DNA of 64,000 bases, taken from an uncultured Candidatus Saccharibacteria bacterium (GTDB taxonomy: Bacteria > Patescibacteriota > Minisyncoccia > Phycocordibacterales > UBA6065). Positions 1-64,000 of the stretch are shown here, piece after piece. The stretch's first letter is position 1. Every line of letters starts with the position of its first letter. The stretch spans positions 63,633 to 127,632 of the forward strand of contig CAZBVG010000004.1 of the NCBI GenBank assembly GCA_964495425.1, in the 5' to 3' direction. The translations under genes and the position numbers were made by a program. Under the pieces are notes generated by a model. The model worked only from the letters and a program-made list of their open reading frames with translations. It ran no database searches and was not told the DNA's origin.

Positions 1-2
1 TT

Positions 3-2510
3 AAGGCCCACAGCAAACAAGATTTCTTTATTATATTTTCCACCATTGCTTGTATCGTAATTGGTATAGCAATTCTCTGGGTTGCTTCACTTCGTCTCCC
101 TGATCTATCGTCTTTCGAGCAACGAAAAGTGCTTGAATCTACCAAAATATACGATCGTACAGGTAAAGTGCTTTTATATGACTTTAATGATGGAGTAAAA
201 AGAACCATCATCCCTTCAGAAGAAATCTCCCCTCTTCTAAAAAAGGCTACTGTCGCCATAGAGGATGCGGATTTTTATAATCATAATGGTATAAAAATAA
301 GCTCAATCATCCGTGCGGTATTCGCTAACATTATGAGCGGAGGTTATGGTCAAGGAGGTTCAACAATCACTCAACAGGTTGTTAAAAACACCCTTCTCAC
401 TACCGACAAACACATTTCTCGAAAACTTAAGGAGTGGGTTTTGGCTATCAAACTTGATAAGGCTCTCTCTAAAGATGCGATCCTCACAAGCTATCTCAAC
501 GAAAACCCTTACGGCGGTAGTATTTATGGTGTTGAAGAAGCAGCAAAACAGTTTTACGCAAAAAGCGCTAAAGATGTAACATTAGCCGAAGCTGCATACC
601 TCGCTGCTATTCCTCAAGCGACAACCTATTACTCTCCTTATGGAAATAATTTTGACAAACTTGAGGAACGAAAAAATTTGGTTTTAAGAAAGATGCTTGA
701 AAATGGTTCTATTACTCAAGCAGACTACGATGCCGCTCTCCAAGAGAAAGTTCGTTTCCAACCACAAGAACAATTTGGAATAAAAGCTCCTCATTTTGTT
801 TTCTTTGTGAAAGATTATCTTGAAAAGGTTCTCAATATCGACTCAATAGATGAAGGGGGTTATCGTGTCATCACTTCCCTAGACACCGATCTTCAGGAAA
901 AAGCTGAGGATTTGGTAAAAGCTACCGCTCTTTCAAATACCGAGAACTTTAACGCAAGCAATGCTGCACTTATTGCGCTTGATCCTAAAACTGGAGGAAT
1001 TCTATCGATGGTAGGTTCTCGAGACTACTTTGATAAAGAAATTGATGGAAAATTTAATGTTTCAATCGCTCCAAATCGCCAACCAGGTTCAACGATGAAA
1101 CCTATTGTTTATGCTGAAGCGTTTACCAAAGGATATACACCAGAAACCGTACTCTTTGATCTTCAAACCGAATTTTCAAGCGAATGTACTGTTGAAGGTA
1201 AGCCTATAAAAGAAGGTGTTGATCCGGAGGTTTGTTACATGCCACAAAATTATGATGACCTTTTCCGTGGGCCAATGACGATGCGTGATGCGTTAGCACA
1301 ATCAATCAACATTGTGGCGATTAAGACCCTTTATCTCGCAGGTCTTCGTGACTCTCTTGCCTTGGCAAAGGATATGGGAATCACAAGTCTCACCAATACT
1401 GATCGATATGGCCTTACGTTAGTGCTTGGAGGTGGTGAAATATCACTCCTAGAGATGACAAGCGCCTATGGAGTATTTGCAAATGACGGTACACGAGTAG
1501 CCTACAGGCCAGTTATACAAGTTTTTGACTCAAAAGGTGGTGAAATTAGACTTCCTACCCAAAAACAGAATCGAGTTATCACAGAAAACGTAGCACGAAC
1601 AATCTCAAGTATTCTTTCTGACAATACCGCGCGAACCCCAGCATATGGACCAAACTCTGTGCTTTATTTCCCTTCTCGAGATGTAGCGGTAAAAACTGGT
1701 ACCACAAACGACTCACGAGATGCGTGGACAATTGGATACTCCCCTAACATTGTTGTAGGTGTATGGGCAGGAAATAATGACAACTCACCGATGGTTAAAA
1801 AGGTTGCGGGACAAATTGTTGCCCCTATGTGGAGTTCATTTATGAAACAAGCTCTTGCTGTACTACCCGATGAACGATTCCCTCTCCCTATTTCCCCTGA
1901 TCCAACAACACTTAAACCTGTTATGAAAGGTATCTGGCAGGGTGGCGAAACATATGTAATCGACACAGTTTCAAATAAACTCGCAACCGAGTTCACACCA
2001 CCGGAAACCCGAAAGGAAATTGCAATTCAATCTGTTCATTCAATTCTTCATTGGGTTGATAAAACAAATCCACTTGGTCCAGCTCCGCTTGATCCAACAA
2101 AAGATTCTCAGTATGAACATTGGGAAGCTCCTATTCGAAAATGGGCACAAGAACGTGGATACACTGATCAAAACTCATCAGTAATACCAACCCAGTCAGA
2201 TGACGTGCATACCGCAAACAACTCACTTTCTGTCACAATTCAAAATATTGATTCTGCAAAAAAATACGGTCTTAACGAAACAGTAAGCGTACACGTATCA
2301 GCAACAGGTAAATACCAGCTCACAAAGGCATCATTATATGTTAATAATGTGTTTGTAGAGACCTTGGATAGAGGACCATTTGTTTTTAGATTCACCCCAA
2401 GAGATCTTTCTCGAATCGAGGAAATGAATGAAATACGTATAGTTGGATATGATTCGGTATATAACAAAGATGAAGCTCTGTCTCAATTCTCTGTAGCGCT
2501 CGATAATTAA
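3..2510 (+). CDS. Class A penicillin-binding protein (transglycosylase GT51 + transpeptidase), 5' partial at window edge
   Basis: The frame is open from nt 3 and encodes a TM helix before the listed ORF. The GT51 motif region GGSTITQQVVKN and a transpeptidase region are present. Listed ORF is 129..2510. Confidence 0.85.
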   Translation, partial: KAHSKQDFFIIFSTIACIVIGIAILWVASLRLPDLSSFEQRKVLESTKIYDRTGKVLLYDFNDGVKRTIIPSEEISPLLKKATVAIEDADFYNHNGIKISSIIRAVFANIMSGGYGQGGSTITQQVVKNTLLTTDKHISRKLKEWVLAIKLDKALSKDAILTSYLNENPYGGSIYGVEEAAKQFYAKSAKDVTLAEAAYLAAIPQATTYYSPYGNNFDKLEERKNLVLRKMLENGSITQADYDAALQEKVRFQPQEQFGIKAPHFVFFVKDYLEKVLNIDSIDEGGYRVITSLDTDLQEKAEDLVKATALSNTENFNASNAALIALDPKTGGILSMVGSRDYFDKEIDGKFNVSIAPNRQPGSTMKPIVYAEAFTKGYTPETVLFDLQTEFSSECTVEGKPIKEGVDPEVCYMPQNYDDLFRGPMTMRDALAQSINIVAIKTLYLAGLRDSLALAKDMGITSLTNTDRYGLTLVLGGGEISLLEMTSAYGVFANDGTRVAYRPVIQVFDSKGGEIRLPTQKQNRVITENVARTISSILSDNTARTPAYGPNSVLYFPSRDVAVKTGTTNDSRDAWTIGYSPNIVVGVWAGNNDNSPMVKKVAGQIVAPMWSSFMKQALAVLPDERFPLPISPDPTTLKPVMKGIWQGGETYVIDTVSNKLATEFTPPETRKEIAIQSVHSILHWVDKTNPLGPAPLDPTKDSQYEHWEAPIRKWAQERGYTDQNSSVIPTQSDDVHTANNSLSVTIQNIDSAKKYGLNETVSVHVSATGKYQLTKASLYVNNVFVETLDRGPFVFRFTPRDLSRIEEMNEIRIVGYDSVYNKDEALSQFSVALDN

Positions 2511-2523
2511 GAAATATCATAAA

Positions 2524-2552
2524 CAAAACCACCTGCATGTAGGTGGTTTTGT
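2524..2552. terminator. Bidirectional rho-independent terminator between the convergent PBP gene and the DUF721-like gene
   Basis: Hairpin aaaccacctgcatgtaggtggtttt flanked by A/T runs. Confidence 0.6.
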
Positions 2553-2804
2553 TTATCGCACATCATATATTTTACTCTGCGGGTGCTTTTTCTTGATCGC
2601 TTCAATTAACGCTGCCTTGCGGGTAAAAATAAGAGATTTTGCCATAGGTGAGCCTTTTATATACAAAATCCCCTTCTTTAGTTCAAAGCCAACTCCTTCA
2701 ATATTACAAATTTCTTTAAGAGCTGACTTAATTGAATCACTTTGAAGAATAGATCCTTCCTCGATTTGTGAAAACTTCTTGAAATAGTCAGCAATGTTGA
2801 ACAT
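2553..2804 (-). CDS. Small DUF721-like (DciA/YaaA-position) protein downstream of dnaN
   Basis: 83 aa, immediately downstream of dnaN in the dnaA-dnaN operon position. The C-terminal pattern GILYIKGSPMAKSLIFTRKAALIEAI resembles the DUF721 core. From memory only, no search run. Confidence 0.4.
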   Translation of the reverse strand: MFNIADYFKKFSQIEEGSILQSDSIKSALKEICNIEGVGFELKKGILYIKGSPMAKSLIFTRKAALIEAIKKKHPQSKIYDVR

Positions 2805-2823
2805 AAAACCTTCGTATTAGGCT

Positions 2824-3924
2824 TTATCTGTTCATTGGCATCACGAGATAGGTGAAAGACTTGTCAGACACACCCTTGAGTACCAATGGCTTGTTGGCGC
2901 CGCTTATAGAGAGAACCAGACTATCAGCATCAATCGACTGGAAACAATCTGCAATGTACTTATGATTGAAGTTTATATCTACATCCTGGCCAGTAATACT
3001 TGAATCAAGTGAGTTGGTGTACTCCCCCACATCACTATTTTTTGTTGAAATCACAAAACTCTTCTTTGAAGGAAGTGCTTTTACGTTTACTTGATTAAAC
3101 TTATCTGAAAATACGTTTGAAGTTTTAAGTGAATCTACAAAATCCTGCTTCAAAATAACAACCTCGGTAACAAATGACTTTGGAATGATCTGTCGATAAT
3201 CCGGGAATGTCGCATCGATTACTCGAGACATCAAATAAATGTCTTTTGATTCAAAAGCAATCTGATTTTTATCAAAAAGCACTTTAATATCATCCGAAAG
3301 ACCATCGAGAGTGCGAATTATATCAGCAACATTCTTTGCTGGAACAATAACCGACGGAAAATCTATCGAATCCTTAACCTTCACCCTCTTTTCTGCGAGT
3401 CTAAACGAATCTGTCGACACAAATACCAAGTCAGAATCTTCCTTAAATACATAGACGCTTGAGAGTTCAGGCTTTACTGTAGACAAAGAAGCGCTATAAA
3501 CAACAGATTTGAAACCTTTTACGAGAAGTTTTGGGCTAATCTCGATTATCTTATTAGTTTCCAGCTTTGGAATTGAAGGGAAATCATCAGTTGGGAATGT
3601 TTTGATGAGAGTTGTGTTAGTTGAGGTTGAAATAACCACATTTCCATCCTTAGACTCAAGAGTAATATTCTTTTCCTTTGGAAGTCCGGCAAGAAGAGAG
3701 CTGATAACACCTCCCTGAAGGGCAATTTCACCCTCCTGTTCAACTTTAGCTGGAATCTTGATCTCTATACCACAATCAAGATTTGTCGCTCGTATAACGA
3801 GAGAATTTTTAGACGCGGATAAATTAATACATGAAAGAATTGGTAACGAAAGATTCTTACCTGTTAGACGATCAGCCTTTGAAATTCCTTCAATCAGTTT
3901 TTCTTTGATGCATTCGATTTTCAT
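2824..3924 (-). CDS. dnaN: DNA polymerase III beta sliding clamp
   Basis: 366 aa, typical three-domain clamp length, immediately downstream of dnaA. N-terminus MKIECIKEKLIEGI is typical. Confidence 0.9.
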   Translation of the reverse strand: MKIECIKEKLIEGISKADRLTGKNLSLPILSCINLSASKNSLVIRATNLDCGIEIKIPAKVEQEGEIALQGGVISSLLAGLPKEKNITLESKDGNVVISTSTNTTLIKTFPTDDFPSIPKLETNKIIEISPKLLVKGFKSVVYSASLSTVKPELSSVYVFKEDSDLVFVSTDSFRLAEKRVKVKDSIDFPSVIVPAKNVADIIRTLDGLSDDIKVLFDKNQIAFESKDIYLMSRVIDATFPDYRQIIPKSFVTEVVILKQDFVDSLKTSNVFSDKFNQVNVKALPSKKSFVISTKNSDVGEYTNSLDSSITGQDVDINFNHKYIADCFQSIDADSLVLSISGANKPLVLKGVSDKSFTYLVMPMNR

Positions 3925-4154
3925 GTTCCTAGTATATCTTTATATTTATTCTATTAAGAAGACTATTACTTCTAATAGCAGTGTGAATATGTGAATAACT
4001 TTTTATATGGCTTTGTATAAGGATATTCCATATATTTTTTCTAAAGATTCTGTGGATAATCACAGATCTATTTTGAACAACATATTCACAAAGTGAACTT
4101 ATACCCCTTTTTATCCACACTTCCCCACGTCTTGTCCCCAACAAACTAACACAC
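3925..4154. promoter_or_regulatory. Candidate oriC in the AT-rich dnaA-dnaN spacer
   Basis: Perfect DnaA boxes TGTGGATAA at 4051-4059 and TTATCCACA at 4111-4119. The 230 bp spacer is AT-rich. Confidence 0.5.
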
Positions 4155-5498
4155 TTATGAGATGAGAGATCGTATATGATTTACTTCCTGAAGAAGTACC
4201 TGGTTGGACTTTATCTCCTCTTTAACCTTTTCGCAAGAATGAATAACTGTCGTATGATCACGACCTCCAAGTTTCTCACCAATAGATGGGTAAGAAATAT
4301 TCATATCCTCTCGTAAAAGATACATGATTACCTGTCGTGGTTTCACCACTTCTTTCTTTCGTGTCTTCTCGTAAATGTTGTTTTCCTCAATATTATAGAA
4401 ATCTGAGACGATTTTAACGACATCTTTAATAGAAATAAGTTTCTTTGGCTTTGCACTATTCTTTATGAGGTTTTTTATCTCTAAAATGTTAAGTTCTCTT
4501 CCTCGAACTTGAGTTTGCATCACAATAGAGTTGATAATTCCCTCTAATTCTCGAATATTTCCATCAACTGAGCTTGCAAGAAAATCTAAAATGTCAGATG
4601 AAAGACCAACATTTTGCTTGGCAAGCTTATTTTTAAGGATAATTAAGCGTGATTCATAGTCTGGAGCTGCAACATCTACAATCATTCCTGATCCAAGACG
4701 AGATTTAATACGATCCTCGAGGTCAGGCATGTGGTTAGGATGCTGATCTGAAGAACAGATAAGCTGCTTATTATTTTCCTTGAGAGTATTGAAGAGGTGG
4801 AAGAACTCTTCTTGTGACTTTTCCTTGCTTGAGAAGAATTGTACGTCATCCATGATGAGTACATCATACTTTCGATATTTTTCTTTGAACTGATTCGCCT
4901 TACCAAGCTGAAGTGAATTCATAAAATCAACCGCAAAACGCTCAGAAGTCACATAATATACTTTCTTTGAAGGATCTTTTGCTTTAATATGATTCCCTAC
5001 CGCCTGCATAAGGTGAGTTTTACCTCGTCCTGTACCTCCGTAAATATAAAGAGGGTTATAAGCTATACCAGGATTTTTGATCACCGCCTGTGCAGCTGCG
5101 TGAGCAAGTTCATTAAATGGCCCAACCACAAAGGTATCAAAGGTATATTTAGGATTGAGGTTGTCATCCTTGCTTACATAGAACTCCTGAAGAGGTAATT
5201 CATATACGGGAGCAGCTTTCTGCTCAATTTCAAGAGGAGCTTTTCGTTCTTGATTTTTAGAAATAACATATTCAAGCGCGCGGACGTCGTTTCCAAAATC
5301 TCGAAGGTGCTTCAATATAGTTTTGTGAAATTTGCTCGAGAGCCACTCTTTTGCAAAGACACTTGGTACTGCCACATAGATAACACCATCATCCTGTTTG
5401 TGGATATATGTGTCTTTAAACCACATATTGAAGTTCGCCTTCGAGACCTGAAGCTCAACTGTCCCCAAAACGCTATCCCACAATTTTTTTGTATCCAT
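4155..5498 (-). CDS. dnaA: Chromosomal replication initiator DnaA
   Basis: AAA+ Walker A GGTGRGKTHL, Walker B-like DDVQF, and a C-terminal domain IV DNA-binding region (HTTVIHSCEKV). Confidence 0.95.
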   Translation of the reverse strand: MDTKKLWDSVLGTVELQVSKANFNMWFKDTYIHKQDDGVIYVAVPSVFAKEWLSSKFHKTILKHLRDFGNDVRALEYVISKNQERKAPLEIEQKAAPVYELPLQEFYVSKDDNLNPKYTFDTFVVGPFNELAHAAAQAVIKNPGIAYNPLYIYGGTGRGKTHLMQAVGNHIKAKDPSKKVYYVTSERFAVDFMNSLQLGKANQFKEKYRKYDVLIMDDVQFFSSKEKSQEEFFHLFNTLKENNKQLICSSDQHPNHMPDLEDRIKSRLGSGMIVDVAAPDYESRLIILKNKLAKQNVGLSSDILDFLASSVDGNIRELEGIINSIVMQTQVRGRELNILEIKNLIKNSAKPKKLISIKDVVKIVSDFYNIEENNIYEKTRKKEVVKPRQVIMYLLREDMNISYPSIGEKLGGRDHTTVIHSCEKVKEEIKSNQVLLQEVNHIRSLIS

Positions 5499-5657
5499 GG
5501 TTTTTTATTCGGAGGTGAAGTAAGTATAAAGGTTCCAAAAAATTGTAGTACTTGTGAGCATTAAGTAAATGTGTTAATAATATGTGAACAAGTTGTTGAC
5601 AAAGAGTCTTCGGACGCTCTGTACAGCAGAAGAGAAATAATATAGAGTACTTACCCT

Positions 5658-5795
5658 ATGGCAATTGTATACAAAACTAGAAATAGAAAGCGCGCACGAG
5701 CACACGGCTTTCTCGCCCGAAAAGCGTCACGAAACGGCAGAAATGTCCTTACTCGACGACGCCATAAAGGCCGAAAGAAGATAGTTAAGGTCTAA
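5658..5795 (+). CDS. rpmH: 50S ribosomal protein L34
   Basis: Hand translation [45 protein letters not shown] matches the L34 consensus (..NRKR..HGFR.R....GR.VL..RR.KGRK.L). Sits directly upstream of rnpA. Missing from the ORF track because it is under 60 aa. Confidence 0.85.
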
Positions 5796-5801
5796 TCCCC
5801 T

Positions 5802-6128
5802 ATGCTCGCAAAGAAAGATCGGCTTACAGTCACAGATTTGGAAGCCCTCTCTCGTGGAATAAGCGTCTTTTCGACGCTTATTTCGTTGAGGTATTGTGAG
5901 GCACCCTCGCTCAAGTTTGCTGTATCAGTATCTAAAAAGGTTGCACCAAGCGCAGTGCTTCGTAATAGAATCCGTCGCCGAACTTACTCTATCGTGCAAA
6001 AATTGATGCCGCAGATTCAAAAGAAGGCGTTTATTATGCTTATGCCTAAAAAAGAGTTCGCGGGTAAGCCAATAGCTGAACTTGAGGTGGAAATGAAAGG
6101 AATATTCAGTAAGGCGCACCTTCTGTAG
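5802..6128 (+). CDS. rnpA: RNase P protein component
   Basis: 108 aa with the VSKKV..AV.RNRIRRR motif, between rpmH and yidC. Confidence 0.85.
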   Translation: MLAKKDRLTVTDLEALSRGISVFSTLISLRYCEAPSLKFAVSVSKKVAPSAVLRNRIRRRTYSIVQKLMPQIQKKAFIMLMPKKEFAGKPIAELEVEMKGIFSKAHLL

Positions 6129-6190
6129 TTCATTTGAGGTAGAGGCTTAAGTACGTTACTATTCTTAAGTATTCTTTTGACACTATAATC

Positions 6191-6928
6191 ATGCACTATC
6201 TATATACAACCTTTATTTATCATCCGCTCTATAATGGCCTTATTCTCCTTGGAGACCTGCTTCCCTTCCTTGATGCGGGTATTCTCATTATTATCTTTAC
6301 TATCATCGTAAAACTCATTCTTTTTCCGCTTTCAAAGAAGGCGGTGCGAACACAAGCAACCATGAAGCTTGTTGAGCCAGAGTTGAGAGCAATTAAAGAA
6401 AAGTTTAAAGATAACAAGCAGGCACAGGCGGTAGAGACGATGAAGTTGTATAAAGAGAAGCAGATTAACCCATTTTCAAGCATCTTCCTTCTCTTGATAC
6501 AGCTCCCTATCATCTTTGCTTTGTATAAAGTTTTCTCGGCAAGTAATTTTTCTGCGGTTAATACTGACATCTTATATTCTTTTGTGAAAGTCCCTGAGCA
6601 TATAAGCACAATGTTTTTGGGTCTTATAGATGTAACCCAAAAGAGTTTTATTTTAGCTATATTGGCAGCCATTTCTCAGTATTTTCAGATTAAATTTTCC
6701 GCACCAAATTTACCTCCTAAGTCTGAAAATGGATCATTTCAGGATGATTTCGCACGAAACATGCATGTTCAAATGAAGTACGTATTCCCTATTATGATCT
6801 TGTTCATTTCATATAACGTTGCTGCAGCTCTTGCGATCTACTGGGTGACCTCAAACCTCTTTATGATTGGCCAGGAGCTCTATATTCGAAAGCAGATGGC
6901 TCGTGAGCGTTTGGCGGCAGGTAAGTAA
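6191..6928 (+). CDS. yidC: Membrane protein insertase YidC (short Oxa1-type)
   Basis: 245 aa polytopic protein with a conserved KLILFPL..K...Q..M..L.PE....KEK region, in the rpmH-rnpA-yidC arrangement. Confidence 0.85.
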   Translation: MHYLYTTFIYHPLYNGLILLGDLLPFLDAGILIIIFTIIVKLILFPLSKKAVRTQATMKLVEPELRAIKEKFKDNKQAQAVETMKLYKEKQINPFSSIFLLLIQLPIIFALYKVFSASNFSAVNTDILYSFVKVPEHISTMFLGLIDVTQKSFILAILAAISQYFQIKFSAPNLPPKSENGSFQDDFARNMHVQMKYVFPIMILFISYNVAAALAIYWVTSNLFMIGQELYIRKQMARERLAAGK

Positions 6929-6947
6929 TAACAACATTGATATGTTA

Positions 6948-6972
6948 AAAGCGGCCATATGGCCGCTTTTAA
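6948..6972. terminator. Bidirectional terminator after yidC, between convergent genes
   Basis: Hairpin aaaagcggccatatggccgctttt. Confidence 0.6.
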
Positions 6973-6977
6973 GTTGT

Positions 6978-8219
6978 TTATTCTGTAAGTTCGTATCGCC
7001 ACACCGTCTGATCTTTTTTATTTTTAAATACGAGGACCGTTTCACTTTGATTGAGGTTGAGGTTGGTTATGTCCATGGAGCGACTGACTTCGAAAAGCGG
7101 GTTAAAGATCTCATTTGTTTCTCCTGTAGAAACATCAATTTTCCAAAGTGTATCACTAAATGAAACTTTACCTTTATACCAATCATCAGGAAAAGTACCG
7201 CTTGCAAGTGTTGTTGGACTTGCGCAATAAATAATATTTTTGTTTTTAACACTCCATACACATTTGTCAGCAAGAGCCACTATTCCAGTGTTTTCAGTGG
7301 TGAAAGTTTTAGTATTGTATATTGCTGATTTTATTGAGTTTCCGGAAGTGTATGAGAGAAACACGAAGGTTCCATCTATATTAGCAAGAGCAGATAGGCC
7401 ATTAAGGTCGTTACCTGCCTTTGTGTAAGTACCGTTTGTTGTGTTGAGAAGGTATGCTGCGCTCATTACCGAACCAGCCGGCCGAGGATAAATAGTGATA
7501 AGTGTCGGAGAAGACCATCGTGAAGTCCAGTCGCTAAACGAAGAAGAAAATACTGAAGTTTTTTCAGAGCCATCCATGTTTGCTGTTATACCACTAGAAC
7601 CAGCTGATGTTTTTAAGGTGTAGTAAATTTTTGTACCCAACGAAGTAATGTTTTGTATATTGTCCTGAAGAAAAGTTCCCTCAAGGGCTTCTTCGGGTGC
7701 ATTTAACGCTGAAATTGTTGCATAAAAGGTTTTTATAGTTTCTTCCTCCCCTTTTAGATATCGCAAGATAACTTTTGATCCATCATTTGACCACAGAGAT
7801 TCATATACTTTCGGTATAGTTACGCTGGAAATTTTTTTGATCTGAGCCGAGACATTGTTTGTTTCATAAATATGACCAGTTGCTCTTTCAATATAACGGA
7901 TCAGGGTACTACTGCCCATGTCGAAAACTATCGCTCCCGCCGCTGGAGTTTTTGATATTTGGCGAAGGCGTGGAAGACCTGTTGCACTATTGATTTCACC
8001 CACTTCTGCTGTAGATGATGATATGTCAACAAGTATACCTGTACCTGTTTGAGAATCAGAGCTTGAGTTTTGTCCAAAAGGAAAAAGATCAGTTGGTGAT
8101 GTAATTGGGGTCTCTGTTTGTGGGGTTATATCCCCTGTTCGTAAGAAGAAGTACCAACCAAAAAATCCAGAAACAATAAGTAGGAATGCTAGTACTAAGA
8201 AAAAAGTTTTTTTAGACAT
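6978..8219 (-). CDS. Membrane-anchored secreted protein, beta-rich; last gene of the T4SS-like operon
   Basis: The likely start is the internal Met (MSKKTFFLVLAFLLIV), 4 nt after the upstream stop. The listed ORF runs to 8300. It has an N-terminal TM and then a Ser/Thr/Gly-rich beta-type sequence, with no recognisable family. Confidence 0.5.
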   Translation of the reverse strand: MSKKTFFLVLAFLLIVSGFFGWYFFLRTGDITPQTETPITSPTDLFPFGQNSSSDSQTGTGILVDISSSTAEVGEINSATGLPRLRQISKTPAAGAIVFDMGSSTLIRYIERATGHIYETNNVSAQIKKISSVTIPKVYESLWSNDGSKVILRYLKGEEETIKTFYATISALNAPEEALEGTFLQDNIQNITSLGTKIYYTLKTSAGSSGITANMDGSEKTSVFSSSFSDWTSRWSSPTLITIYPRPAGSVMSAAYLLNTTNGTYTKAGNDLNGLSALANIDGTFVFLSYTSGNSIKSAIYNTKTFTTENTGIVALADKCVWSVKNKNIIYCASPTTLASGTFPDDWYKGKVSFSDTLWKIDVSTGETNEIFNPLFEVSRSMDITNLNLNQSETVLVFKNKKDQTVWRYELTE

Positions 8220-8223
8220 AGAT

Positions 8224-9333
8224 TTAATTTGATGGGAAGGTGAATACAGGTCGAACTGGTTTAGCCACAGTTTCAGTAGTAATTGGTGTATAGGTACCAC
8301 TCATGGTTGTTTTTGTCCCATTTCTCCAAGCCAGCATTTTCTCTAAATAAGTCATCTGTTGAGCAAGTTGATTTTCGATAGTTATGATTTCTTCATTAGA
8401 AAATACATTAGAACCAGAGTTGGTTTTTTGATCCCTCATACTTGATATAAGCTTTGCTGAGTCAACAGCAAGCTTATTTATATTTGCTCTGATTTGATCA
8501 GTACTGAATGTGTCGGCGTTTGTAGCATAAACGTTGGATAGTTCTGCTGCACTTGTGTACGAGTACAATTTTATTTGTGCATATTCAGCATTTGCTTTTG
8601 CCTGGATTGCAGCGTCTCTTTTATCTTGAAGCTCGTTAATTACGTCATCGGTTGCCCCTGCTGCGATTGCTGCATCAAGAGCCTTTTGTGCAGCTGTAGC
8701 AGTGTCGTTAAGTGAGTTCAATTCTCTATTTTTGACAGATATTTTATTACGGAGATCTTCTATTGCGACCTTAAGGGGATCAGATGAAAGGAGTTGGCAC
8801 GGCACCTTTTTTCCGTCTTTATCAAGAACACTGCATTCGACAGGTGTACCTAAACTCAAATCCACGTTAACAAGCTGAACGTTGATTGTTTGGAGAATAA
8901 GGAAAGCTGATAGAAGTAGAAGTAAACCCCAAAGAGCGCCATGCCAATGTTCTTTGGCAGCAGATTTGCCGGTTATGGCTTCGGTGGTCGCGTATTGAAT
9001 ACCTGCCCATATGATCATACCTATCGCAAGTATTGCAGCTATGCCGATCGCAACACCATAAACATTAGAGAGAACTTTTACAGGATTAGCTTTAACACAG
9101 CTGCTGGTATCACCATGGATATCTGGGACACAGCCGGTTGTTAAACCGGGTATTGTTGTAAGTGGGACATAGGTGCATCCAACAGGTACATAACCTCTTG
9201 CATCGGGCGCACAAGGGTCTACAGTAGCCGCCAAGGCGCTATTGGTACCAATGAAAAGAGAGGTGACTATGAATAGTATTGTGTAAATACTCAGTATTTG
9301 TTTAAGGATCGTTTTGTTGGATGATCTAATCAT
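8224..9333 (-). CDS. Putative T4SS pilin-like protein (TrbC/VirB2-like topology) with a long C-terminal coiled-coil extension
   Basis: Signal peptide, a Cys-containing segment, then two hydrophobic helices separated by a short loop (VAIGIAAILAIGMIIWAGIQY ... ALWGLLLLLSAFLIL), as in VirB2/TrbC pilins. Topology-based call only. Confidence 0.35.
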   Translation of the reverse strand: MIRSSNKTILKQILSIYTILFIVTSLFIGTNSALAATVDPCAPDARGYVPVGCTYVPLTTIPGLTTGCVPDIHGDTSSCVKANPVKVLSNVYGVAIGIAAILAIGMIIWAGIQYATTEAITGKSAAKEHWHGALWGLLLLLSAFLILQTINVQLVNVDLSLGTPVECSVLDKDGKKVPCQLLSSDPLKVAIEDLRNKISVKNRELNSLNDTATAAQKALDAAIAAGATDDVINELQDKRDAAIQAKANAEYAQIKLYSYTSAAELSNVYATNADTFSTDQIRANINKLAVDSAKLISSMRDQKTNSGSNVFSNEEIITIENQLAQQMTYLEKMLAWRNGTKTTMSGTYTPITTETVAKPVRPVFTFPSN

Positions 9334-10301
9334 TGAAATATTGTTACGCTCGCTTGCCCTCCTTGCAATATTCTTTCATTGTGCTGAACATTAAGCTCAA
9401 TCACTGCTTGACCCCCCTCTGCCCCACGTATCGTGATTTCGTTTTTATTTGAAAAGTTTGTATTCCTTACCCCATTTACGAGCCAGTCAAGCGAAATCGA
9501 CGGTGAATTTATCTTTGAAATTGAGAAATCAAAAGGCACTGCTCGAAGAGTGAGTTCCTCTTGGTTTAAATTGATATTATTTGGAATCACGTGCTCGTAA
9601 ATAACACCAATGAGAGGATTGTTTTCATAGAATAAAATTTCTGGTGTGCTGGGAGTTATAGTTATTGCTTTTGATCCGCTCATATCGTCATTTTGATTTG
9701 AAACCACAACAGAGATTTCATCTTCGCCGCGTACGTAGCTCTCTTGCATTCCAGAATAGGAATCTTTTCCGTAACCAGACTGATCTTGAACAGCGCTCCC
9801 GTTTTTCTTCCAAATATAAATTAGTGTTTTCGGGTCGAGTCTTTTCCCTGTTGAATTATAAAATTCAGGTATTGCAGTCACTTTAAATTTTGTACCGTAA
9901 GCTTCAAGAGCTCTTCCTTTATAAAAAGGTGGTGTATATCCGTCTGATTCCCAGAGTAAGGTTATGTCTACAGGGTTAAATGACGTTTGCCTTGTGATTG
10001 TTCCAAAGGAACCAGAAATAGTTGCTGAGACACGCGTAATCAAACCCGCTTTACCTGTAGGAACCTCAATTGAGGTTATGCCCTTCCCCTTTTTAAAAAC
10101 CTTACCATTGACGGTCCATGTTATGGTTGCAGAGTCAATATCGGTACCGATTGCAGAAATTTTAACAACGACAGTTGCATTGGGTCGTGGTGATTGCGGG
10201 TTAAGTTGCAAGACGACATCAGTATTCTGCGCATACGCGGTCAAAAAAACGAAACTCGATAGAAAGAGAACAAAAAAAGTACGTTGTAACAAGCGAAACA
10301 T
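9330..10301 (-). CDS. Secreted protein (signal peptide), operon member
   Basis: N-terminal signal peptide MFRLLQRTFFVLFLSSFVFLTAYAQ. A 4-nt ATGA overlap with the downstream gene indicates coupling. Confidence 0.5.
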   Translation of the reverse strand: MFRLLQRTFFVLFLSSFVFLTAYAQNTDVVLQLNPQSPRPNATVVVKISAIGTDIDSATITWTVNGKVFKKGKGITSIEVPTGKAGLITRVSATISGSFGTITRQTSFNPVDITLLWESDGYTPPFYKGRALEAYGTKFKVTAIPEFYNSTGKRLDPKTLIYIWKKNGSAVQDQSGYGKDSYSGMQESYVRGEDEISVVVSNQNDDMSGSKAITITPSTPEILFYENNPLIGVIYEHVIPNNINLNQEELTLRAVPFDFSISKINSPSISLDWLVNGVRNTNFSNKNEITIRGAEGGQAVIELNVQHNERILQGGQASVTIFQ

Positions 10302-10361
10302 ACGGTTATTCTAGCATAAAAAATGCCCTGAAATCGCAAAGCGCCTGTTAATAAACATCGT

Positions 10362-12167
10362 TTAGAGTTGTTGGTTCTTTTTTGCCTCTTTTATAGCCAA
10401 TATTTGCGATGGATCTGAGGTGATAATCTGGTCTTCAGTGTAGGAAGCGATGATTTTAATAGCCACATGCTTCAATCCTACGAAGAAGATACCCTCACCC
10501 ACGTCTGATTCCAACAAGAGATACTTTTCCTCATCGGTAAGGTTAAAGACTTGTTGTAGCCTATCGATCGATGATGGGGACTGTTTTAGAAGGATTTGTA
10601 TAGAAGAGTTGGTAATAATCGGTGTTCCATAAGGAGATTTGAGGAAGTCGTCCACGTCCTGGGTAATAGTTGCCACTCCAAGGAAGTATTTTCGGCCTCG
10701 TTTTGCCAAACCAAGAAGGAATGAGGCGGTATCCTCGGATTTCATCATCCACCATGCCTCGTCGATCACAAGGAGACGCTTTTTGAGGTTTTTACGGATA
10801 GCGTTCCAGATATAGTGGGTCACAATATACATTGCCACTGGTTTAAGCTCTTCTTCCATGTCTCGAAGAGAGAAGACGATGAATTTCGCGCCGATATCTA
10901 CGTTTGTTGGCTGATTTATGAAGCCAGACCAGGTTCCTTTGGTGTACTTGGTAAGTCTTTGAACAAGTGACTCCCCTCCTTCCATACCCGCAAGTACCAA
11001 TTCAAAGTCCGAAAGAAGTGGTGGTTGAATGTTTTTGAAGTCAGAATCAGGTGTGATGTCTTTGAGAGCGTAAGTTTCAGTAATTGCCTTGTCGATAAGC
11101 GCATCTTCTTCAGGTGTGAGACCCCCCATCATGATTCTAAAGAGACCTACAAGGTTAATGATGTTTGATCGAAGCACATCTGCGCCAGATTCGTCCTCGC
11201 GCGGTACCGGAAGATCAAATGGGTTGATGTGATGCTCAGAGTTAAGTGAGATATTGAAGTATTTTCCACCAGTTGCCTCTGCAAGGAACTCATATTCCCT
11301 CTCTGGGTCGATAACAATCACATCTGTATCGAACATGAGTGTTCGAAGGATTTCGAGTTTCGTTGTGTATGACTTACCAGCACCAGACTTTGCAAAGGTA
11401 ATTGAATTGTAGTTTTCAAGGGAGAATCGATCGAAAAGTACAAGAGATGAATTGTGTCGGTTAATACCGTACAAAATTCCCTTATCCGACGTGAGGTCGA
11501 ATGAAATAAATGGGAATAGTGAAGAAAGTGGTGATGAGTTGAGCTTTGAATGCACCAAAAGTTCATCGGTTGCAGTTGGTAAGTTTGATTTATAGCCTTG
11601 TTCCTGTTGGAAAAGTGCCGGTTTTACATATACGAGCTTTGATTCAAGGATTGATTTGATTTCAGACTCAGTTTTGTCGAGTTCTGCCTCTGAATCGCCA
11701 TAAATAGAGATATATACACCCACATCAAAGAGTTTTTCTTGCGCCTGCTGGAGCTGATCTCGGAGGTTTTCAAGGTCTTGATATGCCGTATCAAGCATTG
11801 GATCGCGTACAAGCCCCTTCTGTTCCCTGATGGCAATCTGGCTTTGCACCTCAGCAACCTTTTTCTGGAATTGGCGAAGCACTTTGGCGGTTTCAACAGG
11901 GTGAACAAAGATAGAAATATTGAAAACCTTGTCGAGGTTAATGATTGGGGCAAACCAGCTTTCACCAAGGAAGCGTGGATATGAAATAACAAAGAAGCTG
12001 CGAACGATTTTGTCACCAAGATTGAGTTCTCGAGGAGAAACCTTCAAGGCCGATGGCGCAATGACATCCTTCAATTCCAAAACTCCCGCTTCGTATATTT
12101 CCTGTGGAAGAATTGGGGCGATTCTTGTACTGTCGTCTTTCTTTTTAAGAAAATCAAAGATTCCCAT
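10362..12167 (-). CDS. VirB4/TrbE/CagE-family T4SS ATPase, C-terminal ATPase part
   Basis: Walker A AKSGAGKSYTTK, Walker B LLVIDEAWWMM (DEAW is typical of VirB4/TraC), and a downstream ITQDVDDF motif. Confidence 0.8.
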   Translation of the reverse strand: MGIFDFLKKKDDSTRIAPILPQEIYEAGVLELKDVIAPSALKVSPRELNLGDKIVRSFFVISYPRFLGESWFAPIINLDKVFNISIFVHPVETAKVLRQFQKKVAEVQSQIAIREQKGLVRDPMLDTAYQDLENLRDQLQQAQEKLFDVGVYISIYGDSEAELDKTESEIKSILESKLVYVKPALFQQEQGYKSNLPTATDELLVHSKLNSSPLSSLFPFISFDLTSDKGILYGINRHNSSLVLFDRFSLENYNSITFAKSGAGKSYTTKLEILRTLMFDTDVIVIDPEREYEFLAEATGGKYFNISLNSEHHINPFDLPVPREDESGADVLRSNIINLVGLFRIMMGGLTPEEDALIDKAITETYALKDITPDSDFKNIQPPLLSDFELVLAGMEGGESLVQRLTKYTKGTWSGFINQPTNVDIGAKFIVFSLRDMEEELKPVAMYIVTHYIWNAIRKNLKKRLLVIDEAWWMMKSEDTASFLLGLAKRGRKYFLGVATITQDVDDFLKSPYGTPIITNSSIQILLKQSPSSIDRLQQVFNLTDEEKYLLLESDVGEGIFFVGLKHVAIKIIASYTEDQIITSDPSQILAIKEAKKNQQL

Positions 12168-12171
12168 ATGA

Positions 12172-12807
12172 TTATTTTAGTGCAATCGGCTTTTCGGTGT
12201 CCCCAGGATTGAATATCTTATAAAAAAGTTCGACGATTTCCTCGGTCCCAAGCTCTACTGTTCGGATACCGCATCGCACCAAACCTTGCGTGACCACACT
12301 CATTCTTTGTTCCAATTGACTGCGACGCTCTTCAAAATCTGCGGCTTTTTTTTCAGCACTCTCAGCAGCGTCTTTTTTCTTTCCCAAAAGATCAGCCACT
12401 CCCCCTTTATTGAGAAGTGCTGGTGAATATGGCACCACAACGAAGAATGTTTTCGTCATGATGTTTGAATTTTCTGTGAAATTCTTGATGAATTGAATAT
12501 ATTCCCGTGTCTGAATTTTCAAAAGATCGCTCATTTGCTCTTTGAGTCGGTTTTCAAGCAAAGCGATATAGGGGCGGATATCAAGCCGACGTGACTGAAT
12601 AAAGATCTGTACTGAAAAGTCGAGTGAATTGAGAAAATTTTGGAACTGAAGAAGGATGGATTGCTGTTCGTCAGCTGATTTAAGAGCAAAGTTAAGAGAT
12701 GAGGCCATAATAATGCCACGTAGCGAATCATCCTTGAGGATTACGATCCCTTGCTTTATTTCCTTGATTGGAACGAACTCTTGAGTGGTTTTAGCGTTTA
12801 CTGCCAT
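12172..12807 (-). CDS. VirB4 N-terminal domain fragment (split gene or frameshift)
   Basis: The 211 aa ORF ends 4 nt before the ATPase ORF and lies in a different frame. Together the two ORFs total ~812 aa, a typical VirB4 length. The N-terminal pattern (..VPIKEIKQGIVILKDDSLRGIIMASSLNFAL.S..EQ) resembles the VirB4 N-domain. Confidence 0.5.
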   Translation of the reverse strand: MAVNAKTTQEFVPIKEIKQGIVILKDDSLRGIIMASSLNFALKSADEQQSILLQFQNFLNSLDFSVQIFIQSRRLDIRPYIALLENRLKEQMSDLLKIQTREYIQFIKNFTENSNIMTKTFFVVVPYSPALLNKGGVADLLGKKKDAAESAEKKAADFEERRSQLEQRMSVVTQGLVRCGIRTVELGTEEIVELFYKIFNPGDTEKPIALK

Positions 12808-12844
12808 GCAAATAAATTATGGGTACAGTATATCGTACTTTTTT

Positions 12845-13285
12845 CTAGAACGTTTTCTTCCCCTGCTCATTCTGTGCCGGGGTCTGGCTTTGTTTGATAT
12901 CAAGTGACCAGGTGAGATCTTTAAGCTTGCTGTCAGAGAGCTTTGGGACATAAAAGCTTGATGTTGGGTCATTTTCCTCACCCGGCTTTGGAGTTATTGG
13001 TTTTTCCACCTTCTTCCAAAGGTATAGTTTGCTCTTTGTATAGTAGTTAAATGCCGATTCTATGACATTTATGAAGGGCTTGTTGTTTACTTTGTAGAAT
13101 GAAAGGACAAAGGTGAAAGCAATTACTGGTAAGATAAAAATGAGGCTTATAAAGAGGTTTTTTATAATTGCGTAGAATATAAATGATATTCCCGCTCCAC
13201 TCAAAAGATAGATGAACTGCTTGATAGTAAGTGGTCCAAAAATTTTATCTTCTACTTCAATGAATTGAGGAACTTGAAATCTCAT
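12845..13285 (-). CDS. PrgI/VirB3-like small membrane protein
   Basis: 146 aa. The N-terminal motif FQVPQFIEVEDKIFGPLTIKQFIYL is followed by two TM helices, which is the architecture of PrgI-family (VirB3-like) proteins of Gram-positive-type T4SS. It sits adjacent to VirB4. Confidence 0.5.
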   Translation of the reverse strand: MRFQVPQFIEVEDKIFGPLTIKQFIYLLSGAGISFIFYAIIKNLFISLIFILPVIAFTFVLSFYKVNNKPFINVIESAFNYYTKSKLYLWKKVEKPITPKPGEENDPTSSFYVPKLSDSKLKDLTWSLDIKQSQTPAQNEQGKKTF

Positions 13286-13335
13286 AGGTTAAGTATAACT
13301 CAAAACAAAATCCACCTAAATAGGGTGGATTTTGT

Positions 13336-14052
13336 TTAGAGCGCGGGCTCTCGGTACGGGTCGCTTGAAGATTTTTGCGGAGGTTTTTGTTCCTGGGGAT
13401 TTTCTATCAAATTTGTTCTTTGCGCCGGAAGATTTGTGGGTTGAGCTAGTTTACTTGTAAGGAAATCCTGAGCAATTCGGTTCTTTGTGACTTCCCAAGG
13501 CTTATCTGGACCACGCTTCAACCTATCTAGATCGGGCTGTGGGACAGGCAGGATAGGTTTTACTGGTTCTGGATTTTCGATTTCAGTAAGAACTTTGCGT
13601 GGGGTCGGCATTATAACTGCTCTATTTTGTGTTGGGGTCGGTGTTGGTTGAGTTGCGGGCGTCGGTCGTGCGGGAATGTAGTTCGATGGGGGTTTAGGCG
13701 CAACAGGCACAGACTTTGGTGTTATTGGATTGCTTTCGGTATTACCTTTAATCACAAGAGCTCTATAAGCAACAAATATTTTTTCATTCACCTCTTTCAT
13801 AATAGATTCAAGGGTGTTTGGATCAAGCGAGAGTTCAACCGCAAGCGAGGATTTAACGTCAGAAGTTTTTATGAGGCCAATCAAAGTCGCAAACAGGATA
13901 TCTCCAAGCGCTCCGATTTTATCTATATGAAGATTATACTTCTTCCCTATTGTGTTATAGCTATCAGTAAAGGTATCAGAAGCAAGATAATCCTTCTGTT
14001 CATCTGATAATCGTTTATATGCCTCAAGTTTTTGTTCTTTTGGGATGTTCAT
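13336..14052 (-). CDS. Pro-rich hypothetical protein (operon member)
   Basis: 238 aa with a PT-rich linker (PTPATQPTPTPTQ) and no known domain. Confidence 0.45.
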   Translation of the reverse strand: MNIPKEQKLEAYKRLSDEQKDYLASDTFTDSYNTIGKKYNLHIDKIGALGDILFATLIGLIKTSDVKSSLAVELSLDPNTLESIMKEVNEKIFVAYRALVIKGNTESNPITPKSVPVAPKPPSNYIPARPTPATQPTPTPTQNRAVIMPTPRKVLTEIENPEPVKPILPVPQPDLDRLKRGPDKPWEVTKNRIAQDFLTSKLAQPTNLPAQRTNLIENPQEQKPPQKSSSDPYREPAL

Positions 14053-14054
14053 AT

Positions 14055-16475
14055 TTAGAAGCTCTCACCTACTGGATTATCGGTGAACCATTTATTAACC
14101 TTTTTCACGTTAGCGTCAGCATTAGGTGTAAGTGCACCATAAACTCCCCTGGCCGCATCGGCAAAACGCTTTTTAATTGCTGCTCGTTGGGTGCTATCTA
14201 ACTCGTCTATTGCCTTAGAGAGAGTCTTAGGTGTCATACGAATCGAAACTTCAAAATTGTCTAACCTGTCTTTCCACCCCAATTTCGCAATTTCATTTTC
14301 TTCTAACTTATCAAGTTCCATTTCAATGGTTGGTCCGTTAGTGCGTAGTATTGCAGCATCAAGATCCTGGTATCGAGTCTTCTTCATATCTGCCTTTATG
14401 ACGCCAGGAAGCTTCTTATTCTTCATGAGCTTATCGAACTTGTCATAATCCATGATCTTAGGATTGATGAAGTCATATGATCGAAGGTCGCCTGGAGAAA
14501 GATTCTGAAGTTCCTCGTCAGAGTGATTCCTAATAGCCTTTTTGATCTCATCAGTATTCTTGCTTTTGAGCGCAAGATTAACATCAGAGAGACGTGTTGC
14601 CCAGATTTTTTGTTTACCCGCATCGCTTTCCTGCTTATCAGCAAGATGGTCGACCTGACTCTGAGAGATGGTCTGAAGAAAGACTTCGTTCCCCAGGATT
14701 TTTTTATCAAGTTTCTCAAGTTCTTTGTTACCGAGTTTCTGAGCTTGGTCTGCAATTCTAAGCTTTGCCGCCTGAACTTTAGCATCACCATTAAAGCTTT
14801 GAAGTGCTGATGAATAATCTGCTTGTGCAGAAGCCAGCGCTGCAGCTGTTCCTGTTCCGTTTTTAAGTGCTGTAGATGCATTGTCCATAGCAAGCTTTTT
14901 CGTAATAAGATCTAAATCCTCAGCAGCTTTTTTGAGGTCGCCTTCGATGTCCTTAAGAATATTTTCATCTGCTTCGGCAATTTTGCGTTCTTCCGCCCAC
15001 GCCGCAGTCTGTGCCCCAAGCTCCTTTTTATCCCAGGCTTTTGCATCAATCTTAGCGTCGGTTGTGCTACTAAGTGAACCGCTTAAGAGTGAGCCAACAT
15101 TGGTCTTGTCGGTACCAATATTTCGTATATCAAGAGTACCCGATTTAAGTGTTTTTTGTGCGGCATCCATTGCTTTGCGTGGATCCTTTATGTATTTACC
15201 AATTTTTGATGTGGTTAGAATTGGAGGTAGGTTCTCGATAGCCGCCTTTTTAAATGCTGCACCCTTCGCCCCATTCTGCGCAGCTGCGGCCGCAAGACCT
15301 CCTCGCGCTAGAACTCGAGTTCCCATTGCAACACCACCTATTCCAAGCGTCGTTACTGCTGTTACAGCGAGTTTGCCTAAGCTGTCTGCAATTCCGCCAA
15401 GAGTCTTACCCATTTCCCCGCTATTTTCTTTTGCAATTTTAAGTACAGTACGAAGGAGGAAGATGACTAAGAAATATTGGAAAAATTGAGCTACTGTGAA
15501 ATTACTGATAAGTGCAATAGAGTTGGTCTTTGCATCAAAAAGTTTTCCACCCAAGTTTCCTAGGCTATTTATAAATTGAAGTGCTATGTAAAGCATCAAG
15601 AGAGTCGCAAGAGGAAAAACCGCTGCTGATAACAGCTCCTCTTTCCAATCTCCAGCATGCTTTTTTAACTGAGGCAATACGCCACCCATAAATCCCAGGG
15701 GCGAAAATACCAATAGAAAAAGTATCGTTATGCTTCTCGAAATAAAAAGAATCGCACAATATAAGAAGATGTAGGATGTCGTGCATACAATTATGAGTCG
15801 CAACATGACACCAATGAAACCCTTTGTGCCATCAGTTACCTGTTCCACATAATCTTGTGCATTAGCTGCGTTAGCATTCGTGGTTGCAGACCAAAATCCT
15901 ATAATACCGAGTCGTGTTGCAATGAGTCCGCTAAGACTTACAGGGCTTGATCGGTCGCTACTGTTGCTTACAAGGGTGTTTTGAACACCTTGATAGAGCC
16001 AGTTACCAAAAATGTTACTTACATCAACAACAGCTTTTGTGATGAAGAGGCTGAAGTTAATAAGAATTGCGGCAATGATCACGTTCTTAAGCATGTTCAT
16101 TGTGCCAAAACGCGTGCCATTAATGATTGTTCCTAGGCTAATCCATATGAGGATAAATATAAAGAATATATTTGCTATGTCGCGAATAATCACCCACCCA
16201 AGATTAATTGCCGGTGAAAGGCTAAATATATATGCGGTATTGATACTGAACTGGATCGCAATATCCATTATCAATCCACATAAATACATTATGCCCGCCG
16301 CAAGGGGGAGTATATAAAGCTCAAAAGGGAGCATGATGAGCCTTTGTATGGTGCCAAGGGCAATACCATCAAGGCTAAACCATCCAGCGTGGGCATGGTG
16401 AGGGATTATAAAAAGCGCAACAACAAGACTGAGGATAGAAGTGATTGCGGCAGGTTTTGTAAAGAAACGCTTCAT
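14055..16475 (-). CDS. Large polytopic membrane protein, VirB6/TrbL-like candidate with a C-terminal coiled-coil domain
   Basis: 806 aa. The N-terminal ~430 aa carry a signal peptide and many TM helices. The C-terminal ~370 aa are Ala/Lys/Asp-rich predicted coiled coil. Size and position match the VirB6-like proteins of minimal T4SS. Inference. Confidence 0.45.
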   Translation of the reverse strand: MKRFFTKPAAITSILSLVVALFIIPHHAHAGWFSLDGIALGTIQRLIMLPFELYILPLAAGIMYLCGLIMDIAIQFSINTAYIFSLSPAINLGWVIIRDIANIFFIFILIWISLGTIINGTRFGTMNMLKNVIIAAILINFSLFITKAVVDVSNIFGNWLYQGVQNTLVSNSSDRSSPVSLSGLIATRLGIIGFWSATTNANAANAQDYVEQVTDGTKGFIGVMLRLIIVCTTSYIFLYCAILFISRSITILFLLVFSPLGFMGGVLPQLKKHAGDWKEELLSAAVFPLATLLMLYIALQFINSLGNLGGKLFDAKTNSIALISNFTVAQFFQYFLVIFLLRTVLKIAKENSGEMGKTLGGIADSLGKLAVTAVTTLGIGGVAMGTRVLARGGLAAAAAQNGAKGAAFKKAAIENLPPILTTSKIGKYIKDPRKAMDAAQKTLKSGTLDIRNIGTDKTNVGSLLSGSLSSTTDAKIDAKAWDKKELGAQTAAWAEERKIAEADENILKDIEGDLKKAAEDLDLITKKLAMDNASTALKNGTGTAAALASAQADYSSALQSFNGDAKVQAAKLRIADQAQKLGNKELEKLDKKILGNEVFLQTISQSQVDHLADKQESDAGKQKIWATRLSDVNLALKSKNTDEIKKAIRNHSDEELQNLSPGDLRSYDFINPKIMDYDKFDKLMKNKKLPGVIKADMKKTRYQDLDAAILRTNGPTIEMELDKLEENEIAKLGWKDRLDNFEVSIRMTPKTLSKAIDELDSTQRAAIKKRFADAARGVYGALTPNADANVKKVNKWFTDNPVGESF

Positions 16476-16479
16476 ATAT

Positions 16480-18054
16480 TTATTGGACGGTTATGTAGTG
16501 ATCTTTAAGTCCAAGCGTGTTTCCTTGAACGTCATACACAACAGTTTGGAATGCGTAATTTCCAGGAACCCCTCCAGGCTTCTTGGTCGCGGTAATTCTC
16601 ACGGTAAAAGGTTTACCACTGTCCGTCCAAATATCACTCCACCCTACTGTCGCTTGTGGGTTTGAGGTAATCGGGAATGTGCTCGAGGTTCCATCGGCTC
16701 GGACGAATTCAATATTTATATTAGAAAATGCTACAGAGAATGGAACATCTGCCATAGTACTTGCATTCTTGAATGCTGTTCGCATGAGAAGGCCATCGGT
16801 TCGATAATTAGTTGCCAATTCCGCTTCGTAGAAAAGGGTGCTTGCAGCACTAACAAATGTTGAGTTGCCTGGATTAAGTGTTAGATCGAGCGTCTGTGTC
16901 CCGGTAGGCCCACCTACTGTTGGTGAATTACCCGACGGTCCGCCAGCGCCACCAGCCTCTACAGGAGGTGGGTTACTGAGGGCTGAATTAAAGTCGCTAG
17001 CACCAGTAGCAAGACCGGTTTTCAAGGCGCCACCAAGTGTTCCCTCGTCTCCTGTTATTACGGTAGGCTGGGCCGAGGCGTTGTAATCAGATGGTTGAAC
17101 GACAGTTTTTCGTTTTCCTCGGTTACCACCAAGAAGTCCAAATGAATTGTTCATGATTTGCTTTACAAGTTGATTTGTCAGCGCATCGTAAACAGCATTG
17201 ATGTCATTTGCGAGACCTATCTGTTGAAGATCAACATTTAGAGTTGCACTTAAACGATCTTGAATAATAATTCCTGGAGTTTCGATAGTACATGTTTCTT
17301 TTCCGGTAGCATCTTTTTCACAGAATTTCCAATTTTTGAAACCGTTACCCCAATCAAGATACTTTTCCTCTATAGCCTGGGCATCAATGATTCTTCGTGA
17401 TAACTCATCCTGCGCAATCATATATGCGCCGTAGGCATTATTTTTTGGGACGGTTGTGACTTGTAACCAGTTGTCCCATCCCCCACTATTATCTCCAGCA
17501 ACAAATCCTGTCACATTATCTATAACCTTGGTTAGCGTACACGAGGCCCGTTTGTTGTAGGGTAATCGGCTTTGTGCCAAAGCTATTCTGAGTTTGAAAG
17601 AAAATTGTGAGCACAAAAAGGGCGCTTCTTTTGCTATGAAGTCACCTATAACCTGATCCGCGGTGTCTTTGAGTAGCCCTTCAAAATTCACCTCAAATCC
17701 TGGATTTCCTTGGAAACCGTTGTTTATCCAGGCAACCGTATCCATTGTCATTTTATTAAGAAGAGCCTTTGCCATTTTTACGACAAGAGGTTTGAAAATA
17801 CAGTCAGAAACAAAGCTTCCGGCAGAGCTTAATTTTGTGGTCGAGTCGTTTGAGGTAGCGACGCGAGTCATTTCATCGGTTGCAGCGCTAAAACCAAGCG
17901 CGGCAGCAACTTGTGAAAGACATGACGCCTGCGCTGCAGACTTTTTAGGGTATAAAAAGAAACCGCTCGGTATTAGAAGAGTGAGGATGAGGACAGAAAG
18001 GACTGTTTTTTTGCAAAAACGAGAAATCATGTATCTCGAAAAGATAGAGGTCAA
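16480..18054 (-). CDS. Secreted protein with a Gly/Pro-rich region (operon member)
   Basis: 524 aa with an N-terminal TM/signal and a PPVEAGGAGGPSGNSPTVGGPTGT segment. No family recognised. Confidence 0.5.
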   Translation of the reverse strand: MTSIFSRYMISRFCKKTVLSVLILTLLIPSGFFLYPKKSAAQASCLSQVAAALGFSAATDEMTRVATSNDSTTKLSSAGSFVSDCIFKPLVVKMAKALLNKMTMDTVAWINNGFQGNPGFEVNFEGLLKDTADQVIGDFIAKEAPFLCSQFSFKLRIALAQSRLPYNKRASCTLTKVIDNVTGFVAGDNSGGWDNWLQVTTVPKNNAYGAYMIAQDELSRRIIDAQAIEEKYLDWGNGFKNWKFCEKDATGKETCTIETPGIIIQDRLSATLNVDLQQIGLANDINAVYDALTNQLVKQIMNNSFGLLGGNRGKRKTVVQPSDYNASAQPTVITGDEGTLGGALKTGLATGASDFNSALSNPPPVEAGGAGGPSGNSPTVGGPTGTQTLDLTLNPGNSTFVSAASTLFYEAELATNYRTDGLLMRTAFKNASTMADVPFSVAFSNINIEFVRADGTSSTFPITSNPQATVGWSDIWTDSGKPFTVRITATKKPGGVPGNYAFQTVVYDVQGNTLGLKDHYITVQ

Positions 18055-18066
18055 GATAATTATACA

Positions 18067-18975
18067 CTACTTTAGAAAGAGGTATCCACTTTCAAATGAG
18101 GAAAACTCCACGTTTCTATTTTTAAGGTGGCTTGATATCACTCGGAGCGCTGGATCTATAGATTTTATACCGTCTTCATAACTTAACATGAGTCGAGCTG
18201 CTCCGATTGGGTCTGAGTCTATGTATGTCATGCCCTTAATGCCCTCAATTATCGCAGAAAGTGAGTTGAGAAATGCGAGGTGGGCATCGACAAGGTTCTT
18301 TGGGACAGCTATTTGAGACGCGATTTTACGTGCCTCGGTATAGCGAGCGATATTTTGAGGTAATTTTTCGAGATATGAAGCATCGTCTGTCTCATACACA
18401 TGATTTACAATAGCGATTTCACTTTCGTATCCAACTGGGGCAGGTCTACTTATTGCTGAGGCCATCTCATTGGCATATTTTTTCAATTCTGACGGTAAAT
18501 CAGTATCTAAGACAATAATATCTGTAATTGTATAGATTTTTTCTCCCTCAGGGCCACCATAATCCTTAGTTAGAAGCTCGTTCACGAAGCGAATGGTGGT
18601 GTTTTCGTCTATTACCCCACCCTTATTCTTGAAATCTACATATTTTTCAAGAAGTTCTCTTGAAAAGCGGTCTGTTGCAGTAATCGGGGCCGTTTCAGCA
18701 TCACTTTTTTCATAAGCATCCTTTAATTCTGCGATTTTGTCGTCAGTGGTAGATGTACTACTCACAGCTAAAAGGGCCTCTTCCCAACCAGACGTGTCAA
18801 TTTGGCCATTTTGCAAGGCCTTTTTAATGCTTTCTTGTGCGATAAGGTCGATTTTCGCTCTAACTGAATTACTAGACTTCTCGGTTGCCTTTTTGAGATA
18901 AATTCCTCCCCCAATAATTACAACAGCTGCTATAAGTGAAAGGCCGATACTTGAAAAGAGAAATTTTCGAATCAT
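18067..18975 (-). CDS. Membrane-anchored protein, first gene of the T4SS-like operon
   Basis: 302 aa with an N-terminal TM (IGLSLIAAVVIIGGGIYL). Confidence 0.5.
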   Translation of the reverse strand: MIRKFLFSSIGLSLIAAVVIIGGGIYLKKATEKSSNSVRAKIDLIAQESIKKALQNGQIDTSGWEEALLAVSSTSTTDDKIAELKDAYEKSDAETAPITATDRFSRELLEKYVDFKNKGGVIDENTTIRFVNELLTKDYGGPEGEKIYTITDIIVLDTDLPSELKKYANEMASAISRPAPVGYESEIAIVNHVYETDDASYLEKLPQNIARYTEARKIASQIAVPKNLVDAHLAFLNSLSAIIEGIKGMTYIDSDPIGAARLMLSYEDGIKSIDPALRVISSHLKNRNVEFSSFESGYLFLK

Positions 18976-19035
18976 ATGAAAAGTATATCAGGCTCTTACT
19001 ACGCTTCATAGAGAGAATGGTGCTATAATTTACAG

Positions 19036-19818
19036 GTGAGAAACACTTTTCAATACATTGCAACAGTTGTTTTAGTGGGGCTTTTCAGTTCTACGGTGCC
19101 CTTTTCAACCGCGAATGCGCAAAATATTACCGCCACCTCGTTTTCAAACACTCAGTCAGAGGTACGTCAGACTATTCCAACCCTCACGAACCCACTTTTG
19201 AATAAAAAGACTGTAAATTCAAGCGTTTCATCGACTCCCACTACAAATCTCTTACGGAGATCACCTGGAACAACTGCAAATCAGGTAAATTTGTCTGGTT
19301 TTATCAATAAGGTGAGAAGAAATGGTAAAAATCTTCCTGAAATTGAATCAATAATCAATCAGATCAAGATTGATACCGCAACAACAACGGACCTCATGGG
19401 TTTATTTTTAAAACAGGATGGAATTATTCCTATAACTTCGAGTTTTCGAGTAAGTGAGAGTAATCCCCTTAAAGAAAAGTTGCTTTCATTTGCGCAATTC
19501 TTTAAGCCACGAGAGGTACAAGCTGTTGGCACATCAAATTTCGGCGGCCCGCTCCTCTATTCATTCTTCTGTTCGTGTAGCTATACATTCCTTGTTTGGA
19601 TTGGACCTACAGCAAGCGCGGGTACCTCAAATCTGATTCTTGATTACGTACCATATTCACAAATGTACATGCAGTACAACATGCCATATACATCAAAAGC
19701 CATCGGAAAATATACTCCGAGTTCTTCTATGTGTTACATCTACTATGGTTACGGCTGTGTAAACGTACCAGTGAGCGAGGGCCTCATCTCATCTCAAGTT
19801 GGTTCGTCGGCTTACTAG
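19036..19818 (+). CDS. Secreted protein (signal peptide), divergent from the T4SS-like operon
   Basis: Signal peptide with an ANA cleavage site, then a Ser/Thr-rich sequence. The apparent GTG start follows a TGcTATAAT extended -10 at 19022-19030. Confidence 0.45.
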   Translation: MRNTFQYIATVVLVGLFSSTVPFSTANAQNITATSFSNTQSEVRQTIPTLTNPLLNKKTVNSSVSSTPTTNLLRRSPGTTANQVNLSGFINKVRRNGKNLPEIESIINQIKIDTATTTDLMGLFLKQDGIIPITSSFRVSESNPLKEKLLSFAQFFKPREVQAVGTSNFGGPLLYSFFCSCSYTFLVWIGPTASAGTSNLILDYVPYSQMYMQYNMPYTSKAIGKYTPSSSMCYIYYGYGCVNVPVSEGLISSQVGSSAY

Positions 19819-19828
19819 CCTTCCGTGC

Positions 19829-20647
19829 TTATTCGCTGTTGCGTACGAGTTCCATCCAAAGTGGAAGTGGAATTTCTTCTGCGCGAGCGTTTGTATTTAG
19901 GTTAAGGCGTTTGAACTTCGCCTCGAGAACCTCTTTAGTTTCAACCGCTTCGAGATTTGAAATAAGTTTTTTGCGCTTTTGGGCAAAACCAGCTTTTACG
20001 AACTCAAAAAATCGGGCTTCTTCCTCTTTGTTTTTAAAGGGATTGTGAATGTTGCTGAGTTTTAGTACTGCTGAATCAACGTTAGGAATCGGAAAGAAAT
20101 TTCCCCGAGATACGTTCATAACAAGTTCGGGCGTAGCAAACACCTTTACTGAGATTGAAAGAATGCTTTCTTTAGTATCTTTTGCCAAGATTCTGCGGGC
20201 AACTTCCTTTTGCACCATAATAACCATCATTGAAGGCCGACAGGTGCTCGAGAGAAGGTTTCGAATGAGTGCCCCGGTGATGTAATACGGAATGTTAGCA
20301 ATTACTTTGTAGTTTTTTCCAACAATCGTCTCGATTTCTTCATCTTTAATATCGAGAACGTCCCGGTGAAATATCTCAAGTTTACCTTCTGAGATTTCTT
20401 TTTTAAATTCTTGAGTTAAATACGGTACGAGACGATTGTCCTTTTCAACCGCTTTCACGATGCCACCCATATACATCAACGCCCGAGTTAAAACTCCTTT
20501 TCCTGGTCCAACTTCAAGCACCACATCTTTTTCTTTAAGGTCACCAGCTTTAATGATTGCTTCAATAATGCGAGGAGAGATAAGAAAATTTTGGCCAAGA
20601 GATCTTTTTGCTGGTAAACCATCCGATTCATGCTGCTTGTGTTCCAT
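19829..20647 (-). CDS. rsmA: 16S rRNA (adenine1518/1519-N6)-dimethyltransferase
   Basis: GQNFL motif and the SAM-binding VLEVGPGKGVLT. Confidence 0.9.
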   Translation of the reverse strand: MEHKQHESDGLPAKRSLGQNFLISPRIIEAIIKAGDLKEKDVVLEVGPGKGVLTRALMYMGGIVKAVEKDNRLVPYLTQEFKKEISEGKLEIFHRDVLDIKDEEIETIVGKNYKVIANIPYYITGALIRNLLSSTCRPSMMVIMVQKEVARRILAKDTKESILSISVKVFATPELVMNVSRGNFFPIPNVDSAVLKLSNIHNPFKNKEEEARFFEFVKAGFAQKRKKLISNLEAVETKEVLEAKFKRLNLNTNARAEEIPLPLWMELVRNSE

Positions 20648-20655
20648 GGTGAAAA

Positions 20656-22599
20656 CTATATATCAAAATAGATAACTTTGCCTCCTGCTCGTGTGCGCAT
20701 TTCTTCCTCTATATAGTGCTCTGGAATGTCGAATATGAACTCCGATGGCACGGTTACCTGTCGTGAACCAAAGATGGTACGAATGGAAGCGTGAGAGAGG
20801 AATAATTTTTTCTTTGCACGGGTGATAGCGACATAGAAAAGACGTCGTTCCTCTTCGTCATCTCGCTTACTGCTTTTGGTTTCCATTGCCTTGTGTGGGA
20901 ACAGATCTTGTTCGAGGCCTGTGATAAATACATACTCGAATTCAAGGCCTTTTGAGGCGTGAATAGTCATTAAGCGTACCGCGGGCGCATCTTCTTCCAT
21001 TTCATCTTGATCGGTGGCCAAAGAAGCATCCTCGAGAAGTTTGGTCACACCTTCTCCGGGAATCATGAAATCATACTTTGTTGCTAGAGTTGCAAGCTCC
21101 TTTACGTTTTCAAGTCGCTCAAGATCTTCTTCTGTTCCCTGCTGGAACATTTCTTCGAGCCCGGTGCGCTTGATAACAAAACGAACGAGATCAGAAGCCT
21201 TCTCGCTTTGTGTTTTTTGTGCGATTTCATCAAGCATCATATTGAAATCACTCCATTTTTTAGAATGGGTTGAAGAAAGTTGGTCGAGCATGCCTGAAAA
21301 AATTTTGGCAATAGTAACTTTTCCAATTCCTCGTGCTGGAACATTGATCACCCGCTCTATATCAGAGAGAGAGTCACGATTAAGTGCGGCACGAATGAAC
21401 GACAAGACATCCTTGATCTCTTTTCGTTCAAAGAACTTAACGCCGAGCACCTGATACTGCACATCGCGAGCAAGCATCGCTTCTTCAAGTGCTCGAGATT
21501 GGAAGTTTGCTCGATAAAGAACGGCAATGTTGCTTGGATCCGTGCCTTTTTCAATGAGATCTGCGGATTTTTCTGCGATAAATCGAGCTTCATCGTTTTC
21601 ATCAAAGGCTGGATAGACAGTAATTTTCTCCCCTGCCCCTTGTTTGGTGAAAAGATTTTTTTCAAAGCGATTCTTGTTCTTTTTTATGATATGGTTTGCG
21701 ACTTCAAGGATTGTTTGTGTTGAACGGTAGTTTTCCTCGAGCGTGACCATTTTTGCACCCGGGTAGTCTTTTTCAAACGAGAGTATGTTTTTAATATCTG
21801 CTCCACGCCAGCTGTAAATATTTTGATCGACATCACCTACCACGCATATGTTTTTTCGCTCTCCTGCAATGAGTTTGGCGATTTTATACTGCACTTTATT
21901 CGTATCCTGATACTCATCAATATGTACGTATGTCCACGCTTTTTGATATTTTGCTCGCACCTCAGCATCTTTTTCGAGAAGCTCTGCGGTTTTAAGAAGA
22001 AGATCATCAAAATCCAACGCCTTTTCCTTTCTCAGTGCTGCTTCATATTTCTGCCATACCTTATACACGATATCTCGCATGTAATCGTTGCCCACTGATT
22101 CAAAAAATTGGGATAGATTTACCCCGTTACCCTTTTCTTTTGAAATTATTGAGAGGAGTACATTCGGCTCATATTGTTTTGGATCGAGCCCGGTATCCGT
22201 GATGGCATTTTTTACCGCGCGCCGTGAGTCTGATCGATCGAAAATGGTGAAATGCTTGGTCAAGCCAAATCTTTGAGCATTTTCACGAATAATGTGTACT
22301 CCGAGTGAATGAAAGGTACTTACGAATGGTCGCTCGGTAAAGCTTATGGGCACATTCAAGTCCTTGTCTTCCTTTAAAAGTTTTAGGACACGCTCTCGCA
22401 TTTCCTTCGCCGCCTTGTTGGTGAAAGTAATTGCAAGGATGTTTGCCGGTGTAATTCCGTTTTTTATGAGATGGAGTATGCGATACGTGATGGTTTTTGT
22501 CTTTCCGGCACCCGCTCCAGCCAAAATGAGCACCGGACCCTCAGTCAAAAGCACCGCTTCCTTCTGTCGATCGTTTAAAGTGGCGAGATGATTCACCAA
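20656..22599 (-). CDS. pcrA: UvrD/PcrA-family ATP-dependent DNA helicase
   Basis: LNDRQKEAV, Walker A AGAGAGKT, and the helicase motifs of SF1A. Confidence 0.9.
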   Translation of the reverse strand: MVNHLATLNDRQKEAVLLTEGPVLILAGAGAGKTKTITYRILHLIKNGITPANILAITFTNKAAKEMRERVLKLLKEDKDLNVPISFTERPFVSTFHSLGVHIIRENAQRFGLTKHFTIFDRSDSRRAVKNAITDTGLDPKQYEPNVLLSIISKEKGNGVNLSQFFESVGNDYMRDIVYKVWQKYEAALRKEKALDFDDLLLKTAELLEKDAEVRAKYQKAWTYVHIDEYQDTNKVQYKIAKLIAGERKNICVVGDVDQNIYSWRGADIKNILSFEKDYPGAKMVTLEENYRSTQTILEVANHIIKKNKNRFEKNLFTKQGAGEKITVYPAFDENDEARFIAEKSADLIEKGTDPSNIAVLYRANFQSRALEEAMLARDVQYQVLGVKFFERKEIKDVLSFIRAALNRDSLSDIERVINVPARGIGKVTIAKIFSGMLDQLSSTHSKKWSDFNMMLDEIAQKTQSEKASDLVRFVIKRTGLEEMFQQGTEEDLERLENVKELATLATKYDFMIPGEGVTKLLEDASLATDQDEMEEDAPAVRLMTIHASKGLEFEYVFITGLEQDLFPHKAMETKSSKRDDEEERRLFYVAITRAKKKLFLSHASIRTIFGSRQVTVPSEFIFDIPEHYIEEEMRTRAGGKVIYFDI

Positions 22600-22760
22600 G
22601 AGATTTTAGCATATAACAAGAGGGAATAAAATATGGCTTAAAATAAGGCTATTTTTACAAAAATTGGTAAGGGGCACGTGAAAAAAACTGGTTGTGGATA
22701 GTACGGGGACAACCCAAGTTGACTGAACTTTCTGGGTGGGTATAGTTATAGGGCACAGAA

Positions 22761-23909
22761 ATGACTGTATGTCCGAAATATGGCTCAACAGAGCCATATA
22801 TTCAGAAAATGAAGCAAATACTGGATAAAATAAGCACTATTTTTAGATTTCTCAAAGAACTTTCGCCAAAATCGGTCCGTAGTATAAAGGCGAAATCACA
22901 TACGACCCTTACTATCGCGCTTTACTTAGTAAAGCATGTTTTCTTTTATACGGCTCTACTTATACCTCTTTCGGCTTCCGCGGGGGTATTTTCATTTCTA
23001 ACTGACCTTATGGGCAAAGAGGTGGATGCTAATATCCGACAAAGCTCACAGTATCTGGGTGTACTTCAGGCGCAGGTTGGTCCGGGCTCTACGTCATCTG
23101 TTGGTGGAGGTGAAATACAGATGGTTGATGGAGGTGCTCTCATTCAGGAAGCGGGTGTTATTGGTACTCAGGCGGATATTACAGAGCCAAAGTCTACCCA
23201 GATCAGTATTTACGTTGTTCGTAAGGGTGATTCCCTTTCTCAGATAGCTCAAATGTATGATGTGACGGTAAATACCATTAAGTGGTCTAACAACATTACA
23301 GGTCCAATTCAGGAGGGTGATGAACTTGTTATATTGCCAATCTCAGGTGTAAGCCATACGGTAAAAAAGGGTGACACCGTTCGTTCAATTGCGACAAAGT
23401 ATAAAGCGAGCCTCGATGAAATTCTTGCGTATAACAATGTTAAAGCGACAGACAAGCTAGAAGTTGGATCTGTGCTTATTGTTCCTGATGGTGAGGTGCA
23501 GGCTACGCCTATCGCGACATCTAACTCAACCTCAAAGGTGCGCAGTGTGGGCGGTCCGGTGTACAAGGATTTTTATATTCGACCTATCGAAGGAGGTGTG
23601 CGTACTCAAGGTCTCCATGGTTTGAACGGTGTTGACCTTGCTGCGCCTGTTGGCACCCCTATTCGTGCTTCTGCGGGCGGTACGGTTATTATTGCTCGAT
23701 CGTCTGGTTACAACGGTGGATATGGATCATATGTTGTGATCTCGCACGCAAATGGAACACAAACGTTGTACGCGCATATGAGTCGCGTTGTGGTTGTTCA
23801 GGGCACAACTGTCAGCCAGGGAGATATGCTCGGAAATGTTGGAAGCACGGGTAAATCTACTGGTCCCCATATTCATTTTGAAGTTCGAGGTGCTGCAAAT
23901 CCGTTCTAA
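22761..23909 (+). CDS. LysM-domain M23 family metallopeptidase
   Basis: Two LysM repeats (YVVRKGDSLSQIA.., HTVKKGDTVRSIA..) and an M23 catalytic region HGLNGVDLAAP...GPHIHFEV. Confidence 0.85.
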   Translation: MTVCPKYGSTEPYIQKMKQILDKISTIFRFLKELSPKSVRSIKAKSHTTLTIALYLVKHVFFYTALLIPLSASAGVFSFLTDLMGKEVDANIRQSSQYLGVLQAQVGPGSTSSVGGGEIQMVDGGALIQEAGVIGTQADITEPKSTQISIYVVRKGDSLSQIAQMYDVTVNTIKWSNNITGPIQEGDELVILPISGVSHTVKKGDTVRSIATKYKASLDEILAYNNVKATDKLEVGSVLIVPDGEVQATPIATSNSTSKVRSVGGPVYKDFYIRPIEGGVRTQGLHGLNGVDLAAPVGTPIRASAGGTVIIARSSGYNGGYGSYVVISHANGTQTLYAHMSRVVVVQGTTVSQGDMLGNVGSTGKSTGPHIHFEVRGAANPF

Positions 23910-23911
23910 AC

Positions 23912-25468
23912 CTATATAAAATGTTTCTGTCGATATTGAAGCGCTTCCAGTATATGGGGCGCTTCAATTGTTTCTGAATTTTCAATATCAGCAATCGTTC
24001 GTGCCAGTTTAACTGTGCTGTGGTATCCACGGCCCGATATGTCGTAGGTTTGTGCGGCTTTATTTAGAGTTTCCTCAGCTGATTTGGAAAGAAAAGTTCC
24101 TTTCGCAAGATCGCGAGAATGGATAGATGAGTTTGAGTGTGCATTAATGGCTACTTTTTTAAACCGTTCTCGTTGTTTGGTGCGGGCCATTACAACTGTG
24201 TGGCGCGCAGAGTCTGTTTCGTGGGAGTCGCTTTTGTGACGCATGAGCTTCTCGTGATCTATCTTTGACACTTCGATCCACATATCAATACGATCCATGA
24301 TGGGTCCGGATAGTTTTCGTGCATACCTGGCAATATCAGCAGGCGCACAGATGCATGTCTTGCCAGAAACTCCTCTATTACCACACGGGCAAGGATTGAG
24401 TGCGGCCACGAGGATAAAATGTGCTGGAAACTGAGCTGTTCCCTTTGATCGAGAGATAGAGATAATACGATCTTCAAGAGGTTGCCGGAGTGATTCAATT
24501 ACCCGCTTATCAAACTCAGGAAATTCATCCAAGAAAAGAATGCCACGATGAGCCAAAGTGATTTCTCCGGGTTTAGGTGTACCTCCTCCTCCCACAAGTG
24601 ATGCGTATGAGGCGGTGTGGTGCGGGGAGCGAACTGGTGAAGTGGTGATGAGACTTCCTTCGAGTCTGCCAGCAACAGAATGAATTTCGGTCACTTCAAG
24701 CATCTCCTCAAATGAAAGAGGTGGAAGGATGCTTTGAAGCGCACGAGCAAGCATTGTTTTTCCTGTTCCGGGTGGTCCGAAGAGAGCAATGTTGTGTATG
24801 CCGGCTGCAGCAATGATGAGACCTCTTTTTGCTGTTTCTTGACCAGCTATATCATCTAGATCGGTTGTAGCGGTATTTTCCATGATCAAGGTTTTTGGAT
24901 CGAGTTTCTGTTCTGGGGAGAGAACAATTTTTTCAAACCCATCACTTTCCTTTGTGTGTAAATGGGATATGACTTCGGTGAGAGTTTTAATGCCAAATAC
25001 ACGGACCCCATCTATGAGAGCGGCTTCGGGGGCATTTTCCTTTGGAACATATATTTCCTGAATTCCTTTTGATAAAGCGAGTTTTGCATAAGAAAGTGCT
25101 CCTCGTATTGGCCGCAGGCTTCCATCAAGCGCGAGTTCTCCAATGAATAATTTTCCTTCCGGATCAAATTCAATTTCTTCGGCTGAAAGTAAATAAGCAA
25201 GAGCGATAGGAAGATCAAACGCTGGTCCCTCCTTTCTAATATCAGCGGGTGCAAGTGAGACGGTTATTTTTGCGTTTGTTTGCTTTGGGGATTTGAATCC
25301 GGAGTTTTTGATAGCGGCAGATACTCTGTCTCGGGCCTCCTCAATTGCTTTATCGGGCAGGCCAACAATTGAAAAAGAGTGAAGTCCGCGTGACATATCC
25401 ATTTCTACTGAAATGACATGCGCCTTAAGCATGTGGTTTTGTGCACTAAAGACTTTTGAAAACCTCAT
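23912..25468 (-). CDS. comM: YifB/ComM Mg-chelatase-like AAA+ ATPase
   Basis: Lon-like N-terminus, Walker A GPPGTGKTMLA, and a C-terminal Mg-chelatase ChlI region. Confidence 0.85.
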   Translation of the reverse strand: MRFSKVFSAQNHMLKAHVISVEMDMSRGLHSFSIVGLPDKAIEEARDRVSAAIKNSGFKSPKQTNAKITVSLAPADIRKEGPAFDLPIALAYLLSAEEIEFDPEGKLFIGELALDGSLRPIRGALSYAKLALSKGIQEIYVPKENAPEAALIDGVRVFGIKTLTEVISHLHTKESDGFEKIVLSPEQKLDPKTLIMENTATTDLDDIAGQETAKRGLIIAAAGIHNIALFGPPGTGKTMLARALQSILPPLSFEEMLEVTEIHSVAGRLEGSLITTSPVRSPHHTASYASLVGGGGTPKPGEITLAHRGILFLDEFPEFDKRVIESLRQPLEDRIISISRSKGTAQFPAHFILVAALNPCPCGNRGVSGKTCICAPADIARYARKLSGPIMDRIDMWIEVSKIDHEKLMRHKSDSHETDSARHTVVMARTKQRERFKKVAINAHSNSSIHSRDLAKGTFLSKSAEETLNKAAQTYDISGRGYHSTVKLARTIADIENSETIEAPHILEALQYRQKHFI

Positions 25469-25527
25469 GTACTAAGTGTATGGTTTATAGATAAAGTAAA
25501 TATAAACTCGGGCTGTGTATGGGTGAT

Positions 25528-25560
25528 AGTAAGCAAACAAAAATCCGTCAAATTCTGACG
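25528..25560. terminator. Rho-independent terminator downstream of the dksA-like gene
   Basis: Hairpin aaatccgtcaaattctgacggattttt. Confidence 0.55.
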
Positions 25561-25583
25561 GATTTTTGTTAGAGATGGGCGCC

Positions 25584-25964
25584 TTACTTCTTTCCTTTCA
25601 TGTGGGCGACACAGGTTCTCGCTGCAGGATTTGCTTCGAGTCGTGCGGCTTCGATGGGTTCCCCACCAACTTCACACACTCCATATGTACCCTTCTTAAT
25701 TTTATCTAGAGCGAGCTTTACATCGTTGTACTGAGTTTCGAGCGGCTTGAGGATGGCGGTGTTAGATTCGTAGCTTTCAATATTGTCAGCAATGTCTGCG
25801 GCGTCAGAAGCATTAACATCAACATCACCTGAAGATGGTTCCCAATCCTTTGGATTATCAGGATTCTTGTGGCCTACGCTTTTAAGCTCAGTTTCAAGTG
25901 TTTTAAGTTCTGCTTCGAGCTTAGCCTTGAGTTTCGTTGTGTCTATATTGGTTTGTTTTTTCAT
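25584..25964 (-). CDS. DksA/TraR-family protein (Zn-finger degenerate, two Cys only)
   Basis: Coiled-coil N-terminus with acidic tip DAADIAD, and a C-terminal C-x22-C segment. Confidence 0.55.
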   Translation of the reverse strand: MKKQTNIDTTKLKAKLEAELKTLETELKSVGHKNPDNPKDWEPSSGDVDVNASDAADIADNIESYESNTAILKPLETQYNDVKLALDKIKKGTYGVCEVGGEPIEAARLEANPAARTCVAHMKGKK

Positions 25965-26003
25965 GAATGTTGGATTTGTCCCCTATCATAGCGGGATTTT
26001 TTC

Positions 26004-27125
26004 CTACTGTATAGTACGTACAGAAAGGAGTCGGTCGAGTATGTACTTTAGGGCAGATGTGTTGGTTGCTATAACAATAGTGTCTTTATCTGCGAACGCG
26101 TAGAGGAGGATTGGGTCACCAGCATCATTTTTAAGGGCTCTGGTGTCTACATTTGATACAACGGTATCGGCAAAGGTGGTGCTTGTAGCTGTTGCTGTTT
26201 CATCCGGATGAGCAACCTGGATAAGAGGAAGCAAATCTGCTCGCATAGTCTTTTCCCAATCGAGCATTCCAGAGAAGGCGTTTTGGAAGAATGTATTCTT
26301 GACGATAATAAACGGACTATTTGCGTCATAAGTATACGTTCCGATCATATATGTGTCGGAAAGCGATCGCTTGAGGCGGTCAGGCATTTTTGTCATACGG
26401 AACACCTGCGCTATCGGAGCAAATACAGTTGATGTAGCGCTGTTTGTAGGAACTATCGTGTAAATATTACCGAGACCAGCATTCGACGCTTCCAGTTTTG
26501 AGCTAATGAGAATAAGTGGGTTGCTGTTTGGTTCGAGGTAGACGGCTGAGCCCTTTGTGGACGGCACAATTGTTTTTACGGTTGGAGGAATCGGTACCGC
26601 TTCAACTGAATCTTGGGAAGAAATAAACCAGTAGTACCAACCGCCACCAATAAGTACGATGACAAGTATCGCTACGAGCACAAATACACCAGGAGAAGCG
26701 GGTTTCTTTTCGGTAACTTCAACTTTATTGCGAGCCTCTCGTCTCTTTTGTTCCGCGACAGCGATATCAATAGTTGAGACGTTTTGGTACTTAACGGCTT
26801 CTTCGGCATCACTTTTGAATGTTCTAAGTGGCTTGATAGAAGGGTCATTCATCGGTTCCGTTGTTTTTTCTGGTGTGGTTTGTGGTCGTACAGGCGGAAC
26901 TTCAGTTGGCTTAAGTGGGGCCAATGGGGTTTGGTCAAGCATTTGTCCGGCTCGATTGAGCGGTGATTCATTTGGAATTCGTTTTTCTTGCACAGGTTCT
27001 GGGGCTGACTCTGGACCCGGCATTATATCAATACCCTCTGCCTTAAAATCAGAGTTGGATTGAGCAGCCTGTGTATTGGAAAGATCATTTTGATCCTTTT
27101 CTGGTGTCGGATTGTTCGGTTCCAT
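26004..27125 (-). CDS. Bitopic membrane protein with a Pro-rich cytoplasmic N-terminus
   Basis: Single TM (VFVLVAILVIVLIGGGWYYWFI) at about aa 150, and no known domain. Confidence 0.45.
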   Translation of the reverse strand: MEPNNPTPEKDQNDLSNTQAAQSNSDFKAEGIDIMPGPESAPEPVQEKRIPNESPLNRAGQMLDQTPLAPLKPTEVPPVRPQTTPEKTTEPMNDPSIKPLRTFKSDAEEAVKYQNVSTIDIAVAEQKRREARNKVEVTEKKPASPGVFVLVAILVIVLIGGGWYYWFISSQDSVEAVPIPPTVKTIVPSTKGSAVYLEPNSNPLILISSKLEASNAGLGNIYTIVPTNSATSTVFAPIAQVFRMTKMPDRLKRSLSDTYMIGTYTYDANSPFIIVKNTFFQNAFSGMLDWEKTMRADLLPLIQVAHPDETATATSTTFADTVVSNVDTRALKNDAGDPILLYAFADKDTIVIATNTSALKYILDRLLSVRTIQ

Positions 27126-27157
27126 AGATACATTATATACCTTACCTACTTTTTTGG

Positions 27158-27204
27158 TTAAAGAAAAGCCGCGGCGCCGTCCCGGCGCCGCGGCCTTCTC
27201 CTTT
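27158..27204. terminator. Strong GC hairpin terminator (bidirectional)
   Basis: gccgcggcgccgtcccggcgccgcggc is a perfect 12-bp inverted repeat with T-rich flanks. Confidence 0.65.
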
Positions 27205-27867
27205 TTATCTTAACTTTCGTATAACTTTGCGCATCCCACCAACTTTTCCCTGGTCTTGCTTTCCAGATGATTTTTCTTCATCTGAATGTACACGCTGTTC
27301 GTTTTTCTTGGTGAATTCTCTATTGTCACGGTTGTCTCGAGTATCACGATTGCTGTTATGTCGCCCACCCATGACATAGCGACCTGCATTTTCGTCCATA
27401 TCAACAAAATCATCAGCAACTTCCTTGAGTTTCGATGATGCTGATTTTCCGAACGAGATTACTTCCACCTGGCATCCATTCATCTTTAAGTATTCAATGA
27501 GAGGAATGAAATCTCCGTCGCCTGATGCAATGACAACCACATCAAGTTTTGATGCAAGTTTGACTGCATCGATTGCGAGACCTACGTCCCAATCTGCTTT
27601 TTTTGAACCAGATGAAAAGATTTGAAGATCTTTTGTCTTAGTTTCGATGCCGATTTTCGTCAAAGCATCAAAAAAGCCTTTTTCTTCACCTGTTTCTGTG
27701 GTGATAACATATGCAATTGCACGAACAAGCTGTCGACCAGCAAGTGCGTCATTGAGAACATTTTCAAAGTTTACTCTACCTTGATGAATGTTTTTTGCGC
27801 TGTGATAAAGATTCTGCGCATCGAGAAACACGCCTACGCGCTGTTCCTTATGTTTAATAACTGCCAT
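27205..27867 (-). CDS. NYN/LabA-like (PIN-related) domain protein with an Arg/Asp-rich tail
   Basis: VGVFLDAQNLYHS ... VVVIASGDGDFIPLI is typical of the NYN/DUF88 fold. The C-terminus is RDTRDNRDNRE low complexity. Confidence 0.65.
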   Translation of the reverse strand: MAVIKHKEQRVGVFLDAQNLYHSAKNIHQGRVNFENVLNDALAGRQLVRAIAYVITTETGEEKGFFDALTKIGIETKTKDLQIFSSGSKKADWDVGLAIDAVKLASKLDVVVIASGDGDFIPLIEYLKMNGCQVEVISFGKSASSKLKEVADDFVDMDENAGRYVMGGRHNSNRDTRDNRDNREFTKKNEQRVHSDEEKSSGKQDQGKVGGMRKVIRKLR

Positions 27868-27954
27868 ACAAATATAAATTACTAACTAACTGACTAAAAA
27901 TATGAAAAAGTGACTAACTTTTGCAAAACACATGCTGACAAAGAGGTTGTAAAC

Positions 27955-27990
27955 GAAACCGCCCTACTTTCAAAGTATCGGGCGGTTTTC
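27955..27990. terminator. Terminator downstream of rpsO
   Basis: Hairpin accgccctactttcaaagtatcgggcggtttt. Confidence 0.55.
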
Positions 27991-27993
27991 GTG

Positions 27994-28260
27994 TTACTTC
28001 TTGAGTTCGAGTTTCTTTGAGATCTCTGAGTGTCTTTTTGGAGACTTCTTCGCGAGATATCTCATATGATTCTGACGATCAGCTACCATCGCGAGGAGAC
28101 CTCGTCTTGAGTGCTTGTCTTTATCATGTTTCTTGAGATGTCGAGCAAGTTCCTCAATCTTCGCTGTAAGAAGCGCGATTTGAACTTCCGGAGAACCGGT
28201 GTCCTTATCATGGACGCCCGCGTTCTTGATTACTTTGGTTTTCTTTGTCGTTGAAAGCAT
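27994..28260 (-). CDS. rpsO: 30S ribosomal protein S15
   Basis: 88 aa with GSPEVQIALLT..I..L..H...KDKHSRRGLL. Confidence 0.9.
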   Translation of the reverse strand: MLSTTKKTKVIKNAGVHDKDTGSPEVQIALLTAKIEELARHLKKHDKDKHSRRGLLAMVADRQNHMRYLAKKSPKRHSEISKKLELKK

Positions 28261-28361
28261 GGTTCACACAGGATAGCACACAACTTTTAAAATTGCAAGG
28301 GCCTGAAGCCGTTTTTTACCAAAAACTCTTAAACATATAGGTTTTTATCAATAAAAAGAGC

Positions 28362-28390
28362 CATAATCGAGATTATGGCTCATTGCAATA
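28362..28390. terminator. Terminator downstream of the HExxH protein gene
   Basis: Hairpin gagccataatcgagattatggctc. Confidence 0.5.
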
Positions 28391-28397
28391 TTTGCTA

Positions 28398-29288
28398 TCA
28401 GTTTTTCATCATCCATTTATAGAGGGCTTGTTTTTCCTCCACCGAACCTCTTTTTCTGTCGATATAAGCAAACCCTACTCCTAGTTGGTAGATAGTTTGT
28501 GTATACCCCACTAAACCATAATTGATCTTTGGTCCCAAGATGATTTTATCGAAATACTCCATGTCCTCGACAGTTATTGATGCAACCGCATGCTTGAAGT
28601 CGCCAAGTTTCTTTCTATCGAGAATTTGATCGATTCGAGTCTTGTATTCAGGATATGCTCGTAACATGATGGCATTTCCTACTTCATAAGCCTGTATTTC
28701 AATCTTCGCTTCCTCTGTCATGTCATTACCTAATAAATGTTGAATTGCATGGCAACATTCGTGATAAATAAAACATGCAAACAAGGCGGACGGTATCTCC
28801 AAACAAGGAATAAAGATTGTATTAGAGCGGGGGTTATACGAAAACATTGTATCGACCTTACTCGCCTTAATTTTGTCCGCAACATCAGTCGCCATAAGTA
28901 TAATTGCTGGACTTGAACCCTTACGAACCACTGTCGACCTTATCTCAAGTCCGTCACTGTGTCTTATTGCGGGAGCATTCGTAACACTCCATTCAGCTTT
29001 TTCTAGGTGTTTGTATATTCTTTGAGTTTCTGAATTTGTATTTTCATATTTAGCCGCGATGGCCGAGAGCATGGAAACTACTTGCTCGATGTGTTGTTTG
29101 TATTTAGCGGCATCTTCGCTTTTAGTGAGGTACCAACGTTCTGGAGAATCGTCTTTATCTATCATTACGGAATATTTCCGCATGTTTTCCTTCAACGACT
29201 CTTCTGGAGAAGATTTTTTTGCAGTAGTGAGGACTAAACCTACCCCGATTGTAGTCAGGACCAAGAGGACTAACAGTGCTTTTTTCAT
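28398..29288 (-). CDS. Secreted putative zinc metalloprotease-like protein (HExxH)
   Basis: N-terminal signal/TM. The single HECCH motif (YHECCHAIQH) has a downstream Glu. No family assigned. Confidence 0.4.
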   Translation of the reverse strand: MKKALLVLLVLTTIGVGLVLTTAKKSSPEESLKENMRKYSVMIDKDDSPERWYLTKSEDAAKYKQHIEQVVSMLSAIAAKYENTNSETQRIYKHLEKAEWSVTNAPAIRHSDGLEIRSTVVRKGSSPAIILMATDVADKIKASKVDTMFSYNPRSNTIFIPCLEIPSALFACFIYHECCHAIQHLLGNDMTEEAKIEIQAYEVGNAIMLRAYPEYKTRIDQILDRKKLGDFKHAVASITVEDMEYFDKIILGPKINYGLVGYTQTIYQLGVGFAYIDRKRGSVEEKQALYKWMMKN

Positions 29289-29375
29289 GGAAAGATCTTG
29301 AATTTCAAAACCTTTATATTTCTACATTAGAAAATGAAAAAAGTCAATTAACTTATTTCAAATATCTGGACTCGC

Positions 29376-30323
29376 TTGTCTGCTATAATATTGTGCGACA
29401 TGGCATCTCTTAAAGATTTAAAAACACAATTTCTTGAATACACCGAGATAGAAAAAGGTCGTAGCTTAAATACGGTCCAGAATTATGACCGTTATCTTAC
29501 CCGTTTCCTGGCTTTTCTTAAAAAAGATTTCCCTACAGATATAACAGACTCATCGGTGCGTGAATTTCGCCTCTGGCTTAACCGTCAGGCTACGGGAAAT
29601 AACAAAAAGACGGGAGATACGCTCAAAAAGAAGACGCAAAACTATTATTTGATTGCTTTGCGAGCGTTTTTGAAATATTTGGCGCGGCAAAATGTAAAAT
29701 CGATGCCGCCAGAGCGAATTGAACTTGCAAAAGTTGGCGAACGACATATTGAGTTCATGTCGAATGAAGAATTGCATCGACTTCTTGAATCGCCCAAGGG
29801 AAATGATCTTAAATCGCTGCGCGATCGGGCAATTTTGCAAATGCTTTTCTCGACAGGACTTCGTGTCTCCGAGCTCTGTTCCCTCTCGAGAGATATTGAT
29901 CTGTCTGCGGATGAAATCTCTATTAGAGGAAAAGGTGACAAGGTGCGAGTGGTTTTCCTCTCGGACGAGGCAAAAAAAGCTACGAAGGCTTATGTAGATA
30001 AGAGAGATGATGTCGACGATTCGCTTTTTGTGAAGGTAGCAGTAGAAACACGTAACAAGGGCGAATCAATGCCACTTACACGTCGTTCTGTAGAACGAAT
30101 TGTGAAACACTACGCAACCAAGGCCGGCATTATGTCGAAAAAGGTTACACCGCACGTTATTCGTCACTCATTTGCAACAGATTTACTCTCAAACGGTGCG
30201 GATTTGCGCTCAGTACAGGCATTACTCGGCCATGCAAACATTGGAACAACACAGATATATACTCACGTAACGGATAAACATCTGCGGAATATTCACAAAC
30301 AGTTTCACAATAAGAAGAAGTAA
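29376..30323 (+). CDS. Tyrosine recombinase XerC/XerD family
   Basis: C-terminal catalytic region HVIRHSFATDLL...LGHANIGTTQIYTHV with R..H..R..Y residues. Confidence 0.85.
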   Translation: MSAIILCDMASLKDLKTQFLEYTEIEKGRSLNTVQNYDRYLTRFLAFLKKDFPTDITDSSVREFRLWLNRQATGNNKKTGDTLKKKTQNYYLIALRAFLKYLARQNVKSMPPERIELAKVGERHIEFMSNEELHRLLESPKGNDLKSLRDRAILQMLFSTGLRVSELCSLSRDIDLSADEISIRGKGDKVRVVFLSDEAKKATKAYVDKRDDVDDSLFVKVAVETRNKGESMPLTRRSVERIVKHYATKAGIMSKKVTPHVIRHSFATDLLSNGADLRSVQALLGHANIGTTQIYTHVTDKHLRNIHKQFHNKKK

Positions 30324-30362
30324 AAGCGGACGAAGAGGGTCCGCTTTTGTTATAGTAGTTTC

Positions 30363-31160
30363 ATGAAAATCATTTCGTGGAACGTAAACGGTATACGAGC
30401 GGTGCATAAAAAGGGACTTTTTCTCCCTTTTATTGATAAATACAAGCCTGACATTCTTTGTTTACAAGAAACCAAGGCAGAACAAGGTCAGGCAGAGATT
30501 GATCTTAAGCTGTATGAGGAGTATTGGAATTCCGCTACCAAAAAGGGTTATTCAGGTACCGCTATTTTTACCAAAGAAAAGCCGATTGCGGTGTTGAACG
30601 GTATTCCAGAGCATATTGCTGAAAAATATGGCTTAAAAGCTGATGATTATGGCGATCCGCGTACTGAAGGGCGTGTTATTGCAGCTGAATTTAAGGATTT
30701 CTATGTAGTTACCGTCTATACGCCCAACGCAAAAGATGATTTGACTCGTGTTTCCCTTCGCCATAAGCAGTGGGATCCCGCTTTTTTGGCATATTGTAAG
30801 GAGCTTGATAAGAAAAAGCCGGTTATTTTCTGCGGAGACCTCAATGTTGCTCATACTCCTGATGATTTGGCTCGACCAAAGGAGAATGAAGGCATGAAAG
30901 GTTTCACCGAGGAAGAGCGTGAAGGATTCGATAACATCATCAAGGCAGGATTCGTAGATTCATTTAGATTATTTAAAAAAGGAAATGGTTTTTATACATG
31001 GTGGTCGCACTTTGCAAATGCACGCGCGAGAAATGTTGGTTGGAGAATTGATTACATTTTAGTGTCAAAAAAATTAGAGAAAAAAATAAAATCTGCGGAG
31101 ATTTTGCCGGAAGTGTTAGGATCTGATCATTGTCCCGTTTCTCTAGAAATCGCTTTGTAG
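30363..31160 (+). CDS. xth: Exodeoxyribonuclease III (AP endonuclease)
   Basis: MKIISWNVNGIRA, the QETK motif, and a C-terminal SDHCPV. Confidence 0.9.
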   Translation: MKIISWNVNGIRAVHKKGLFLPFIDKYKPDILCLQETKAEQGQAEIDLKLYEEYWNSATKKGYSGTAIFTKEKPIAVLNGIPEHIAEKYGLKADDYGDPRTEGRVIAAEFKDFYVVTVYTPNAKDDLTRVSLRHKQWDPAFLAYCKELDKKKPVIFCGDLNVAHTPDDLARPKENEGMKGFTEEEREGFDNIIKAGFVDSFRLFKKGNGFYTWWSHFANARARNVGWRIDYILVSKKLEKKIKSAEILPEVLGSDHCPVSLEIAL

Positions 31161-31171
31161 AGCCACGAAAA

Positions 31172-31202
31172 GAATGTCCTTTATAAAGGACATTTTTATT
31201 TT
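31172..31202. terminator. Terminator after xth
   Basis: aatgtcctttataaaggacatt is a perfect hairpin followed by a T-run. Confidence 0.6.
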
Positions 31203-31234
31203 GAAAATAAATGTAGTTATCCACACATAATGTC

Positions 31235-31625
31235 CTTTACATGTCTTTTATGCTTGATACACTATCTGAGGAAGCGACGGGACTGATCTGCTTCGTGCAG
31301 AGAGGAGCTTCGAAGAATGGTTCTTTACACATAAGTCGGTAATCGTTTAAGGTTTGGTCTCGGGTATCGGGAAGTGGTGCTCAACGTTGTGTGCTCATCA
31401 TTAAGAAGGATGAACATAGATCGTTGAGTGTCATTTAGCCGGCACTCAACTTGGTCCTCAAAGACCTACATCTGAAAAGAGAGCTCCAGCGAGCACAGAT
31501 GTCGCCCCATTTGATAGACGTTTATTTTTTTAAATCGCGTCTCCATCGTGGGATCACGCTCTGTACTCACTAAGCACCCTTTTCTAACCGTCGCGCACTC
31601 GCGGCGGTTTATTGTTTTCAAAATA
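31235..31625 (+). ncRNA. Candidate structured ncRNA of unassigned family; strand tentative
   Basis: ~390 bp ORF-free stretch between convergent genes, with many local helices. One example is CUCAACG...CGUUGAG. It is bounded by the xth terminator and by a plus-strand terminator ccgtcgcgcactcgcggcggtttattgtttt at 31589-31620. Confidence 0.3.
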
Positions 31626-31630
31626 CTAAA

Positions 31631-31652
31631 AAATGGCTCAGTTGAGCCATTT
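31631..31652. terminator. Bidirectional terminator at the cca 3' end
   Basis: aatggctcagttgagccatt flanked by A and T runs. Confidence 0.6.
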
Positions 31653-31655
31653 TTT

Positions 31656-33161
31656 CTATTTTACATTATGCTTTCCACGTATTTTTGCGAGCTCTTCCTC
31701 CTCGGCTTGCGCCTTCTTTTCCTTCCCTATCGCTGCTAGCTTGTTGAGCTCTACATCACTGAGTGCCTGTAACGCGACAACTCGGCCGGTAAGGTATTCC
31801 TTGGTATTGAGTTTCGGATCCTCGAGTACTTCTTCCATCAAGGCATTCAGTATAAGTCCAACTTTTGGCCCGGGAGACATTTTTGTTACCTCCATGACTT
31901 CTTTGCCATCGATTTTAAGCATTCCTACGCTTATAGGATCGCGCAATGCCTCCTCAATCATGGATTTATACTTTCGGAGGCGGTACGGGCTCTCCTTGGG
32001 CCTTCCAGTGCCTATTCGGTCACATATTCGTACGCTCATGAGGTCCCAAATGTGCTCCTTTCCTACATTTGCAATCATGCGACGAACTGCTGAGAGTGTA
32101 ATTTGTTCGGTATCTGAGAAAAACATGTGCCAGCGGACAAGTTTCACAACAATGTCCACTGTTTTTCCTGGAAAATTGAGGTTTTTCAACACTTTTTCGG
32201 TCATTCGCGCTCCAACTACCTCATGGCCGTAAAACGTGTATTGGTTGGTTTCACGTGAAAACCTGCGGGTTGCCGGCTTACCTATATCATGAAATAGAGC
32301 CGCAAGACGGATCTCGAGCGGATATTTTTTGTCTGCAGCATGTTGAAGGCTACGAAGAAGATGCTCCCATACATCATATGAGTGGGCCTGTGTCTGCTCT
32401 ACCCCATATCCCTCCTCAAGTTCCTTTGCGATAAAAGGAATAACGCCGAGTTCTCTGCAGAGTACGAGGGCGTTCATAGGCGCATCTGACATGAGAATTC
32501 GTACAAATTCATCACGAATTCGCTCCTTGGCTATGTGTTCAAGGAGTTTTGAGTGAGTTTTGAGGGCCTCAAGGGTGCTTTTTTCGATAGCGAAATCAAG
32601 TTCTGCGGCTATGCGAATAGCGCGCATGATACGTAAAGCGTCTTCTGAAAGGCGCTCATGCGCATCCCCTACGGTGCGGATAACCCCCTCTTTGAGGTCC
32701 TTTTCTCCCTCAAAGAGATCGGTAATGTTTCCCGTGAAACCACCATTTTTAGCCGTTTTTTCGATTTTGAGAGCTAGAGCGTTAATGGTGAAGTCCCTTC
32801 GTTTCAAGTCATCCTCTATTTTGGTGCTAAAGGACACCTTATCTGGGCGTCTTTTATCCGTATAGTCTGATTCAACACGGAATGGTGTCACCTCAATTAC
32901 TTTGAGGCGTTCATCTTTGGCTTCATCGAATACTACTCCCACGGTTCCAAATGAGTTTTCGTAAAAGGTGTGCGTAAAGGTGGCTTGAATCTGTTCGGGT
33001 GTGGCGTCTGTTGTGACGTCCCAATCCTTCGGTTCTCGGCCTAGCAAAAGATCACGCACGCATCCCCCTACTAAATATGCCTGGAAGCCAGCTTTTTCGA
33101 GCTCGATGGTTACATGTGAAACTTCGGATGGAATATCAAGCGTGAGAGGTTTTTTTGACAT
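31656..33161 (-). CDS. cca: CCA-adding tRNA nucleotidyltransferase with HD domain
   Basis: The Pol-beta NT motif LVGGCVRDLLLGREPKDWD and the HD motif LFHDIGKP. Confidence 0.85.
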   Translation of the reverse strand: MSKKPLTLDIPSEVSHVTIELEKAGFQAYLVGGCVRDLLLGREPKDWDVTTDATPEQIQATFTHTFYENSFGTVGVVFDEAKDERLKVIEVTPFRVESDYTDKRRPDKVSFSTKIEDDLKRRDFTINALALKIEKTAKNGGFTGNITDLFEGEKDLKEGVIRTVGDAHERLSEDALRIMRAIRIAAELDFAIEKSTLEALKTHSKLLEHIAKERIRDEFVRILMSDAPMNALVLCRELGVIPFIAKELEEGYGVEQTQAHSYDVWEHLLRSLQHAADKKYPLEIRLAALFHDIGKPATRRFSRETNQYTFYGHEVVGARMTEKVLKNLNFPGKTVDIVVKLVRWHMFFSDTEQITLSAVRRMIANVGKEHIWDLMSVRICDRIGTGRPKESPYRLRKYKSMIEEALRDPISVGMLKIDGKEVMEVTKMSPGPKVGLILNALMEEVLEDPKLNTKEYLTGRVVALQALSDVELNKLAAIGKEKKAQAEEEELAKIRGKHNVK

Positions 33162-33181
33162 GAAACTATTGTACTTCTAAT

Positions 33182-33919
33182 GTGATTTTTTGGGAAATTA
33201 GAACCATGCTATACTATCGTATAAATATGAAAGCACGGTTGGAAGATAGAAATAAAGCCATAGAATTACGTCGTAAGGGTCTAAGCTACAAGGAGATCCA
33301 AACTTTCGTGAGGGTTTCTAAAGGGCTACTTTCAATGTGGCTTTCGGATCTCGAACTGAGTCCGGCAGAAGAAAAACAGCTTGAAAGTAAAATTCTTGAA
33401 CGAAAAAAGAGGGGCAGGCTCAATTCAAAGATTTCAAATCAAACCAGACGACTTGAACGGGAACGAAGAACACTTAAAGAAGCCGAAATCATCTTTAAGA
33501 AGAGAAAAGGGGATCCGCAGTTTCTTATGGGAATTGCACTTTTTTGGGCACACGGCTCAAAGTCATCGTCAAATTTCAATTTTATGAGCACTGATACGGA
33601 TATGATTTTTATTATGTTTGCTTGGGTACAAAAGTATTTATCTGTAGGGAAGGATAGGGTAAGGGTGAGAATATGTGTACCAGAGGACCAGCCAACGCAG
33701 GCATTTGTCGGTTTTTGGGCTAAAAACCTGGGTATTTCTGAGAATTCTATCGCCGTTTCACGTGAAAAGACCCGTAAAACAAAGCACATCACTAACCCTT
33801 ATTACAAAGGATGTGTTCGTTTGACGGTAGTAGGGGTCACATATAAGCGTCTCATGGCAACGTGGCAGAGGCTCTATATTGATCTCTATGGAAAGGCTCT
33901 ACTAAGCCACAAAGTGTAA
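33182..33919 (+). CDS. HTH-containing hypothetical protein, possibly a degenerate LAGLIDADG-like fold
   Basis: The likely start is the third Met (MKARLEDR, ~33227). It has an N-terminal HTH (LSYKEIQTFVRVSKGLLSMWL). Then LMGIALFWAHGSKSSSNFNF...MIFIMFAWVQKYLSVG has LAGLIDADG-like spacing without the acidic residues. Weak. Confidence 0.4.
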   Translation: MIFWEIRTMLYYRINMKARLEDRNKAIELRRKGLSYKEIQTFVRVSKGLLSMWLSDLELSPAEEKQLESKILERKKRGRLNSKISNQTRRLERERRTLKEAEIIFKKRKGDPQFLMGIALFWAHGSKSSSNFNFMSTDTDMIFIMFAWVQKYLSVGKDRVRVRICVPEDQPTQAFVGFWAKNLGISENSIAVSREKTRKTKHITNPYYKGCVRLTVVGVTYKRLMATWQRLYIDLYGKALLSHKV

Positions 33920-33922
33920 AAT

Positions 33923-33997
33923 TGGTGCTTCCGGAGGGATTCGAACCCCCAACAACGGTTCCGAAGACCGGTATGATATCCATTTCACCACGGAAGC
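33923..33997 (-). tRNA. tRNA-Arg (anticodon TCG), CCA encoded
   Basis: Hand-folded: acceptor GCTTCCG/CGGAAGC, anticodon stem ccggt/accgt, loop cttcgga, T-arm ggggg-ttcgaat-ccctc, 3' ACCA. Confidence 0.85.
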
Positions 33998-34336
33998 GAT
34001 GTGGTAATAATACGTGAAAATCAATATAAATCAAAAGTGTGATAGGATTTTGGTTAGAAATTCATTATGAATCCCATATCACGACAAGGTACAGTTGATG
34101 GCTTTGTGTTGTTCACACACCAACAACCCTTTGGTACGAGGCCCTGTGCGTGCGATAGCGCGAAAGGCCTTAAATCAGATACTGTAGCGGGGGAGTATGA
34201 AATTAATCTCGATACCGGCGAATTTGCAAGCAATGGGCCTACTTCACTAAAGAAGGACCCACCATCACCCAAGTAAAGGGTGATTTTTTCTTTCCATTTG
34301 GAAAATATTGATTGTTGGTGTAGTATTTTCGCTATC

Positions 34337-34407
34337 GCGGGTATCGTTTAGTGGTAGGACACGTCCTTGCCAAGGATGAGGTGAGAGTTCGATTCTCTCT
34401 ACCCGCA
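34337..34407 (+). tRNA. tRNA-Gly (anticodon GCC)
   Basis: Acceptor GCGGGTA/TACCCGC, anticodon stem-loop CGTCC-TTGCCAA-GGATG, T-arm GAGAG-TTCGATT-CTCTC. Confidence 0.85.
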
Positions 34408-34439
34408 CATATGCAAAAGGCGCCAAGGGGCGCTTTTTG

Positions 34440-34754
34440 CTTTCAAGGCTGTGCTGTCTTTAACAATGAGTGTCTTTTGAAACATTTTTTATCTCTCGTA
34501 CGTATAAAATAATTCTAAAAAAGTGAATAGAAATAAAGGTATTTTATAAAACTGTGGATAACTCTGTGGATTGTGTTTAAAAGACAGGTTTTTGGACAAG
34601 GCAAATTCAGTGTCTTTTGTCCTTAGTGTCGCTTAATGAAGCCATGTATTGACATTTTGCTATTAAAACTTAGAAATCCACAGTTTTATGCCCAAGAACT
34701 CCTTAGGTGTGGGTTCTTTAGGTTATTTTTATCTCTTTTTGCCATGCTGTAGCG
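34440..34754. promoter_or_regulatory. AT-rich region with DnaA boxes upstream of the yraN-like gene
   Basis: Perfect TGTGGATAA at 34554-34562, adjacent TGTGGATTG at 34566-34574, and an ATCCACAG box at 34675-34682. Confidence 0.4.
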
Positions 34755-35147
34755 ATGAAAACATTCACTTCACCATCTCAAAAGATAGGGAAAATAGGTG
34801 AAGATGTGGGTTGCACATATCTTGTATCAAAAGGATATCGTGTTATTGAACGAAATTTCACAAGGAAGTGGGGAGAAATAGATATCATTGCTGAAAAGGA
34901 CGGAGTGGTTCATTTTGTAGAGGTAAAAAGTGTTACGGAGGATGCGTATGGTGATCCAGGGTCAGAAAAGATGAGGCCGGAAGATCAATTACATGCAGTA
35001 AAACAGAAATGTCTTATACGAACTATCGAGTCCTATATGGACAAGCATCCGGTTTCAAGGTGGCAGGTCGATCTTCTGTGTGTTTTTTTGAACATGAGGC
35101 ATAGGAGTGCGAGGGTCAAAGTGCTGCCTGATGTTATCCTGGGGTAG
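34755..35147 (+). CDS. YraN-family (UPF0102) endonuclease-like protein
   Basis: GEDVGCTYLVSKGYRVIERNF..GEIDIIA..VVHFVEVK is typical of YraN. Confidence 0.75.
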   Translation: MKTFTSPSQKIGKIGEDVGCTYLVSKGYRVIERNFTRKWGEIDIIAEKDGVVHFVEVKSVTEDAYGDPGSEKMRPEDQLHAVKQKCLIRTIESYMDKHPVSRWQVDLLCVFLNMRHRSARVKVLPDVILG

Positions 35148-35204
35148 TTGCTGAGTAATTAGATTTTTCCGCTTAGTGTGCTAGTATGTGAAAGTTCTAA
35201 ATAT

Positions 35205-35277
35205 CGGGGCGTGGTGTAACGGCTAACATGCATGACTTGGGATCATGTGACTCTGGGTTCGAATCCCAGCGCCCCGA
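35205..35277 (+). tRNA. tRNA-Pro (anticodon TGG)
   Basis: Acceptor CGGGGCG/CGCCCCG, anticodon stem-loop CATGA-CTTGGGA-TCATG, T-arm CTGGG-TTCGAAT-CCCAG. Confidence 0.85.
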
Positions 35278-35293
35278 CACGTGACGGTACCTT

Positions 35294-35599
35294 ATGTCTA
35301 AAAAGTTTACGAGAACAATTGAGGATTTTGTCTGTGAGCACTGCGGCACAGAGATACAAGGTGATGGTTATACAAACCATTGCTCAAAATGTTTGTATTC
35401 AAAACATGTAGATAAGAATCCTGGAGACAGGGAAGAGACGTGTGGTGGGCTCATGGAACCGATTTCAGCAGAAAAAGTGGGAAATGAATATAAAATTACG
35501 CAGAAATGTTTGAAATGTGGTTTTAAGCGCCGTGATCATTTGCGTGATGGCGATAATTTCGATGCCTTTTTAGGAATTTTTAAAAAAATTCCAGCCTAG
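35294..35599 (+). CDS. RNHCP-domain zinc-ribbon protein
   Basis: The CEHCG...YTNHCSKC motif (RNHCP signature) plus a second C..C pair. Confidence 0.55.
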   Translation: MSKKFTRTIEDFVCEHCGTEIQGDGYTNHCSKCLYSKHVDKNPGDREETCGGLMEPISAEKVGNEYKITQKCLKCGFKRRDHLRDGDNFDAFLGIFKKIPA

Positions 35600-35906
35600 A
35601 TTCCGTCAAGAATCTTTTGGTGAGCACCAAGGTTATTCAATTGACATTTATATGAAAAATGGTGAATTCGGCAGGTTTTTGAAAGAAATTTCGAGCATTT
35701 TGGCTCAAATCTGAGGATAAGGGCTCGGAAAAATAATAAAGTCACTAAAAATGATCCACGTCAATTTTTAGAGAGGGTTTTGACATGATGTCTACACCCA
35801 TGATTCTTTATTTTTTCTTGAAAATACAGGTCTATACTTTATGACGAAAGGGAGGACAGTACTCGTCTTTCATAAAGGTTTATTATAAGAACTAATGTGA
35901 AATAAT

Positions 35907-35981
35907 ATGGCAGATACACCTAAGAAACCAGCTGCGCCAAAGAAGCCACAGCCAGCTACACCAGTTCCTCCAACTGCGTAA
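35907..35981 (+). CDS. Candidate 24-aa Lys/Pro-rich small ORF
   Basis: MADTPKKPAAPKKPQPATPVPPTA. A rho-independent terminator follows at 35990-36016. No convincing SD sequence. Speculative. Confidence 0.2.
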   Translation: MADTPKKPAAPKKPQPATPVPPTA

Positions 35982-35989
35982 GCTCAACA

Positions 35990-36016
35990 AAACTCCGGAT
36001 TATCTCCGGAGTTTTG
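35990..36016. terminator. Terminator after the small ORF
   Basis: actccggattatctccggagt hairpin followed by TTTT. Confidence 0.55.
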
Positions 36017-36060
36017 ATTTAGAGGGAAGTATGCTACATTGATTCTCGTCTCGATCATTT

Positions 36061-36133
36061 GCGGGTGTAGTATAACGGCTCATTATGCTTGCCTTCCAAG
36101 CAAGATACGCGGGTTCGACTCCCGCCACCCGCA
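36061..36133 (+). tRNA. tRNA-Gly (anticodon TCC)
   Basis: Acceptor GCGGGTG/CACCCGC, anticodon stem-loop CTTGC-CTTCCAA-GCAAG, T-arm GCGGG-TTCGACT-CCCGC. Confidence 0.8.
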
Positions 36134-36204
36134 CAACAAGAAAGTAACCAGGAAACATAAAAACCGCATTACTGCGGTTTTTATGTTAGTGCTCGGGCAG
36201 TTAA

Positions 36205-36477
36205 TTACTTAACTGCATCCTTCAAAGCTTTTGCAGCTCTGAACTTAGGCACTTTCATCGCTGGAACTGATATTGTTTCTCCAGTTCGAGGATTTCGAGC
36301 CTGTCGAGCCTTTCGGGTCTTCACAGAGAAGATACCGAGGCCGGCGATAGATACTTCATCGCCCTTCTTGAGGCCAGCTACGATTGAGTCGAATACTTTG
36401 TCGACAACCTGCTCTGCCTGCACTTTAGTGGTGTTGAGAACACCGTGAACTGCTTCTACGATTGCTGCTTTGTTCAT
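36205..36477 (-). CDS. hup: HU-family DNA-binding protein
   Basis: 90 aa with MNKAAIVEAV...GLGIFSV..R.AR.ARNPRTGE. Confidence 0.9.
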   Translation of the reverse strand: MNKAAIVEAVHGVLNTTKVQAEQVVDKVFDSIVAGLKKGDEVSIAGLGIFSVKTRKARQARNPRTGETISVPAMKVPKFRAAKALKDAVK

Positions 36478-36742
36478 CTTATTGATTGTTACCTTATAAA
36501 GACTTACTTACAGAACCTATTAAATCACTTTACATAAAAACGATTGGACGCTTTAGATAAAGTAGTCTAGTGAGTTCTATATAAGAGCGGTACCGAAAGG
36601 TAATGGTCTATATAAAGTATATATGAAGCCATTTATTAGGCAAATGATGAAAATATGGCTCTGTTGACAACTTTTTTCGAATTTATGGGTAAGCAATATA
36701 AAACGGCTCTATTGAGCCGTTTTAAAGTATTATGCTGAGTGT

Positions 36743-38272
36743 TTACCTTGCGAAATCAGTCACTCTTGATTCACGAATAAGTGTAACTTTGATTTCTCCT
36801 GGGTACTTGAGATCACGTTCAATTTTTTCTGCTACAGTTCTCGCCATATTTTTCGCTTCGATGTCAGAAATTTCTTCAGGCTTCACGAAAATACGAATTT
36901 CTCGACCGGCTTGAAGGGCATATGCCTTCTCAACACCAGGGAGCGAAGTAGCAATTCCTTCTAGATCCTGAAGGCGCTTGAGGTAATTTTCTACACTATC
37001 GTGTCGTGCTCCTGGTCGAGCGCCAGAAATTGCATCGGCTACCTGCACGATAATTGATTCAACGGTTTCGTATGGATATTCCTCGTGATGAGCCTGCATA
37101 GCTTTTATGATTGCTTCATCAGTGCCAAACTTTTGCAAGATTCGTCTGCCGATCTCTACATGGGTACCCTGAACCTCGTGGTCGAGGGCTTTCCCTATGT
37201 CATGAACGAGGGCGCCGGCCTTGGCTACCTGTACGTTTGCGCCTAGTTCCTCTGCGATCATACCGGCAATATGCGCCATTTCTACAGAGTGCTGCAACAC
37301 ATTTTGCCCATATGAGGTTCTGAAATAGAGGCGACCCAGGATGGCAACAACTCGAGGGTCGAGATTCATGACACCCGTTTCAAATGTTGCTTGTTCACCT
37401 TTCTCCTTAATTATCTTATGTATGTCTTCTTTTGCTTTCTCTACTAGTTTTTCAATTTTCGCAGGCTGAATACGTCCGTCTGCAATGAGTGCCTCAAGTG
37501 CGAGTCGAGCTACCTGGCGACGTATTGGATCGAATGATGAAAGGGTAATGGTGCCGGGGGTATCGTCAACAATAACTTCAACACCGGTTACACGCTCAAA
37601 GCTTTTAATGTTTCTTCCTTCTTTTCCAATAATCTTTCCTTTGATCTCTTCAGAAGGGATGGTTACGGTGGTAGAGAAGATGTCTGCGGTTACTGCATTA
37701 CCAAGTCGATGAATAGCCGTCGCAAGTATTTCCTTTGCGCGAGATTCAATTTTTTCCTGATTTGAAATTTCGAGTTTTTGCATACGCACCACCAAGTCTT
37801 CTCCGTATTTTTTCTCAACATCTTTAATGAGTTCTTCTTTAGCCTCTGCGGTTGTGAGCTTAGAAGTTTTTTCGAGCACCGCTTCACGATCAGCTAAAAG
37901 TTTATCTGCCCTTTCTTTAATGGCACGAATTTCTGAGGCTTTATTTTTAAGGCTTTCAACTTCAGAGTCGAGATCAGCCTGACGCTTTTCTAGCGAGTCC
38001 TCCTTTTTAATGAGACGCTCTTCGGTTGCCTTTAGTTTTTCTTCTTTTTCTTTTGCAGCCTCTCGCGACTCTCTCAATGTTTCCGCAGCTTTATGTTCAG
38101 CTTCAAGAATAATTTTTTTCCCTTTCTCCTGCGCGGCAGTTTCCATTTTATCGATCTGAAGCTCCATTGAGTTTCGTTTCGATCGCGCGATCAAGAGTCG
38201 CAAGTAATAACCCAAAGCGATCCCAACAAGCCCTGCGATGCTTGCGAGAAGTATTGCGATTTTAAGTGACAT
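36743..38272 (-). CDS. rny: Ribonuclease Y
   Basis: N-terminal TM, a coiled-coil, a KH domain (IGKEGRNIKSFE), and an HD domain (VHDIGKA). Confidence 0.9.
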   Translation of the reverse strand: MSLKIAILLASIAGLVGIALGYYLRLLIARSKRNSMELQIDKMETAAQEKGKKIILEAEHKAAETLRESREAAKEKEEKLKATEERLIKKEDSLEKRQADLDSEVESLKNKASEIRAIKERADKLLADREAVLEKTSKLTTAEAKEELIKDVEKKYGEDLVVRMQKLEISNQEKIESRAKEILATAIHRLGNAVTADIFSTTVTIPSEEIKGKIIGKEGRNIKSFERVTGVEVIVDDTPGTITLSSFDPIRRQVARLALEALIADGRIQPAKIEKLVEKAKEDIHKIIKEKGEQATFETGVMNLDPRVVAILGRLYFRTSYGQNVLQHSVEMAHIAGMIAEELGANVQVAKAGALVHDIGKALDHEVQGTHVEIGRRILQKFGTDEAIIKAMQAHHEEYPYETVESIIVQVADAISGARPGARHDSVENYLKRLQDLEGIATSLPGVEKAYALQAGREIRIFVKPEEISDIEAKNMARTVAEKIERDLKYPGEIKVTLIRESRVTDFAR

Positions 38273-38480
38273 GACAATGACGGCGGTTTCTCAACTGTCT
38301 GTGTGAAATTGTAGAGGTGTCGGACGTGGTGGGAAAAAGAAATTAGTTTCAAAAGAGGGCAGAGGACCAGCCGGTAATTTAAAAGTAGTAACGCCCTCAT
38401 ACTACATATCTTTGCTATAGATGGCAAATGTAAGCAAAAGAAAAACCACCGAAATCAATCGGCGGTTTTTCTTGATTACT

Positions 38481-39059
38481 TTAGCTTAAAACTTTGTCTA
38501 TGATACCGTACTTTTTTGACTCTTCAGCATCAAGGAAGAAATCTCGATCAACATCCTTTTCAATTTGTGCGAGTGGCTTGCCGGTGTTGTCTGCAAGAAT
38601 TTTGTTGAGGCGTTCACGAGTTTTCAAAATATGTTTTGCGGTGATTGCGATATCAGCTGCCTGACCCTCAACTCCACCGAGCGGTTGATGGATCATTACT
38701 TCCGCGTTTGGAAGCGCGAATCGTTTTCCTTTTTTACCCGCCGACAAAATAACTGCACCCATTGATGCTGCGATACCAACACATACAGTCGAGACATCAT
38801 TTTTGATGTGATTCATGGTGTCGATAATTGCGAGACCTGCGGTCACTGAACCACCCGGAGAGTTTACGTACAAAGAAATATCTTTCTTTGAATCTTCTGA
38901 TTGTAAAAATAAAAGCTGGGCGATCACCGTGTTTGCAACATGATCATCAATCGGACCCGAAAGAAAAATAATATTTTCTTTGAGAAGTCGTGAATAAATA
39001 TCATAGGCGCGTTCACCGAGATTTGTTTTTTCTATAACTGTTGGAATAAGTATCGACAT
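38481..39059 (-). CDS. clpP: ATP-dependent Clp protease proteolytic subunit
   Basis: The [18 protein letters not shown] region, and an active-site triad context of NSPGGSV (Ser), HQP (His) and FFLDA (Asp). Confidence 0.9.
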
Positions 39060-39096
39060 ATGTTTTTGAAATTAGGGATAGCGACACAATATCAAA

Positions 39097-39432
39097 ATGG
39101 AGGGGAAGTGCAAATGGTTAACGTATGAGTGGTTTGAAGTAGTATGTGGGCAGATTCAAAATCAGCATATGAACCTTCTAATCAAGTTCTTCGCGTCTGT
39201 GTTTATGACAGTGTGCGCTCTCACTCCTTTGTGGATTTTTCTGCTCGCTCGCTCGATGCTTAACCCACAAGGATTTTGGCAGAATCTTGCGTTATCTGGA
39301 CTGAGTTTCTATATTCTTTGTGGCGCACAATTGCTGGCACTTGGATTGTTGGGAGTGTTCCTCATTATTATTTGGAGTATCGCGCCGACATGTTCTCAGT
39401 TTGGCAACAAACACCTTGAGAGCCGTAGATAA
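39097..39432 (+). CDS. Small polytopic membrane protein
   Basis: 111 aa with about three TM helices. Confidence 0.45.
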   Translation: MEGKCKWLTYEWFEVVCGQIQNQHMNLLIKFFASVFMTVCALTPLWIFLLARSMLNPQGFWQNLALSGLSFYILCGAQLLALGLLGVFLIIIWSIAPTCSQFGNKHLESRR

Positions 39433-39467
39433 CCTACGGCTTTTTTATTTTTCTTCTTTGAGGTAGA

Positions 39468-40175
39468 GTGTTTCGCATGAGGTTACACCGATTTTATATC
39501 TTACAAACTATAGATAAAGAAAAGATAAATTCCTTCTCGAACAAGGATCAAATCCATCAATTACGCCGTGTTTTCCGGTTACACGCAGGGGATACCTGTA
39601 TTTTCTTCGATGGGAGCGGAGAGGATCATGTCTGTGAGATTGTTTCAATGACGGATGTAAAACTCGAGTTCAAGGTTCTTGAAACATATTCCGTGAAACC
39701 GATATCCACCAAATTGTCTTTGGCAGTTTCATTAATAAAGAAAGATAATTTTGAGTGGGTCATTCAAAAAGGCACTGAGCTTGGAGTCTCAGAATTCATA
39801 CCTCTTATTTCAGAACGAAGTGAGAAAAAGGGATTCAATATGGAACGAGCGCGCAAAATTATGATTGAGGCAGTTGAGCAATCGGGACGCGCTGATGTTC
39901 CAACAATTTTTGAACCTGTTGATCTCGACGTGTTTCTTGAAACTGAAAAAAGAGGCTTGGTTGTATTTAACACAACTGGGATAAATTTTTTCTCAAAAAA
40001 ATCTAAAGAAAAAATAAATTTGGTAGTATGCATTGGACCTGAAGGTGGTTGGTCAGAAAAAGAAATTGAAAAGTTTAAAAATAAAGGCGCAGAAATTGTA
40101 AAACTTGATACACCAATTTTGCGCACGGAAACAGCAGCGGTTGCGATCGCTACACTTTTTCTGGCACAAAAATAA
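39468..40175 (+). CDS. rsmE: 16S rRNA (uracil1498-N3)-methyltransferase RsmE family
   Basis: RLHAGDTCIFFDGSG N-terminal domain and a C-terminal GPEGGWS SPOUT motif. Confidence 0.8.
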   Translation: MFRMRLHRFYILQTIDKEKINSFSNKDQIHQLRRVFRLHAGDTCIFFDGSGEDHVCEIVSMTDVKLEFKVLETYSVKPISTKLSLAVSLIKKDNFEWVIQKGTELGVSEFIPLISERSEKKGFNMERARKIMIEAVEQSGRADVPTIFEPVDLDVFLETEKRGLVVFNTTGINFFSKKSKEKINLVVCIGPEGGWSEKEIEKFKNKGAEIVKLDTPILRTETAAVAIATLFLAQK

Positions 40176-40177
40176 GT

Positions 40178-40208
40178 AACAAAAACCGCGCGTGATGCGC
40201 GGTTTTTT
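40178..40208. terminator. Bidirectional terminator between rsmE and tig
   Basis: aaaaccgcgcgtgatgcgcggttttttt. Confidence 0.6.
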
Positions 40209-41288
40209 TTATTTCTGATTTTCCAAGAATTCGAACACCGCCTGATTCAAAAGTATCTGTTCAAAATACGCTCGTGCACTTTCTGGGTCAACATCCTTGT
40301 GATGTTCCTTTGCGTGTGCAACTTCAGCATCAAGTCGTTCTTTGTTTGCGGTAAGTTTTTCTTTCTTTGCAATGTGATCGATTGCGAGATCTAGTTTCAC
40401 TCGCTTCATTGCATCCGATTTCCATTCCTTTTTGAGATCATCTGCAGTCTTCTTGAGGTGTTTCAAATATTCATCAAACTTGAGGCCCATGCGTTCAATG
40501 TCGTGTGTCATCTGTGAAAGCATGCGGCGCAATTCAGCTTCAATGAGAACTTCAGGAATTACAACCTCAAGATCTTTTGTTAATGCATCAACCAATTCGA
40601 GACGCTTCTTTTCCTGTGCCTTGTGTTCCTTTTCGCTTACAAGATTTTTTCGAAGATTTTCTTTAAAATCCGCAACATCTTTAAACTCACCCCATGTTTT
40701 CACAAGGTCGTCCGTGAGTTCGATTGGTTTTGCTTCTTGACCTTCAACTTTCTTTGCGCCGATTCGAGCGTAATTATTTTTAATATCTTCGATCGCCTTG
40801 TCTACTTCCGCATCCGTTACTTCAACCTTCTCAACTTTTTTTGAATTTTCTTTTTCAGCAATTTTCTTATATTCGAACTTTCCAATTTCTGGAACGACCG
40901 CGGTGAGGATAGTAAATTCAAGTGGGTTACCTTCAGCAATTTTGGTGATTGAAACTCGTGGGTGACCGATCGCGTCAATTTTCTCTGCTTCAAGGATGTG
41001 TCCGTATGCATGTGAAATTGCATGCTCAGCTGCTTCGCTCAGAAGTGCCGCGTCACCAATTTTTTCTCGAACTAGTTTTTCTGGAGCCGCACCCTTTCGA
41101 AAACCAGGAAGCGATACATCCTTTTTGATTTCTTTGAGTGTTTCTTGAACTGCCTGAGTAAACTCCTTTGCATCGATGGAGCTTTTGATCTCTACTTCGC
41201 CCGTTTCCGGGAGCTTCTTTATAACTGCTTTATATGAATGATGTGATGACATATATATGTATAGTTGTGAGAGGAAGTCTATCCGCAA
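40209..41288 (-). CDS. tig: Trigger factor, apparently lacking the central PPIase (FKBP) domain
   Basis: The N-terminal ribosome-binding motif GFRKGAAP is present. There is a C-terminal chaperone domain. At ~347 aa from the likely start MSSHH it is too short to hold an FKBP domain. Confidence 0.7.
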   Translation of the reverse strand: MRIDFLSQLYIYMSSHHSYKAVIKKLPETGEVEIKSSIDAKEFTQAVQETLKEIKKDVSLPGFRKGAAPEKLVREKIGDAALLSEAAEHAISHAYGHILEAEKIDAIGHPRVSITKIAEGNPLEFTILTAVVPEIGKFEYKKIAEKENSKKVEKVEVTDAEVDKAIEDIKNNYARIGAKKVEGQEAKPIELTDDLVKTWGEFKDVADFKENLRKNLVSEKEHKAQEKKRLELVDALTKDLEVVIPEVLIEAELRRMLSQMTHDIERMGLKFDEYLKHLKKTADDLKKEWKSDAMKRVKLDLAIDHIAKKEKLTANKERLDAEVAHAKEHHKDVDPESARAYFEQILLNQAVFEFLENQK

Positions 41289-41361
41289 AGACCATTTTTG
41301 TCCATAAACTAGCTTTTAGGTTTTTGGGTAAGCAAAAGCCCCGTTACCGGGGCTTTGTGCG

Positions 41362-41658
41362 TTACATATTTTCGAGACCAGTGAGATCAACATCGGTTGA
41401 TCCGCTATTTTGGAGTTCAGCCTCGAGAGCGTTGACCTCGTCTGAAGTGCTAGCTTGTGGAGCTGCTTCGTTAGTTGTAACCATGGTCTCATTCTGAGCC
41501 GGAGCAACAGCTGAGGCGTCATTTCGGTTAGAAATTTTTTCTCCCCAGAAGTACAACACAGCTATAACGATAAGAACGATGACAACTACGATGCTAATGA
41601 CAGGAGCGATGCTTCTTTTTGGTGCTGCACCTGGCATTTGTGGCTGAATTGGATCCAT
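41362..41658 (-). CDS. Small bitopic protein
   Basis: 98 aa with a single TM (IAPVISIVVVIVLIVIAVLYFW). Confidence 0.4.
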   Translation of the reverse strand: MDPIQPQMPGAAPKRSIAPVISIVVVIVLIVIAVLYFWGEKISNRNDASAVAPAQNETMVTTNEAAPQASTSDEVNALEAELQNSGSTDVDLTGLENM

Positions 41659-41676
41659 ATACTATTTATTTACTTA

Positions 41677-42414
41677 TTAATTTCGAGTCGTTGAAGCGGT
41701 GGTGGTTGCTGGTCGGTCGCGCTTTTCTTTATCTCGCATGAGCGTTCCCTGTAAACCCTTCATGTCCGCGATAACTTGCATAAGAGACTTATGTGCATCC
41801 TGAATAGCAGTCTGAGCTGTTTTTACGGCCGTCTTGAGCGCTGCCGCGGTAGTTGTTGGGGTGGAAGTTGAAATTGGGGTCGAGAGAACTGCCTGAACTG
41901 AAGTGCTTGCTATTGCTAGTTTTGACACAGCAATTGAAAGATCTGCTCGAGCGCTGGTTGTAGTAGCCCCAGCTTGTTCGAACTTGGTTAGGCGAGACTC
42001 GATACGTGCTTTTATTGAATTAAGTTCCTCGAGTGCGTGTGAAAGTCGCTTTCCTGCATTTTTCACAATGAGATCGAGACGATCTGACGCCTTTTCTCGG
42101 ACCTCAGCACGCAATTCCTTTATATCTTCGCGTTTCTCGCTCATTTTTTCTTTAACTTCTTCTCTTTTATCCTTCACTTCCTCTCTTTTATCCTGAAGTT
42201 CCTGCTTCTTAGCTTCGATCTGTGCCTTAAGCACGTCTCGCTTTTCAAGGATTGGTCTTGAAGTGCTTGCTTCGCCGCGAACCTTAGCATTTACCTTTAC
42301 TGGCGTAGTTGAGCCATTAACAGTAAGTTCAAGAGTTGCTTCTTCTGCAGCTGCGGTAAGTGCCCACGAAAAGGCGAGTGCGGAAGCGGCAATGATGAGT
42401 AATGATTTTTTCAT
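41677..42414 (-). CDS. Secreted coiled-coil protein
   Basis: Signal peptide and K/E/R-rich heptad-like repeats (KREEVKDKREEVKEK). Confidence 0.5.
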   Translation of the reverse strand: MKKSLLIIAASALAFSWALTAAAEEATLELTVNGSTTPVKVNAKVRGEASTSRPILEKRDVLKAQIEAKKQELQDKREEVKDKREEVKEKMSEKREDIKELRAEVREKASDRLDLIVKNAGKRLSHALEELNSIKARIESRLTKFEQAGATTTSARADLSIAVSKLAIASTSVQAVLSTPISTSTPTTTAAALKTAVKTAQTAIQDAHKSLMQVIADMKGLQGTLMRDKEKRDRPATTTASTTRN

Positions 42415-42535
42415 AGTATATTCTTTGTTATAGCCGTACTAGGGGATTCCCAAAGGAATCTTTAGTGCGGATCTCCCTATTATACAACAAAAAACGAAGT
42501 CTAGTGGACTTCGTTTTTTGCTTAGGATAGTGAGA

Positions 42536-43072
42536 TTATTTCTTAGCTTTTTTTGCTTTTGCCTTCTTGTAGAGCTCGGTTGAGCGTTTGAATGCTTCTT
42601 CTGCCTCTTTTTTACCCTTAAATCCATGAACCGCTACTTCTTTGTTCTGGAGTTTCTTGTAGGTTGCATAGAAATGCTCAATTTCCTTAAGAGTATGCTT
42701 GTTTATATCCTTAAGATCGTGCATTTCAGCAAATCGAGGATCGTCAACAGGAACCGCAATGACTTTTGCATCAGAATCTCCTGAATCGGTCATATCCATG
42801 ATGGCAATAGGACGAACTCGAACGAGAATTCCCGGAAGGAGAGCGTGGGTGGTAATAACAAGTACGTCGAGCGCATCTCCGTCATCCCAGAGTGTTTGTG
42901 GCACAAAACCGTAGTCGAACGGGAAGTCTTGAGCGGTATGCGCGACTCGATCAAGGGCAATAATGCCTGTTTCTTTGTCGATCTCGTACTTATTCTTAGA
43001 GCCCTTGTTGATTTCGATAACAACATTCATCTTATCAACTGAACCTGCTGGCAAATCGTGGAGTAAATTCAT
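42536..43072 (-). CDS. ppa: Inorganic pyrophosphatase (family I)
   Basis: DGDALDVLV and the Y..DYGF.P.T motifs. Confidence 0.9.
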   Translation of the reverse strand: MNLLHDLPAGSVDKMNVVIEINKGSKNKYEIDKETGIIALDRVAHTAQDFPFDYGFVPQTLWDDGDALDVLVITTHALLPGILVRVRPIAIMDMTDSGDSDAKVIAVPVDDPRFAEMHDLKDINKHTLKEIEHFYATYKKLQNKEVAVHGFKGKKEAEEAFKRSTELYKKAKAKKAKK

Positions 43073-43110
43073 GTAATTTCTAAAAAGCGTTATTATAAGC
43101 CGTATAATTG

Positions 43111-44262
43111 TTATTCTGCGCTTGCTTCTGAAGCTTCTACGACAGCATCCTTTGCACCACCTACTGGTCTGATATCAATTTTCCAGCCTGTAAGTTTTGC
43201 TGCTAATCGAACGTTTTGTCCGCCTTTACCAATTGCAAGTGACTGCTGGTCCTCCTTCACTTCAACGGTCGCGGTTTTGGTTGCCTCATCAAGCACAATA
43301 GAGGAAGCCTTAGCTGGTGAAAGAGAGTCTTCGATAAACTTCTTTGGATCAGCTGACCATTCAATAATATCGATTTTTTCACCACCGAGTTCTGAAGTTA
43401 CTGTGGTAACACGTACACCTCGCTGACCTACAAGAGAGCCGATAGGATCAATGTGTGAGTCGTGTGAGATAACAGCAATCTTTGATCGTGAACCAGCTTC
43501 TCGTGCAACCGCTTTTACTTCAACCGTCTTGTTTGCGATCTCAGGAGCCTCGATTTCAAAGAGTTTTTCAAGGAATTTAGGATGTGATCGAGAAAGTTTG
43601 AGGAAAACGCCTCGAGGAGACTCTTCTACACGGAAAAGATATGCGCGAAGGCGCTCACCTTGCTTGAAATGCTCGCTTCGGATCTGCTCTTCAAAAGGCA
43701 AAACACCTGTAGCACGGCCCATATCAACGAAAATGGTGCCTCGTTCTACTCTCTGAACAGTACCAGAGACAATATCACCCTCTCGTTTACCATATTCACC
43801 CAATACTGAGACCTTTTCAGCCTCTCGGATCTTCTGAATGATCACCTGTTTAGCTGTTTGAGCAGCAATTCGGCCAAAATCATCCTTTGGCTCGAGCGGG
43901 AAGAGCATTTCCTCGTCCAATTCCACGTTTTTCTTGATGAGGCGTGCTTCGTCAATCCAGATATGGTGTTCCGGGTTGTAGCGCACTCGTTCATCGTCCT
44001 CTGCAAGCTCAGGAAGCTCTTCTCCCTCAGGAATATTGATGACTTTTGTGTCATCTACAGCAATTTTGACCTGGAAAAACTCGGTTGCTCCGGTATTTAC
44101 GTCAAAAGTGGCTCGAACGATCTGTCCGCGCTTGCCGTACTCCTTTTTATAAGCGGTCGCCAAAGCCATTTCTATGGCTTCAATTATCTTTTCTTTGGGA
44201 ATTCCGCGTTCTTCCTCGAGCTGTCCGAGTACAGAATGGATTACTTTAAGATCAAACAACAT
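43111..44262 (-). CDS. nusA: Transcription termination/antitermination factor NusA
   Basis: S1 domain plus two KH domains (GKGGQNVRLAAKLTGWKIDI). Confidence 0.9.
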   Translation of the reverse strand: MLFDLKVIHSVLGQLEEERGIPKEKIIEAIEMALATAYKKEYGKRGQIVRATFDVNTGATEFFQVKIAVDDTKVINIPEGEELPELAEDDERVRYNPEHHIWIDEARLIKKNVELDEEMLFPLEPKDDFGRIAAQTAKQVIIQKIREAEKVSVLGEYGKREGDIVSGTVQRVERGTIFVDMGRATGVLPFEEQIRSEHFKQGERLRAYLFRVEESPRGVFLKLSRSHPKFLEKLFEIEAPEIANKTVEVKAVAREAGSRSKIAVISHDSHIDPIGSLVGQRGVRVTTVTSELGGEKIDIIEWSADPKKFIEDSLSPAKASSIVLDEATKTATVEVKEDQQSLAIGKGGQNVRLAAKLTGWKIDIRPVGGAKDAVVEASEASAE

Positions 44263-44436
44263 ATTGGGTATTGTGTGCTAAATTTCAGGCTATTAAACAA
44301 GAAAGTCCGCCCAGAGGGCGAACTTACATACAGAGAAGTATATCTTTTGAATGAATTTTTGTCAAATAGATGCTTATACACAGGTTATGTACACAATTTC
44401 GACTTTGAGTTGTCTATATCCTTGCTATGATAGAGA

Positions 44437-45678
44437 GTGATGAAATCTCTTTTTTCTAAAATAGTTTTTGCTCTTCTTTTTTCTTTGTTCCCACTTTTTG
44501 CCTCTGCAGATATCGGAAACATTACTGGTTGGGCATGGTCAGATACAATTGGCTGGATTAGTTTTACCTGCGTAAATACCGGTACGTGTGCAAGTTCGTC
44601 AGGAGTTGACTATGGTGTGACTCAAAATGCGAGCGGGGATCTAACTGGATATGCTTGGTCAGAAAATATTGGTTGGATACAGTTTGGAGGACTTTCTGGT
44701 TTTCCTGCTGGAGCAGGGACGACTGCTGCAAATGCGCGTCTTACGGGCGGTACTGTTACGGGTTGGGCGCGAGCTTGCTCAGGAACTCAAGGTGGAAATT
44801 GTTCGAGTATGACGAGTCGAACTGACGGTTGGGATGGATGGATTGCTCTTTCTGGTGCAACCTATGGAGTAACAAAATCTGGTGACAATTTCCTCGGATA
44901 TGGCTGGGGAAGTGATGTTATAGGCTGGACTCTCTTTGATATTCAAAATAAATTCCCAGCTATATGTTCAAATTGTGGACCGCAGACCGGCGGAAGCAGC
45001 GCTGATCTTGATGTGCGAAGCGGTGGTGCGGGCGGCCCAACAATTGTAGGTAATGGTGCTGTGCCATTTGGAACCATTCCTACTTTCGTATGGACAATCA
45101 ACTCAACAACGATGTCTTGTGACGTTACAAAACTCGCTGGAGGCACAGCATTTACTGCAATAACGGGCAGGACGACCTCAGGTTCTCAATCTGGAAATGC
45201 ACTCACATCACCAGGACTTCACACGTATCATCTTGAGTGTACTAACCCTGCGTTTACAAAAGACGTAAGCTTCACAGTTGCTCCGATGGCGGTTGGATTC
45301 TCACTCGGTGGAACCGAAACCGCCCGAATACAATTCCTCGGTCCAGGCGCAGCGAATTCAGAAATTAAGACTATATATGTATCACCCGGTGGAGGATTTA
45401 CTGAGCCGGTAAGCATTTCTATTACTGGTTACCCAACACCTCCAGCTGGCACGACATTCACCTATTCATTAGGAGGCGGTGCGTTCGTTGCAAATCCAGC
45501 TCCGGTCGTTATTTCAAGTCCATATGGAAGCGGGCAGACATTCCAGGTGAGAGTTTCAAAACCTATTACTACACCATATACAATTACACTCACGGGTCAG
45601 TCAGCATCAGCCGGACCGGTAACAAAGGACATTATTCTTGATCCTCGTGGATTCGATCCGTCATTTAATGAAATTTAA
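44437..45678 (+). CDS. Secreted protein with W-rich G-W/Y-AWS-x-x-IGWI-x-F repeats
   Basis: Signal peptide, then four copies of the x-G-[WY]-[AG]-W-[SG]-x-x-IGW-[IT]-x-F motif, then a Gly/Thr-rich beta-type C-terminal part. Confidence 0.5.
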   Translation: MMKSLFSKIVFALLFSLFPLFASADIGNITGWAWSDTIGWISFTCVNTGTCASSSGVDYGVTQNASGDLTGYAWSENIGWIQFGGLSGFPAGAGTTAANARLTGGTVTGWARACSGTQGGNCSSMTSRTDGWDGWIALSGATYGVTKSGDNFLGYGWGSDVIGWTLFDIQNKFPAICSNCGPQTGGSSADLDVRSGGAGGPTIVGNGAVPFGTIPTFVWTINSTTMSCDVTKLAGGTAFTAITGRTTSGSQSGNALTSPGLHTYHLECTNPAFTKDVSFTVAPMAVGFSLGGTETARIQFLGPGAANSEIKTIYVSPGGGFTEPVSISITGYPTPPAGTTFTYSLGGGAFVANPAPVVISSPYGSGQTFQVRVSKPITTPYTITLTGQSASAGPVTKDIILDPRGFDPSFNEI

Positions 45679-45949
45679 TATGAAAAAAGTTTTACTCATA
45701 CTACTCGTGTTGCTTGTTGTCGGAGGAGCTGTGTATTGGTGGATGCAGACACAGAAAAAGCCGACCGGGCCAACTTCAGAAGAGACCGCTCGAGCACTCG
45801 ATCGACTCTCCGGTAAGACGTATGAAGAACAGCCGCTCACACCAGCACAGAAACAGGCAATCGACGGACTATCAGCACAGCAAGAACAAAAGAGTGCAGC
45901 AGAGATAAAGGCAGAGGAAGACGCATTAAAATTATTACAAGGAAAATAA
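45638..45949 (+). CDS. Small membrane-anchored protein
   Basis: 103 aa with an N-terminal TM. It overlaps the upstream gene end. Confidence 0.4.
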   Translation: MILVDSIRHLMKFNMKKVLLILLVLLVVGGAVYWWMQTQKKPTGPTSEETARALDRLSGKTYEEQPLTPAQKQAIDGLSAQQEQKSAAEIKAEEDALKLLQGK

Positions 45950-45968
45950 GCACATAACATTACGAACC

Positions 45969-46559
45969 ATGACCCGAATTACAACGATTACCACAGCAGT
46001 CATAAGCGCAATACTACTCGCGCTCTTGCCAGTTGGTGCAAGTGCGTGGACAGGTCCAACGGCAGCGCCGCCAAGTAATAACGTGGCAGCGCCTCTTAAC
46101 GTTTCTGGTAGCGCACAGGCAAAGGGCGCAGGACTTCTTCTTGCGACAAGTGCAACAACCTACGGTCTTTTGGTTCAGAACGGTAATGTGGGTATCGGAC
46201 TTCTTAACCCAGGCTACAAACTTGAAATCGCAGGCAGTGTAGGAGCAAGTGCTTTCTTCTATACATCTGACAAGTCGCTTAAGACTAATATTTCTCCTCT
46301 TTCAGGATCACTTGCAAAGGTTCTTAATCTTCAGGGAGTCTCATTTAATTGGAAGGAGGGCGGTGAAAAGAGCGTAGGTCTTGTTGCTCAGGATGTGGAG
46401 AAGGTGTATCCAGAACTTGTTCATACGAACCCACAGAGCGGTCTTAAATCAGTTGAATACGGAAATCTCGTCGCCCCTCTTATTGAAGCAATCAAAGAAC
46501 AGCAGAAGCAGATTGATGACTTAAAAGCAGAGGTTAAGGCGTTAAAGGGAAATAATTAA
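45969..46559 (+). CDS. Tail-fibre-like protein with a C-terminal intramolecular chaperone (peptidase S74-like) domain
   Basis: N-terminal GNVGIGLLNPGYKLEIAGS is typical of tail-fibre-domain proteins. The C-terminal SDKSLKTNISPLSGSLAKVLNLQGVSFNWKE...VGLVAQDVEKVYPELV matches the autoproteolytic chaperone domain of phage tail spikes and endosialidases. Confidence 0.6.
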   Translation: MTRITTITTAVISAILLALLPVGASAWTGPTAAPPSNNVAAPLNVSGSAQAKGAGLLLATSATTYGLLVQNGNVGIGLLNPGYKLEIAGSVGASAFFYTSDKSLKTNISPLSGSLAKVLNLQGVSFNWKEGGEKSVGLVAQDVEKVYPELVHTNPQSGLKSVEYGNLVAPLIEAIKEQQKQIDDLKAEVKALKGNN

Positions 46560-46564
46560 AACGT

Positions 46565-47002
46565 ATGGAAACAAATAACAATAACAATAAGAATGTATTG
46601 GTGATTGGATTGGTTATCGTGGTAGTGGCAGTAGTGGCATTTCTTTATTATCGTGACAAGGGAACAACCCAAAACACGTCAACAGGAACGACTCCTGAAC
46701 TTACTCAGGATCAAAGAAAAGCTCTAGTAACAGCGATTGTTAAAGAAGCAAAAGAGACAAATGTGATTGATATTAGTGCATGTAAACCATTCCCTGAAAC
46801 AGCTCAATTCAAACAGACAGCAGCTGTAACATTCAAAAATCAAGATTCGATGTCACATGAAATTGTATTCACACCTCAACACAAGTTCACAGTACCAGGA
46901 AAAGGTGAATATAAGATCGTCTTCGATTTCTTCCAGTATCCTGGCGTTAGGCATTATACGTGTGATTCAAAATCAGTAGGAACCGTTCTCATTATTAAAT
47001 AA
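46565..47002 (+). CDS. Membrane-anchored small protein
   Basis: 145 aa with N-terminal TM VLVIGLVIVVVAVVAFLYY. Confidence 0.4.
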   Translation: METNNNNNKNVLVIGLVIVVVAVVAFLYYRDKGTTQNTSTGTTPELTQDQRKALVTAIVKEAKETNVIDISACKPFPETAQFKQTAAVTFKNQDSMSHEIVFTPQHKFTVPGKGEYKIVFDFFQYPGVRHYTCDSKSVGTVLIIK

Positions 47003-47012
47003 ACACATTCAC

Positions 47013-49403
47013 ATGAGATCTTTCGTTAAAACTATAGGTACGACCGCAGTCGCGATACTGTCGCTTTTTACAGCTACAGTTGCTTATGCTGATGTAAATA
47101 CCTATGTTTTGACGGACCACAAGGTTGAGTCAGGTACAACTGCTCGAGTGGATGAATGGGGTATTTGTTTTGATGTAACAAATGGAATTCAGAATCCTCC
47201 AATTCATATTCCTACAAAAACTGCTGCAGAGTGGGCATCATTTTATAACAATACACCACCATATGTATCACTCGCGCCTTGTGGAGGAACAGTGCAAGGA
47301 TGTACTGATACAACTGCAACAAATTATAATCCGTCTGCGACAGCAAATGACGGTTCTTGTACATATGCGCCCGCCTGTAATTCTAATGCGGGAAACATTT
47401 GTTTTTCTACACCAAACGTCTGTGGGCAGTCGAATCCTGGTGTAATTGATTGTGGTGGAGTATGTAACGCGATCACACCGCCAAATAGTAACTGTATAAC
47501 TGTTGTTGAGGGCTGTACTGATGCAAGTGCCACAAATTATAATCCAAATGCCAATGTAGATAACGGGTCCTGTGTCTACCCAGTAGGTTGTGATACGAAT
47601 GCTGGAAATAGCTGTGTCTCAGGCGCAAATGTATGCGGGCAGACTGGTTCAGGTGTTATTCAGTGTAATGGTACGTGTAGCGCGGTAACACCACCGAATT
47701 CGAATTGTCCCATGACTGTTTATGGTTGTACTGATCCGGCTGCAAATAATCACAATCCGAATGCGAACTTCGATGATGGTTCTTGTACTTACAATCCGGT
47801 TTGTGTTTCAAATGTAAATCAAGCATGTACGTCTAGTACCAATGCGTGTGGAGACAGTGGAGTTGGAACAATTCAATGTGATGGATCATGTAGCGCAACT
47901 GTTCCCTCAGTTCCTTCGAATTTAGGCGCTTCATGTAATTCAGGAGGTAACAATTGTGGTGATGTGAACGTTGGCTCAATTCAATGTGATGGTAGCTGTA
48001 GTGCAAGCCAACCGGCAGATAGAGCATCATGTTCAACATGTCCATCTGCAGGTCAACCATGTCAGTCTGCATCAAACGCGTGTGGAGATACTGCTTCAGG
48101 CACTGTTGATGGGGGATCTTGTACGTGTAATGCGGTTCCGCCAGTCACCGCTTCAAATTTTGGAGATTCATGTACTTCTGCTGCAAACGCTTGTGGGGCA
48201 ACTTCTGCGGGTACAATTCAATGTGACGGTTCATGTTCTGCAAGTATTCCTGCTAATCCAGCAAATCTCGGGGCGCCGTGCTCTACAAGCCCAAATGCCT
48301 GTGGTGCAGTAGGTGCGGGTACAATTCAATGTGACGGTTCATGTTCTGCGGGAATGCCATCTCTTCCAGCATCATATGGAAACACATGTACTTCAGGTGC
48401 AAACAATTGTGGTGCAACAGGGTCGGGCACAATAGGTTGTAGTGGTTCCTGCTCAGCAACTACACCCGCTGATGTTCCAAATGTAGGAGGGGGTTGTATG
48501 TCAGGACCAAATAATTGTGGAGATCGGGGTTCGGGTGCTATGCAATGCGATGGATCATGTAGTGCAACACAGCCTGGAGATATTAGTGGTATAGGAGGAA
48601 TTTGTTATTCAGGTGCAAATAATTGCGGTGATGTGAATACAGGTACGATGCAATGTGGTGGTTGTGATGCAGTAACGCCAGCAAATCGAACCTGTGGACC
48701 AATGGCAGTTTCTGGTTGTACGGATCCAATGGCGGACAACTACGATTCAAATGCAACAACAGATGACGGATCATGCCAAAGAACTGGTTGTACAGATCCA
48801 ATGGCGGACAACTATGATCCAAATGCAACGGGTGGTGGTGCATGTACCTATTCGATTAATTATGGTTGTACAGACCCTGGTGCAGATAATTATGATCCAT
48901 TTGCTGATGCGGATGATGGATCATGTACATATCCTTCAGCATGTGTACCTCAAGTTTGTAATGGTGCGGCATACTGGGACAGCGGATCGTGCTCATGTGC
49001 ATGCGCACCGTTCTACCATGAGGAAAATGGAGATTGTGTAGCGGATCCTATGGATCCATGTGTGAGTGACCCGTGGCTTGTTGGCTGTAGTGGTGATCCG
49101 TGTCTACTAGACCCAACTTTCCCAGGATGTTCTGATCCATGTGAACTGGACCCAGGTTACCCTGGTTGTCAGCCAATTGATCCTTGTACTCAAGATCCAA
49201 GCTCGCCAGCATGTAATCCTTGCGGTTTTGATGAAGTAAGACAGCCAGATGGTTCATGTGCAGTTGACTGTGATGCGCATCCGGCAAGTTGTATACAGTC
49301 GTGCGTCGCAGGGGATGAAGAGTGTCTTTGTAGGAATGCAGGAAAATCATGGGATGGGTATAGTTGTTGCGAAAACCTAGATGGATACGGGTATTGTATG
49401 TAA
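47013..49403 (+). CDS. Large secreted cysteine-rich tandem-repeat protein
   Basis: Signal peptide. About 6 copies of GCTD-x-x-A-x-NY(N/D)-P-x-A-x-x-DDGSC-x-Y, and about 11 copies of a ~35-aa unit C-x-S-x-x-N-x-CG-x-x-x-x-G-[TS]-[IM]-QCDGSCSA. Cys-dense C-terminus. Confidence 0.6.
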   Translation: MRSFVKTIGTTAVAILSLFTATVAYADVNTYVLTDHKVESGTTARVDEWGICFDVTNGIQNPPIHIPTKTAAEWASFYNNTPPYVSLAPCGGTVQGCTDTTATNYNPSATANDGSCTYAPACNSNAGNICFSTPNVCGQSNPGVIDCGGVCNAITPPNSNCITVVEGCTDASATNYNPNANVDNGSCVYPVGCDTNAGNSCVSGANVCGQTGSGVIQCNGTCSAVTPPNSNCPMTVYGCTDPAANNHNPNANFDDGSCTYNPVCVSNVNQACTSSTNACGDSGVGTIQCDGSCSATVPSVPSNLGASCNSGGNNCGDVNVGSIQCDGSCSASQPADRASCSTCPSAGQPCQSASNACGDTASGTVDGGSCTCNAVPPVTASNFGDSCTSAANACGATSAGTIQCDGSCSASIPANPANLGAPCSTSPNACGAVGAGTIQCDGSCSAGMPSLPASYGNTCTSGANNCGATGSGTIGCSGSCSATTPADVPNVGGGCMSGPNNCGDRGSGAMQCDGSCSATQPGDISGIGGICYSGANNCGDVNTGTMQCGGCDAVTPANRTCGPMAVSGCTDPMADNYDSNATTDDGSCQRTGCTDPMADNYDPNATGGGACTYSINYGCTDPGADNYDPFADADDGSCTYPSACVPQVCNGAAYWDSGSCSCACAPFYHEENGDCVADPMDPCVSDPWLVGCSGDPCLLDPTFPGCSDPCELDPGYPGCQPIDPCTQDPSSPACNPCGFDEVRQPDGSCAVDCDAHPASCIQSCVAGDEECLCRNAGKSWDGYSCCENLDGYGYCM
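48199..48345. repeat. Intragenic near-perfect direct DNA repeat (~38 bp units ~106 bp apart)
   Basis: gcgggtacaattcaatgtgacggttcatgttctgc occurs at 48202-48236 and again at 48308-48342. Confidence 0.7.
48715..48850. repeat. Intragenic tandem DNA repeat (~46 bp units, ~75 bp period)
   Basis: tgtacagatccaatggcggacaactacgat... at 48717 and tgtacagatccaatggcggacaactatgat... at 48792. Confidence 0.7.
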
Positions 49404-49431
49404 CGCTCACCGGTAAGAACATTAGAGTATT

Positions 49432-50883
49432 ATGAGAAGTATTAAATATTGGTCACTCTGTGTCTTGTGCGGAATTGCTTTAATTTTCTCATTATATAAA
49501 CTAGGCGATCAATCACTTTGGATTGATGAGGGTTATTCAATTAATGCAGCTGAAGGCATTCAGGAGCATGGTTTACCAGTACTAGGTTCGGGAAAGACCT
49601 ATGTTAAAGGAATTGCCTCTACCTATTTAATGGCCTTAAGCATGTCGATGTTCGGTTTTGAGGCGACGAATCCTTGGTCAGCACGATTGCCTTCAGCGAT
49701 GTTTTGGCTAATGACAATTGTAGCGATGTATTTTGTGTCAAAAAGATTTTTTGGCTCAAATACCATCGCTTTTTTGTCATCAGCAATGTTAACTTTTTTA
49801 TCGTGGGAGATAGCGTGGGCAAGGCAGGCGAGGGGATACATAGGCATGCAATTTTTTTCACTCGTGTCATTCTTTTTCTTGTATATGTGGTTTAAGGAAA
49901 GAAAGCACAAAAGTCTTTATCTTTGTTTTATCTTTTTAGGAGTTTCAATACTGTTCCATCCATCATCGGCGGTACTTATATTGCCTATGACCGGAAGCGT
50001 GATATTTGATGTGTTGAAAAGGAGAGAGGAAAGGGTGGGGCCTGCAGTATTAGCAGTCGCGGTATTGTTGATTACAGCTATATTTTTTTATGAATTTCTA
50101 TCAATTCAATTTGTAATAAGATATTCACCATCTTATTTTATTGCGATTAAGGAAAATATATTAGGGCTTTCTATTTTGGCGCTCGCAGCACCTTTTTTAC
50201 TGGCCGTAGATACAATAAACAAAAAGAAGATTTTTTTACTTGCACTTCTAGTTTTGATACCTATTTGTTTTTTGTCTTTTTATCATTATTCAACGCAACA
50301 ACGGTACTTATTCGTGCTCCTTCCGTATATTGTGCTCTTGTCAGCATTTGCTGCGGTAAGAATTTCCAAAATAGTTTTTCGGGGCAGAGCCGGGCTTGTT
50401 ATTTTGGGTGCAATTATTTTGGTTTCAGTAATCAGCTTTGATTCTTTCACTTTTTACCCACATGCGTTTTATTATGTGGAAAAGCGCTCACCGCAGCCAA
50501 ATTTTAAAGAAGCATATTTACTTATTAAAGAAAGACGAACGGGGGAAGATATTGTTGTATCTTCATACACACACCTTTCCCAAATTTATTTGAGAGATAA
50601 GGGGTATTGGTGGCCAATTGCTTTAACAACCAATAAAGACGAAATAATTCGTAATTCAATTGATGAAGTTGATTATTATACTGGCGCGCCCAAAATTAAT
50701 GGGATCGATGAACTAAAACTCCTTTTAGATAAAAATTCAGGATATATAGTATTTGATGGCTTATCGTGGATTCGATCTGGAAAAAAGGTGGCGGAGTTAA
50801 TTCGTTCCTTGAAATTAGAGTTGGTATATCACACAGGTATAAAACTAGATGAAATTTGGGTTTATAGATTTGTAAAAAAATAA
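49432..50883 (+). CDS. GT-C fold glycosyltransferase (PMT/ArnT/GT83-like)
   Basis: 483 aa polytopic protein. The first periplasmic loop has LWIDEGYS, with the DE motif typical of PMT_2/ArnT-family polyprenol-P-sugar-dependent transferases. Confidence 0.65.
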   Translation: MRSIKYWSLCVLCGIALIFSLYKLGDQSLWIDEGYSINAAEGIQEHGLPVLGSGKTYVKGIASTYLMALSMSMFGFEATNPWSARLPSAMFWLMTIVAMYFVSKRFFGSNTIAFLSSAMLTFLSWEIAWARQARGYIGMQFFSLVSFFFLYMWFKERKHKSLYLCFIFLGVSILFHPSSAVLILPMTGSVIFDVLKRREERVGPAVLAVAVLLITAIFFYEFLSIQFVIRYSPSYFIAIKENILGLSILALAAPFLLAVDTINKKKIFLLALLVLIPICFLSFYHYSTQQRYLFVLLPYIVLLSAFAAVRISKIVFRGRAGLVILGAIILVSVISFDSFTFYPHAFYYVEKRSPQPNFKEAYLLIKERRTGEDIVVSSYTHLSQIYLRDKGYWWPIALTTNKDEIIRNSIDEVDYYTGAPKINGIDELKLLLDKNSGYIVFDGLSWIRSGKKVAELIRSLKLELVYHTGIKLDEIWVYRFVKK

Positions 50884-50913
50884 AAAGTGACTCATTTCTG
50901 AGTCACTCGAATA
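50884..50913. terminator. Bidirectional terminator
   Basis: gtgactcatttctgagtcac hairpin. Confidence 0.55.
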
Positions 50914-51870
50914 TTATTCGTGGTTCGCAACGGCAACTGTTTGTCCTTGCTTGATGGGAGTCATGGGCAATCGTGCCACGACTAGTCGCACCAATTTCGA
51001 GGCCATTTTTGGATCATGGGCCTCAAGATAGGGCGTCTTGCCGTCCACTTTTACCTGGAATTCTGCAATTTCATCATCGGTAGCGAGCCTCCAGCCAGGC
51101 ATAAGCTTTTGACCATCTTCCAGTGCACGGAGTACAGCATCTTTTTCAATGCCGAAATAACCATACATGAAATTTGCGTCATGCATACTAACACCTGGAG
51201 AAGATGGGATGAATCCCACATGTCGTGTATCGAGGCTTCGAATCACGTACTGCTGATAACCAGGATAACTGCGCTGCTCACCGAAAGTCTCAAAAAACTT
51301 TTGACGGTAGTAGTCAGATGCAATTTTGTATCCTGTACCCATGAAAGCCTTGAGTTTTTCAGGGAGCTTTTCAGGTGGTACGGTCGAATATAGAAGATAA
51401 TACCGAGCATTATCTAGATCCAGGTACTTGTCGCTTATGCGGACCAGCCGTTCAGTTACTGTCTTGGGGATCAAGGCAGATGCTGACGTGGTCTTATTAA
51501 CCGGAGTGGTAACGTAAGAGGTCACGTTACTGAACTTCGGCAACTCGCCGACTTCAGCGATGAATTTCTCCATCTCTTCGTCGGTAGCGATGCGATAGGG
51601 AACGCCTCGATTGCTGATGGCAGCGATGAACGCTTCCTTGCTCATGTCCGTGTAGACATGATTGAAACGAACACCGTCGATGACTGTATAGCGTGACGTG
51701 GGGACGATATTGGTGCCGGCGGCGCTGCGCAAGGGGATCTTGCTCAGGGCAGGAGTAACCGAATCCATCTTCTTTACCGAAGGGGCTGTCGAGCAGCCAC
51801 CGAAGGTGAACATCACACTAACGAACGCCAGAAGGCGGAAGAGTAGACTGAAGAGTCTATTCGTTTTCAT
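50914..51870 (-). CDS. Putative lipoprotein
   Basis: Signal peptide with a lipobox-like FTFGGC. Confidence 0.45.
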   Translation of the reverse strand: MKTNRLFSLLFRLLAFVSVMFTFGGCSTAPSVKKMDSVTPALSKIPLRSAAGTNIVPTSRYTVIDGVRFNHVYTDMSKEAFIAAISNRGVPYRIATDEEMEKFIAEVGELPKFSNVTSYVTTPVNKTTSASALIPKTVTERLVRISDKYLDLDNARYYLLYSTVPPEKLPEKLKAFMGTGYKIASDYYRQKFFETFGEQRSYPGYQQYVIRSLDTRHVGFIPSSPGVSMHDANFMYGYFGIEKDAVLRALEDGQKLMPGWRLATDDEIAEFQVKVDGKTPYLEAHDPKMASKLVRLVVARLPMTPIKQGQTVAVANHE

Positions 51871-52017
51871 TGGTATGAAAGGATTTGAGGTTTTGTACGA
51901 AAAGACAAAGTCCTTTCATACGTGGGATACAAGGAAAATCTGTGTCGTCGTGACAAAGAACCTGTACTAACTATATGGTATACCTGACAATTTTATTGTC
52001 AAATAGGCAAATTTTGC

Positions 52018-52311
52018 CTAGGGAGATTTTGTTCGGTTTTTCTTGATTAGATGAATATTGTAGATTGCGAGAAAAAGGGGAAAAACATTGGTTAAAACAC
52101 CAATATAGTCTCCTCGACCGAATGTAAAATAGAGAAGAAGAAGGAGGCTTCCTGTTAGACTCACATACCAGAATCGGGCAGTGAGTATACTATTTTTCGC
52201 TTTTCTTGACTCGAGTGTCTGTAATAGCCATCGTGACGTAAAAATGAGGAATCCGCAGATTCCAATAATATGCCATATGGTAGGTACTTCCGTACTTAAT
52301 ATGTTATTCAT
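52018..52311 (-). CDS. Lipid-A-disaccharide synthase N-terminal domain-like (LAB_N) small membrane protein
   Basis: 97 aa with three TM helices. Its start overlaps the upstream GT2 stop (8-bp overlap). This is the usual GT2 partner arrangement. Confidence 0.5.
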   Translation of the reverse strand: MNNILSTEVPTIWHIIGICGFLIFTSRWLLQTLESRKAKNSILTARFWYVSLTGSLLLLLYFTFGRGDYIGVLTNVFPLFLAIYNIHLIKKNRTKSP

Positions 52312-52963
52312 GGTGTGTATGTTTCATCAATCGTCTTACAGTATATAGATCCCGTATGCCGTGAAGAGCCCTTTTACTAATTGTGTACTTTGTTTTACCT
52401 CCGATTCTTTTTCGTGTGCTCAGTAGGACTTCTTTGCCCGAAAGTTTCTTTGCTTCTAGCAAACTGGGTATGAATCGATGCATTCCATCAAATAGATGAA
52501 GGTGTGCTAAGTGATGTTTTCGAATGAGCTTCATCGCACCGGTATCTCGAGCGCTATCCAGTGTAAATAATCTTCTTGTCCAGTTTGCAATTCTTGAAGC
52601 GGCTCGATTTATCACACTCCGTTTACGATTGATCCTAAACCCACACACAAAGTCCGCTGTTTTTGCCGCATCGATAAGTTTGCAAATATCTCGGGGGTCA
52701 CATTCACCGTCACCATCCATGAGTATACATAATTCGTTGGCGGCATTCTGTATGCCGTGCCATGTAGCATGGCTTTGTCCATTACGGGTATCAAATGCAA
52801 TAAGGCACACATTTTTTGTCCTCACTATTTCACGACTTTTATCCGTACTTCCATCATCCACCACAATAATTTCAGCCTCAGGGTGATATTTCTGTAATTC
52901 ATCAAGCACAAACCCGATGCTCTCCTCCTCGTTGTAGACCGGAATAATAATAGAAAAGCTCAT
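52304..52963 (-). CDS. GT2 family glycosyltransferase (polyprenol-phosphate sugar synthase, DPM1/ArnC-like)
   Basis: FSIIIPVYNEEESI ... VVDDGSTDKS and a DGD motif. Confidence 0.85.
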   Translation of the reverse strand: MSFSIIIPVYNEEESIGFVLDELQKYHPEAEIIVVDDGSTDKSREIVRTKNVCLIAFDTRNGQSHATWHGIQNAANELCILMDGDGECDPRDICKLIDAAKTADFVCGFRINRKRSVINRAASRIANWTRRLFTLDSARDTGAMKLIRKHHLAHLHLFDGMHRFIPSLLEAKKLSGKEVLLSTRKRIGGKTKYTISKRALHGIRDLYTVRRLMKHTHHE

Positions 52964-53045
52964 AGGTACTCATTCTAGCGCTTTTACGCCCAACAAAAAA
53001 CTCTCAAAAGAGAGTTTTTTGAAAGCATAGTATGAACCTTACGCT

Positions 53046-53765
53046 CTATTTTCCAAGAGCAGCTTTGAGGGAATTCTCGAGGGAGTCAGCTGATACTGCG
53101 CCGCCTACAACCGTATTGCCTTTCGCGGTCACGATAACTGAGTATGGGGTACCTTTTGCGCCAGCTGCAATACCTGACTGATATTGTTCTTCAACTTTCT
53201 TTGCATACTTACCACTGTCGAGACATGTCTGGAACTTTGCGCGATCTAGACCGATATACGCCGCGATATTTCCAAGCTCTGTTGGTTCTAGGCGGTTGTT
53301 AGCAGGGGTAATTTCAAAGAGTCGATCAGTGTACTTCCAGAAGGCATCGTTGCCGCCAAGTTCTGCTGCGCACTCGGTTGCTTCAGCTTCTTTTCGTGCT
53401 TTTGAGTGAAGCGCATCAAGAGGGAAGTGTCGATATACCCATGCAACCTCGCTACCGCTGTATTTAGAAACAACAGATTTTACGGTTGCGTGGAACTGCT
53501 TACAGAATGGGCATTCAAGATCTGAATACTCAAAGATCACTGCTTTTGCATTCGCATTGCCTCGAATATGATCGGTTGATGTTATCGCACCAACTTTTAC
53601 GGCAGAAGGGGCAGCTGCGGCAGTTGGTGTTCCTGCTGCGGCAACAGGAACTGCGGTGCGGACACCTCCTACATTGCTAAGTCCGAAATAGAGTCCGCCA
53701 CCGATAAAGAGCCCAGCGAGAGCAATTGATACCGGAAGCGTGAGCCAATCCATTTTTTGATCCAT
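53046..53765 (-). CDS. DsbA-like thiol:disulfide oxidoreductase, membrane-anchored
   Basis: N-terminal TM, and a CPFC active site within a thioredoxin-fold context. Confidence 0.75.
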   Translation of the reverse strand: MDQKMDWLTLPVSIALAGLFIGGGLYFGLSNVGGVRTAVPVAAAGTPTAAAAPSAVKVGAITSTDHIRGNANAKAVIFEYSDLECPFCKQFHATVKSVVSKYSGSEVAWVYRHFPLDALHSKARKEAEATECAAELGGNDAFWKYTDRLFEITPANNRLEPTELGNIAAYIGLDRAKFQTCLDSGKYAKKVEEQYQSGIAAGAKGTPYSVIVTAKGNTVVGGAVSADSLENSLKAALGK

Positions 53766-53836
53766 AATATATGCTTAATTGAAAGGATAACTCGAACATT
53801 GTATCACGCAGCCACTATTTTTGTTATGCTTTACAC

Positions 53837-54292
53837 ATGACTAATCGTGCGATGAAAAGTAGGTCAAAGCGCGCTCGACCTTTTAAGATCTTTATACGAA
53901 TCCTCTCGGCTATTTTACTAGTCTCGGTGATGTATGGGGTGCTTTCTCTCGTGCTACGGCCAAACCCGATGCCACAGGTGGCGCCTAAACCCGTCGCTAC
54001 GGTTTTTATGAATAAAAACGGTATCATTCCTGCTGAAATTATCCTTAAAAAAGGGCAGTCGGTTGAATTTATCAACAATTCGCCGGGTACATGTTCGGCG
54101 GGGGACGCATCATGTAACGTGTGGCCAGCTTCTGACCCTGAGCCATCTCATGCCAATTACCCTGAATTTGATCCTAAAAAGCCTATTGCACCGGCAAAAT
54201 CATGGATCTTTGTCTTTAACAAGGTGGGGAATTGGGGTTTTCATGATCATTTGTGGCCAAAGAACAAGGGGGTTATTCGCGTTATAGAATAA
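53837..54292 (+). CDS. Membrane-anchored hypothetical protein
   Basis: 151 aa with an N-terminal TM and a Cys/His-containing C-domain. No family assigned. Confidence 0.4.
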   Translation: MTNRAMKSRSKRARPFKIFIRILSAILLVSVMYGVLSLVLRPNPMPQVAPKPVATVFMNKNGIIPAEIILKKGQSVEFINNSPGTCSAGDASCNVWPASDPEPSHANYPEFDPKKPIAPAKSWIFVFNKVGNWGFHDHLWPKNKGVIRVIE

Positions 54293-54326
54293 TGCGCTAT
54301 AATTAATGAGATTTTAAGAGATCTCT

Positions 54327-56075
54327 ATGTACATCGAAGAGCAACAACTCAAAACATTCATCGCGGACTCCGGCTTAGTATCAAAAAAGGATATTGCGGA
54401 TGCAGAAAAGGAAGCGCGTGCCAAGAAAACTGGTCTTGGTGAAATTCTCGTCTCAAAAGGCAAACTCTCCGAGGATGATCTTCGCAAAACGCAGGCATAT
54501 GTTTTGGGAATTCCATTCGTGGATCTCAAAGGCCAAAAGATTGATTTTTCTGTGCTCTCACTTGTGCCTGAACCTATCGCACGAAGTCACAATATAGTCG
54601 CGTTCAAGAAAAATTCTGACACGCTTGAAGTTGCCATGCTCGATACTGATGACCTTCACGCTATCGACTTCATCAAAAAGAAGGTAGGTTTGCGCATCGT
54701 ACCGCGTCTTACCGACTCTGATTCAATCAAGTCGGTACTCTTGCAGTATCAAAAGAGCCTCAAAGCCGAATTCGGTGACCTTATCAAGCAGGAAACTGCT
54801 ACATTGAAGGCTCTCTCAGAAGAAATTGGCGATAAGGCAAGCGGCAGTGACCTCAAAAAGATGGCCGAAGACCTGCCGGTAATTCGTGTTGTCGACACTC
54901 TCTTGAAACACGCGATTATTCAAGGTGCTTCTGACGTTCATATCGAGCCAATGGAAAAAGAACTTCTTGTTCGATATCGAATTGACGGTTTGCTCCATGA
55001 TGCGATGGTGCTTCCTAAAGAAGCGGAAACATCTATCACCGCTCGTATCAAAGTGCTTTCTAATCTCAAGCTCGATGAAAAGCGTTTACCACAAGACGGT
55101 CGATTCAAAGTTGAGATGAATGACGAAAAAGTGTCGCTTCGTGTGTCGATTCTTCCCACATTTTATGGAGAAAAGACTGTTATGCGACTTTTGCGAGAAT
55201 CGGTTTCAGGATTTAGCCTCGAGCATCTCGGTTTCCATGGGGAAGCGCTTGAGCGAATTCATGCTGCTACCAAGCTTGCAACTGGAATGATTCTTGCGAC
55301 AGGTCCGACGGGATCCGGTAAATCAACTACACTCTATACCGTGCTCGATATTTTAAATACGCCTGACGTAAACATTTCTACGGTAGAGGATCCGGTTGAA
55401 TACCAGATGCCGCGAGTAAATCAGACGGCGGTTCGTCCTGATATTGGCTTTACGTTCGCGGTTGGACTTCGAACACTCGTGCGACAAGACCCGGACATTA
55501 TCATGGTGGGAGAAATTCGAGACAACGAGACGGCGGCGCTTGCTGTGAACGCTGCACTTACCGGTCACTTGGTGCTTTCTACACTCCACACCAACTCTGC
55601 AGCAGGTGCAATGCCACGTCTTCTTGATATGAAGATCGAACCGTTCCTCCTCGTCTCAACACTCTCGGTGGTAATTGGTCAAAGACTCGTGCGACGCCTC
55701 ACTGAATCTCGCGAGAGACGCCCTCTTACTAAACCCGAACTCGCTGCGCTTGGAAAAGTTGTTGATCTCGATCGAATGCTCGGTATTTTGCGAGACGAAA
55801 AGGCTATTGGTCCAAAGGATGATTGGGACAAGGTTATGTTCGGTGTTCCAAAAGTCACTCCAGAAAGTGATGGATATAAAGGGCGAGTTGGTATTCATGA
55901 AGTACTTAAAATGTCTCCTGCAATTAAGGATCTCATCATGAAAGGTGCAACTTCGGGTGCTATAGAAGAGCAGGCAAAACGAGAGGGAATGATCACCATG
56001 CTTGAGGACGGTATATACAATGCTGCTCAGGGCTACACAACTATTGAAGAAGTGCTGCGCGTCGTTACCGAATAG
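54327..56075 (+). CDS. pilB: Type IV pilus assembly / type II secretion ATPase PilB/GspE family
   Basis: N-terminal GSPII_E_N-like domain, Walker A GPTGSGKSTTL, and Asp and His boxes. Confidence 0.85.
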   Translation: MYIEEQQLKTFIADSGLVSKKDIADAEKEARAKKTGLGEILVSKGKLSEDDLRKTQAYVLGIPFVDLKGQKIDFSVLSLVPEPIARSHNIVAFKKNSDTLEVAMLDTDDLHAIDFIKKKVGLRIVPRLTDSDSIKSVLLQYQKSLKAEFGDLIKQETATLKALSEEIGDKASGSDLKKMAEDLPVIRVVDTLLKHAIIQGASDVHIEPMEKELLVRYRIDGLLHDAMVLPKEAETSITARIKVLSNLKLDEKRLPQDGRFKVEMNDEKVSLRVSILPTFYGEKTVMRLLRESVSGFSLEHLGFHGEALERIHAATKLATGMILATGPTGSGKSTTLYTVLDILNTPDVNISTVEDPVEYQMPRVNQTAVRPDIGFTFAVGLRTLVRQDPDIIMVGEIRDNETAALAVNAALTGHLVLSTLHTNSAAGAMPRLLDMKIEPFLLVSTLSVVIGQRLVRRLTESRERRPLTKPELAALGKVVDLDRMLGILRDEKAIGPKDDWDKVMFGVPKVTPESDGYKGRVGIHEVLKMSPAIKDLIMKGATSGAIEEQAKREGMITMLEDGIYNAAQGYTTIEEVLRVVTE

Positions 56076-56133
56076 CTGCAAAATACAAAAGAGCCTCGCG
56101 AGAGGCTCTTTTGTATGTGTACATAACCTACGG
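56076..56133. terminator. Bidirectional terminator between pilB and the SIMPL gene
   Basis: aaaagagcctcgcgagaggctctttt. Confidence 0.6.
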
Positions 56134-56916
56134 TTATCTGATTTCGTAACTGATCGTTACGTTAGAGACAATTTTGCTTTCGCCAGTAGGGAGTGAAACC
56201 TGATTAGCTACTTCGCTTGATACAGCGCCACCCATGCCTGCATCTTTTGCAAAATACATTGGCTGGTATGGTGACTGCTCGTAGAAGCTTGTGATGCCGA
56301 CAATTTTAACGCCAAGTGATTGTGCAAGCTTTTCAGCCTGAACCTTTGCGTCTGCGATTGCCTTATCTCGTGCTTCGCGGAGGAGTTCGTCCTGCTTGTC
56401 TACAGAGAAGGTGAGACCAGAGACGTTAGTTGCTCCGTATTCACCGATTCCTGAAAGAAGTGTTCCTGCATCTTCAAGCTTTCGAACTTTTATTTGAATA
56501 GTTTGAGAGACGACGTATCCCGCAAGAATCTGTTTGCCAGGAACATAGCTAGTGCTGTTAGTGTAATCATAGCGAGGGTAAATATCGTAAGAGAGGGTCT
56601 TAACATCTTTGTCTTCTACTCCGCTTTTCTTGATATACGCGAGAATATTAGCCATCTTTTCGGTAGCTTTTGTCTGCGCATCACTTACTTTGCTTGCCTC
56701 TTCACTTACGGTGAAGGTAAAGGTAGCAATGTCTGGAGTAGCGATGACTTCGCCCTTACCAAAAACACTGATGTTGTTAGGTACGTTCGTAGATTTGCCA
56801 ATGTATGACATTGACTTAAGCTCCGATGCGATCTTTACGCCAACAAAAGCGATAAGAATAACGCAAAGACCTGTAAGAAGACTCTTTAAACGAGGATTGT
56901 TATTGATTGTATCCAT
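56134..56916 (-). CDS. SIMPL-domain (DUF541) protein
   Basis: N-terminal TM, and a SIMPL-like pattern ...YIKKSGVEDKDVKTLSYDIYPRYDY... Confidence 0.65.
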   Translation of the reverse strand: MDTINNNPRLKSLLTGLCVILIAFVGVKIASELKSMSYIGKSTNVPNNISVFGKGEVIATPDIATFTFTVSEEASKVSDAQTKATEKMANILAYIKKSGVEDKDVKTLSYDIYPRYDYTNSTSYVPGKQILAGYVVSQTIQIKVRKLEDAGTLLSGIGEYGATNVSGLTFSVDKQDELLREARDKAIADAKVQAEKLAQSLGVKIVGITSFYEQSPYQPMYFAKDAGMGGAVSSEVANQVSLPTGESKIVSNVTISYEIR

Positions 56917-57030
56917 ATAATTTTAATAATAGTTCCAACTAGAAGACTTTGAGAGAATAATGCCTCTAAAAGCCTTTAAAGGCGCCTCTGCGGCCCTCTA
57001 CAGAGAGAAGACGTGTGAGACGTCTAATTC

Positions 57031-57909
57031 TTACGAGATCCTCCTCCCGTGCGCCATTTCAGCCGAGAGTATTAGATTATCAAATAAAGAGAGTACCGTC
57101 ATTGGGCCAACACCTCCGGGAACTGGGGAAATTGCTGAAACGAGGGGAGATACAGAGGCAAACTGAACATCGCCTACGAGGCGTTGTTTCGGAAGCTCCT
57201 CTTCAAGTTTTTTACCCGAGATACTGTTGATACCCACATCAATGACGATTGCGCCCGAGTGTATGTATGAAGCATCAATACATTCTGGTTTACCAATTGC
57301 GACAATAACAATGTCAGCTTTTCGTGAGATCTCCTGAGGGTTTGGAGTTTGAGAGTGGCAAACAAACACGGTAGCTCCTTTATGTTTGAGGAGTTCGGCT
57401 GTGGGATGGCCCACAAGCCTAGAACGGCCAAAGACAGCCACGGTTTTGCCTTTTGGATTGATGTTATAGAAATCCATAAGCAAGCTAACGCCTTTTGCGG
57501 TCGCCGGAATAAACTGAGGTTTTCCGATCGAGAGCAAGTGCTGGTTGGTATCCGTGAGACCGTCAACATCTTTTTGTGGGTCAATGCATTCGATGAGTGT
57601 GGCTTTATTGAGATGCGCAGGAATAGGGAGTTGAATGATAATGCCGTGGACGTCGGTGCGTGCATTGAGAGCGGCTATGTGTGAGCGAACATCTGCTTCT
57701 GATGTTGTTTCTGCAAGGTGAATATGTTCGACGAGAGCGCCGATTGAAGCTGCAAACTTTTTCTTTTGCTCGATGTAAATTGCTGATTCAGCATTGTTTC
57801 CAATGTGAATGAGGGCAAGCAGGGGCTTTGAGGAAAGTCTCGTAAGACGATCTATGAGCTGTGTTTTGTAAAAATCACGAGCGCGTTTTCCGTCGAGAAT
57901 CAGTGTCAT
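57031..57909 (-). CDS. folD: Bifunctional methylenetetrahydrofolate dehydrogenase/cyclohydrolase
   Basis: VIVIDVGIN..., the GGVGPMTV motif, and an NAD(P)-binding region. Confidence 0.9.
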   Translation of the reverse strand: MTLILDGKRARDFYKTQLIDRLTRLSSKPLLALIHIGNNAESAIYIEQKKKFAASIGALVEHIHLAETTSEADVRSHIAALNARTDVHGIIIQLPIPAHLNKATLIECIDPQKDVDGLTDTNQHLLSIGKPQFIPATAKGVSLLMDFYNINPKGKTVAVFGRSRLVGHPTAELLKHKGATVFVCHSQTPNPQEISRKADIVIVAIGKPECIDASYIHSGAIVIDVGINSISGKKLEEELPKQRLVGDVQFASVSPLVSAISPVPGGVGPMTVLSLFDNLILSAEMAHGRRIS

Positions 57910-57952
57910 GGACGTGACTATAGCATGGCTCTAAAGCGCAGTCACTGGAGGC

Positions 57953-58516
57953 CTAGAGTGAGCGAGCGACGAGCCAGATGGCGATAATACCAAGAGTGTT
58001 GAAGGTGTATGAAATGAGAATAAAGCGTTTTGTAGAAATTTTAGACATTCCCACAAGTGCGAGACCGAGCTCATCGGGCAGTGGTGATGCGATGACAATC
58101 GCTCCAACAAAAGCGAGTGACCAGCGAATAAATCGATAACGAAATATATGTCGAATACGACGCGATTTGGAATGCGATAGCAGGAAACTTATATCTTGGG
58201 ACACATGACCCTTTACGAAGCTAAAGATGATGAGGTCACCGAGTACAGACCCGAGCGCGCCGATGAGCGCAACAGCTACAGGAGGGAATACGAGCGTGAG
58301 CTTTGCAAGGACAACGATTGCGGGCGCTGTCGTGAATGCCGAGGTAAAAAATAATCCTGCTACGAATGCGCCTAGAATGTAGTAACCCTCGACGTGTGCC
58401 AAAAGATCGTCTATCAGTCCTGAGCGTACCAAAAGAAGAGCAACAATAATTGATATAACCACTACACCTATATCCCGAATGATTCTGCCGCGAGCTTTTT
58501 GTTCCATGGGGTACAT
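57953..58516 (-). CDS. Polytopic membrane protein (possibly DedA/VTT-like)
   Basis: 187 aa with 4-5 TM helices. Weak family guess. Confidence 0.4.
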   Translation of the reverse strand: MYPMEQKARGRIIRDIGVVVISIIVALLLVRSGLIDDLLAHVEGYYILGAFVAGLFFTSAFTTAPAIVVLAKLTLVFPPVAVALIGALGSVLGDLIIFSFVKGHVSQDISFLLSHSKSRRIRHIFRYRFIRWSLAFVGAIVIASPLPDELGLALVGMSKISTKRFILISYTFNTLGIIAIWLVARSL

Positions 58517-58568
58517 TCTAGCAAATTATTGCAAACGAAAAGCCACTCGAGTGAGTGGCTTTTGTGAA

Positions 58569-59225
58569 TTAGAGGGTGATTTCCTTTGCTGGATTGAAGA
58601 TTCCGTCCTCTGCAATGAAGATCTTTGTGCGAGGAACAGAAGGGGTAGCTGACATTGGTTCGCCCTTATCTCGATCGAGGTAGCTTACTGAAACTACCGC
58701 CTGAGCCTTGCCGCCATTGTCGGTTACGGTATCTACTCGGATACCAGTAATGCTTACGCGGTCTCCAACGAGAGCGTATGACTTATCAGTCAAAGCGCTA
58801 CCAGAGTCCTCGAACAAGACGATGTACTGGAATACACCTGAGCCACCTGAATTAACTGCAAGTGAGGTAACAACAAATTTTGCGCCACCAACTTCTTTTT
58901 CTACTGCGATATCACCAAGGGTGAGGGTACCTTTTACGTTACCTTCGCTGAACTTTGCTGTTCCGTTCTGGAGAGCAACGCGAGCTCCGCTTTCAGAAGC
59001 TGAAACAGAAGCGCTCTTGAGTCTTCCGAGGAGGGAAGTGTCAGTAGAGTCCTTGGTAACTGGAGCGTAGTCCTCCTTGGTTGCACCTGAAGGAGTCTCT
59101 GTTGTTGTCTCTGTACCTGTATTTTCTGTATTTGTAGCTGGGGTGCCTGCGCCTTTGAACGCCATGACAGCGATCACGACAACGACAACCAAGATCACAA
59201 ACACTGCAATGCCTTTCTTATTCAT
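58569..59225 (-). CDS. Secreted hypothetical protein
   Basis: N-terminal TM/signal and a Thr-rich linker. A terminator (aaaagccactcgagtgagtggctttt) lies downstream at 58530-58556. Confidence 0.45.
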   Translation of the reverse strand: MNKKGIAVFVILVVVVVIAVMAFKGAGTPATNTENTGTETTTETPSGATKEDYAPVTKDSTDTSLLGRLKSASVSASESGARVALQNGTAKFSEGNVKGTLTLGDIAVEKEVGGAKFVVTSLAVNSGGSGVFQYIVLFEDSGSALTDKSYALVGDRVSITGIRVDTVTDNGGKAQAVVSVSYLDRDKGEPMSATPSVPRTKIFIAEDGIFNPAKEITL

Positions 59226-59272
59226 ATGAATTATTAACTACTGTCAGTAAAATTGACTCGGCCATTGTAACA

Positions 59273-60352
59273 CTAGATGGTCTCAACCTCAATATCTTCT
59301 TTACCATCAGAAATAGCGACGGTGAAGTTAAGTCTGCCTAAAAGTTGTCCTCGTGGTGACGCTACATCCACTCGCCACAGTCCTGGAAACATATTTTCTT
59401 TTACAGAATAAGTTCGGAAACCTCCTTCACGGCCTCCGGTTATGGAGAGGCGAACTGTGTTTGCGGTTGTCCATGATTTGTCTTTCGTATCGTAGTACTG
59501 CCAGTTATGAATGACATCTGTTTTGAGATTTGTGGGCGCAAAAATTGCAGTGACGGCATAGAGAGGTTGGCCCGGTACCATATGAATGACTGGGTCAGAA
59601 GAGAACAGGTTGAACCACTCCTGATTTTCTCCGAATGCGTGGTATGTTCCGTCGGGAAGTTTAATGAGCGATCGATAGATGCCCGCTTCCTTAAGTGCGA
59701 GAGGGATTGGGGGAATAAGATTGGTGAAGTAGAGGGTATTTATGACACCAAAAATGACAAAGATAAGAAGGGTAAAGAAAGGTGCGCTTCGTTTGGTGCG
59801 CTGCGGTGCAAACCACGAGAGCATGTAGACAAAGAGCCCGGTAATGATAAGGCACGTAATACCCGTAATGATAAAGATAGAGTCACCCATCTTGCCTAAA
59901 ATGATCGGGAGGAAAAAGATGAGATACGAGAAAAGGGCGGTAAAGAAAACGGCTATTTGAAAGCTTAAACGGAGATAATTTTTACGAAGGATTTCGTTTC
60001 CAATAATGTAGCCCACAATAAGGAGCAAGAAAGGCCAACTCGAAGTAATAGTTCCACTTCGAGAATAAAAGAGGAAGGATGCGCTGAAAAGACCTCCGAG
60101 ACAAAACTGCATCATGAATATAAGTATCAAGTGCACAATTCCTGAATGTTCAGCTTCATATTTTGTCTGACGGATATTAAGAAGGACGATCGAGAGTGCT
60201 GAGATAATGAGATAAGAAATCAAAAGCGCATTCGAAAAGAACACGTCGATGCGACGAAGCATTAAGTTGTCGAATATGAAGCCGCCGACGACCGTTACCG
60301 GAGATACATAGCGCTCATATTTTGTGAAAAAGGGTAGTACCTTATCAAGCAT
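59273..60352 (-). CDS. Polytopic membrane protein with a C-terminal extracytoplasmic domain
   Basis: About 7 TM helices followed by a ~130 aa soluble domain. Confidence 0.45.
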   Translation of the reverse strand: MLDKVLPFFTKYERYVSPVTVVGGFIFDNLMLRRIDVFFSNALLISYLIISALSIVLLNIRQTKYEAEHSGIVHLILIFMMQFCLGGLFSASFLFYSRSGTITSSWPFLLLIVGYIIGNEILRKNYLRLSFQIAVFFTALFSYLIFFLPIILGKMGDSIFIITGITCLIITGLFVYMLSWFAPQRTKRSAPFFTLLIFVIFGVINTLYFTNLIPPIPLALKEAGIYRSLIKLPDGTYHAFGENQEWFNLFSSDPVIHMVPGQPLYAVTAIFAPTNLKTDVIHNWQYYDTKDKSWTTANTVRLSITGGREGGFRTYSVKENMFPGLWRVDVASPRGQLLGRLNFTVAISDGKEDIEVETI

Positions 60353-60360
60353 GAATCTTA

Positions 60361-60846
60361 TTATTGCACGCTTTCAGTCGTAGAAGCTGCGGTTGAGGTT
60401 GCTGCTGCGGGACTTGGTGCTTTGCAAGCGTATTTTTTATTCAAAGCATCAATAGTATTGTTGTTAACTTCTCCCGTTATTGCAATATCACTTTTTTCTT
60501 GGAAGTTACGGACAGCTGTTTGAGTTGAAGGACCATAATAGGCGGTGAGATAAACATTTCCACCGGTTTCCTCATTTGGATCTATGTAGAGACCTTCATT
60601 TTTGAGGGCGGTTTGGAGCGCTTTTACTTCAATAGGGTAATACGTAACGCCACCTGGGCCAACAATGCCTTCATTTGAAGCATTCTTGAAATCTTTTTTG
60701 TCACCGAATTGAGTGTTGTAGGTAAAGGTAAAGCAGAAGCCAGATGTGAACGGCTTGAAGTAAAGGAGGGACGCTGTGAGGATGACTACAATCGAAACAA
60801 AAATGATGAGAGTTTTCTGACCTGGAGTAAGAGTGTGTGATTCCAT
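60361..60846 (-). CDS. Membrane-anchored peptidoglycan-binding-domain protein
   Basis: ALKNEGLYIDPNEETGGNVYLTAYYGPSTQTAVRNFQE resembles a PG_binding_1 domain. Confidence 0.5.
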   Translation of the reverse strand: MESHTLTPGQKTLIIFVSIVVILTASLLYFKPFTSGFCFTFTYNTQFGDKKDFKNASNEGIVGPGGVTYYPIEVKALQTALKNEGLYIDPNEETGGNVYLTAYYGPSTQTAVRNFQEKSDIAITGEVNNNTIDALNKKYACKAPSPAAATSTAASTTESVQ

Positions 60847-60924
60847 ATAGATATATATTAAGTGCCCCTAGAGAATACCAGAGAAGAAAATAAAGACAAT
60901 CGAAGTTCTCCTGTTCTGAGAATT

Positions 60925-61212
60925 TTATTCAGTTGCGGAGACTTTTGTGAGCTTGCTTAGAGGTAAGACATTTCCCGCAGAAGTTACAAATACATTTCGC
61001 TTCATCTTTTCTTCAGATGCTGTGCATAGGTATTCAACCTCGGCCTGGTATCCAAAAGGGAGTCGCTTTGAAGAAATAACATCATTAAATGTGCATGTTC
61101 CGTCTTGTTTTGATGCTGCTTCGAGCTGCTTGTACGTATAGGCATTATCCATCCATGGTGCCCAAGCGAATACTATGGCCGCGCCAAATAAAAGGGTGAC
61201 GATTGTTTTCAT
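60925..61212 (-). CDS. Small secreted protein
   Basis: 95 aa with a signal peptide. Confidence 0.4.
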   Translation of the reverse strand: MKTIVTLLFGAAIVFAWAPWMDNAYTYKQLEAASKQDGTCTFNDVISSKRLPFGYQAEVEYLCTASEEKMKRNVFVTSAGNVLPLSKLTKVSATE

Positions 61213-61220
61213 ATGGTTGG

Positions 61221-61910
61221 TTACTTAATCTTTTCGATTTCTGGAGCTCCCACAACTGGCTTGATTACTACTGTTGTTGGTACAGAAGGAACAGCGGATG
61301 CTGGATCGGTTTGTTTTTTCTGGAGGTAATATACGAGAATTTCTGAGTCGTTTGAATTGATTTTGACTGATTGCATGGTAATTCCTTGATCGATAGCAAC
61401 CATGTTTGATGTTTTGTATCCATCCTCAGGAGTACTCATACCAGCTACAAGGTAGTAAAGATTTTTGGTGTTTTTATTTTGACGAGTGTAGAGCGCAACA
61501 ACATCTGCCTTCTTGTCTCCGTTTATGTCTCCCACGGTTTCGTATCCTGCATACGAAATAGTTTCATTATTTGAAGGATCGCCGGCAGTAATAACGGCAA
61601 ATCCGTTTACTACTTTGACCTGTCTGCCGTCTACGATAACCCATGTATTTTTAAGGTCATACGGAGATTTGGTAACAACGGGTTGAGATGTGGCTGGTTT
61701 CGGTGTTGTTGTTTTTGGTTGCGATACAACAGGAGTAGGAGCAGTAGTTTTTTCTGTGTCTGTTGTGACAACAGGTGTTTCTTCTGTGAGTGCAGTGTCA
61801 GTTGGTGCAGGCTTGTTTTTAAAGAGTACAAGACCAATCAAAATAATGAGTAAAACTATGATAAGTACCGTCGGCTTTTTGTTGCTTTCCATATACATAA
61901 AGTATAACAC
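61221..61910 (-). CDS. Membrane-anchored protein with a PT-rich linker
   Basis: TM, then a TPVVTTDTEKTTAPTPVVSQPKTTTPKP linker, then a beta domain. Confidence 0.45.
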   Translation of the reverse strand: MLYFMYMESNKKPTVLIIVLLIILIGLVLFKNKPAPTDTALTEETPVVTTDTEKTTAPTPVVSQPKTTTPKPATSQPVVTKSPYDLKNTWVIVDGRQVKVVNGFAVITAGDPSNNETISYAGYETVGDINGDKKADVVALYTRQNKNTKNLYYLVAGMSTPEDGYKTSNMVAIDQGITMQSVKINSNDSEILVYYLQKKQTDPASAVPSVPTTVVIKPVVGAPEIEKIK

Positions 61911-61913
61911 CGC

Positions 61914-62687
61914 TTACGTGCGGGCGTCTGGTTCTTTATGTATAAGCGCGATAATGATAAATGAAAAAATAAGGAGCATGTACCATGACGTAAACATGTG
62001 AAATGTGACCGGGTGCCATTCAGTTGCTTGGTGTGGATAGATCCAAACGCGGGCAAAGGTACCTATTTGTTCAGCCAACCAGACAAATGAGGCGAGCAAA
62101 GCATTCGTGAATAATGGGTGAAATGTATACCACGTATGTGTAAGTTGGACGCGTAGTTTTGTGTTCCAAAAGAGAGCAATCAGAATACCAAAAATAACCC
62201 ACCGCATATCTGGTATGTAATGGTTTGCAAAAAAGTTGGCGTAAATCAAAAGACCTACAAACGCCAGGGATATTTTATGAGGAAGATGTATGAATGTGAA
62301 TTTGTTTATTCTCCACGCGCGAGCCATATAGGAACCTACTGATGAATACAAAAATCCGGTAAAGAGAGGGACGGTGCCTATAGCAAAAAGCGCTGGTTCT
62401 GGGTATGCCCACGAGCCGACGGCAGGGGATGTCTTGAAGATTTCCATTCCCATTGCACATATATGAAATACAATGATGGCGACTACTTCTCGAGGTGTCT
62501 CAAGCTTTGAGAGGATCAAAACAATCTGAACGACTATGGCGATAAGAAACAGGAGGTCGTATCTGTAGATACCTGGTACAGAAACATACTTTGTTGCCAG
62601 GAGAAAAAAGAGCATCAGTCCACCAAAGAGGGAACATGACGCTTGTTTTTTGATAAAAATGTAGAATTCTTTGATAAATGAAGCCAT
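61914..62687 (-). CDS. Polytopic membrane protein (DUF817-like guess)
   Basis: 257 aa with about 7 TM helices. Confidence 0.4.
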   Translation of the reverse strand: MASFIKEFYIFIKKQASCSLFGGLMLFFLLATKYVSVPGIYRYDLLFLIAIVVQIVLILSKLETPREVVAIIVFHICAMGMEIFKTSPAVGSWAYPEPALFAIGTVPLFTGFLYSSVGSYMARAWRINKFTFIHLPHKISLAFVGLLIYANFFANHYIPDMRWVIFGILIALFWNTKLRVQLTHTWYTFHPLFTNALLASFVWLAEQIGTFARVWIYPHQATEWHPVTFHMFTSWYMLLIFSFIIIALIHKEPDART

Positions 62688-62728
62688 GCGGGAGGGGTCT
62701 ATCTATAATCGTGCTGTATTGGAAAAAG

Positions 62729-62983
62729 TTACGCTCGATGAGGGCAGCCGGCCCAGCAGCATGGTCGTCGTTTTCCTTCCTTTAATTCAGAGACAAGTCT
62801 TTTGATGTGATGAGCTCTTGTTTCTTCCTTTTTAACGGATGTGGTCCAACATATCCATTCATTACGAGCGAGTGGGGTGATGTCTTCCCATGCAAGAAGG
62901 GCTGCTTTGTCAGAAGCGAGCGCGTTATGCATATCACTCGGGAGAGTGTGAACCGTACCTTTTGAAATAGTATGAGTTGTCAT
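62729..62983 (-). CDS. YdeI/OmdA-family small protein
   Basis: LARNEWICWTTSVKKEETRAHHIKRLVSEL..GKRRP matches the OmdA-domain pattern. Confidence 0.5.
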   Translation of the reverse strand: MTTHTISKGTVHTLPSDMHNALASDKAALLAWEDITPLARNEWICWTTSVKKEETRAHHIKRLVSELKEGKRRPCCWAGCPHRA

Positions 62984-63027
62984 AAGTAAATCCTACAATA
63001 AATTATGAATTTTGATATCATAACCAC

Positions 63028-63582
63028 ATGGAACATCACGCATCTTCAATACCAGTTTCTGACGAATTACCAGAGATTTCACTACGACTTGAGCATTACG
63101 ACGACATATTTTCAGACTTTGATATGCGGCCGTATTCACGACGAGCCCTTTCAATTGATTTTTTAGGTGAAATAAAACGAGCGTCGCATGATAAATCGGG
63201 ACATGTGGAACTTGTGCTCTATGTACCTGAGAAGGATCGTAGTGAATCACACGAAACCACGATACGAGAGAGATTGTTTGCGCATTTCAAGAAGCATCAC
63301 CACCTCTTGGCACAGGATCGAAGCAGGATACTGCGATTTGGTTTGAGTATGGTTACGCTCGGTATTATTTCTATGGTTGGTGCAGCGCTTATCCATTTCC
63401 ATTCTGATAAGGAAAACTTGCTCACATCATTCCTTTTGGTGTTTCTTGAACCTGCAGCGTGGTTTCTTTTGTGGGAGGGAATGGACCAGATTATTTTTGA
63501 GTCAAAGCGCATTAACCCAGAGCTTATTTTCTACCGAAAGATGTCCTCAACTCACGGACACATTCACTTTAAGTCGTATTAG
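63028..63582 (+). CDS. Hypothetical protein with a central TM hairpin
   Basis: 184 aa with no family assigned. Confidence 0.4.
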   Translation: MEHHASSIPVSDELPEISLRLEHYDDIFSDFDMRPYSRRALSIDFLGEIKRASHDKSGHVELVLYVPEKDRSESHETTIRERLFAHFKKHHHLLAQDRSRILRFGLSMVTLGIISMVGAALIHFHSDKENLLTSFLLVFLEPAAWFLLWEGMDQIIFESKRINPELIFYRKMSSTHGHIHFKSY

Positions 63583-63598
63583 ACTACTCGGCTCGCTT

Positions 63599-63853
63599 TT
63601 AGCCTGTTGCGAGAATCACCCAAATCAGTGCAAATATAAGAAAGACTGCTGTACCGAGGATGAATCGGTATGCCGGTTTTACTATTCGCTGTGTCGCTAG
63701 TCGAATACTTAGGCTCATAACGACAAAGAATGTCCACGCAAACAGAAAGTCGTGCCATGTCCAGTTCCAACCATCAACAAAGGTATTGCCGAGAAGGGGA
63801 ATGATAAGGGCAGCTGCTGACCACAGCATGATTTTTACAATTGGTTTTTTCAT
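63599..63853 (-). CDS. Small membrane protein
   Basis: 84 aa with two TM helices. Confidence 0.35.
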   Translation of the reverse strand: MKKPIVKIMLWSAAALIIPLLGNTFVDGWNWTWHDFLFAWTFFVVMSLSIRLATQRIVKPAYRFILGTAVFLIFALIWVILATG

Positions 63854-64000
63854 ACGAATACTATAATCACCGTTAGTGTGGAATAGTTTCAGGTCTATCG
63901 AGAAGAATCAATTTCTGCCTGAAAACCTCCATAACAGAAGCGTTTGCCATCAAATGGCATTGCCATGTTTTGCATTTCCGGGCTATTCATTTCGGGGTCG

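Follow-up and report, generated by a model that had tools for sequence, protein, structure and literature searches.

Ten co-directional ORFs were located on the minus strand between positions 6978 and 18975 of the window (the whole 64-kb stretch of DNA that was analysed) and are numbered g10 to g1 from the first gene of the operon to the last (Table 1). The same ten genes are called on the source contig. No gap exceeds 60 nt: the nine junctions comprise three 4-nt gaps, one 2-nt gap, one 4-nt ATGA overlap and four gaps of 12-60 nt. The first-pass annotation had counted eleven co-directional genes spaced by 4-nt gaps or ATGA overlaps; its eleventh ORF is the divergent plus-strand gene, and while the tight packing was borne out, the four wider junctions and the one of 2 nt depart from that spacing. 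A palindromic hairpin, ranked first in a terminator scan (12 pairs, six of them G-C), sits between the stop codons of yidC (6928) and g1 (6978) and is predicted to be a strong bidirectional intrinsic terminator common to the convergent yidC gene and the operon. Promoter-like sites numbered 27 against 32 expected in shuffled sequence; because such sites are not enriched, the sigma-70-like site upstream of g10 is a candidate only, on weak evidence. From the spacing and the terminator we infer that the ten genes form a single transcription unit. In G+C (0.39-0.44) the cluster does not differ from its flanks.

Table 1. Features of the locus, with positions in the window
Feature	Position	Strand	Description
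g1	6978-8219	-	last operon gene; predicted anchored 7-bladed beta-propeller
g2	8224-9333	-	predicted VirB2-type pilin domain and variable tail
g3	9330-10301	-	Sec-signal protein; three probable beta-rich repeats
g4	10362-12167	-	VirB4 ATPase body
g5	12172-12807	-	TrsD-like; VirB4 N-terminal domain as own ORF
g6	12845-13285	-	PrgI / VirB3-like small membrane protein
g7	13336-14052	-	family not recognised; C-terminal DPYRE peptide
g8	14055-16475	-	probable extended VirB6/TrbL-like polytopic membrane protein
g9	16480-18054	-	signal- or anchor-bearing protein
g10	18067-18975	-	first operon gene
divergent gene	19036-19818	+	outside ten-gene minus-strand unit
palindromic hairpin	6945-6972		12-bp stem, A/T runs on both sides; predicted intrinsic terminator
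candidate sigma-70-like promoter	19025-19053	-	TTGAAA-17-AATTAT, upstream of g10, 9/12 consensus positions

The operon was confirmed to be origin-proximal, as previously annotated. The rpmH-rnpA-yidC genes and dnaA-dnaN with a cluster of three DnaA boxes (3990-4119) lie 0-3 kb from it, and the cumulative GC-skew minimum falls at ∼4-6 kb of the window. An M23/LysM peptidase gene was found ∼3 kb outside the operon, a ComM-like gene ∼5 kb from the cluster (23912-25468) and a separate PilB-type pilus ATPase gene at 54327-56075.

The VirB4-family ATPase reported for this locus was recovered above a curated cutoff. g4 (601 aa) matched NF045971 (NCBIfam, CD1110 family) with 372 bits (cutoff 325) over profile positions 185-733 and PF19044 with 94.7 bits (6e-27), and its translation contains Walker A GAGKS and Walker B DEAW. 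The N-terminal part of the same 752-position model (positions 2-118) was matched by g5 (211 aa), which had been missed as a detached VirB4 N-domain. g5 also matched TrsD (NF041427, 6e-7), carries a PF26593 TraC-like record on the source contig and aligned by BLASTP to a clostridial VirB4 that is not split (797 aa), over residues 23-197 of the latter (E = 8e-10). The ATPase is thus predicted to consist of two polypeptides, TrsD-like g5 and g4, and the split was seen in every related locus with both ORFs. Across 80 species-level Paceibacteria genomes g4 identity was 79-96%; the nearest non-CPR VirB4s are from plasmids of Bacillota and Actinomycetota and are 27-36% identical.

The other core components were assigned with differing strength. 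g6 (146 aa) matched PF12666 PrgI with 43.5 bits (cutoff 27), in agreement with the earlier PrgI/VirB3-like call; it has a predicted hydrophobic hairpin at residues 23-67 and orthologues in 39/39 loci (median identity 54%). g8 (806 aa) spans positions 3-213 of the 215-position PF04610 TrbL profile with 21.1 bits, below the cutoff of 25.9, and 7 of 35 orthologues matched TrbL (best 6e-5), as does the Vogelbacteria orthologue in precomputed annotation. Several TM segments are predicted. Alignment across species is restricted to the multi-TM N-terminal half, which is conserved, whereas the ∼400-aa hydrophilic tail, rich in K, A, L and D, is not. The gene lies upstream of PrgI as in clostridial modules. 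The VirB6-like assignment made previously is therefore kept as a weak one, g8 being probably an extended VirB6. For g2 the earlier pilin-like call failed on the protein's own PF18895 score (21.7 bits, cutoff 26.6) but held in 37 of 38 orthologues (best 4.7e-10). g2 has a signal peptide and two predicted TM helices (84-116 and 129-157), and its pilin domain (∼85-157) is followed by a ∼210-aa C-terminal tail that differs between species. Alignment between species covers only about a third of g2, orthologues range from 281 to 499 aa, and in Vogelbacteria the equivalent gene encodes a plain pilin of 101 aa. We read g2, the only pilin gene in the window, as a putative VirB2-type T4SS pilin domain fused to a C-terminal tail. 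The cytoplasmic-membrane core thus comprises the VirB6-like channel protein g8, the VirB3/PrgI anchor g6 and the two-part VirB4 (g5 and g4).

The remaining five genes (g1, g3, g7, g9 and g10) appear to encode lineage-conserved proteins of no known family: searches of Pfam, NCBIfam and PDB sequences returned no match at an assignable level, and no description was found in the consulted papers on the Patescibacteria T4SS. g1 (413 aa) has an N-terminal TM anchor and a ∼55-aa disordered linker before its extracytoplasmic domain. An AF2 model from 71 sequences (mean pLDDT 88.9, pTM 0.79) contains 28 strands in seven blades of four, and g1 is accordingly modelled as a membrane-anchored extracytoplasmic 7-bladed beta-propeller. 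Foldseek against the PDB returned generic WD40/TolB/tricorn-type propellers (TM-scores ∼0.5), with no T4SS part among the matches. A PD40 repeat match was found in one relative, and orthologues are present in 39/39 loci. g3 (323 aa), encoded directly downstream of VirB4, has an N-terminal hydrophobic segment ending in an AYAQ-type sequence. Comparison of the three thirds of the orthologue alignment with one another by hhalign gave 90-96% probability, with E-values between 1e-6 and 1e-9; weak Ig-like Pfam matches were seen and there was no PDB sequence match. g3 is probably composed of three homologous, Ig-like, beta-rich repeats of ∼100 aa each, and its orthologues occur in 39/39 loci (median identity 32%).

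g7 (238 aa) has a conserved ∼100-aa N-terminal domain and a proline-rich linker; its C-terminal peptide D-P-Y-R-E(-P) is invariant. Each of 55 loci contains DPYRE once, and in 54 of them it lies ≤8 aa from the C-terminus of the g7-position ORF. There was no Pfam or PDB match, none of 858 homologues is named, and the gene position is unchanged in Kaiser- and Vogelbacteria clusters. g9 is 524 aa from the TTG at 18054, or 516 aa from the ATG at 18030 called on the source contig. It combines a conserved Cys-containing N-terminal domain (∼350 aa) with a C-terminal beta-sandwich. W101, G105, F106, G108, P110, C140, C164, N197, N198 and C237 are invariant in the alignment. A word index gave 25 homologues, and a profile search gave a large, unannotated family of 5,551 clusters at 50% identity. 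In relatives the C-terminus is replaced by F5/8-type-C (discoidin), PKD, surface-Ig or InlB-B-repeat modules; of these, the discoidin, PKD and Ig types are typical of adhesins. The C-terminal sandwich was modelled by AF2 at pLDDT ∼90, with only generic Ig/CBM/adhesin sandwiches returned by Foldseek. Since the conserved N-domain was modelled at pLDDT <50, it is from domain architecture alone that g9 is proposed as an adhesin or host-recognition component. g10 (302 aa) is bitopic, with a hydropathy TM helix at residues 1-28 and a ∼270-aa extracytoplasmic part. It has no Pfam, NCBIfam or PDB sequence match, and orthologues of 21-41% identity occupy the same position in most relatives. Position and topology make g10 a VirB8 candidate; none of the proteins of the cluster could be identified as VirB8-like or VirB1-like. 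The comparison with VirB5, VirB8, VirB9 and VirB10 folds that had been suggested gave no such fold in the two modelled proteins, g1 (well modelled) and g9 (confident only in the generic C-terminal sandwich).

The synteny suggested for checking was found. Gene order is identical in 39/39 full-length loci of other related Paceibacteria species, so the arrangement is not due to chance; the cluster lies between ksgA and yidC in all 39, and order and flanks are also kept in Kaiser- and Vogelbacteria. VirB4 is more conserved than DnaA in 39/39 loci (median identity 83% versus 61%), an indication that VirB4 is under strong purifying selection and so has a core role in the cell. Paceibacteria/Parcubacteria MAGs are the closest genomes, confirming CPR origin. 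The VirB4 score and the synteny in relatives both uphold the earlier assignment to the T4SS of CPR bacteria. The cluster is a real, vertically inherited chromosomal T4SS of an ultra-small Paceibacteria (CPR) bacterium, and it almost certainly belongs to the T4SS of the Patescibacteria clade.

Conjugation was considered as an alternative, the locus then being an ICE or integrated plasmid, or a decaying remnant of one, that moves DNA now or did so formerly. VirB4, PrgI and VirB6 have homologues among conjugation proteins, VirB4 is matched best by the NCBIfam model of a conjugal-transfer ATPase family, and a clostridial plasmid module is colinear with the core. Against this, no relaxase or VirD4 domain was detected in the scan, which covered most window ORFs of ≥120 aa (six at 58569-63582, near the right end, were left out), and no integrase adjoins the cluster. 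The fixed position between ksgA and yidC and the flank-like G+C also argue against a mobile element; intact ORFs and a VirB4 under more constraint than DnaA are the opposite of decay. In a published survey 99.3% of clade VirB4s had their nearest relative in the same class, hence vertical inheritance (PMC12102498). A conjugative element, or a remnant of one, is accordingly very improbable, and the earlier view that this is not a classical conjugative element agrees with the window scan, the survey and Southlakia Tn-seq (PMC10633639). A T4CP could be encoded elsewhere in the genome, the window being 64 kb; 5,713 VirD4 homologues were found in 2,918 Patescibacteria genomes, mostly far from virB4 (PMC12102498).

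Since neither coupling protein nor relaxase was detected among the scanned ORFs of the window, the machine is most likely used for contact with a host cell and for exchanging material with it, not for conjugation. Our reading, with a probability of about 0.75, is of a vertically inherited Patescibacteria T4SS that would derive from MPF-FATA-type conjugation systems, as found in single-membrane bacteria, with the DNA-processing parts lost, and that serves host contact. VirB4 is thought to extract and polymerise pilin in other T4SSs. Here a VirB4 hexamer would dock on VirB3/VirB6, pull pilin from the membrane and polymerise a pilus or tube. The extracytoplasmic g3, g1, g10 and g9 may bridge or arrange the wall zone and attach to the host surface, g9 carrying an exchangeable binding module, and g7 would dock onto a cytoplasmic partner via its C-terminal DPYRE. 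We know of no direct demonstration of pilus formation by a monoderm T4SS. That the system works as a pilus or host-contact machine is inferred; it rather probably builds a pilus-like surface structure for host interaction, and it is doubtful that host macromolecules are taken up through this structure. A cultivated relative has tubular structures that extend into its host and are possibly T4SS pili (bioRxiv 10.64898/2026.06.21.733656), and epibiotic growth of Southlakia requires the T4SS SEML1_0006-0019, which includes pilins and lacks T4CP and relaxase (PMC10633639).

A competence importer like Helicobacter ComB or archaeal Ced, feeding DNA or nucleotides to a cell unable to make them, would likewise lack a relaxase. 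The nearby ComM-like gene, and comF, recG and radA adjoining the T4SS in class ABY1 (PMC12102498), fit such a role. g4 matched the CedB model NF041017 weakly and in part (1.6e-8), but the score is 33.7 bits (cutoff 700) and the match is limited to the Walker B region; ComB- or CedA-like partners were not detected. Southlakia needs type IV pili and ComEC for competence; comEC deletion abolished transformation and left viability unaffected, whereas the T4SS is essential (PMC10633639; PMC12857230). The window also has its own PilB-type pilus ATPase. DNA uptake is improbable. Protein export is unlikely, if less remote. On that view the machine would be a T4CP-independent exporter comparable to Bordetella Ptl and Brucella VirB, passing Sec-exported effectors or toxins on to the host, and the pilin would form only a short channel instead of a pilus. 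Known T4CP-less T4SSs export proteins (PMC12102498; PMC12857230), export is one option proposed by Wang et al. (PMC10633639), and the Sec-type N-termini of g2, g3, g9 and possibly g1 could mark substrates, not machine parts. However, no operon gene was effector-like with a toxin or enzyme domain in Pfam/NCBIfam, and the secreted proteins have scaffold or adhesin folds. By sequence data alone, export is hard to tell from the preferred host-contact reading.

Among known systems, Helicobacter ComB and Sulfolobales Ced share a VirB4-family ATPase with membrane components and no relaxase but transport inward; no CedA- or ComB-specific partners accompany the partial CedB match here, and published Saccharibacteria genetics separate competence from the T4SS. 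Bordetella Ptl and Brucella VirB operate without a coupling protein, so a missing VirD4 alone does not mean a non-functional system; both belong to the diderm MPF-T type, whose VirB7/9/10 outer-membrane complex and VirB11 are all absent here. The monoderm MPF-FATA systems compared were CTn2/CD1110 (clostridial plasmid pCDC3875), pCF10 Prg and pGO1/pSK41 Trs. They share the single-membrane envelope logic without VirB7/9/10. The present VirB4 exceeds the CD1110-family cutoff, the core order VirB6-x-PrgI-x-VirB4 is colinear with the CTn2-type module, and a separate TrsD-like ORF precedes the ATPase as in the pGO1 subclass (PMC12102498). Unlike MPF-FATA systems, the cluster lacks VirD4, relaxase and SLT/CHAP hydrolase, is not on a mobile element, and its VirB4 is only 27-36% identical to plasmid VirB4s; it has a VirB2-type pilin, which Gram-positive systems lack (PMC12857230).

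The closest likeness is to the Patescibacteria T4SS. A survey of 2,407 assemblies described a monophyletic VirB4 clade nested in MPF-FATA, with TrsD, PrgI, VirB6 and VirB2-like pilins in the set and relaxases rare (PMC12102498, Quinonero-Coronel et al., 2025). The core is the same there and in Southlakia epibionticum (PMC10633639, Wang et al., 2023), likewise chromosomal, origin-proximal and without relaxase or T4CP in the cluster. The published systems differ in having an array of 2-11 short pilins, where the present locus has one pilin with a long variable tail, and a peptidase or lysozyme gene directly after virB4; for g1, g3, g7, g9 and g10 no description was found in the consulted papers. 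In Paceibacteria the T4SS adjoins dnaA, dnaN, rnpA and ksgA (PMC12102498), exactly as at the present locus. Since the cluster type, its origin position and the missing conjugation genes were published in 2023-2025, the locus is one more example, not a discovery; the new detail lies in the g1 propeller, the g3 triple repeat, the g9 family with swappable C-termini and the g7 DPYRE peptide.

Open reading frames called on the window gave ten co-directional ORFs on the minus strand (18975 to 6978), numbered here g1 to g10 with g10 transcribed first and g1 last. Gene calls on the public source contig (ENA metagenome, 180 kb) gave the identical ten genes. The first-pass annotation had described eleven co-directional genes with 4-nt gaps or ATGA overlaps; ten are on the minus strand, but the eleventh ORF is on the opposite strand. 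Four of the nine junctions are exactly of the spacing described (three 4-nt gaps and one 4-nt ATGA overlap), but the remainder are gaps of 2 nt (one) or 12-60 nt (four). The unit is closed by a terminator-like palindromic hairpin. Promoter sites in the window were not enriched over shuffles (27 found versus 32 expected), so a single candidate operon promoter is proposed and no further claim is made. With these minor corrections the observation was confirmed, and its interpretation as a T4SS is supported by the analyses below.

Coordinates and assignments of the T4SS-like cluster and other features of the window.
Feature	Position	Strand	Assignment
DnaA boxes	3990-4119		three, two perfect
dnaA	4155-5498		DnaA
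Hairpin	6945-6972		terminator-like, 12-bp stem; common to convergent yidC and T4SS unit
g1	6978-8219	minus	predicted TM anchor, disordered linker and 7-bladed beta-propeller (pLDDT 88.9)
g2	8224-9333	minus	pilin; PF18895 (T4SS_pilin) 21.7 bits, just below cutoff 26.6
g3	9330-10301	minus	secreted; three homologous repeats of about 100 aa (hhalign probability 90-96%)
g4	10362-12167	minus	VirB4; NCBIfam NF045971, 372 bits (cutoff 325)
g5	12172-12807	minus	TrsD-like, 211 aa; NF045971 positions 2-118
g6	12845-13285	minus	PrgI/VirB3; PF12666, 43.5 bits (cutoff 27)
g7	13336-14052	minus	conserved N-domain, proline-rich linker, invariant C-terminal DPYRE(P) peptide
g8	14055-16475	minus	probable VirB6; TrbL 21.1 bits (cutoff 25.9), sub-threshold, full profile covered
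g9	16480-18054	minus	conserved Cys-containing N-terminal domain, confidently predicted C-terminal beta-sandwich
g10	18067-18975	minus	bitopic, no family match
Divergent gene	19036-19818	plus	260-aa secreted protein, Cys- and Tyr-rich C-terminus
M23 peptidase	22761-23909	plus	two LysM domains; outside operon
ComM-like gene	23912-25468	minus	Mg-chelatase-family ATPase
Integrase-family gene	29376-30323		XerC/D-like in look
tRNA genes	33923-36134		Arg-TCG, Gly-GCC, Pro-TGG, Gly-TCC
ORF run	44437-49403	plus	four ORFs, three without Pfam match (413 aa, 145 aa, 796 aa)
Peptidase_S74 ORF	45969-46559	plus	'chaperone of endosialidase' domain; fourth ORF of the run
DsbA-like gene	53046-53765		thioredoxin
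PilB-type gene	54327-56075		T2SSE ATPase with MshEN domain

The VirB4 call for g4 held under profile searches, with a score above the curated threshold of NF045971 (VirB4-like conjugal transfer ATPase, CD1110 family), a match to PF19044 (P-loop_TraG; 94.7 bits, cutoff 25.8, 6e-27) and Walker A (GAGKS) and Walker B (DEAW) motifs in the translation. Only positions 185-733 of NF045971 were covered by g4. The adjacent g5 matched the TrsD model with E = 6e-7, under that model's 200-bit cutoff, and was aligned by BLASTP to residues 23-197 of an unsplit 797-aa clostridial VirB4 (E = 8e-10). On these alignments g5 is the VirB4 N-terminus absent from g4, carried as a separate upstream ORF, which is a feature of the Patescibacteria clade of T4SS. 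The split is kept in every related locus holding both ORFs. The best 80 genome matches of VirB4 were all Patescibacteria MAGs (79-96% identity), and the best plasmid VirB4s, from Bacillota and Actinomycetota, reached at most 36% identity to g4; these values are consistent with a place for this VirB4 in the monophyletic Patescibacteria clade nested in MPF-FATA. A CedB model scored 33.7 bits on g4 against a cutoff of 700, outside the range of CedB/ComB4 equivalogs, and domain searches detected no CedA- or ComB-specific partner families among the cluster proteins. The reading of the cluster as a competence machine was considered and ranked low; it is unlikely, and published genetics speak against it.

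The PrgI/VirB3-like protein recognised in the first pass was likewise recovered above the Pfam threshold, as g6, a small membrane partner separated from VirB4 by the TrsD ORF only. As for the VirB6-like assignment, g8 is polytopic, its topology and position fit VirB6 and its TrbL match is full-length, but the score falls below the cutoff and only 7/35 orthologues match TrbL at E <=0.01. An hhalign comparison of the g8 profile with one clostridial CD1112 VirB6 gave no signal, the single-sequence template making this a weak comparison with which homology is still compatible. g8 is probably an 'extended VirB6'. The two-helix pilin-like protein, g2, combines a signal peptide with two TM helices; its own score is sub-threshold, yet 37/38 of its positional orthologues match PF18895 (best 4.7e-10), which places a VirB2-like pilin gene near virB4 as in the Patescibacteria clade. 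The pilin domain is followed by a variable tail of about 210 aa; the Vogelbacteria counterpart is a plain 101-aa pilin.

The other five cluster proteins (g1, g3, g7, g9 and g10) had no sequence match to solved T4SS components among those searched, and profile searches with alignments of g9, g10, g3 and g7 against all PDB sequences returned chance-level matches only. For the g1 model, Foldseek matches numbered over 1,000, all of them generic propellers at TM-scores near 0.5 and none specific to a T4SS. g3 gave weak Ig-like matches. The g9 structure was predicted with AlphaFold2 using 25 homologues; pLDDT was below 50 in the conserved N-terminal domain, so the Foldseek result is meaningful for the C-terminal sandwich only. 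A profile search with g9 collected 5,551 clusters at 50% identity (2,986 at E <=1e-30). Relatives have the C-terminus swapped for discoidin/F5-8-C, PKD, surface-Ig or InlB-B-repeat modules, an adhesin-like architecture. One g9 relative matched DUF4141 weakly, at 16.9 bits (cutoff 30), and this was rejected as probably driven by the signal peptide. The DPYRE(P) peptide of g7 marks an ORF at the g7 position in 55 loci, including 27 without detectable overall homology; 858 g7 homologues were found, none of them named, and a literature search for the DPYRE motif matched only chemistry papers on pyrene. The topology and size of g10 suit VirB8, with no sequence signal against PDB chains. Its hhalign comparison with a clostridial cluster protein also gave no signal, again a weak test on a single-sequence template that is compatible with homology. 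No peptidoglycan hydrolase (VirB1-like) domain was found in the ten cluster genes. An M23/LysM peptidase gene and a ComM-like gene lie 3-5 kb beyond the operon; the former recurs near the cluster in several relatives and is a candidate stand-in for the missing VirB1 hydrolase.

The divergent gene beside g10 was rejected as a cluster member. Searches of the related loci detected a homologue in just 2 (tblastn) to 9 (phmmer) of them, so the gene does not belong to the conserved set but is variable and sits on the promoter side of the operon. Its homologues are often ORFs of about 120-130 aa.

The placement of the cluster beside the origin is correct, because it is flanked on one side by dnaN, dnaA, rpmH, rnpA and yidC (ksgA and uvrD lie on the other), DnaA boxes are present and the cumulative GC skew has its minimum at about 4-6 kb. 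A chromosomal, origin-proximal context without a relaxase is characteristic of the Patescibacteria clade. As first annotated, no relaxase (MOB family) and no VirD4/TcpA-type coupling protein was found among the scanned ORFs of the 64-kb window, and no flanking integrase; the only integrase-family gene lies about 10 kb away. A clostridial comparator differs in carrying a coupling protein two genes upstream of VirB6. The G+C content of the cluster equals that of its flanks, and neither mobile-element boundaries nor a variable insertion site were seen, the flanks being the same in 39/39 species. The reading of the locus as an ICE remnant was considered and also ranked low, as very unlikely. The operon reads towards the dnaA/oriC region and is therefore head-on to the replication fork leaving the origin rightwards, an orientation kept in 39/39 related loci. 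For an operon that is highly constrained and presumably well expressed this is unusual, and the gene-dosage argument put forward in PMC12102498 does not take it up.

Among the species-representative genomes scanned, at least 548 encode a relative, and the top 80 are MAGs of Paceibacteria/Parcubacteria that carry the labels Taylor-, Zambryski- or Campbellbacteria. All 39 loci with complete flanks share the gene order uvrD, ksgA, (g11), g10, g9, g8, (g7), g6, g5, g4, g3, g2, g1; yidC, rnpA; dnaA, dnaN, pbp, where g11 denotes the divergent gene. Clusters of Kaiser- and Vogelbacteria have the same gene plan. Median identities across the 39 loci were 83% for VirB4, 65% for TrsD, 61% for DnaA, 56% for UvrD, 54% for PrgI, 50% for DnaN, 49% for YidC and about 28-32% for g1, g3, g9 and g8. 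VirB4 identity was above that of DnaA in 39/39 loci; these were picked by VirB4 similarity, and a gap of 20 points within the same genomes is too large for a selection effect. This conservation together with the fixed order indicates vertical inheritance under strong constraint and is at odds with a mobile element.

Among the closest genomes, many (loci L002, L008, L009, L012-L014 and others) are labelled 'uncultured Candidatus Saccharibacteria'. With Taylor-/Zambryskibacteria (Paceibacteria) MAGs, however, they share 79-94% VirB4 identity and full synteny; the labels are probably wrong. In Kaiser-/Vogelbacteria a small four-helix-bundle gene (PF05635, 23S_rRNA_IVP / bAvd-like) stands between the g7 homologue and PrgI (L083, 845-1240; L084, 3099-3521); it is absent from the window cluster.

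Elsewhere in the window, the tRNA genes are spread over 2.2 kb, with stretches of several hundred bases between them that hold no ORF of >=120 aa. The Peptidase_S74 domain typically occurs in the tail fibres of phages and in surface fibres that cleave themselves. The DsbA-like and PilB-type genes (53046-56075) suggest a type IV pilus system distinct from the T4SS.

Which components are present, how they are organised and how strongly evolution constrains them are direct observations, and a mechanism may be proposed on them. Extraction and polymerisation of the pilin would be powered by a split VirB4 that docks on PrgI and VirB6; the part that spans the wall and binds the host would be organised by g3, g1, g10 and g9, with g7 docking through its C-terminal peptide. 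With neither coupling protein nor relaxase found in the window, the most likely role is host contact and material exchange, not conjugation. The system may otherwise be a T4CP-independent protein exporter. A more specific reading joins the five proteins without known family into a previously undescribed extracellular and adaptor module that in these single-membrane cells would replace VirB5/VirB7/VirB8/VirB9/VirB10. The module would convert what was once a conjugation machine to a tube that pierces the host and through which macromolecules of the host cytoplasm, such as RNA, are taken up; as a whole this reading is improbable (roughly 15%). Within it, g9 would be the adhesin-like part with exchangeable lectin, PKD or Ig modules. 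If the tube reading were true, the cell would depend on VirB4 for feeding, and this dependence would make VirB4 one of the genome's most constrained proteins.

In secretion biology, Patescibacteria T4SS are at present among the open problems that receive most discussion: they are essential for the growth of an epibiont, lack parts that handle DNA and may be the first single-membrane T4SS to make a pilus. The locus leaves this picture unchanged, and its increments are descriptive. They comprise a clean ten-gene parts list with boundaries, an architecture fixed across dozens of species, a VirB4 conserved above DnaA, the first assignments of a fold or architecture to four 'grey' genes, and two candidate experimental handles, the g7 DPYRE C-terminal peptide and the modular g9 family. 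The question of T4SS cargo is important, and the locus alone does not make it more testable.

In Southlakia, Tn-seq showed the T4SS (SEML1_0006-0019) to be essential for epibiotic growth; pilins are present and a recognisable coupling protein or relaxase is not (Wang et al. 2023, PMC10633639). A survey of 3,035 genomes (Quinonero-Coronel et al. 2025, PMC12102498) placed VirB4 in a monophyletic clade within MPF-FATA and found TrsD to be the commonest component, with PrgI, VirB6 and VirB2-like pilins near virB4; in this phylum VirB8 and VirB1 mostly escaped detection, relaxases were rare, and the T4SS of Paceibacteria lay close to dnaA, dnaN, rnpA, ksgA and rpmH. These systems were classed as a new branch of the T4SS superfamily in a 2025 review (PMC12857230), and a 2026 preprint (10.64898/2026.06.21.733656) reported tubular structures, possibly T4SS pili, and host-RNA uptake in a cultivated member. 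Given these reports, every element of the first-pass interpretation has already been published, and the locus adds another instance of a known system, confirming the picture for one more Paceibacteria genome.

Follow-up and report, generated by a model that had tools for sequence, protein, structure and literature searches.

A TrsD-like gene and a short virB4 gene side by side in a chromosomal type IV secretion locus of a patescibacterium

In their passages on TrsD, Quiñonero-Coronel et al. 2025 (Microb Genom, PMC12102498) describe this protein as the most abundant component of the type IV secretion system (T4SS) in Patescibacteria, mostly encoded beside VirB4 and remotely homologous to the VirB4 N-terminus. 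According to the same passages, a TrsD homologue is essential in Ca. Southlakia epibionticum ML1, a relaxase is mostly absent from patescibacterial T4SS clusters, and in Gracilibacteria TrsD lies away from VirB4. TrsD/TraD and TrsE/TraE of the staphylococcal conjugative plasmids pGO1/pSK41 represent the pGO1 subclass of the Gram-positive MPF-FATA conjugation class. Their TrsD/TraD family is modelled by NCBIfam NF041427, which is the TrsD HMM profile used in PMC12102498. In pSK41, a VirB3-like gene is followed by trsD (227 aa) and, after a 14-nt spacer, by a short DUF87/VirB4 gene (672 aa).

Full-length VirB4, such as TrwK of R388 (PDB 7O41/8RTD) and the CD1110 family of Gram-positive ICEs, is a single polypeptide. 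In R388, VirB4 protomers dimerise through their N-terminal domain, which is also membrane-embedded and touches VirB3 and VirB8 (PMC12857230).

The T4SS locus and its virB4 junction

The window analysed here is a stretch of 64,000 nucleotides. It contains a T4SS gene cluster flanked by dnaA, dnaN and ksgA, with the following features.

2824-3924: dnaN
4155-5498: dnaA
about 6978-18975: T4SS genes
8224..9333, minus strand: VirB2-like T4SS pilin-like gene, downstream in the cluster (weak match to Pfam T4SS_pilin, 21.7 bits, below the cut-off of 26.6)
10362..12167, minus strand: short virB4 ATPase gene, 601 aa (ORF2), with the remaining N-terminal domain and the P-loop ATPase domain
12168..12171, minus strand: 4-nt spacer 'tcat' between the trsD TAA and the virB4 ATG
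12172..12807, minus strand: trsD-like gene, 211 aa (ORF1), PF26593 TraC-like, predicted to be the first half of the VirB4 N-terminal domain as a stand-alone protein
12845..13285, minus strand: PrgI/VirB3-like membrane protein gene, directly 5' of trsD (Pfam PF12666 PrgI, 43.5 bits, cut-off 27)
14055..16475, minus strand: VirB6/TrbL-like polytopic membrane protein gene (weak match to Pfam TrbL, 21.1 bits, below the cut-off of 25.9)
19829-20647: ksgA

The gene set of the chromosomal Patescibacteria T4SS (VirB4, TrsD, PrgI/VirB3, VirB6-like and VirB2-like proteins near dnaA/dnaN) is thus present, with the VirB6-like and pilin matches below their cut-offs, and the trsD-like gene lies between the VirB3-like gene and the short virB4. 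Gene order, including the VirB6/TrbL-like gene, is unchanged in L001, a copy of the window's own locus. The locus is a chromosomal T4SS of a Paceibacteria-type patescibacterium (CPR).

We re-read the junction from the sequence. The initial annotation had placed two open reading frames at 12172-12807 and 10362-12167, in different frames and 4 nt apart, and all of these coordinates were correct; both frames lie on the minus strand (12807..12172 and 12167..10362). ORF1 ends in '...cta aaa TAA', and ORF2 opens with 'ATG gga atc...' in the +1 frame relative to ORF1. A TAA in the frame of ORF2 lies four codons 5' of its ATG, so that an upstream extension of the ATPase reading frame is impossible. 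The junction TAAtcatATG is identical in two public assemblies, ENA ERZ27309394 (a 180-kb contig) and Logan SRR6747782. Other gene pairs nearby in the operon lie similarly close, with gaps of 4 and 2 nt and an overlap of 4 nt. Hence, the 4-nt spacing between trsD and virB4 is ordinary for this operon.

Deletion of one A from the A4 run of CTAAAATAA would join both frames. From the window alone, it was therefore a fair hypothesis that a normally single virB4 had been broken by a frameshift, whether through recent mutational inactivation or through an indel of sequencing or assembly, for instance in this A4 run.

Identity of the two proteins

ORF2 scored 372 bits against the VirB4 equivalog model NCBIfam NF045971 conju_CD1110, above the curated cut-off of 325, with a match that begins only at model position 185 and runs to position 733 of 752. 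Pfam matches were P-loop_TraG, AAA_10, DUF87 and TraC_F_IV (profile positions 295-374). Residues 228-584 matched PDB 4AG5, the C-terminal domain of VirB4 of T. pseudethanolicus (E 5.6e-42), and a Walker A 'GAGKS' was seen.

ORF1 covers what ORF2 lacks. It matched the N-termini of four NCBIfam VirB4 models, including CD1110 (2-118 of 752), VirB4_plasma (101-233 of 894) and TIGR00929 (4-177 of 792). The two proteins thereby cover successive, non-overlapping stretches of CD1110 (2-118 and 185-733), and are likewise collinear on Pfam TraC_F_IV, with profile positions 133-175 on ORF1 and 295-374 on ORF2. Against the TrsD/TraD model NF041427, ORF1 scored 29.5 bits (E 6e-7, positions 12-174 of 201). 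Since this is below the 200-bit cut-off, ORF1 is TrsD-like but outside the narrow staphylococcal TrsD/TraD family. The precomputed annotations of P0001, an identical protein, and of all 120 homologues listed contain PF26593 TraC-like, a family that was not returned by the local Pfam-A scan.

Several searches would be in line with ORF1 as a small gene without relation to VirB4 that happens to stand before a short virB4. The local Pfam-A scan gave no match above threshold, phmmer of ORF1 against PDB sequences found nothing, and a profile of 86 diverse ORF1 homologues against PDB sequences gave only a chance match. In contrast, the best 14 Foldseek matches of the ORF1 AF2 model in the PDB were all TrwK/VirB4 (E 1.4e-4 to 3.5e-3, 183-222 columns, TMq 0.37-0.51), while the next PDB match had an E of 0.08. 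The model is of moderate quality (pLDDT 72), and the Foldseek output was without target residue ranges on TrwK. Homology to solved VirB4 structures is visible at the fold level only. Together with the N-terminal matches to four VirB4 models and the fused proteins described below, whose N-terminal part corresponds to ORF1, these fold matches rule out an unrelated gene, and we attach practically no probability to it. The initial annotation had also considered that ORF1 might lack similarity to VirB4 N-terminal domains, which is contradicted by the same NCBIfam and fold matches. Judged by sequence and predicted fold, ORF1 is a TrsD-like protein that represents the first half of the VirB4 N-terminal domain.

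The proposed division into an N-terminal-domain protein and an ATPase protein needs adjustment in one respect. The homology of ORF1 to the VirB4 N-terminus was confirmed, but the break lies inside the N-terminal domain, of which ORF2 keeps about 250 residues.

Two-gene loci and fused relatives

We scored 80 junctions, which include two copies of the window's own locus (L001 and L002). Two loci were not scored at the junction: L040, which lies at a contig end, and L062, in which the start of ORF2 was not found and the match began at residue 66, about 800 nt downstream. Wherever the junction could be read in the other species-level genomes (78 of 78), the two-gene state was kept, and a stop codon and an ATG occurred at homologous places. 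Amino acid identity of these other species to the window was 61-88% for ORF1 and 78-95% for ORF2. At one extreme the genes overlapped by 4 nt (ATGA; spacer of -4 nt), at the other they lay 565 nt apart, and each of the three relative frames was represented (in 39, 26 and 15 of the 80 junctions). Spacers of 45-565 nt were found in 16 of the 80 junctions (20%), and in some of these, an entire gene had been inserted or a clean TATAAT box was present. Tight adjacency of trsD and virB4 was found in 80% of species.

The length of ORF1 was also conserved. We found at least 8000 homologues, of which the best 120 were all 206-222 aa long. A library with one representative per 50%-identity cluster yielded 2413 ORF1 matches; among the best 150 of these, 149 were stand-alone proteins (121-443 aa) and one was fused. 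Synonymous sites were saturated even for the closest species, which precluded dN/dS, and we therefore relied on dN and length conservation. The dN was 0.10-0.17 for ORF1 and 0.03-0.08 for ORF2, such that ORF1 evolves about twice as fast as ORF2. Both genes appear to be under strong purifying selection. For a pseudogene, one would expect orthologues to lack the break and the fragments to show relaxed constraint; here, the break occurred in 78 of 78 orthologous loci, at an ORF1 dN of 0.10-0.17.

In Ca. Colwellbacteria, a sister lineage, both parts reside in one protein of ~790 aa that is collinear with ORF1 plus ORF2. The first ~205 residues of the fused proteins (such as P0184 and P0332, 'conjugal transfer protein TraC') are 41-47% identical to ORF1. 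Every conserved block of ORF1 and ORF2 is present in the same order, and a short linker replaces the MGIFDFLKKK...ILPQEIY head of the short VirB4. One unbroken Pfam TraC_F_IV match of P0184 (profile 133-371) extends across the junction. The AF2 model of the fused protein, of moderate quality like that of ORF1 (pLDDT 72-73 for the two), aligned end to end with TrwK/VirB4 (TM about 0.6, 800-875 columns). The break thus falls in a variable linker without loss of conserved residues, which answers the question, posed in the initial annotation, of whether residues are lost at the junction. Two 600-aa proteins of the fused clade were considered as recent splits and rejected. The gene call of P0289 is truncated by a 100-N scaffold gap and starts mid-helix; P0385 also begins mid-helix and was not counted as a true split.

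The existence of fused versions in another lineage, and the single A that would join the frames, are what a frameshift in the window has in its favour. The comparative data nevertheless rule it out. Two genes are present in each of the 78 other species, where the junction sequences are unrelated, all three frames occur, and both ATGA overlaps and long spacers are found; ORF1 keeps to about 211 aa across at least 8000 homologues, both genes are under apparent purifying selection, and two assemblies agree on the junction. Furthermore, the N-terminus of ORF2 has its own conserved motif, M-G/S-x-F-x-x-L-x-K-K, which the fused proteins lack, and P0289 shows that a true artefact in the fused clade takes another form. 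We consider an inactivating mutation or an assembly error, as entertained in the initial annotation, extremely improbable. Its other reading, a genuine split, was borne out by the homology of ORF1 to the VirB4 N-terminus and the collinearity with fused relatives, and the comparison with orthologous loci that it proposed found the split in every other species. The two-gene state is an ancient split maintained by selection rather than damage.

The 4-nt gap and the +1 frame relation in the window might also suggest programmed recoding, in which a +1 frameshift or a stop bypass at AAA-TAA yields a full-length fused VirB4. However, a conserved slippery or stimulatory sequence is absent, relatives show offsets of 0, 1 and 2, spacers of up to 565 nt and inserted genes, and the TAA four codons before the ORF2 ATG confines any fusing shift to a few bases. 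Recoding is accordingly very unlikely, if marginally less so than a frameshift.

Expression, assembly and relation to known systems

The explanation that we hold with high confidence is an ancient, natural VirB4 of two polypeptides, a TrsD-like protein of ~210 aa and a short ATPase of 601 aa, which presumably reassemble non-covalently. Both cistrons would be transcribed together within the tightly packed operon. Association of TrsD with the short VirB4 would then rebuild a VirB4-like N-terminal domain, which by analogy with R388 may connect the ATPase with PrgI/VirB3, the product of the gene directly upstream.

No Shine-Dalgarno sequence was found at the virB4 start in this genome; combined with the 4-nt spacing, this would fit either translational coupling or initiation independent of a Shine-Dalgarno sequence. 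Coupling by termination and reinitiation, suggested in the initial annotation, is plausible in this genome as one option. It cannot be required, since relatives tolerate long spacers (45-565 nt in 16 of the 80 junctions) and inserted genes; judging from these junctions, coupling would clearly not be obligatory. One weak promoter-like site precedes virB4:

12174..12203, minus strand: GGGACA, 18 nt, TAAAAT, ending 6 nt before the virB4 ATG

A promoter scan of the region found 6 sites versus 7.9 in shuffled controls, i.e. no excess, and the site was therefore not used as evidence.

TrsD might alternatively be an independent T4SS factor, such as an adaptor, a regulator or an assembly chaperone, that is homologous to the VirB4 N-terminus without being a stoichiometric piece of the domain. 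The twofold faster evolution of ORF1 would agree with this, as would the long disordered P/A/Q-rich tails of TrsD homologues from other CPR lineages (P0165, P0177 and P0205) and the Gracilibacteria, where TrsD does not adjoin VirB4 according to the relevant passages of PMC12102498. Long spacers and possible own promoters would, moreover, permit unequal dosage. Yet throughout one lineage the two parts work as a covalent 1:1 fusion, the predicted structure of the fused protein is collinear with TrwK/VirB4, and adjacency is tight in 80% of species. We regard an independent factor as unlikely, although less so than the alternatives discussed above, and favour two chains of one VirB4.

The trsD-like gene and the short virB4 of Paceibacteria are two real genes, and genome annotation should neither mark their junction as a frameshifted virB4 nor 'repair' it. 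In the one system tested, epibiotic growth depends on the patescibacterial T4SS, of which TrsD is the most widespread component. For Ca. Southlakia epibionticum ML1, the reference is Wang et al. 2023. TrsD corresponds precisely to the first half of the N-terminal domain of VirB4, which offers a concrete hypothesis on its function, because in R388 that part contacts VirB3/VirB8 and pairs VirB4 protomers. The natural fused version could be used for structural work.

Compared with full-length VirB4, the TrsD-like protein and the short VirB4 together cover the entire protein, and the ORF1 model matched about 190 columns of TrwK. The difference is that TrwK and other full-length VirB4 are one polypeptide and the window encodes two, at a sequence identity of just 13-17%.

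The gene order of pSK41 is the same as in the window. Its short VirB4 aligns with ORF2 from residue 2 (MIMAFLKKKK versus MGIFDFLKKK). pSK41 TrsD and the ORF1 family are very remote (18% identity): BLASTP of ORF1 against pSK41 TrsD was not significant, and neither was hhalign when the profile was shallow (sequences of 75-93% identity). With the diverse ORF1-family profile A5, hhalign against pSK41 TrsD (WP_000979860) gave a probability of 78% and an E of 1.8e-5 over 173 columns, in which residues 7-200 aligned with 33-216, collinear end to end at the profile level. The break in the window falls at the same place as the TrsD/short-VirB4 break of pGO1/pSK41-type systems. This shared position, and the same M-x-x-F-x-F-L-K-K-K head in both short VirB4s, lead us to suggest tentatively, as a minority possibility, a single ancient fission common to the Patescibacteria T4SS and the pGO1/pSK41 subclass. 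The conserved VirB4 head and the likewise conserved TrsD tail (ELFYKIFNPGDTEKPI) would then be docking elements for a two-chain N-terminal domain, and Colwellbacteria would have re-fused secondarily, with loss of the head. Such docking, if true, could permit an adjustable TrsD:VirB4 dosage. Both the common break point and the fused lineage are absent from the literature passages searched, and those of PMC12102498 contain no exact break point, spacer or frame statistics, or fused Colwellbacteria form. pSK41 differs in being a plasmid conjugation system with a relaxase and coupling protein of its own, whereas the system in the window is chromosomal.

The closest counterpart remains the Patescibacteria T4SS. 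The gene pair, its neighbours (PrgI/VirB3, VirB6-like protein and VirB2-like pilins) and its position near dnaA/dnaN/ksgA are all as portrayed in the corresponding passages of PMC12102498. The TrsD-VirB4 arrangement is real, ordinary and already known, and measured against those passages the window shows no difference in kind but adds one more member.

The trsD/virB4 junction and its two products

The junction comprises three elements:

12807-12172, minus strand: ORF1 (trsD-like), 211 aa, ending in '...CTA AAA TAA'
between the ORF1 TAA and the ORF2 ATG, minus strand: spacer 'tcat', 4 nt
12167-10362, minus strand: ORF2 (short virB4), 601 aa, starting with 'ATG GGA ATC' in the +1 frame

The sequence and our ORF reading confirmed the coordinates, lengths and 4-nt gap of the initial annotation. 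A TAA in the ATPase frame lies four codons before the ORF2 ATG, and hence ORF2 cannot be extended upstream. The protein and the junction recur unchanged in two assemblies from public databases (ENA ERZ27309394, a 180-kb contig, and Logan SRR6747782). Such a gap is ordinary within this operon, in which neighbouring genes are separated by 4 nt or 2 nt or overlap by 4 nt. The initial annotation had offered two explanations, a genuine split of virB4 or a frameshift caused by mutation or assembly error. From the window alone the latter was reasonable, since the frames of ORF1 and ORF2 would be joined if the A4 run in CTAAAATAA were one A shorter.

Judged from its sequence, ORF2 is a VirB4-family ATPase. 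It matched NCBIfam conju_CD1110 with 372 bits (cut-off 325), from model position 185 of 752 only, carries the Pfam domains P-loop_TraG, AAA_10 and DUF87, and matched 4AG5, a VirB4 C-terminal domain of known structure (E 5.6e-42). In profile searches, ORF1 matched four VirB4 models at their N-terminal ends (CD1110, positions 2-118; VirB4_plasma, 101-233; TIGR00929, 4-177; and, weakly, TraC_F_IV, 133-175). Its match to the stand-alone TrsD/TraD family reached 29.5 bits (E 6e-7), far under the 200-bit cut-off, and an identical public protein has the precomputed annotation Pfam PF26593 'TraC-like'. When the AlphaFold2 model of ORF1 (pLDDT 72) was compared with the PDB, TrwK/VirB4 of plasmid R388 was the only protein matched significantly and accounted for all of the top 14 matches (E from 1.4e-4, ~190 aligned columns; next match E 0.08). 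These profile and fold matches bear out the earlier proposal that the small ORF is a VirB4 N-domain; ORF1 is VirB4 N-terminal material. More distant stand-alone TrsD homologues (P0165, P0177 and P0205; 37-47% identity) extend at the C-terminus into a disordered, P/A/Q/T-rich tail of 130-230 aa; the window protein lacks such a tail.

Conservation of the junction in related genomes

We scanned one genome per GTDB species and kept the best 80 of 418 stretches encoding an ORF1 relative. All 78 of these loci with a readable junction carried two genes; both the stop codon of ORF1 and the ATG of ORF2 fell at homologous sites. Across the 80 junctions, which include the window's own locus twice (L001 and L002), the spacer was -4 (ATGA overlap) in 6, 0 nt in 1, 1 nt in 10, 2 nt in 2, 3 nt in 2, 4 nt in 16, 5 nt in 9, 6 to 19 nt in 18 and 45 to 565 nt in 16. 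The three relative frames occurred 39, 26 and 15 times, and the junction sequences differed from each other. Identity to the window was 61-88% for ORF1 and 78-95% for ORF2.

A word-indexed search returned at least 8000 ORF1 homologues, of which the best 120 were all 206-222 aa long. A library with one representative per 50%-identity cluster gave 2413 matches; among the best 150, one was fused and the other 149 stood alone, at lengths of 121-443 aa and in some cases with a long disordered tail. Relative to the closest species, dN was 0.10-0.17 for ORF1 and 0.03-0.08 for ORF2 at saturated synonymous sites, which implies strong purifying selection on both.

Neither a frameshift mutation nor an assembly indel can yield a conserved two-gene junction, a fixed ORF1 length and purifying selection. 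With two genes in 78 of 78 loci, varied spacers and frames, and selection on both genes, this explanation is refuted, and the genuine split is supported. Programmed recoding, by which both frames would be translated into a single fused protein, is unlikely as well, because the relative frame varies among junctions and no slippery sequence is conserved.

Several related species carry an inserted gene of ~115-135 aa in the spacer, and others have ORF-less spacers of 97-122 nt with inverted-repeat-like AT-rich sequence (e.g. 'agtacgaattacgaag...cgttattcgttattcgtact' in L070).

Insertions and ORF-less spacers between trsD and virB4 in loci of related genomes
L012:3637-4047, inserted gene, intact
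L015:3640-4060, inserted gene, intact
L048:1498-1978, inserted gene, intact
L051:3649-4090, inserted gene, intact
L064:3637-4100, inserted gene, intact
L017:3625-4120, inserted gene, apparently disrupted
L066:1628-2192, inserted gene, apparently disrupted
L070:3634-3738, ORF-less spacer
L027:3640-3761, ORF-less spacer
L021:1614-1728, ORF-less spacer
L071:3628-3729, ORF-less spacer
L013:2508-2604, ORF-less spacer

Three of the five intact products (L012, L015, L064) were scanned, and all three matched Pfam PF05635 (E 1e-33 to 1e-43), the four-helix-bundle protein of 23S rRNA intervening sequences. This small gene is apparently mobile and seems to have landed at the trsD/virB4 junction repeatedly. 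Over 61 nt the L013 spacer is 84% identical to the 3'-terminal part of the L012 insertion, and the ORF-less spacers may be remnants of insertions that were excised or have decayed. At L062:3658-4480, the virB4 match begins only at residue 66, ~800 nt past the trsD stop, and no in-frame start codon was found; an insertion or rearrangement may account for this, or a fault in the assembly.

Position of the break and fused relatives

In a lineage whose members are mostly annotated as Candidatus Colwellbacteria (P0184, P0271-P0389; MAGs), the TrsD and VirB4 parts form one ~790-aa ORF. These fused proteins form >100 clusters at 90% identity, with mutual identities of 59-100% and lengths of 775-807 aa. 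ORF1 and ORF2 aligned collinearly with seven of them: '...ELFYKIFNPGDTEK' of ORF1 pairs with '...ELYFNYYNPATIEK', and '...LELKDVIAPSALKV' of ORF2 with '...ASIEDVVAPASVET'. In the fused proteins the two blocks are connected by a variable linker (10-25 residues), whose counterpart is the last few residues of ORF1 plus the first ~30 of ORF2; no conserved block is lost at the break in this alignment. The fused protein has a single TraC_F_IV match (profile 133-371) that crosses the junction, and its AlphaFold2 model (pLDDT 73) can be superposed on full-length TrwK/VirB4 (TM ~0.6, 800-875 aligned columns). The break therefore lies within the VirB4 N-terminal domain, roughly mid-domain. The split proposed in the initial annotation stands, and its placement between N-terminal domain and ATPase does not. 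Together, trsD and virB4 constitute a full-length VirB4, encoded as two conserved, selected cistrons and with a natural fused version.

The head of the short VirB4, MGIFDFLKKK...ILPQEIY, is absent from the fused lineage, and the fused state is either ancestral or a secondary re-fusion. Two split-looking 600-aa members of the fused clade, P0289 and P0385, both begin mid-helix. P0289 was rejected as a true split, because a 100-N scaffold gap (L084:1546-1646) inside the fused gene led to the call of a 600-aa 'VirB4'; this false split, from public data, illustrates how a genuine artefact presents.

Expression, assembly and comparison with known systems

Shine-Dalgarno sequences were almost absent from the 30-nt regions upstream of 24 gene starts in the window (e.g. 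12808-12837, 13286-13315, 18055-18084, 18976-19005 and 20648-20677, minus strand), and many of these regions contained a box resembling TATAAT/TATACT, with its end 6-12 nt from the start codon. These motifs suggest that this genome normally uses leaderless or very short-leader mRNAs. A gap of 4 nt is compatible with termination-reinitiation as well as with SD-independent or leaderless initiation. Translational coupling cannot be obligatory, since spacers reach 45-565 nt at 20% of the junctions; a clean TATAAT is present in several (L018, L031, L045), and several hold a whole inserted gene.

The TrsD and short VirB4 chains would associate, rebuilding the VirB4 N-terminal domain. In R388 this domain joins the two protomers of each VirB4 dimer, is membrane-embedded and contacts VirB3 and VirB8 (PMC12857230). 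TrsD, encoded directly after PrgI/VirB3, would probably supply the membrane- and VirB3-proximal half. The first ~10 residues of the short VirB4 (M-G/S-x-F-x-x-L-x-K-K-K) are conserved in 78 related species and could be a docking or membrane-binding peptide.

Staphylococcal plasmid pSK41 has the same gene order as the window: a CagC-like pilin, a small hypothetical (VirB3-like) protein, trsD (227 aa) and, after a 14-nt spacer, a DUF87/VirB4 gene (672 aa). Its VirB4 aligns to ORF2 from the second residue (E 4e-30), and its start, MIMAFLKKKK (L083:26584-26620), resembles MGIFDFLKKK. Neither BLASTP nor a shallow profile detected the relationship of ORF1 to pSK41 TrsD; with a profile built from 86 diverse ORF1 homologues, hhalign matched TrsD from end to end (probability 78%, E 1.8e-5, 173 columns). 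The break point appears to be the same in both systems.

The searched passages of Quiñonero-Coronel et al. (2025, PMC12102498) describe TrsD as the most abundant T4SS component in Patescibacteria (2,272 homologues in 2,221 assemblies, 1,664 of them VirB4-associated) and as essential in Ca. S. epibionticum ML1, with dnaA, dnaN and KsgA often near the T4SS. The window contains:

2824-3924: dnaN
4155-5498: dnaA
about 6978-18975: T4SS cluster
19829-20647: ksgA

With dnaN and dnaA ~1.5 kb from one end of the cluster and ksgA and uvrD on the other side (window 2824-5498 and 19829-22599), the cluster is located at the presumed origin of replication, a position already published for Paceibacteria. The window fits the published Patescibacteria arrangement exactly and is one further member of it; the two-gene trsD/virB4 arrangement is already known from these passages. 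The exact break point in the mid-N-terminal-domain linker and its apparent identity with that of pSK41 were absent from the searched passages of the literature, as was the fused Colwellbacteria form from those of PMC12102498. The break point, the pSK41 match and the fused form are modest additions to this known arrangement.

Follow-up and report, generated by a model that had tools for sequence, protein, structure and literature searches.

A candidate structured non-coding RNA gene with a predicted DnaA-box promoter between xth and cca in Paceibacteria

Orphan structured non-coding RNAs (ncRNAs) such as the raiA motif, ROOL, OLE, and GOLLD are stand-alone, lineage-restricted, and a few hundred nucleotides (nt) long, with a fold that is supported by covariation. 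The predicted RNA described here, which lies between xth and cca in genomes of Paceibacteria, shares these properties, but it has no match in Rfam 15, is simpler (mostly consecutive hairpins), evolves much faster, occupies a fixed place on the chromosome, and is coupled to a promoter with a predicted DnaA box. In the last respect, it resembles DnaA-regulated promoters and DnaA-box clusters (those of E. coli dnaA and nrdAB, datA, and DARS, and those of B. subtilis), where the box TTATCCACA lies by a promoter outside oriC; as at extra-origin clusters of DnaA boxes, a second box cluster is located nearby, and the xth–cca locus is origin-proximal. As far as we know, the examples described to date either regulate genes for proteins or function solely at the DNA level, whereas here the predicted box is in helical phase with a promoter that drives a structured ncRNA, in an arrangement conserved across a whole bacterial class.

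The CPR (Patescibacteria) account for a large share of bacterial diversity, and their ncRNAs and gene regulation are barely known; Paceibacteria, a major CPR lineage, have minimal regulatory repertoires, with most classical regulators missing. Literature searches for comparable CPR ncRNAs, 6S RNA in Parcubacteria, and DnaA-regulated sRNAs returned nothing relevant, with the exception of a study of CPR RNase P (PMC8172020). According to that study, default Rfam thresholds recover no RNase P RNA in 10 of 35 complete CPR genomes, and the diverged CPR RNase P RNAs are without the peripheral helices P13, P14, P16, and P17, a few genomes also being without P12 or most of P15 (PMC8172020); these RNAs are nevertheless still recovered with RF00010, are class-A, and keep core features (Lui et al., 2021; PMC8172020). 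The xth–cca RNA comes from the same host radiation, is of similar size, also escapes default Rfam thresholds, and was found in a 64,000-nt stretch of DNA (hereafter, the window) that encodes rnpA; unlike CPR RNase P RNAs, it has no CR-I or CR-V, P4-type pseudoknot, paired ends, or sub-threshold model match.

The xth–cca spacer and its predicted promoter

The xth gene runs to 31160, and cca, on the − strand, has an open reading frame (ORF) that reaches 31656 with the stop codon counted; the two genes are convergent and enclose a spacer of 495 nt (31161-31655). Pfam matches confirmed the identities of xth and cca, as well as that of rnpA (5802-6128). The initial annotation had described this region as free of ORFs and bounded by terminators at both ends, and all three terminators were recovered: 31173-31194; 31586-31609, followed by TATTGTTTTC (+ strand); and 31628-31655. 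The spacer contains four terminator-like sites, vs. 0.8 expected from shuffled sequence. The intrinsic terminator of xth (31173-31202, + strand) comprises the palindrome AATGTCCTTTA/TAAAGGACATT and a T-tract, and contains the word TGTCCTTTA twice; the same word recurs at the RNA promoter, and many homologous loci also have the palindrome, situated 5' of their DnaA box. The hairpin directly 3' of the cca stop codon (31628-31655) is a bidirectional terminator that is part of cca and forms the cassette boundary.

The absence of ORFs was likewise borne out, with none of at least 60 aa wholly inside 31235-31625. One mechanical 63-aa GTG ORF (31548-31739) begins in this region, crosses two terminators, and runs antisense into cca. 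The longest ORFs within the region are of 51, 40, and 33 aa; reading of the sequences by eye showed that the 40-aa ORF (31451-31573) is shorter in locus L003 and interrupted by a stop codon in locus L009. Neither the ORF list nor the sequences as read revealed an ORF that is conserved between the window and close relatives.

A perfect DnaA box (TTATCCACA; 31217-31225, + strand) is located 5 nt 5' of TGTCCTTTACA, which opens a predicted sigma-70-type promoter (31231-31263, + strand). The latter consists of TGTCC and the -35 word TTTACA (31236-31241), TG (31255-31256), and the -10 word TACACT (31258-31263), giving 9 of 12 matches together with the TG extension; a second TGTCTTTTA word lies within it (31242-31250). 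Among homologous loci, TGTCCTTTACA is nearly invariant, and a TAnAAT-type -10 is found at 16–18 nt in about 50 of the 64 loci scanned. All 64 homologous genome loci have a DnaA box (perfect in 51, with one mismatch in 13), and its spacing to the -35 word is bimodal (3–7 or 14–15 nt). Because these spacings are approximately 10 bp apart, the loci fall into two classes one helical turn apart, such that the box is phased with the promoter. The identical consensus box is present in the dnaA–dnaN spacer (oriC) of the window, where dnaA is located at 4155-5498. The arrangement at the RNA promoter, in which a consensus box keeps a conserved and helically phased spacing to the core promoter, is that of a promoter of the DnaA regulon. 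In some genomes, parS-like words occur in the same xth–cca spacer.

Conservation and fold of the predicted RNA

Homologous units adjoin cca in 69 of 76 related Paceibacterota genomes (cca-linked loci). Among 120 metagenome contigs that were chosen by promoter pattern alone, the 5' region of the RNA was present at 115 loci, almost always between xth and cca, and homologous loci in total number more than 180. The ncRNA is single-copy within the window, and there is one copy per locus. In approximately 10 loci, the cassette as a whole lies in the opposite orientation between these two genes, which shows that it is autonomous. By comparison of these sequences, the unit is retained between xth and cca throughout the Paceibacteria, pointing in one direction or the other. 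The non-coding body is approximately 350 nt in the window and typically 250–310 nt in relatives.

The predicted ncRNA of the window (31269-31618, + strand; approximately 350 nt) has its 5' end placed by promoter geometry and its 3' end by the terminator U-tract. It would start near A31269/G31270 and end in the U-tract near 31614-31619, which would leave both ends buried in helices, as in stable RNAs. The RNA is predicted to fold into a 5' hairpin domain closed by GUUCUUU, a small G+C hairpin, a central rod or branched domain that is closed by a long-range helix and carries an A/U-rich apical loop, and a terminator hairpin. The architecture is that of a string of hairpins around a rod of approximately 110 nt, without a P4 pseudoknot and without a tRNA-like end. 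The fold has a z-score of -3.2 in the window (+ strand), with z-scores overall ranging from -3.2 to -4.3.

The 5' hairpin domain (31269-31326, + strand), the hairpins of which covary in relatives, ends in the signature word GUUCUUU (31320-31326). This word is present on the sense strand in 122 of 174 RNAs vs. 5 of 174 on the antisense strand, and in the window it is predicted to pair with GAGGAGCU at 31302-31309. The block GUCGGUAAUCGUUUAAGGUUUGGUC (31335-31359, + strand) is near-invariant within the window subgroup and is predicted to form a small hairpin; across helices 3 and 4, six of the eight pairs never vary. A long hairpin specific to the window subgroup follows (31363-31451, + strand), in which 31363-31370 pairs with 31445-31451 and encloses the core GGUGCUCAACG...CGUUGAGUGUC (31376-31432). 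Within this hairpin, double changes occur in six of the nine pairs of helix 5, and 12 of the 26 pairs of helix 6 are changed on both sides (92.7% of cells paired). The short G+C hairpin P3 (helix 7; GGUC-CUCAAA-GACC, 31453-31466, + strand) shows compensatory changes in relatives, and its equivalent in the short-form family has double changes in all seven pairs. P3 kissing-loop dimerization was considered and rejected, the self-complementary GGCC loop being found only in a subset of the RNAs and absent from the window subgroup.

The central rod domain (31474-31584, + strand; approximately 110 nt, helices 8–11) is formed by GAAAAG...CGAGCACAGA (31474-31499) and UCUGUACUC...CUUUUC (31560-31584), and is capped by the apical hairpin AGACG (31516-31520)/CGUCU (31538-31542), which has an A/U-rich loop of 17 nt. 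The homologous outer rod helix of the short-form family has 15 pairs, nine of them with double changes. The RNA ends in an intrinsic terminator (31586-31619, + strand; AACCGUCGCG-CACU-CGCGGCGGUU, then UAUUGUUUUC), of which AACCGC...GCGGUUUUUU shows both conservation and covariation family-wide. Among the complementary segments pointed out in the initial annotation, CUCAAC...GUUGAG (31380-31428) and the P3 sequence are real helices with compensatory changes in relatives. ACAUCUG (31468-31474) and CAGAUGU (31496-31502) both exist, but their pairing is unsupported in relatives; instead, CACAGA pairs with UCUGU at 31560-31568.

Support for this fold from covariation is strong, with 86–89% of cells paired overall vs. 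approximately 76% in shuffles, and none of 500 shuffles reaching the observed value. In the short-form alignment (A3), 89.0% of cells are paired (76.2% in shuffles), double changes are found in 34 of 49 pairs, and the covariation score is 0.476 vs. 0.238 in shuffles (0/500 reach the observed value; slid controls ≤0.207). The alignment of the window subgroup (A4) gave 86.5 vs. 75.7% paired and double changes in 51 of 100 pairs (0/500 shuffles), and a model-aligned set of 34 sequences (A6) gave a covariation score of 0.516 vs. 0.223. The strand matters: 89.0% of cells are paired when read from the + strand vs. 76.7% from the − strand, and the 153 G·U cells favor the + strand. When column pairs of the short-form alignment were scanned, no extra long-range helix had convincing support. 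A covariance model built from P3 and the rod of the short form (R1) matched 34 genome loci and 9 of 100 promoter-selected metagenome loci, and did not detect the window copy. Homology of the window copy to the family therefore rests on the promoter and 5' region (nhmmer), synteny, and shared architecture; the RNA body evolves too fast for R1 to detect the window copy, and R1 cannot prove homology of the RNA body across subgroups.

With Rfam 15, no match to RNase P, tmRNA, 6S, or SRP RNA was obtained when the window and 33 homologous loci were scanned at gathering thresholds, when E ≤ 10 was allowed for the element (31100-31750) and the short-form homologue L017, or when E ≤ 5 was allowed for the whole 64-kb window; all scans returned only tRNAs and chance-level matches. 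ARAGORN predicted no tmRNA, either for the window or for any of 76 homologous spacers. Across 52 homologues, searches for the RNase P motifs CR-I and CR-V, the T-arm and CCA end of tmRNA, and SRP domain IV performed no better than in shuffled sequence: the best matches to CR-I (GGAAAGUCC) had a mean of 2.83 mismatches (2.81 in shuffles), and those to CR-V (ACAGAA..CGGCUUA) a mean of 4.92 (5.01 in shuffles). The initial annotation had named RNase P RNA and tmRNA as candidates, and neither is supported by these searches or by the fold, which is unlike that of either RNA; its failure to find P4 motifs or a tmRNA T-arm and CCA end is reproduced in the 52 homologues, and the RNA stays unassigned.

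The locus combines a promoter, a terminator, the absence of a conserved ORF, and compensatory changes, as an independent bacterial ncRNA gene should. The proposal that this region holds an unassigned structured ncRNA is thus upheld by its own promoter and terminator, its recurrence in both orientations among the homologous loci, and the covariation. We consider it probable, from these sequence features, that an autonomous gene with a DnaA-box promoter lies in the spacer and encodes a stable, structured ncRNA outside all described families.

Alternative readings of the locus

Among the alternatives, a trans-acting sRNA that base-pairs with mRNAs through the GUUCUUU word or C-rich single-stranded stretches is unlikely. 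An independent promoter and terminator are typical of sRNAs, GUUCUUU is family-wide and strand-specific, and the C-rich motifs of short-form members are situated in a hairpin loop and in the linker 5' of the terminator. However, the RNA is far larger and more structured than usual seed-based sRNAs, GUUCUUU is predicted to be paired, and the apical-loop sequence is unconserved between subgroups. When the whole RNA and its conserved pieces were compared with the 5' regions of window genes (RNAduplex), no target was outstanding, and dnaA was no better than average. Anti-Shine–Dalgarno (RsaE-like) targeting is weakened because no Shine–Dalgarno-like 5-mer is enriched 5' of the ORFs in the window, as would be needed for the C-rich motifs to have a target there.

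It is rather unlikely that the locus is mainly a DNA element, that is, a cluster of DnaA boxes outside oriC (like the B. subtilis clusters or E. coli datA and DARS), with transcription being secondary. This reading draws on the promoter and DnaA box being far more conserved than the RNA body, which is unusual; on a second conserved DnaA-box composite across cca (34548-34594), present in at least 44 loci; and on the location of the RNA locus 27 kb from oriC, together with the parS-like words in the spacers of some genomes. The predicted DnaA box may serve a chromosomal role, such as DnaA titration, rather than promoter regulation. Against this, there is only a single DnaA box at the RNA promoter, the strand-specific G·U pairs and compensatory changes point to selection on an RNA fold and not on duplex DNA, and conservation of the terminator and of the -10/-35 geometry argues for a transcript that is important in its own right. 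A DNA element and an RNA gene are, however, not mutually exclusive readings.

A functional analogue of 6S RNA or Ms1, by which an abundant RNA would bind RNA polymerase and tune global transcription, is quite unlikely. 6S RNA is the housekeeping RNA that covariance models miss most often. The xth–cca RNA is similar to 6S RNA and Ms1 in that secondary structure is kept while sequence drifts fast, in its long irregular helix with a large, open, A/U-rich loop, and in being probably abundant and stable (as predicted); a strong conserved promoter and RNA ends that both lie within helices would also fit. Nevertheless, there is no Rfam match to 6S or 6S-Flavo (RF00013, RF01685), and the large open region is a terminal, apical loop, whereas 6S would need an internal bubble between two long helices. 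Furthermore, the RNA ends do not pair together, such that the molecule is multi-domain and not a single rod, and a length of 250–450 nt with branched variants is unlike 6S.

It is very unlikely that this is RNase P RNA (rnpB) in a strongly diverged form, functioning with the RnpA encoded at 5802-6128. A length of approximately 350 nt would be suitable, and the 64-kb window encodes rnpA without a detectable RNase P RNA even at E ≤ 5. The segments GUUCUU and UCGG.UAAUCG (31320-31346) are similar to the 5'-terminal sequence of B. subtilis P RNA; we regard this likeness as a coincidence because no model supports it. Neither RNaseP_bact_a nor RNaseP_bact_b matched the element or the short-form homologue (E ≤ 10), or any of the 33 loci (gathering score), and the CR-I and CR-V motifs are at the level of shuffled sequence. 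The covariation-supported fold consists of local hairpins and one helix closing a simple rod, without P1 end-to-end pairing, a P4 pseudoknot, or a multi-helix specificity domain; the 3' end is a terminator hairpin, and many homologues are only approximately 230–280 nt. Diverged CPR RNase P RNAs do exist, but those published remained detectable with RF00010 and retained conserved features (PMC8172020).

A diverged tmRNA or SRP RNA is extremely unlikely and close to refuted by the Rfam, ARAGORN, and motif tests: the size would suit tmRNA, and neither RNA was detected in the window, but the 3' end of the xth–cca RNA is a terminator hairpin unpaired with the 5' end, there is no acceptor-type stem, no conserved tag ORF was seen, and neither the window nor its subgroup showed a GNRA-capped domain IV. 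The position between two convergent genes might point to an extended 3' UTR of one of them, xth or cca, or to what is left of a decayed gene. The comparative data refute this reading: terminators directly follow both genes ahead of the element, the element is transcribed from a conserved predicted promoter of its own, both of its orientations occur with respect to xth and cca, it covaries strongly, and no coding signal was seen.

Possible role and significance

On our reading, DnaA would bind the box and modulate transcription, and RNA abundance would then track replication-initiation status. The RNA itself would act in trans, as a protein-binding or scaffolding RNA and not as a catalytic housekeeping RNA or an mRNA. 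What is conserved in it is a set of helices, a single short word and, among the short-form relatives, a tandem G·U motif, rather than long single-stranded seeds. The position of the second DnaA-box composite 5' of the neighboring tRNA and cca genes suggests that DnaA might also act on those genes. We tentatively raise the possibility that Paceibacteria may use DnaA to drive a lineage-specific stable RNA, thereby coupling stable-RNA synthesis to replication initiation, and that this RNA may represent a class of cell-cycle-linked riboregulator or RNP scaffold.

For annotators, the xth–cca RNA provides a new family to model, as well as a caution that not every rnpB-sized orphan RNA in CPR genomes is a "diverged RNase P RNA." A structured RNA without known relatives, at one chromosomal site across a class, is a concrete experimental target, and through its invariant predicted DnaA-box promoter a connection from replication initiation to RNA-based regulation can be put to the test.

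A self-contained transcription unit between xth and cca

The genes xth (30363–31160, + strand; Exo_endo_phos domain) and cca (31656–33161, − strand; PolyA_pol and HD domains) are convergent and separated by a spacer of 495 nt. A consensus scan recovered four terminator-like sites in 30900–31900 (0.8 expected from shuffles), including one straight after xth (31173–31194), a bidirectional hairpin straight after cca (31628–31655) and, between these, a + strand terminator (31586–31609) followed by TATTGTTTTC; the flanking terminators described in the initial annotation were thus recovered. The scan also identified a + strand promoter, TTTACA-16 nt-TACACT with a TG extension (31236–31263); therefore, the + strand order is xth, terminator, promoter, ~350 nt, terminator. 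As previously stated, the interval is free of ORFs of ≥60 aa; a mechanical GTG ORF of 63 aa does start at 31548, but it crosses both terminators and ends antisense in cca. The folding of the region beats that of shuffles on either strand (z = −3.2 and −4.1).

Metagenome contigs as long as 180 kb encode the exact xth protein. A cca protein search restricted to one genome per species yielded 80 loci, all from Paceibacterota/Parcubacteria (CPR) metagenome-assembled genomes (cca identity 58–87%), nearly all with an ORF-free gap of 300–600 nt after cca. With iterated nhmmer searches, 69 of the 76 spacers that could be used proved to contain an element homologous to that of the window. Full-length similarity is confined to the closest relatives (L003–L011); in the others, the conserved stretch comprises the promoter and the first ~60 nt of the transcript. 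The homologous sequences, as read, share a near-invariant TGTCCTTTACA containing the −35, a TAnAAT −10 spaced 16–18 nt away, and CAGA at the predicted start followed by the word GUUCUUU, which is strand-specific (sense in 122/174 members vs. antisense in 5/174). The terminator at the RNA 3′ end takes the form AACCGC...GCGGUUUUUU, and RNA length is typically 250–310 nt (~345 nt in the window subgroup, up to ~450 nt in others).

Metagenome contigs were also scanned by promoter pattern alone (TTATCCACA-N(3–16)-TGTCCTTTACA), which gave at least 120 loci; the RNA 5′ region lies downstream in 115 of the 120 matches listed, almost all between xth and cca. The unit is single copy, both per locus and in the window. 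In about ten loci (L091, L095, L122, L129, L140, L155, L174, L191, and L137, plus L023 from the genome set) the whole unit, box and promoter together with RNA and terminator, is flipped with respect to its neighboring genes, which excludes a 3′ UTR or operon-linked leader. The earlier observation is confirmed, and its reading as an ncRNA candidate is supported by the promoter-to-terminator unit, by covariation, and by the occurrence of the cassette in both orientations. Separately, a 14-nt inverted repeat (TATTTTGAAAATAA/TTGTTTTCAAAATA; 31197–31210/31612–31625) brackets the window cassette, and a tyrosine recombinase gene (29376–30323) lies just upstream of xth.

Covariation and fold

Covariation among related genomes is strong in two alignments. 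For A3, which comprises 20 short-form members to which an RNAalifold structure was applied, 89.0% of paired cells are complementary (column shuffles: 76.2 ± 0.8%), both partners change in 34 of the 49 pairs, and the covariation score (0.476 vs. 0.238) was reached by 0/500 shuffles; sliding the 3′ partners by 1–3 columns reduced pairing to 38–52%. The A3 model consists of a 5′ domain (an AGAAC/GUUCU closing helix, P1, and the P2 hairpin GUCCG-AUAAACCC-CGGAC), a G+C hairpin (P3), a 17-pair run that is mostly the long-range outer helix of a central rod, with invariant UGG/CUG (tandem G·U plus G-C), and the terminator hairpin. A covariance model of P3 and the rod (R1) matched 34 genome loci, including 15 that were not in the seed; in the resulting alignment, double changes affect 7/7 pairs in P3 and 9/15 in the outer helix, counts that are biased toward the structure because the alignment is fitted to the model.

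For A4, the seven sequences of the window subgroup, paired cells reach 86.5% (75.7% in shuffles) and 51 of 100 pairs show double changes, the observed values again being attained by 0/500 shuffles. This alignment supports, all on the + strand, a long hairpin (31376–31432) with an enclosing helix, P3 (31453–31466), a rod (31474–31499 paired with 31560–31584), and an apical hairpin (31516–31542), as well as the RNA terminator hairpin. The complementary segments listed in the initial annotation are all present, but the pairing of ACAUCUG with CAGAUGU has no support in relatives, in which the CACAGA segment instead covaries with UCUGU (31560–31568). Both RNA ends are engaged in helices in the predicted structure. 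With the same columns read on the opposite strand, A3 retains 76.7% pairing instead of 89.0% and A4 78.7% instead of 86.5%, the loss being due to G·U cells (153 and 76, respectively). The functional strand on this comparison is the + strand, in agreement with the orientation of the promoter and terminator; the comparison is limited by a structure that was itself derived on the + strand.

Two further features concern individual helices. In the window subgroup, GUUGAG(UG) has alternative partners, an upstream CUCAAC or a downstream CACUCAAC (31380–31385, 31423–31430, 31443–31450), and the three segments vary jointly in L008 and L009; this subgroup-specific domain could switch between conformations or form a three-strand junction. 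In short forms (e.g., L017, L036, L021, L026, L161, L174), the DNA sequence of P3 frequently forms a perfect palindrome around a self-complementary center (GGCC, GCGC, or UGCA), a feature missing in the window subgroup. DNA palindromy is not a requirement for an RNA hairpin, and the short-form palindrome might reflect loop-loop dimerization or a DNA-level site.

The DnaA box and putative promoter control

The promoter is preceded by a perfect DnaA box, TTATCCACA (31217–31225). Each of the 64 genome loci whose promoter could be mapped has such a box (51 perfect, 13 with one mismatch), and its distance to GTCCTTTAC is bimodal in the genome and metagenome sets alike, at 3–7 nt (mode 5) or 14–15 nt. 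The two spacing classes lie one helical turn apart, as would be expected if a bound protein needed to be turned toward the polymerase or a co-factor. The probable oriC is the spacer (3925–4155) between dnaA (4155–5498, − strand) and dnaN (2824–3924, − strand), adjoined by rnpA (5802–6128) and yidC (6191–6928); the cumulative GC skew minimum falls in this region, at about 4–8 kb. It contains DnaA boxes at 3990 (−), 4051 (−), and 4111 (+) with the same consensus as the RNA promoter box. Putative control of the RNA promoter by DnaA is therefore a well-founded inference.

The word TGTC[CT]TTTA or its complement TAAA[AG]GACA, read in window positions 31175–31250 and in the promoter regions of L003–L082, is repeated near the RNA promoter, with copies within the palindrome of the xth terminator, at the −35 element and, for many loci, in the stretch from there to the −10. 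Members of the window subgroup carry it as a direct repeat, and many loci have an inverted repeat of it that spans the −35 to −10. Of five exact copies in the 64-kb window, this spacer accounts for four, the remaining one (32828) lying within cca. These words look like operator half-sites for some factor. In L068, a variant, ATGTCCGATAG, occurs three times together with three inverted copies.

A second conserved DnaA-box composite, CCTGTCTTTTAAACACAATCCACAGAGTTATCCACAGTTTTATAAAAT (34548–34594, − strand), comprises a perfect box (34553–34561), an imperfect box just upstream, and an extra TGTCTTTTA word. By blastn it occurs in at least 44 cca loci in the orientation of cca, ~400–500 nt upstream of cca in many and, in about ten among 28 matches listed, ~100–130 nt ahead of a tRNA gene; the window copy precedes a possible ~120-nt − strand unit (terminator 34433–34420). 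Palindromes resembling parS (e.g., GTTTCACGTGAAA, TGTTACACGTGTAAC) lie in the stretch from the RNA terminator to cca in seven loci (L012, L048, L049, L019, L061, L079, L053), consistent with an origin-proximal location; none was found in the window spacer.

Proposed mode of action and relation to known RNAs

The data show an independent promoter-to-terminator unit with a conserved fold and a phased DnaA box. We propose a stable RNA, probably abundant, whose production would respond to DnaA and which would act in trans via its structured domains, most likely through protein binding or scaffolding. An unusual property is the pace of change: the promoter is far slower to diverge than the RNA body, and R1 fails to detect the window copy as well as the majority of promoter-selected loci. 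This sustains, at low probability, a partly overlapping alternative in which a main object of selection would be the DnaA-box DNA element. Base-pairing regulation by the RNA is less likely: unpaired stretches, the apical loop among them, differ between subgroups, the window contains no standout target, and there is no Shine-Dalgarno signal for C-rich motifs to target. In the 20 nt before the start codons of about 57 window ORFs, Shine-Dalgarno-like 5-mers are not enriched and the commonest words are A/T-rich (AATAA, CAATA), which suggests that Shine-Dalgarno-led initiation may be weak or absent in this organism.

The size of the region had suggested RNase P RNA or tmRNA, and the presence of rnpA implies that an rnpB must exist somewhere. 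RNase P RNA was undetected at default thresholds in 10 of 35 circular CPR genomes, and a lowered RF00010 threshold recovered class-A RNAs with many conserved features kept (Lui et al., PMC8172020); the window element differs from these. Rfam 15 at gathering thresholds returned only four tRNAs from the 64-kb window. On 31100–31750 (permissive filters, E ≤ 10) Rfam gave terminator-like chance matches and nothing for RNase P, tmRNA, 6S, or SRP RNA. The models of these families had no sub-threshold match anywhere in the window (E ≤ 5), and they were likewise negative on 33 further homologous loci (gathering score) and on L017 (E ≤ 10). ARAGORN detected no tmRNA in the window or in any of the 76 spacers. 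RNase P CR-I/CR-V, the tmRNA T-arm/CCA end, and SRP domain IV matched 52 homologues no better than shuffles, and the covariation-supported architecture has no end-to-end pairing, P4-type pseudoknot, or internal central bubble. Neither suggested identity is supported by these searches, motifs, or architecture, and it is very improbable that the element is RNase P RNA. SRP RNA and 6S RNA are rejected on model searches and architecture, the former also on the motif test.

Because the element shows none of the tested defining features of described RNA families, we file it as a new family. Its orphan status is shared with raiA, ROOL, and OLE, but its fold is not; its evolutionary behavior resembles that of 6S RNA and Ms1, whereas its topology does not. 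The DNA logic is that of extra-origin DnaA-box clusters and DnaA-regulated promoters, although the known examples control protein genes or none, and no DnaA-box-coupled structured RNA gene is known from the literature searched. The element would represent a widespread CPR RNA, unmodelled until now, with an unexpected and testable putative regulatory link to DnaA.
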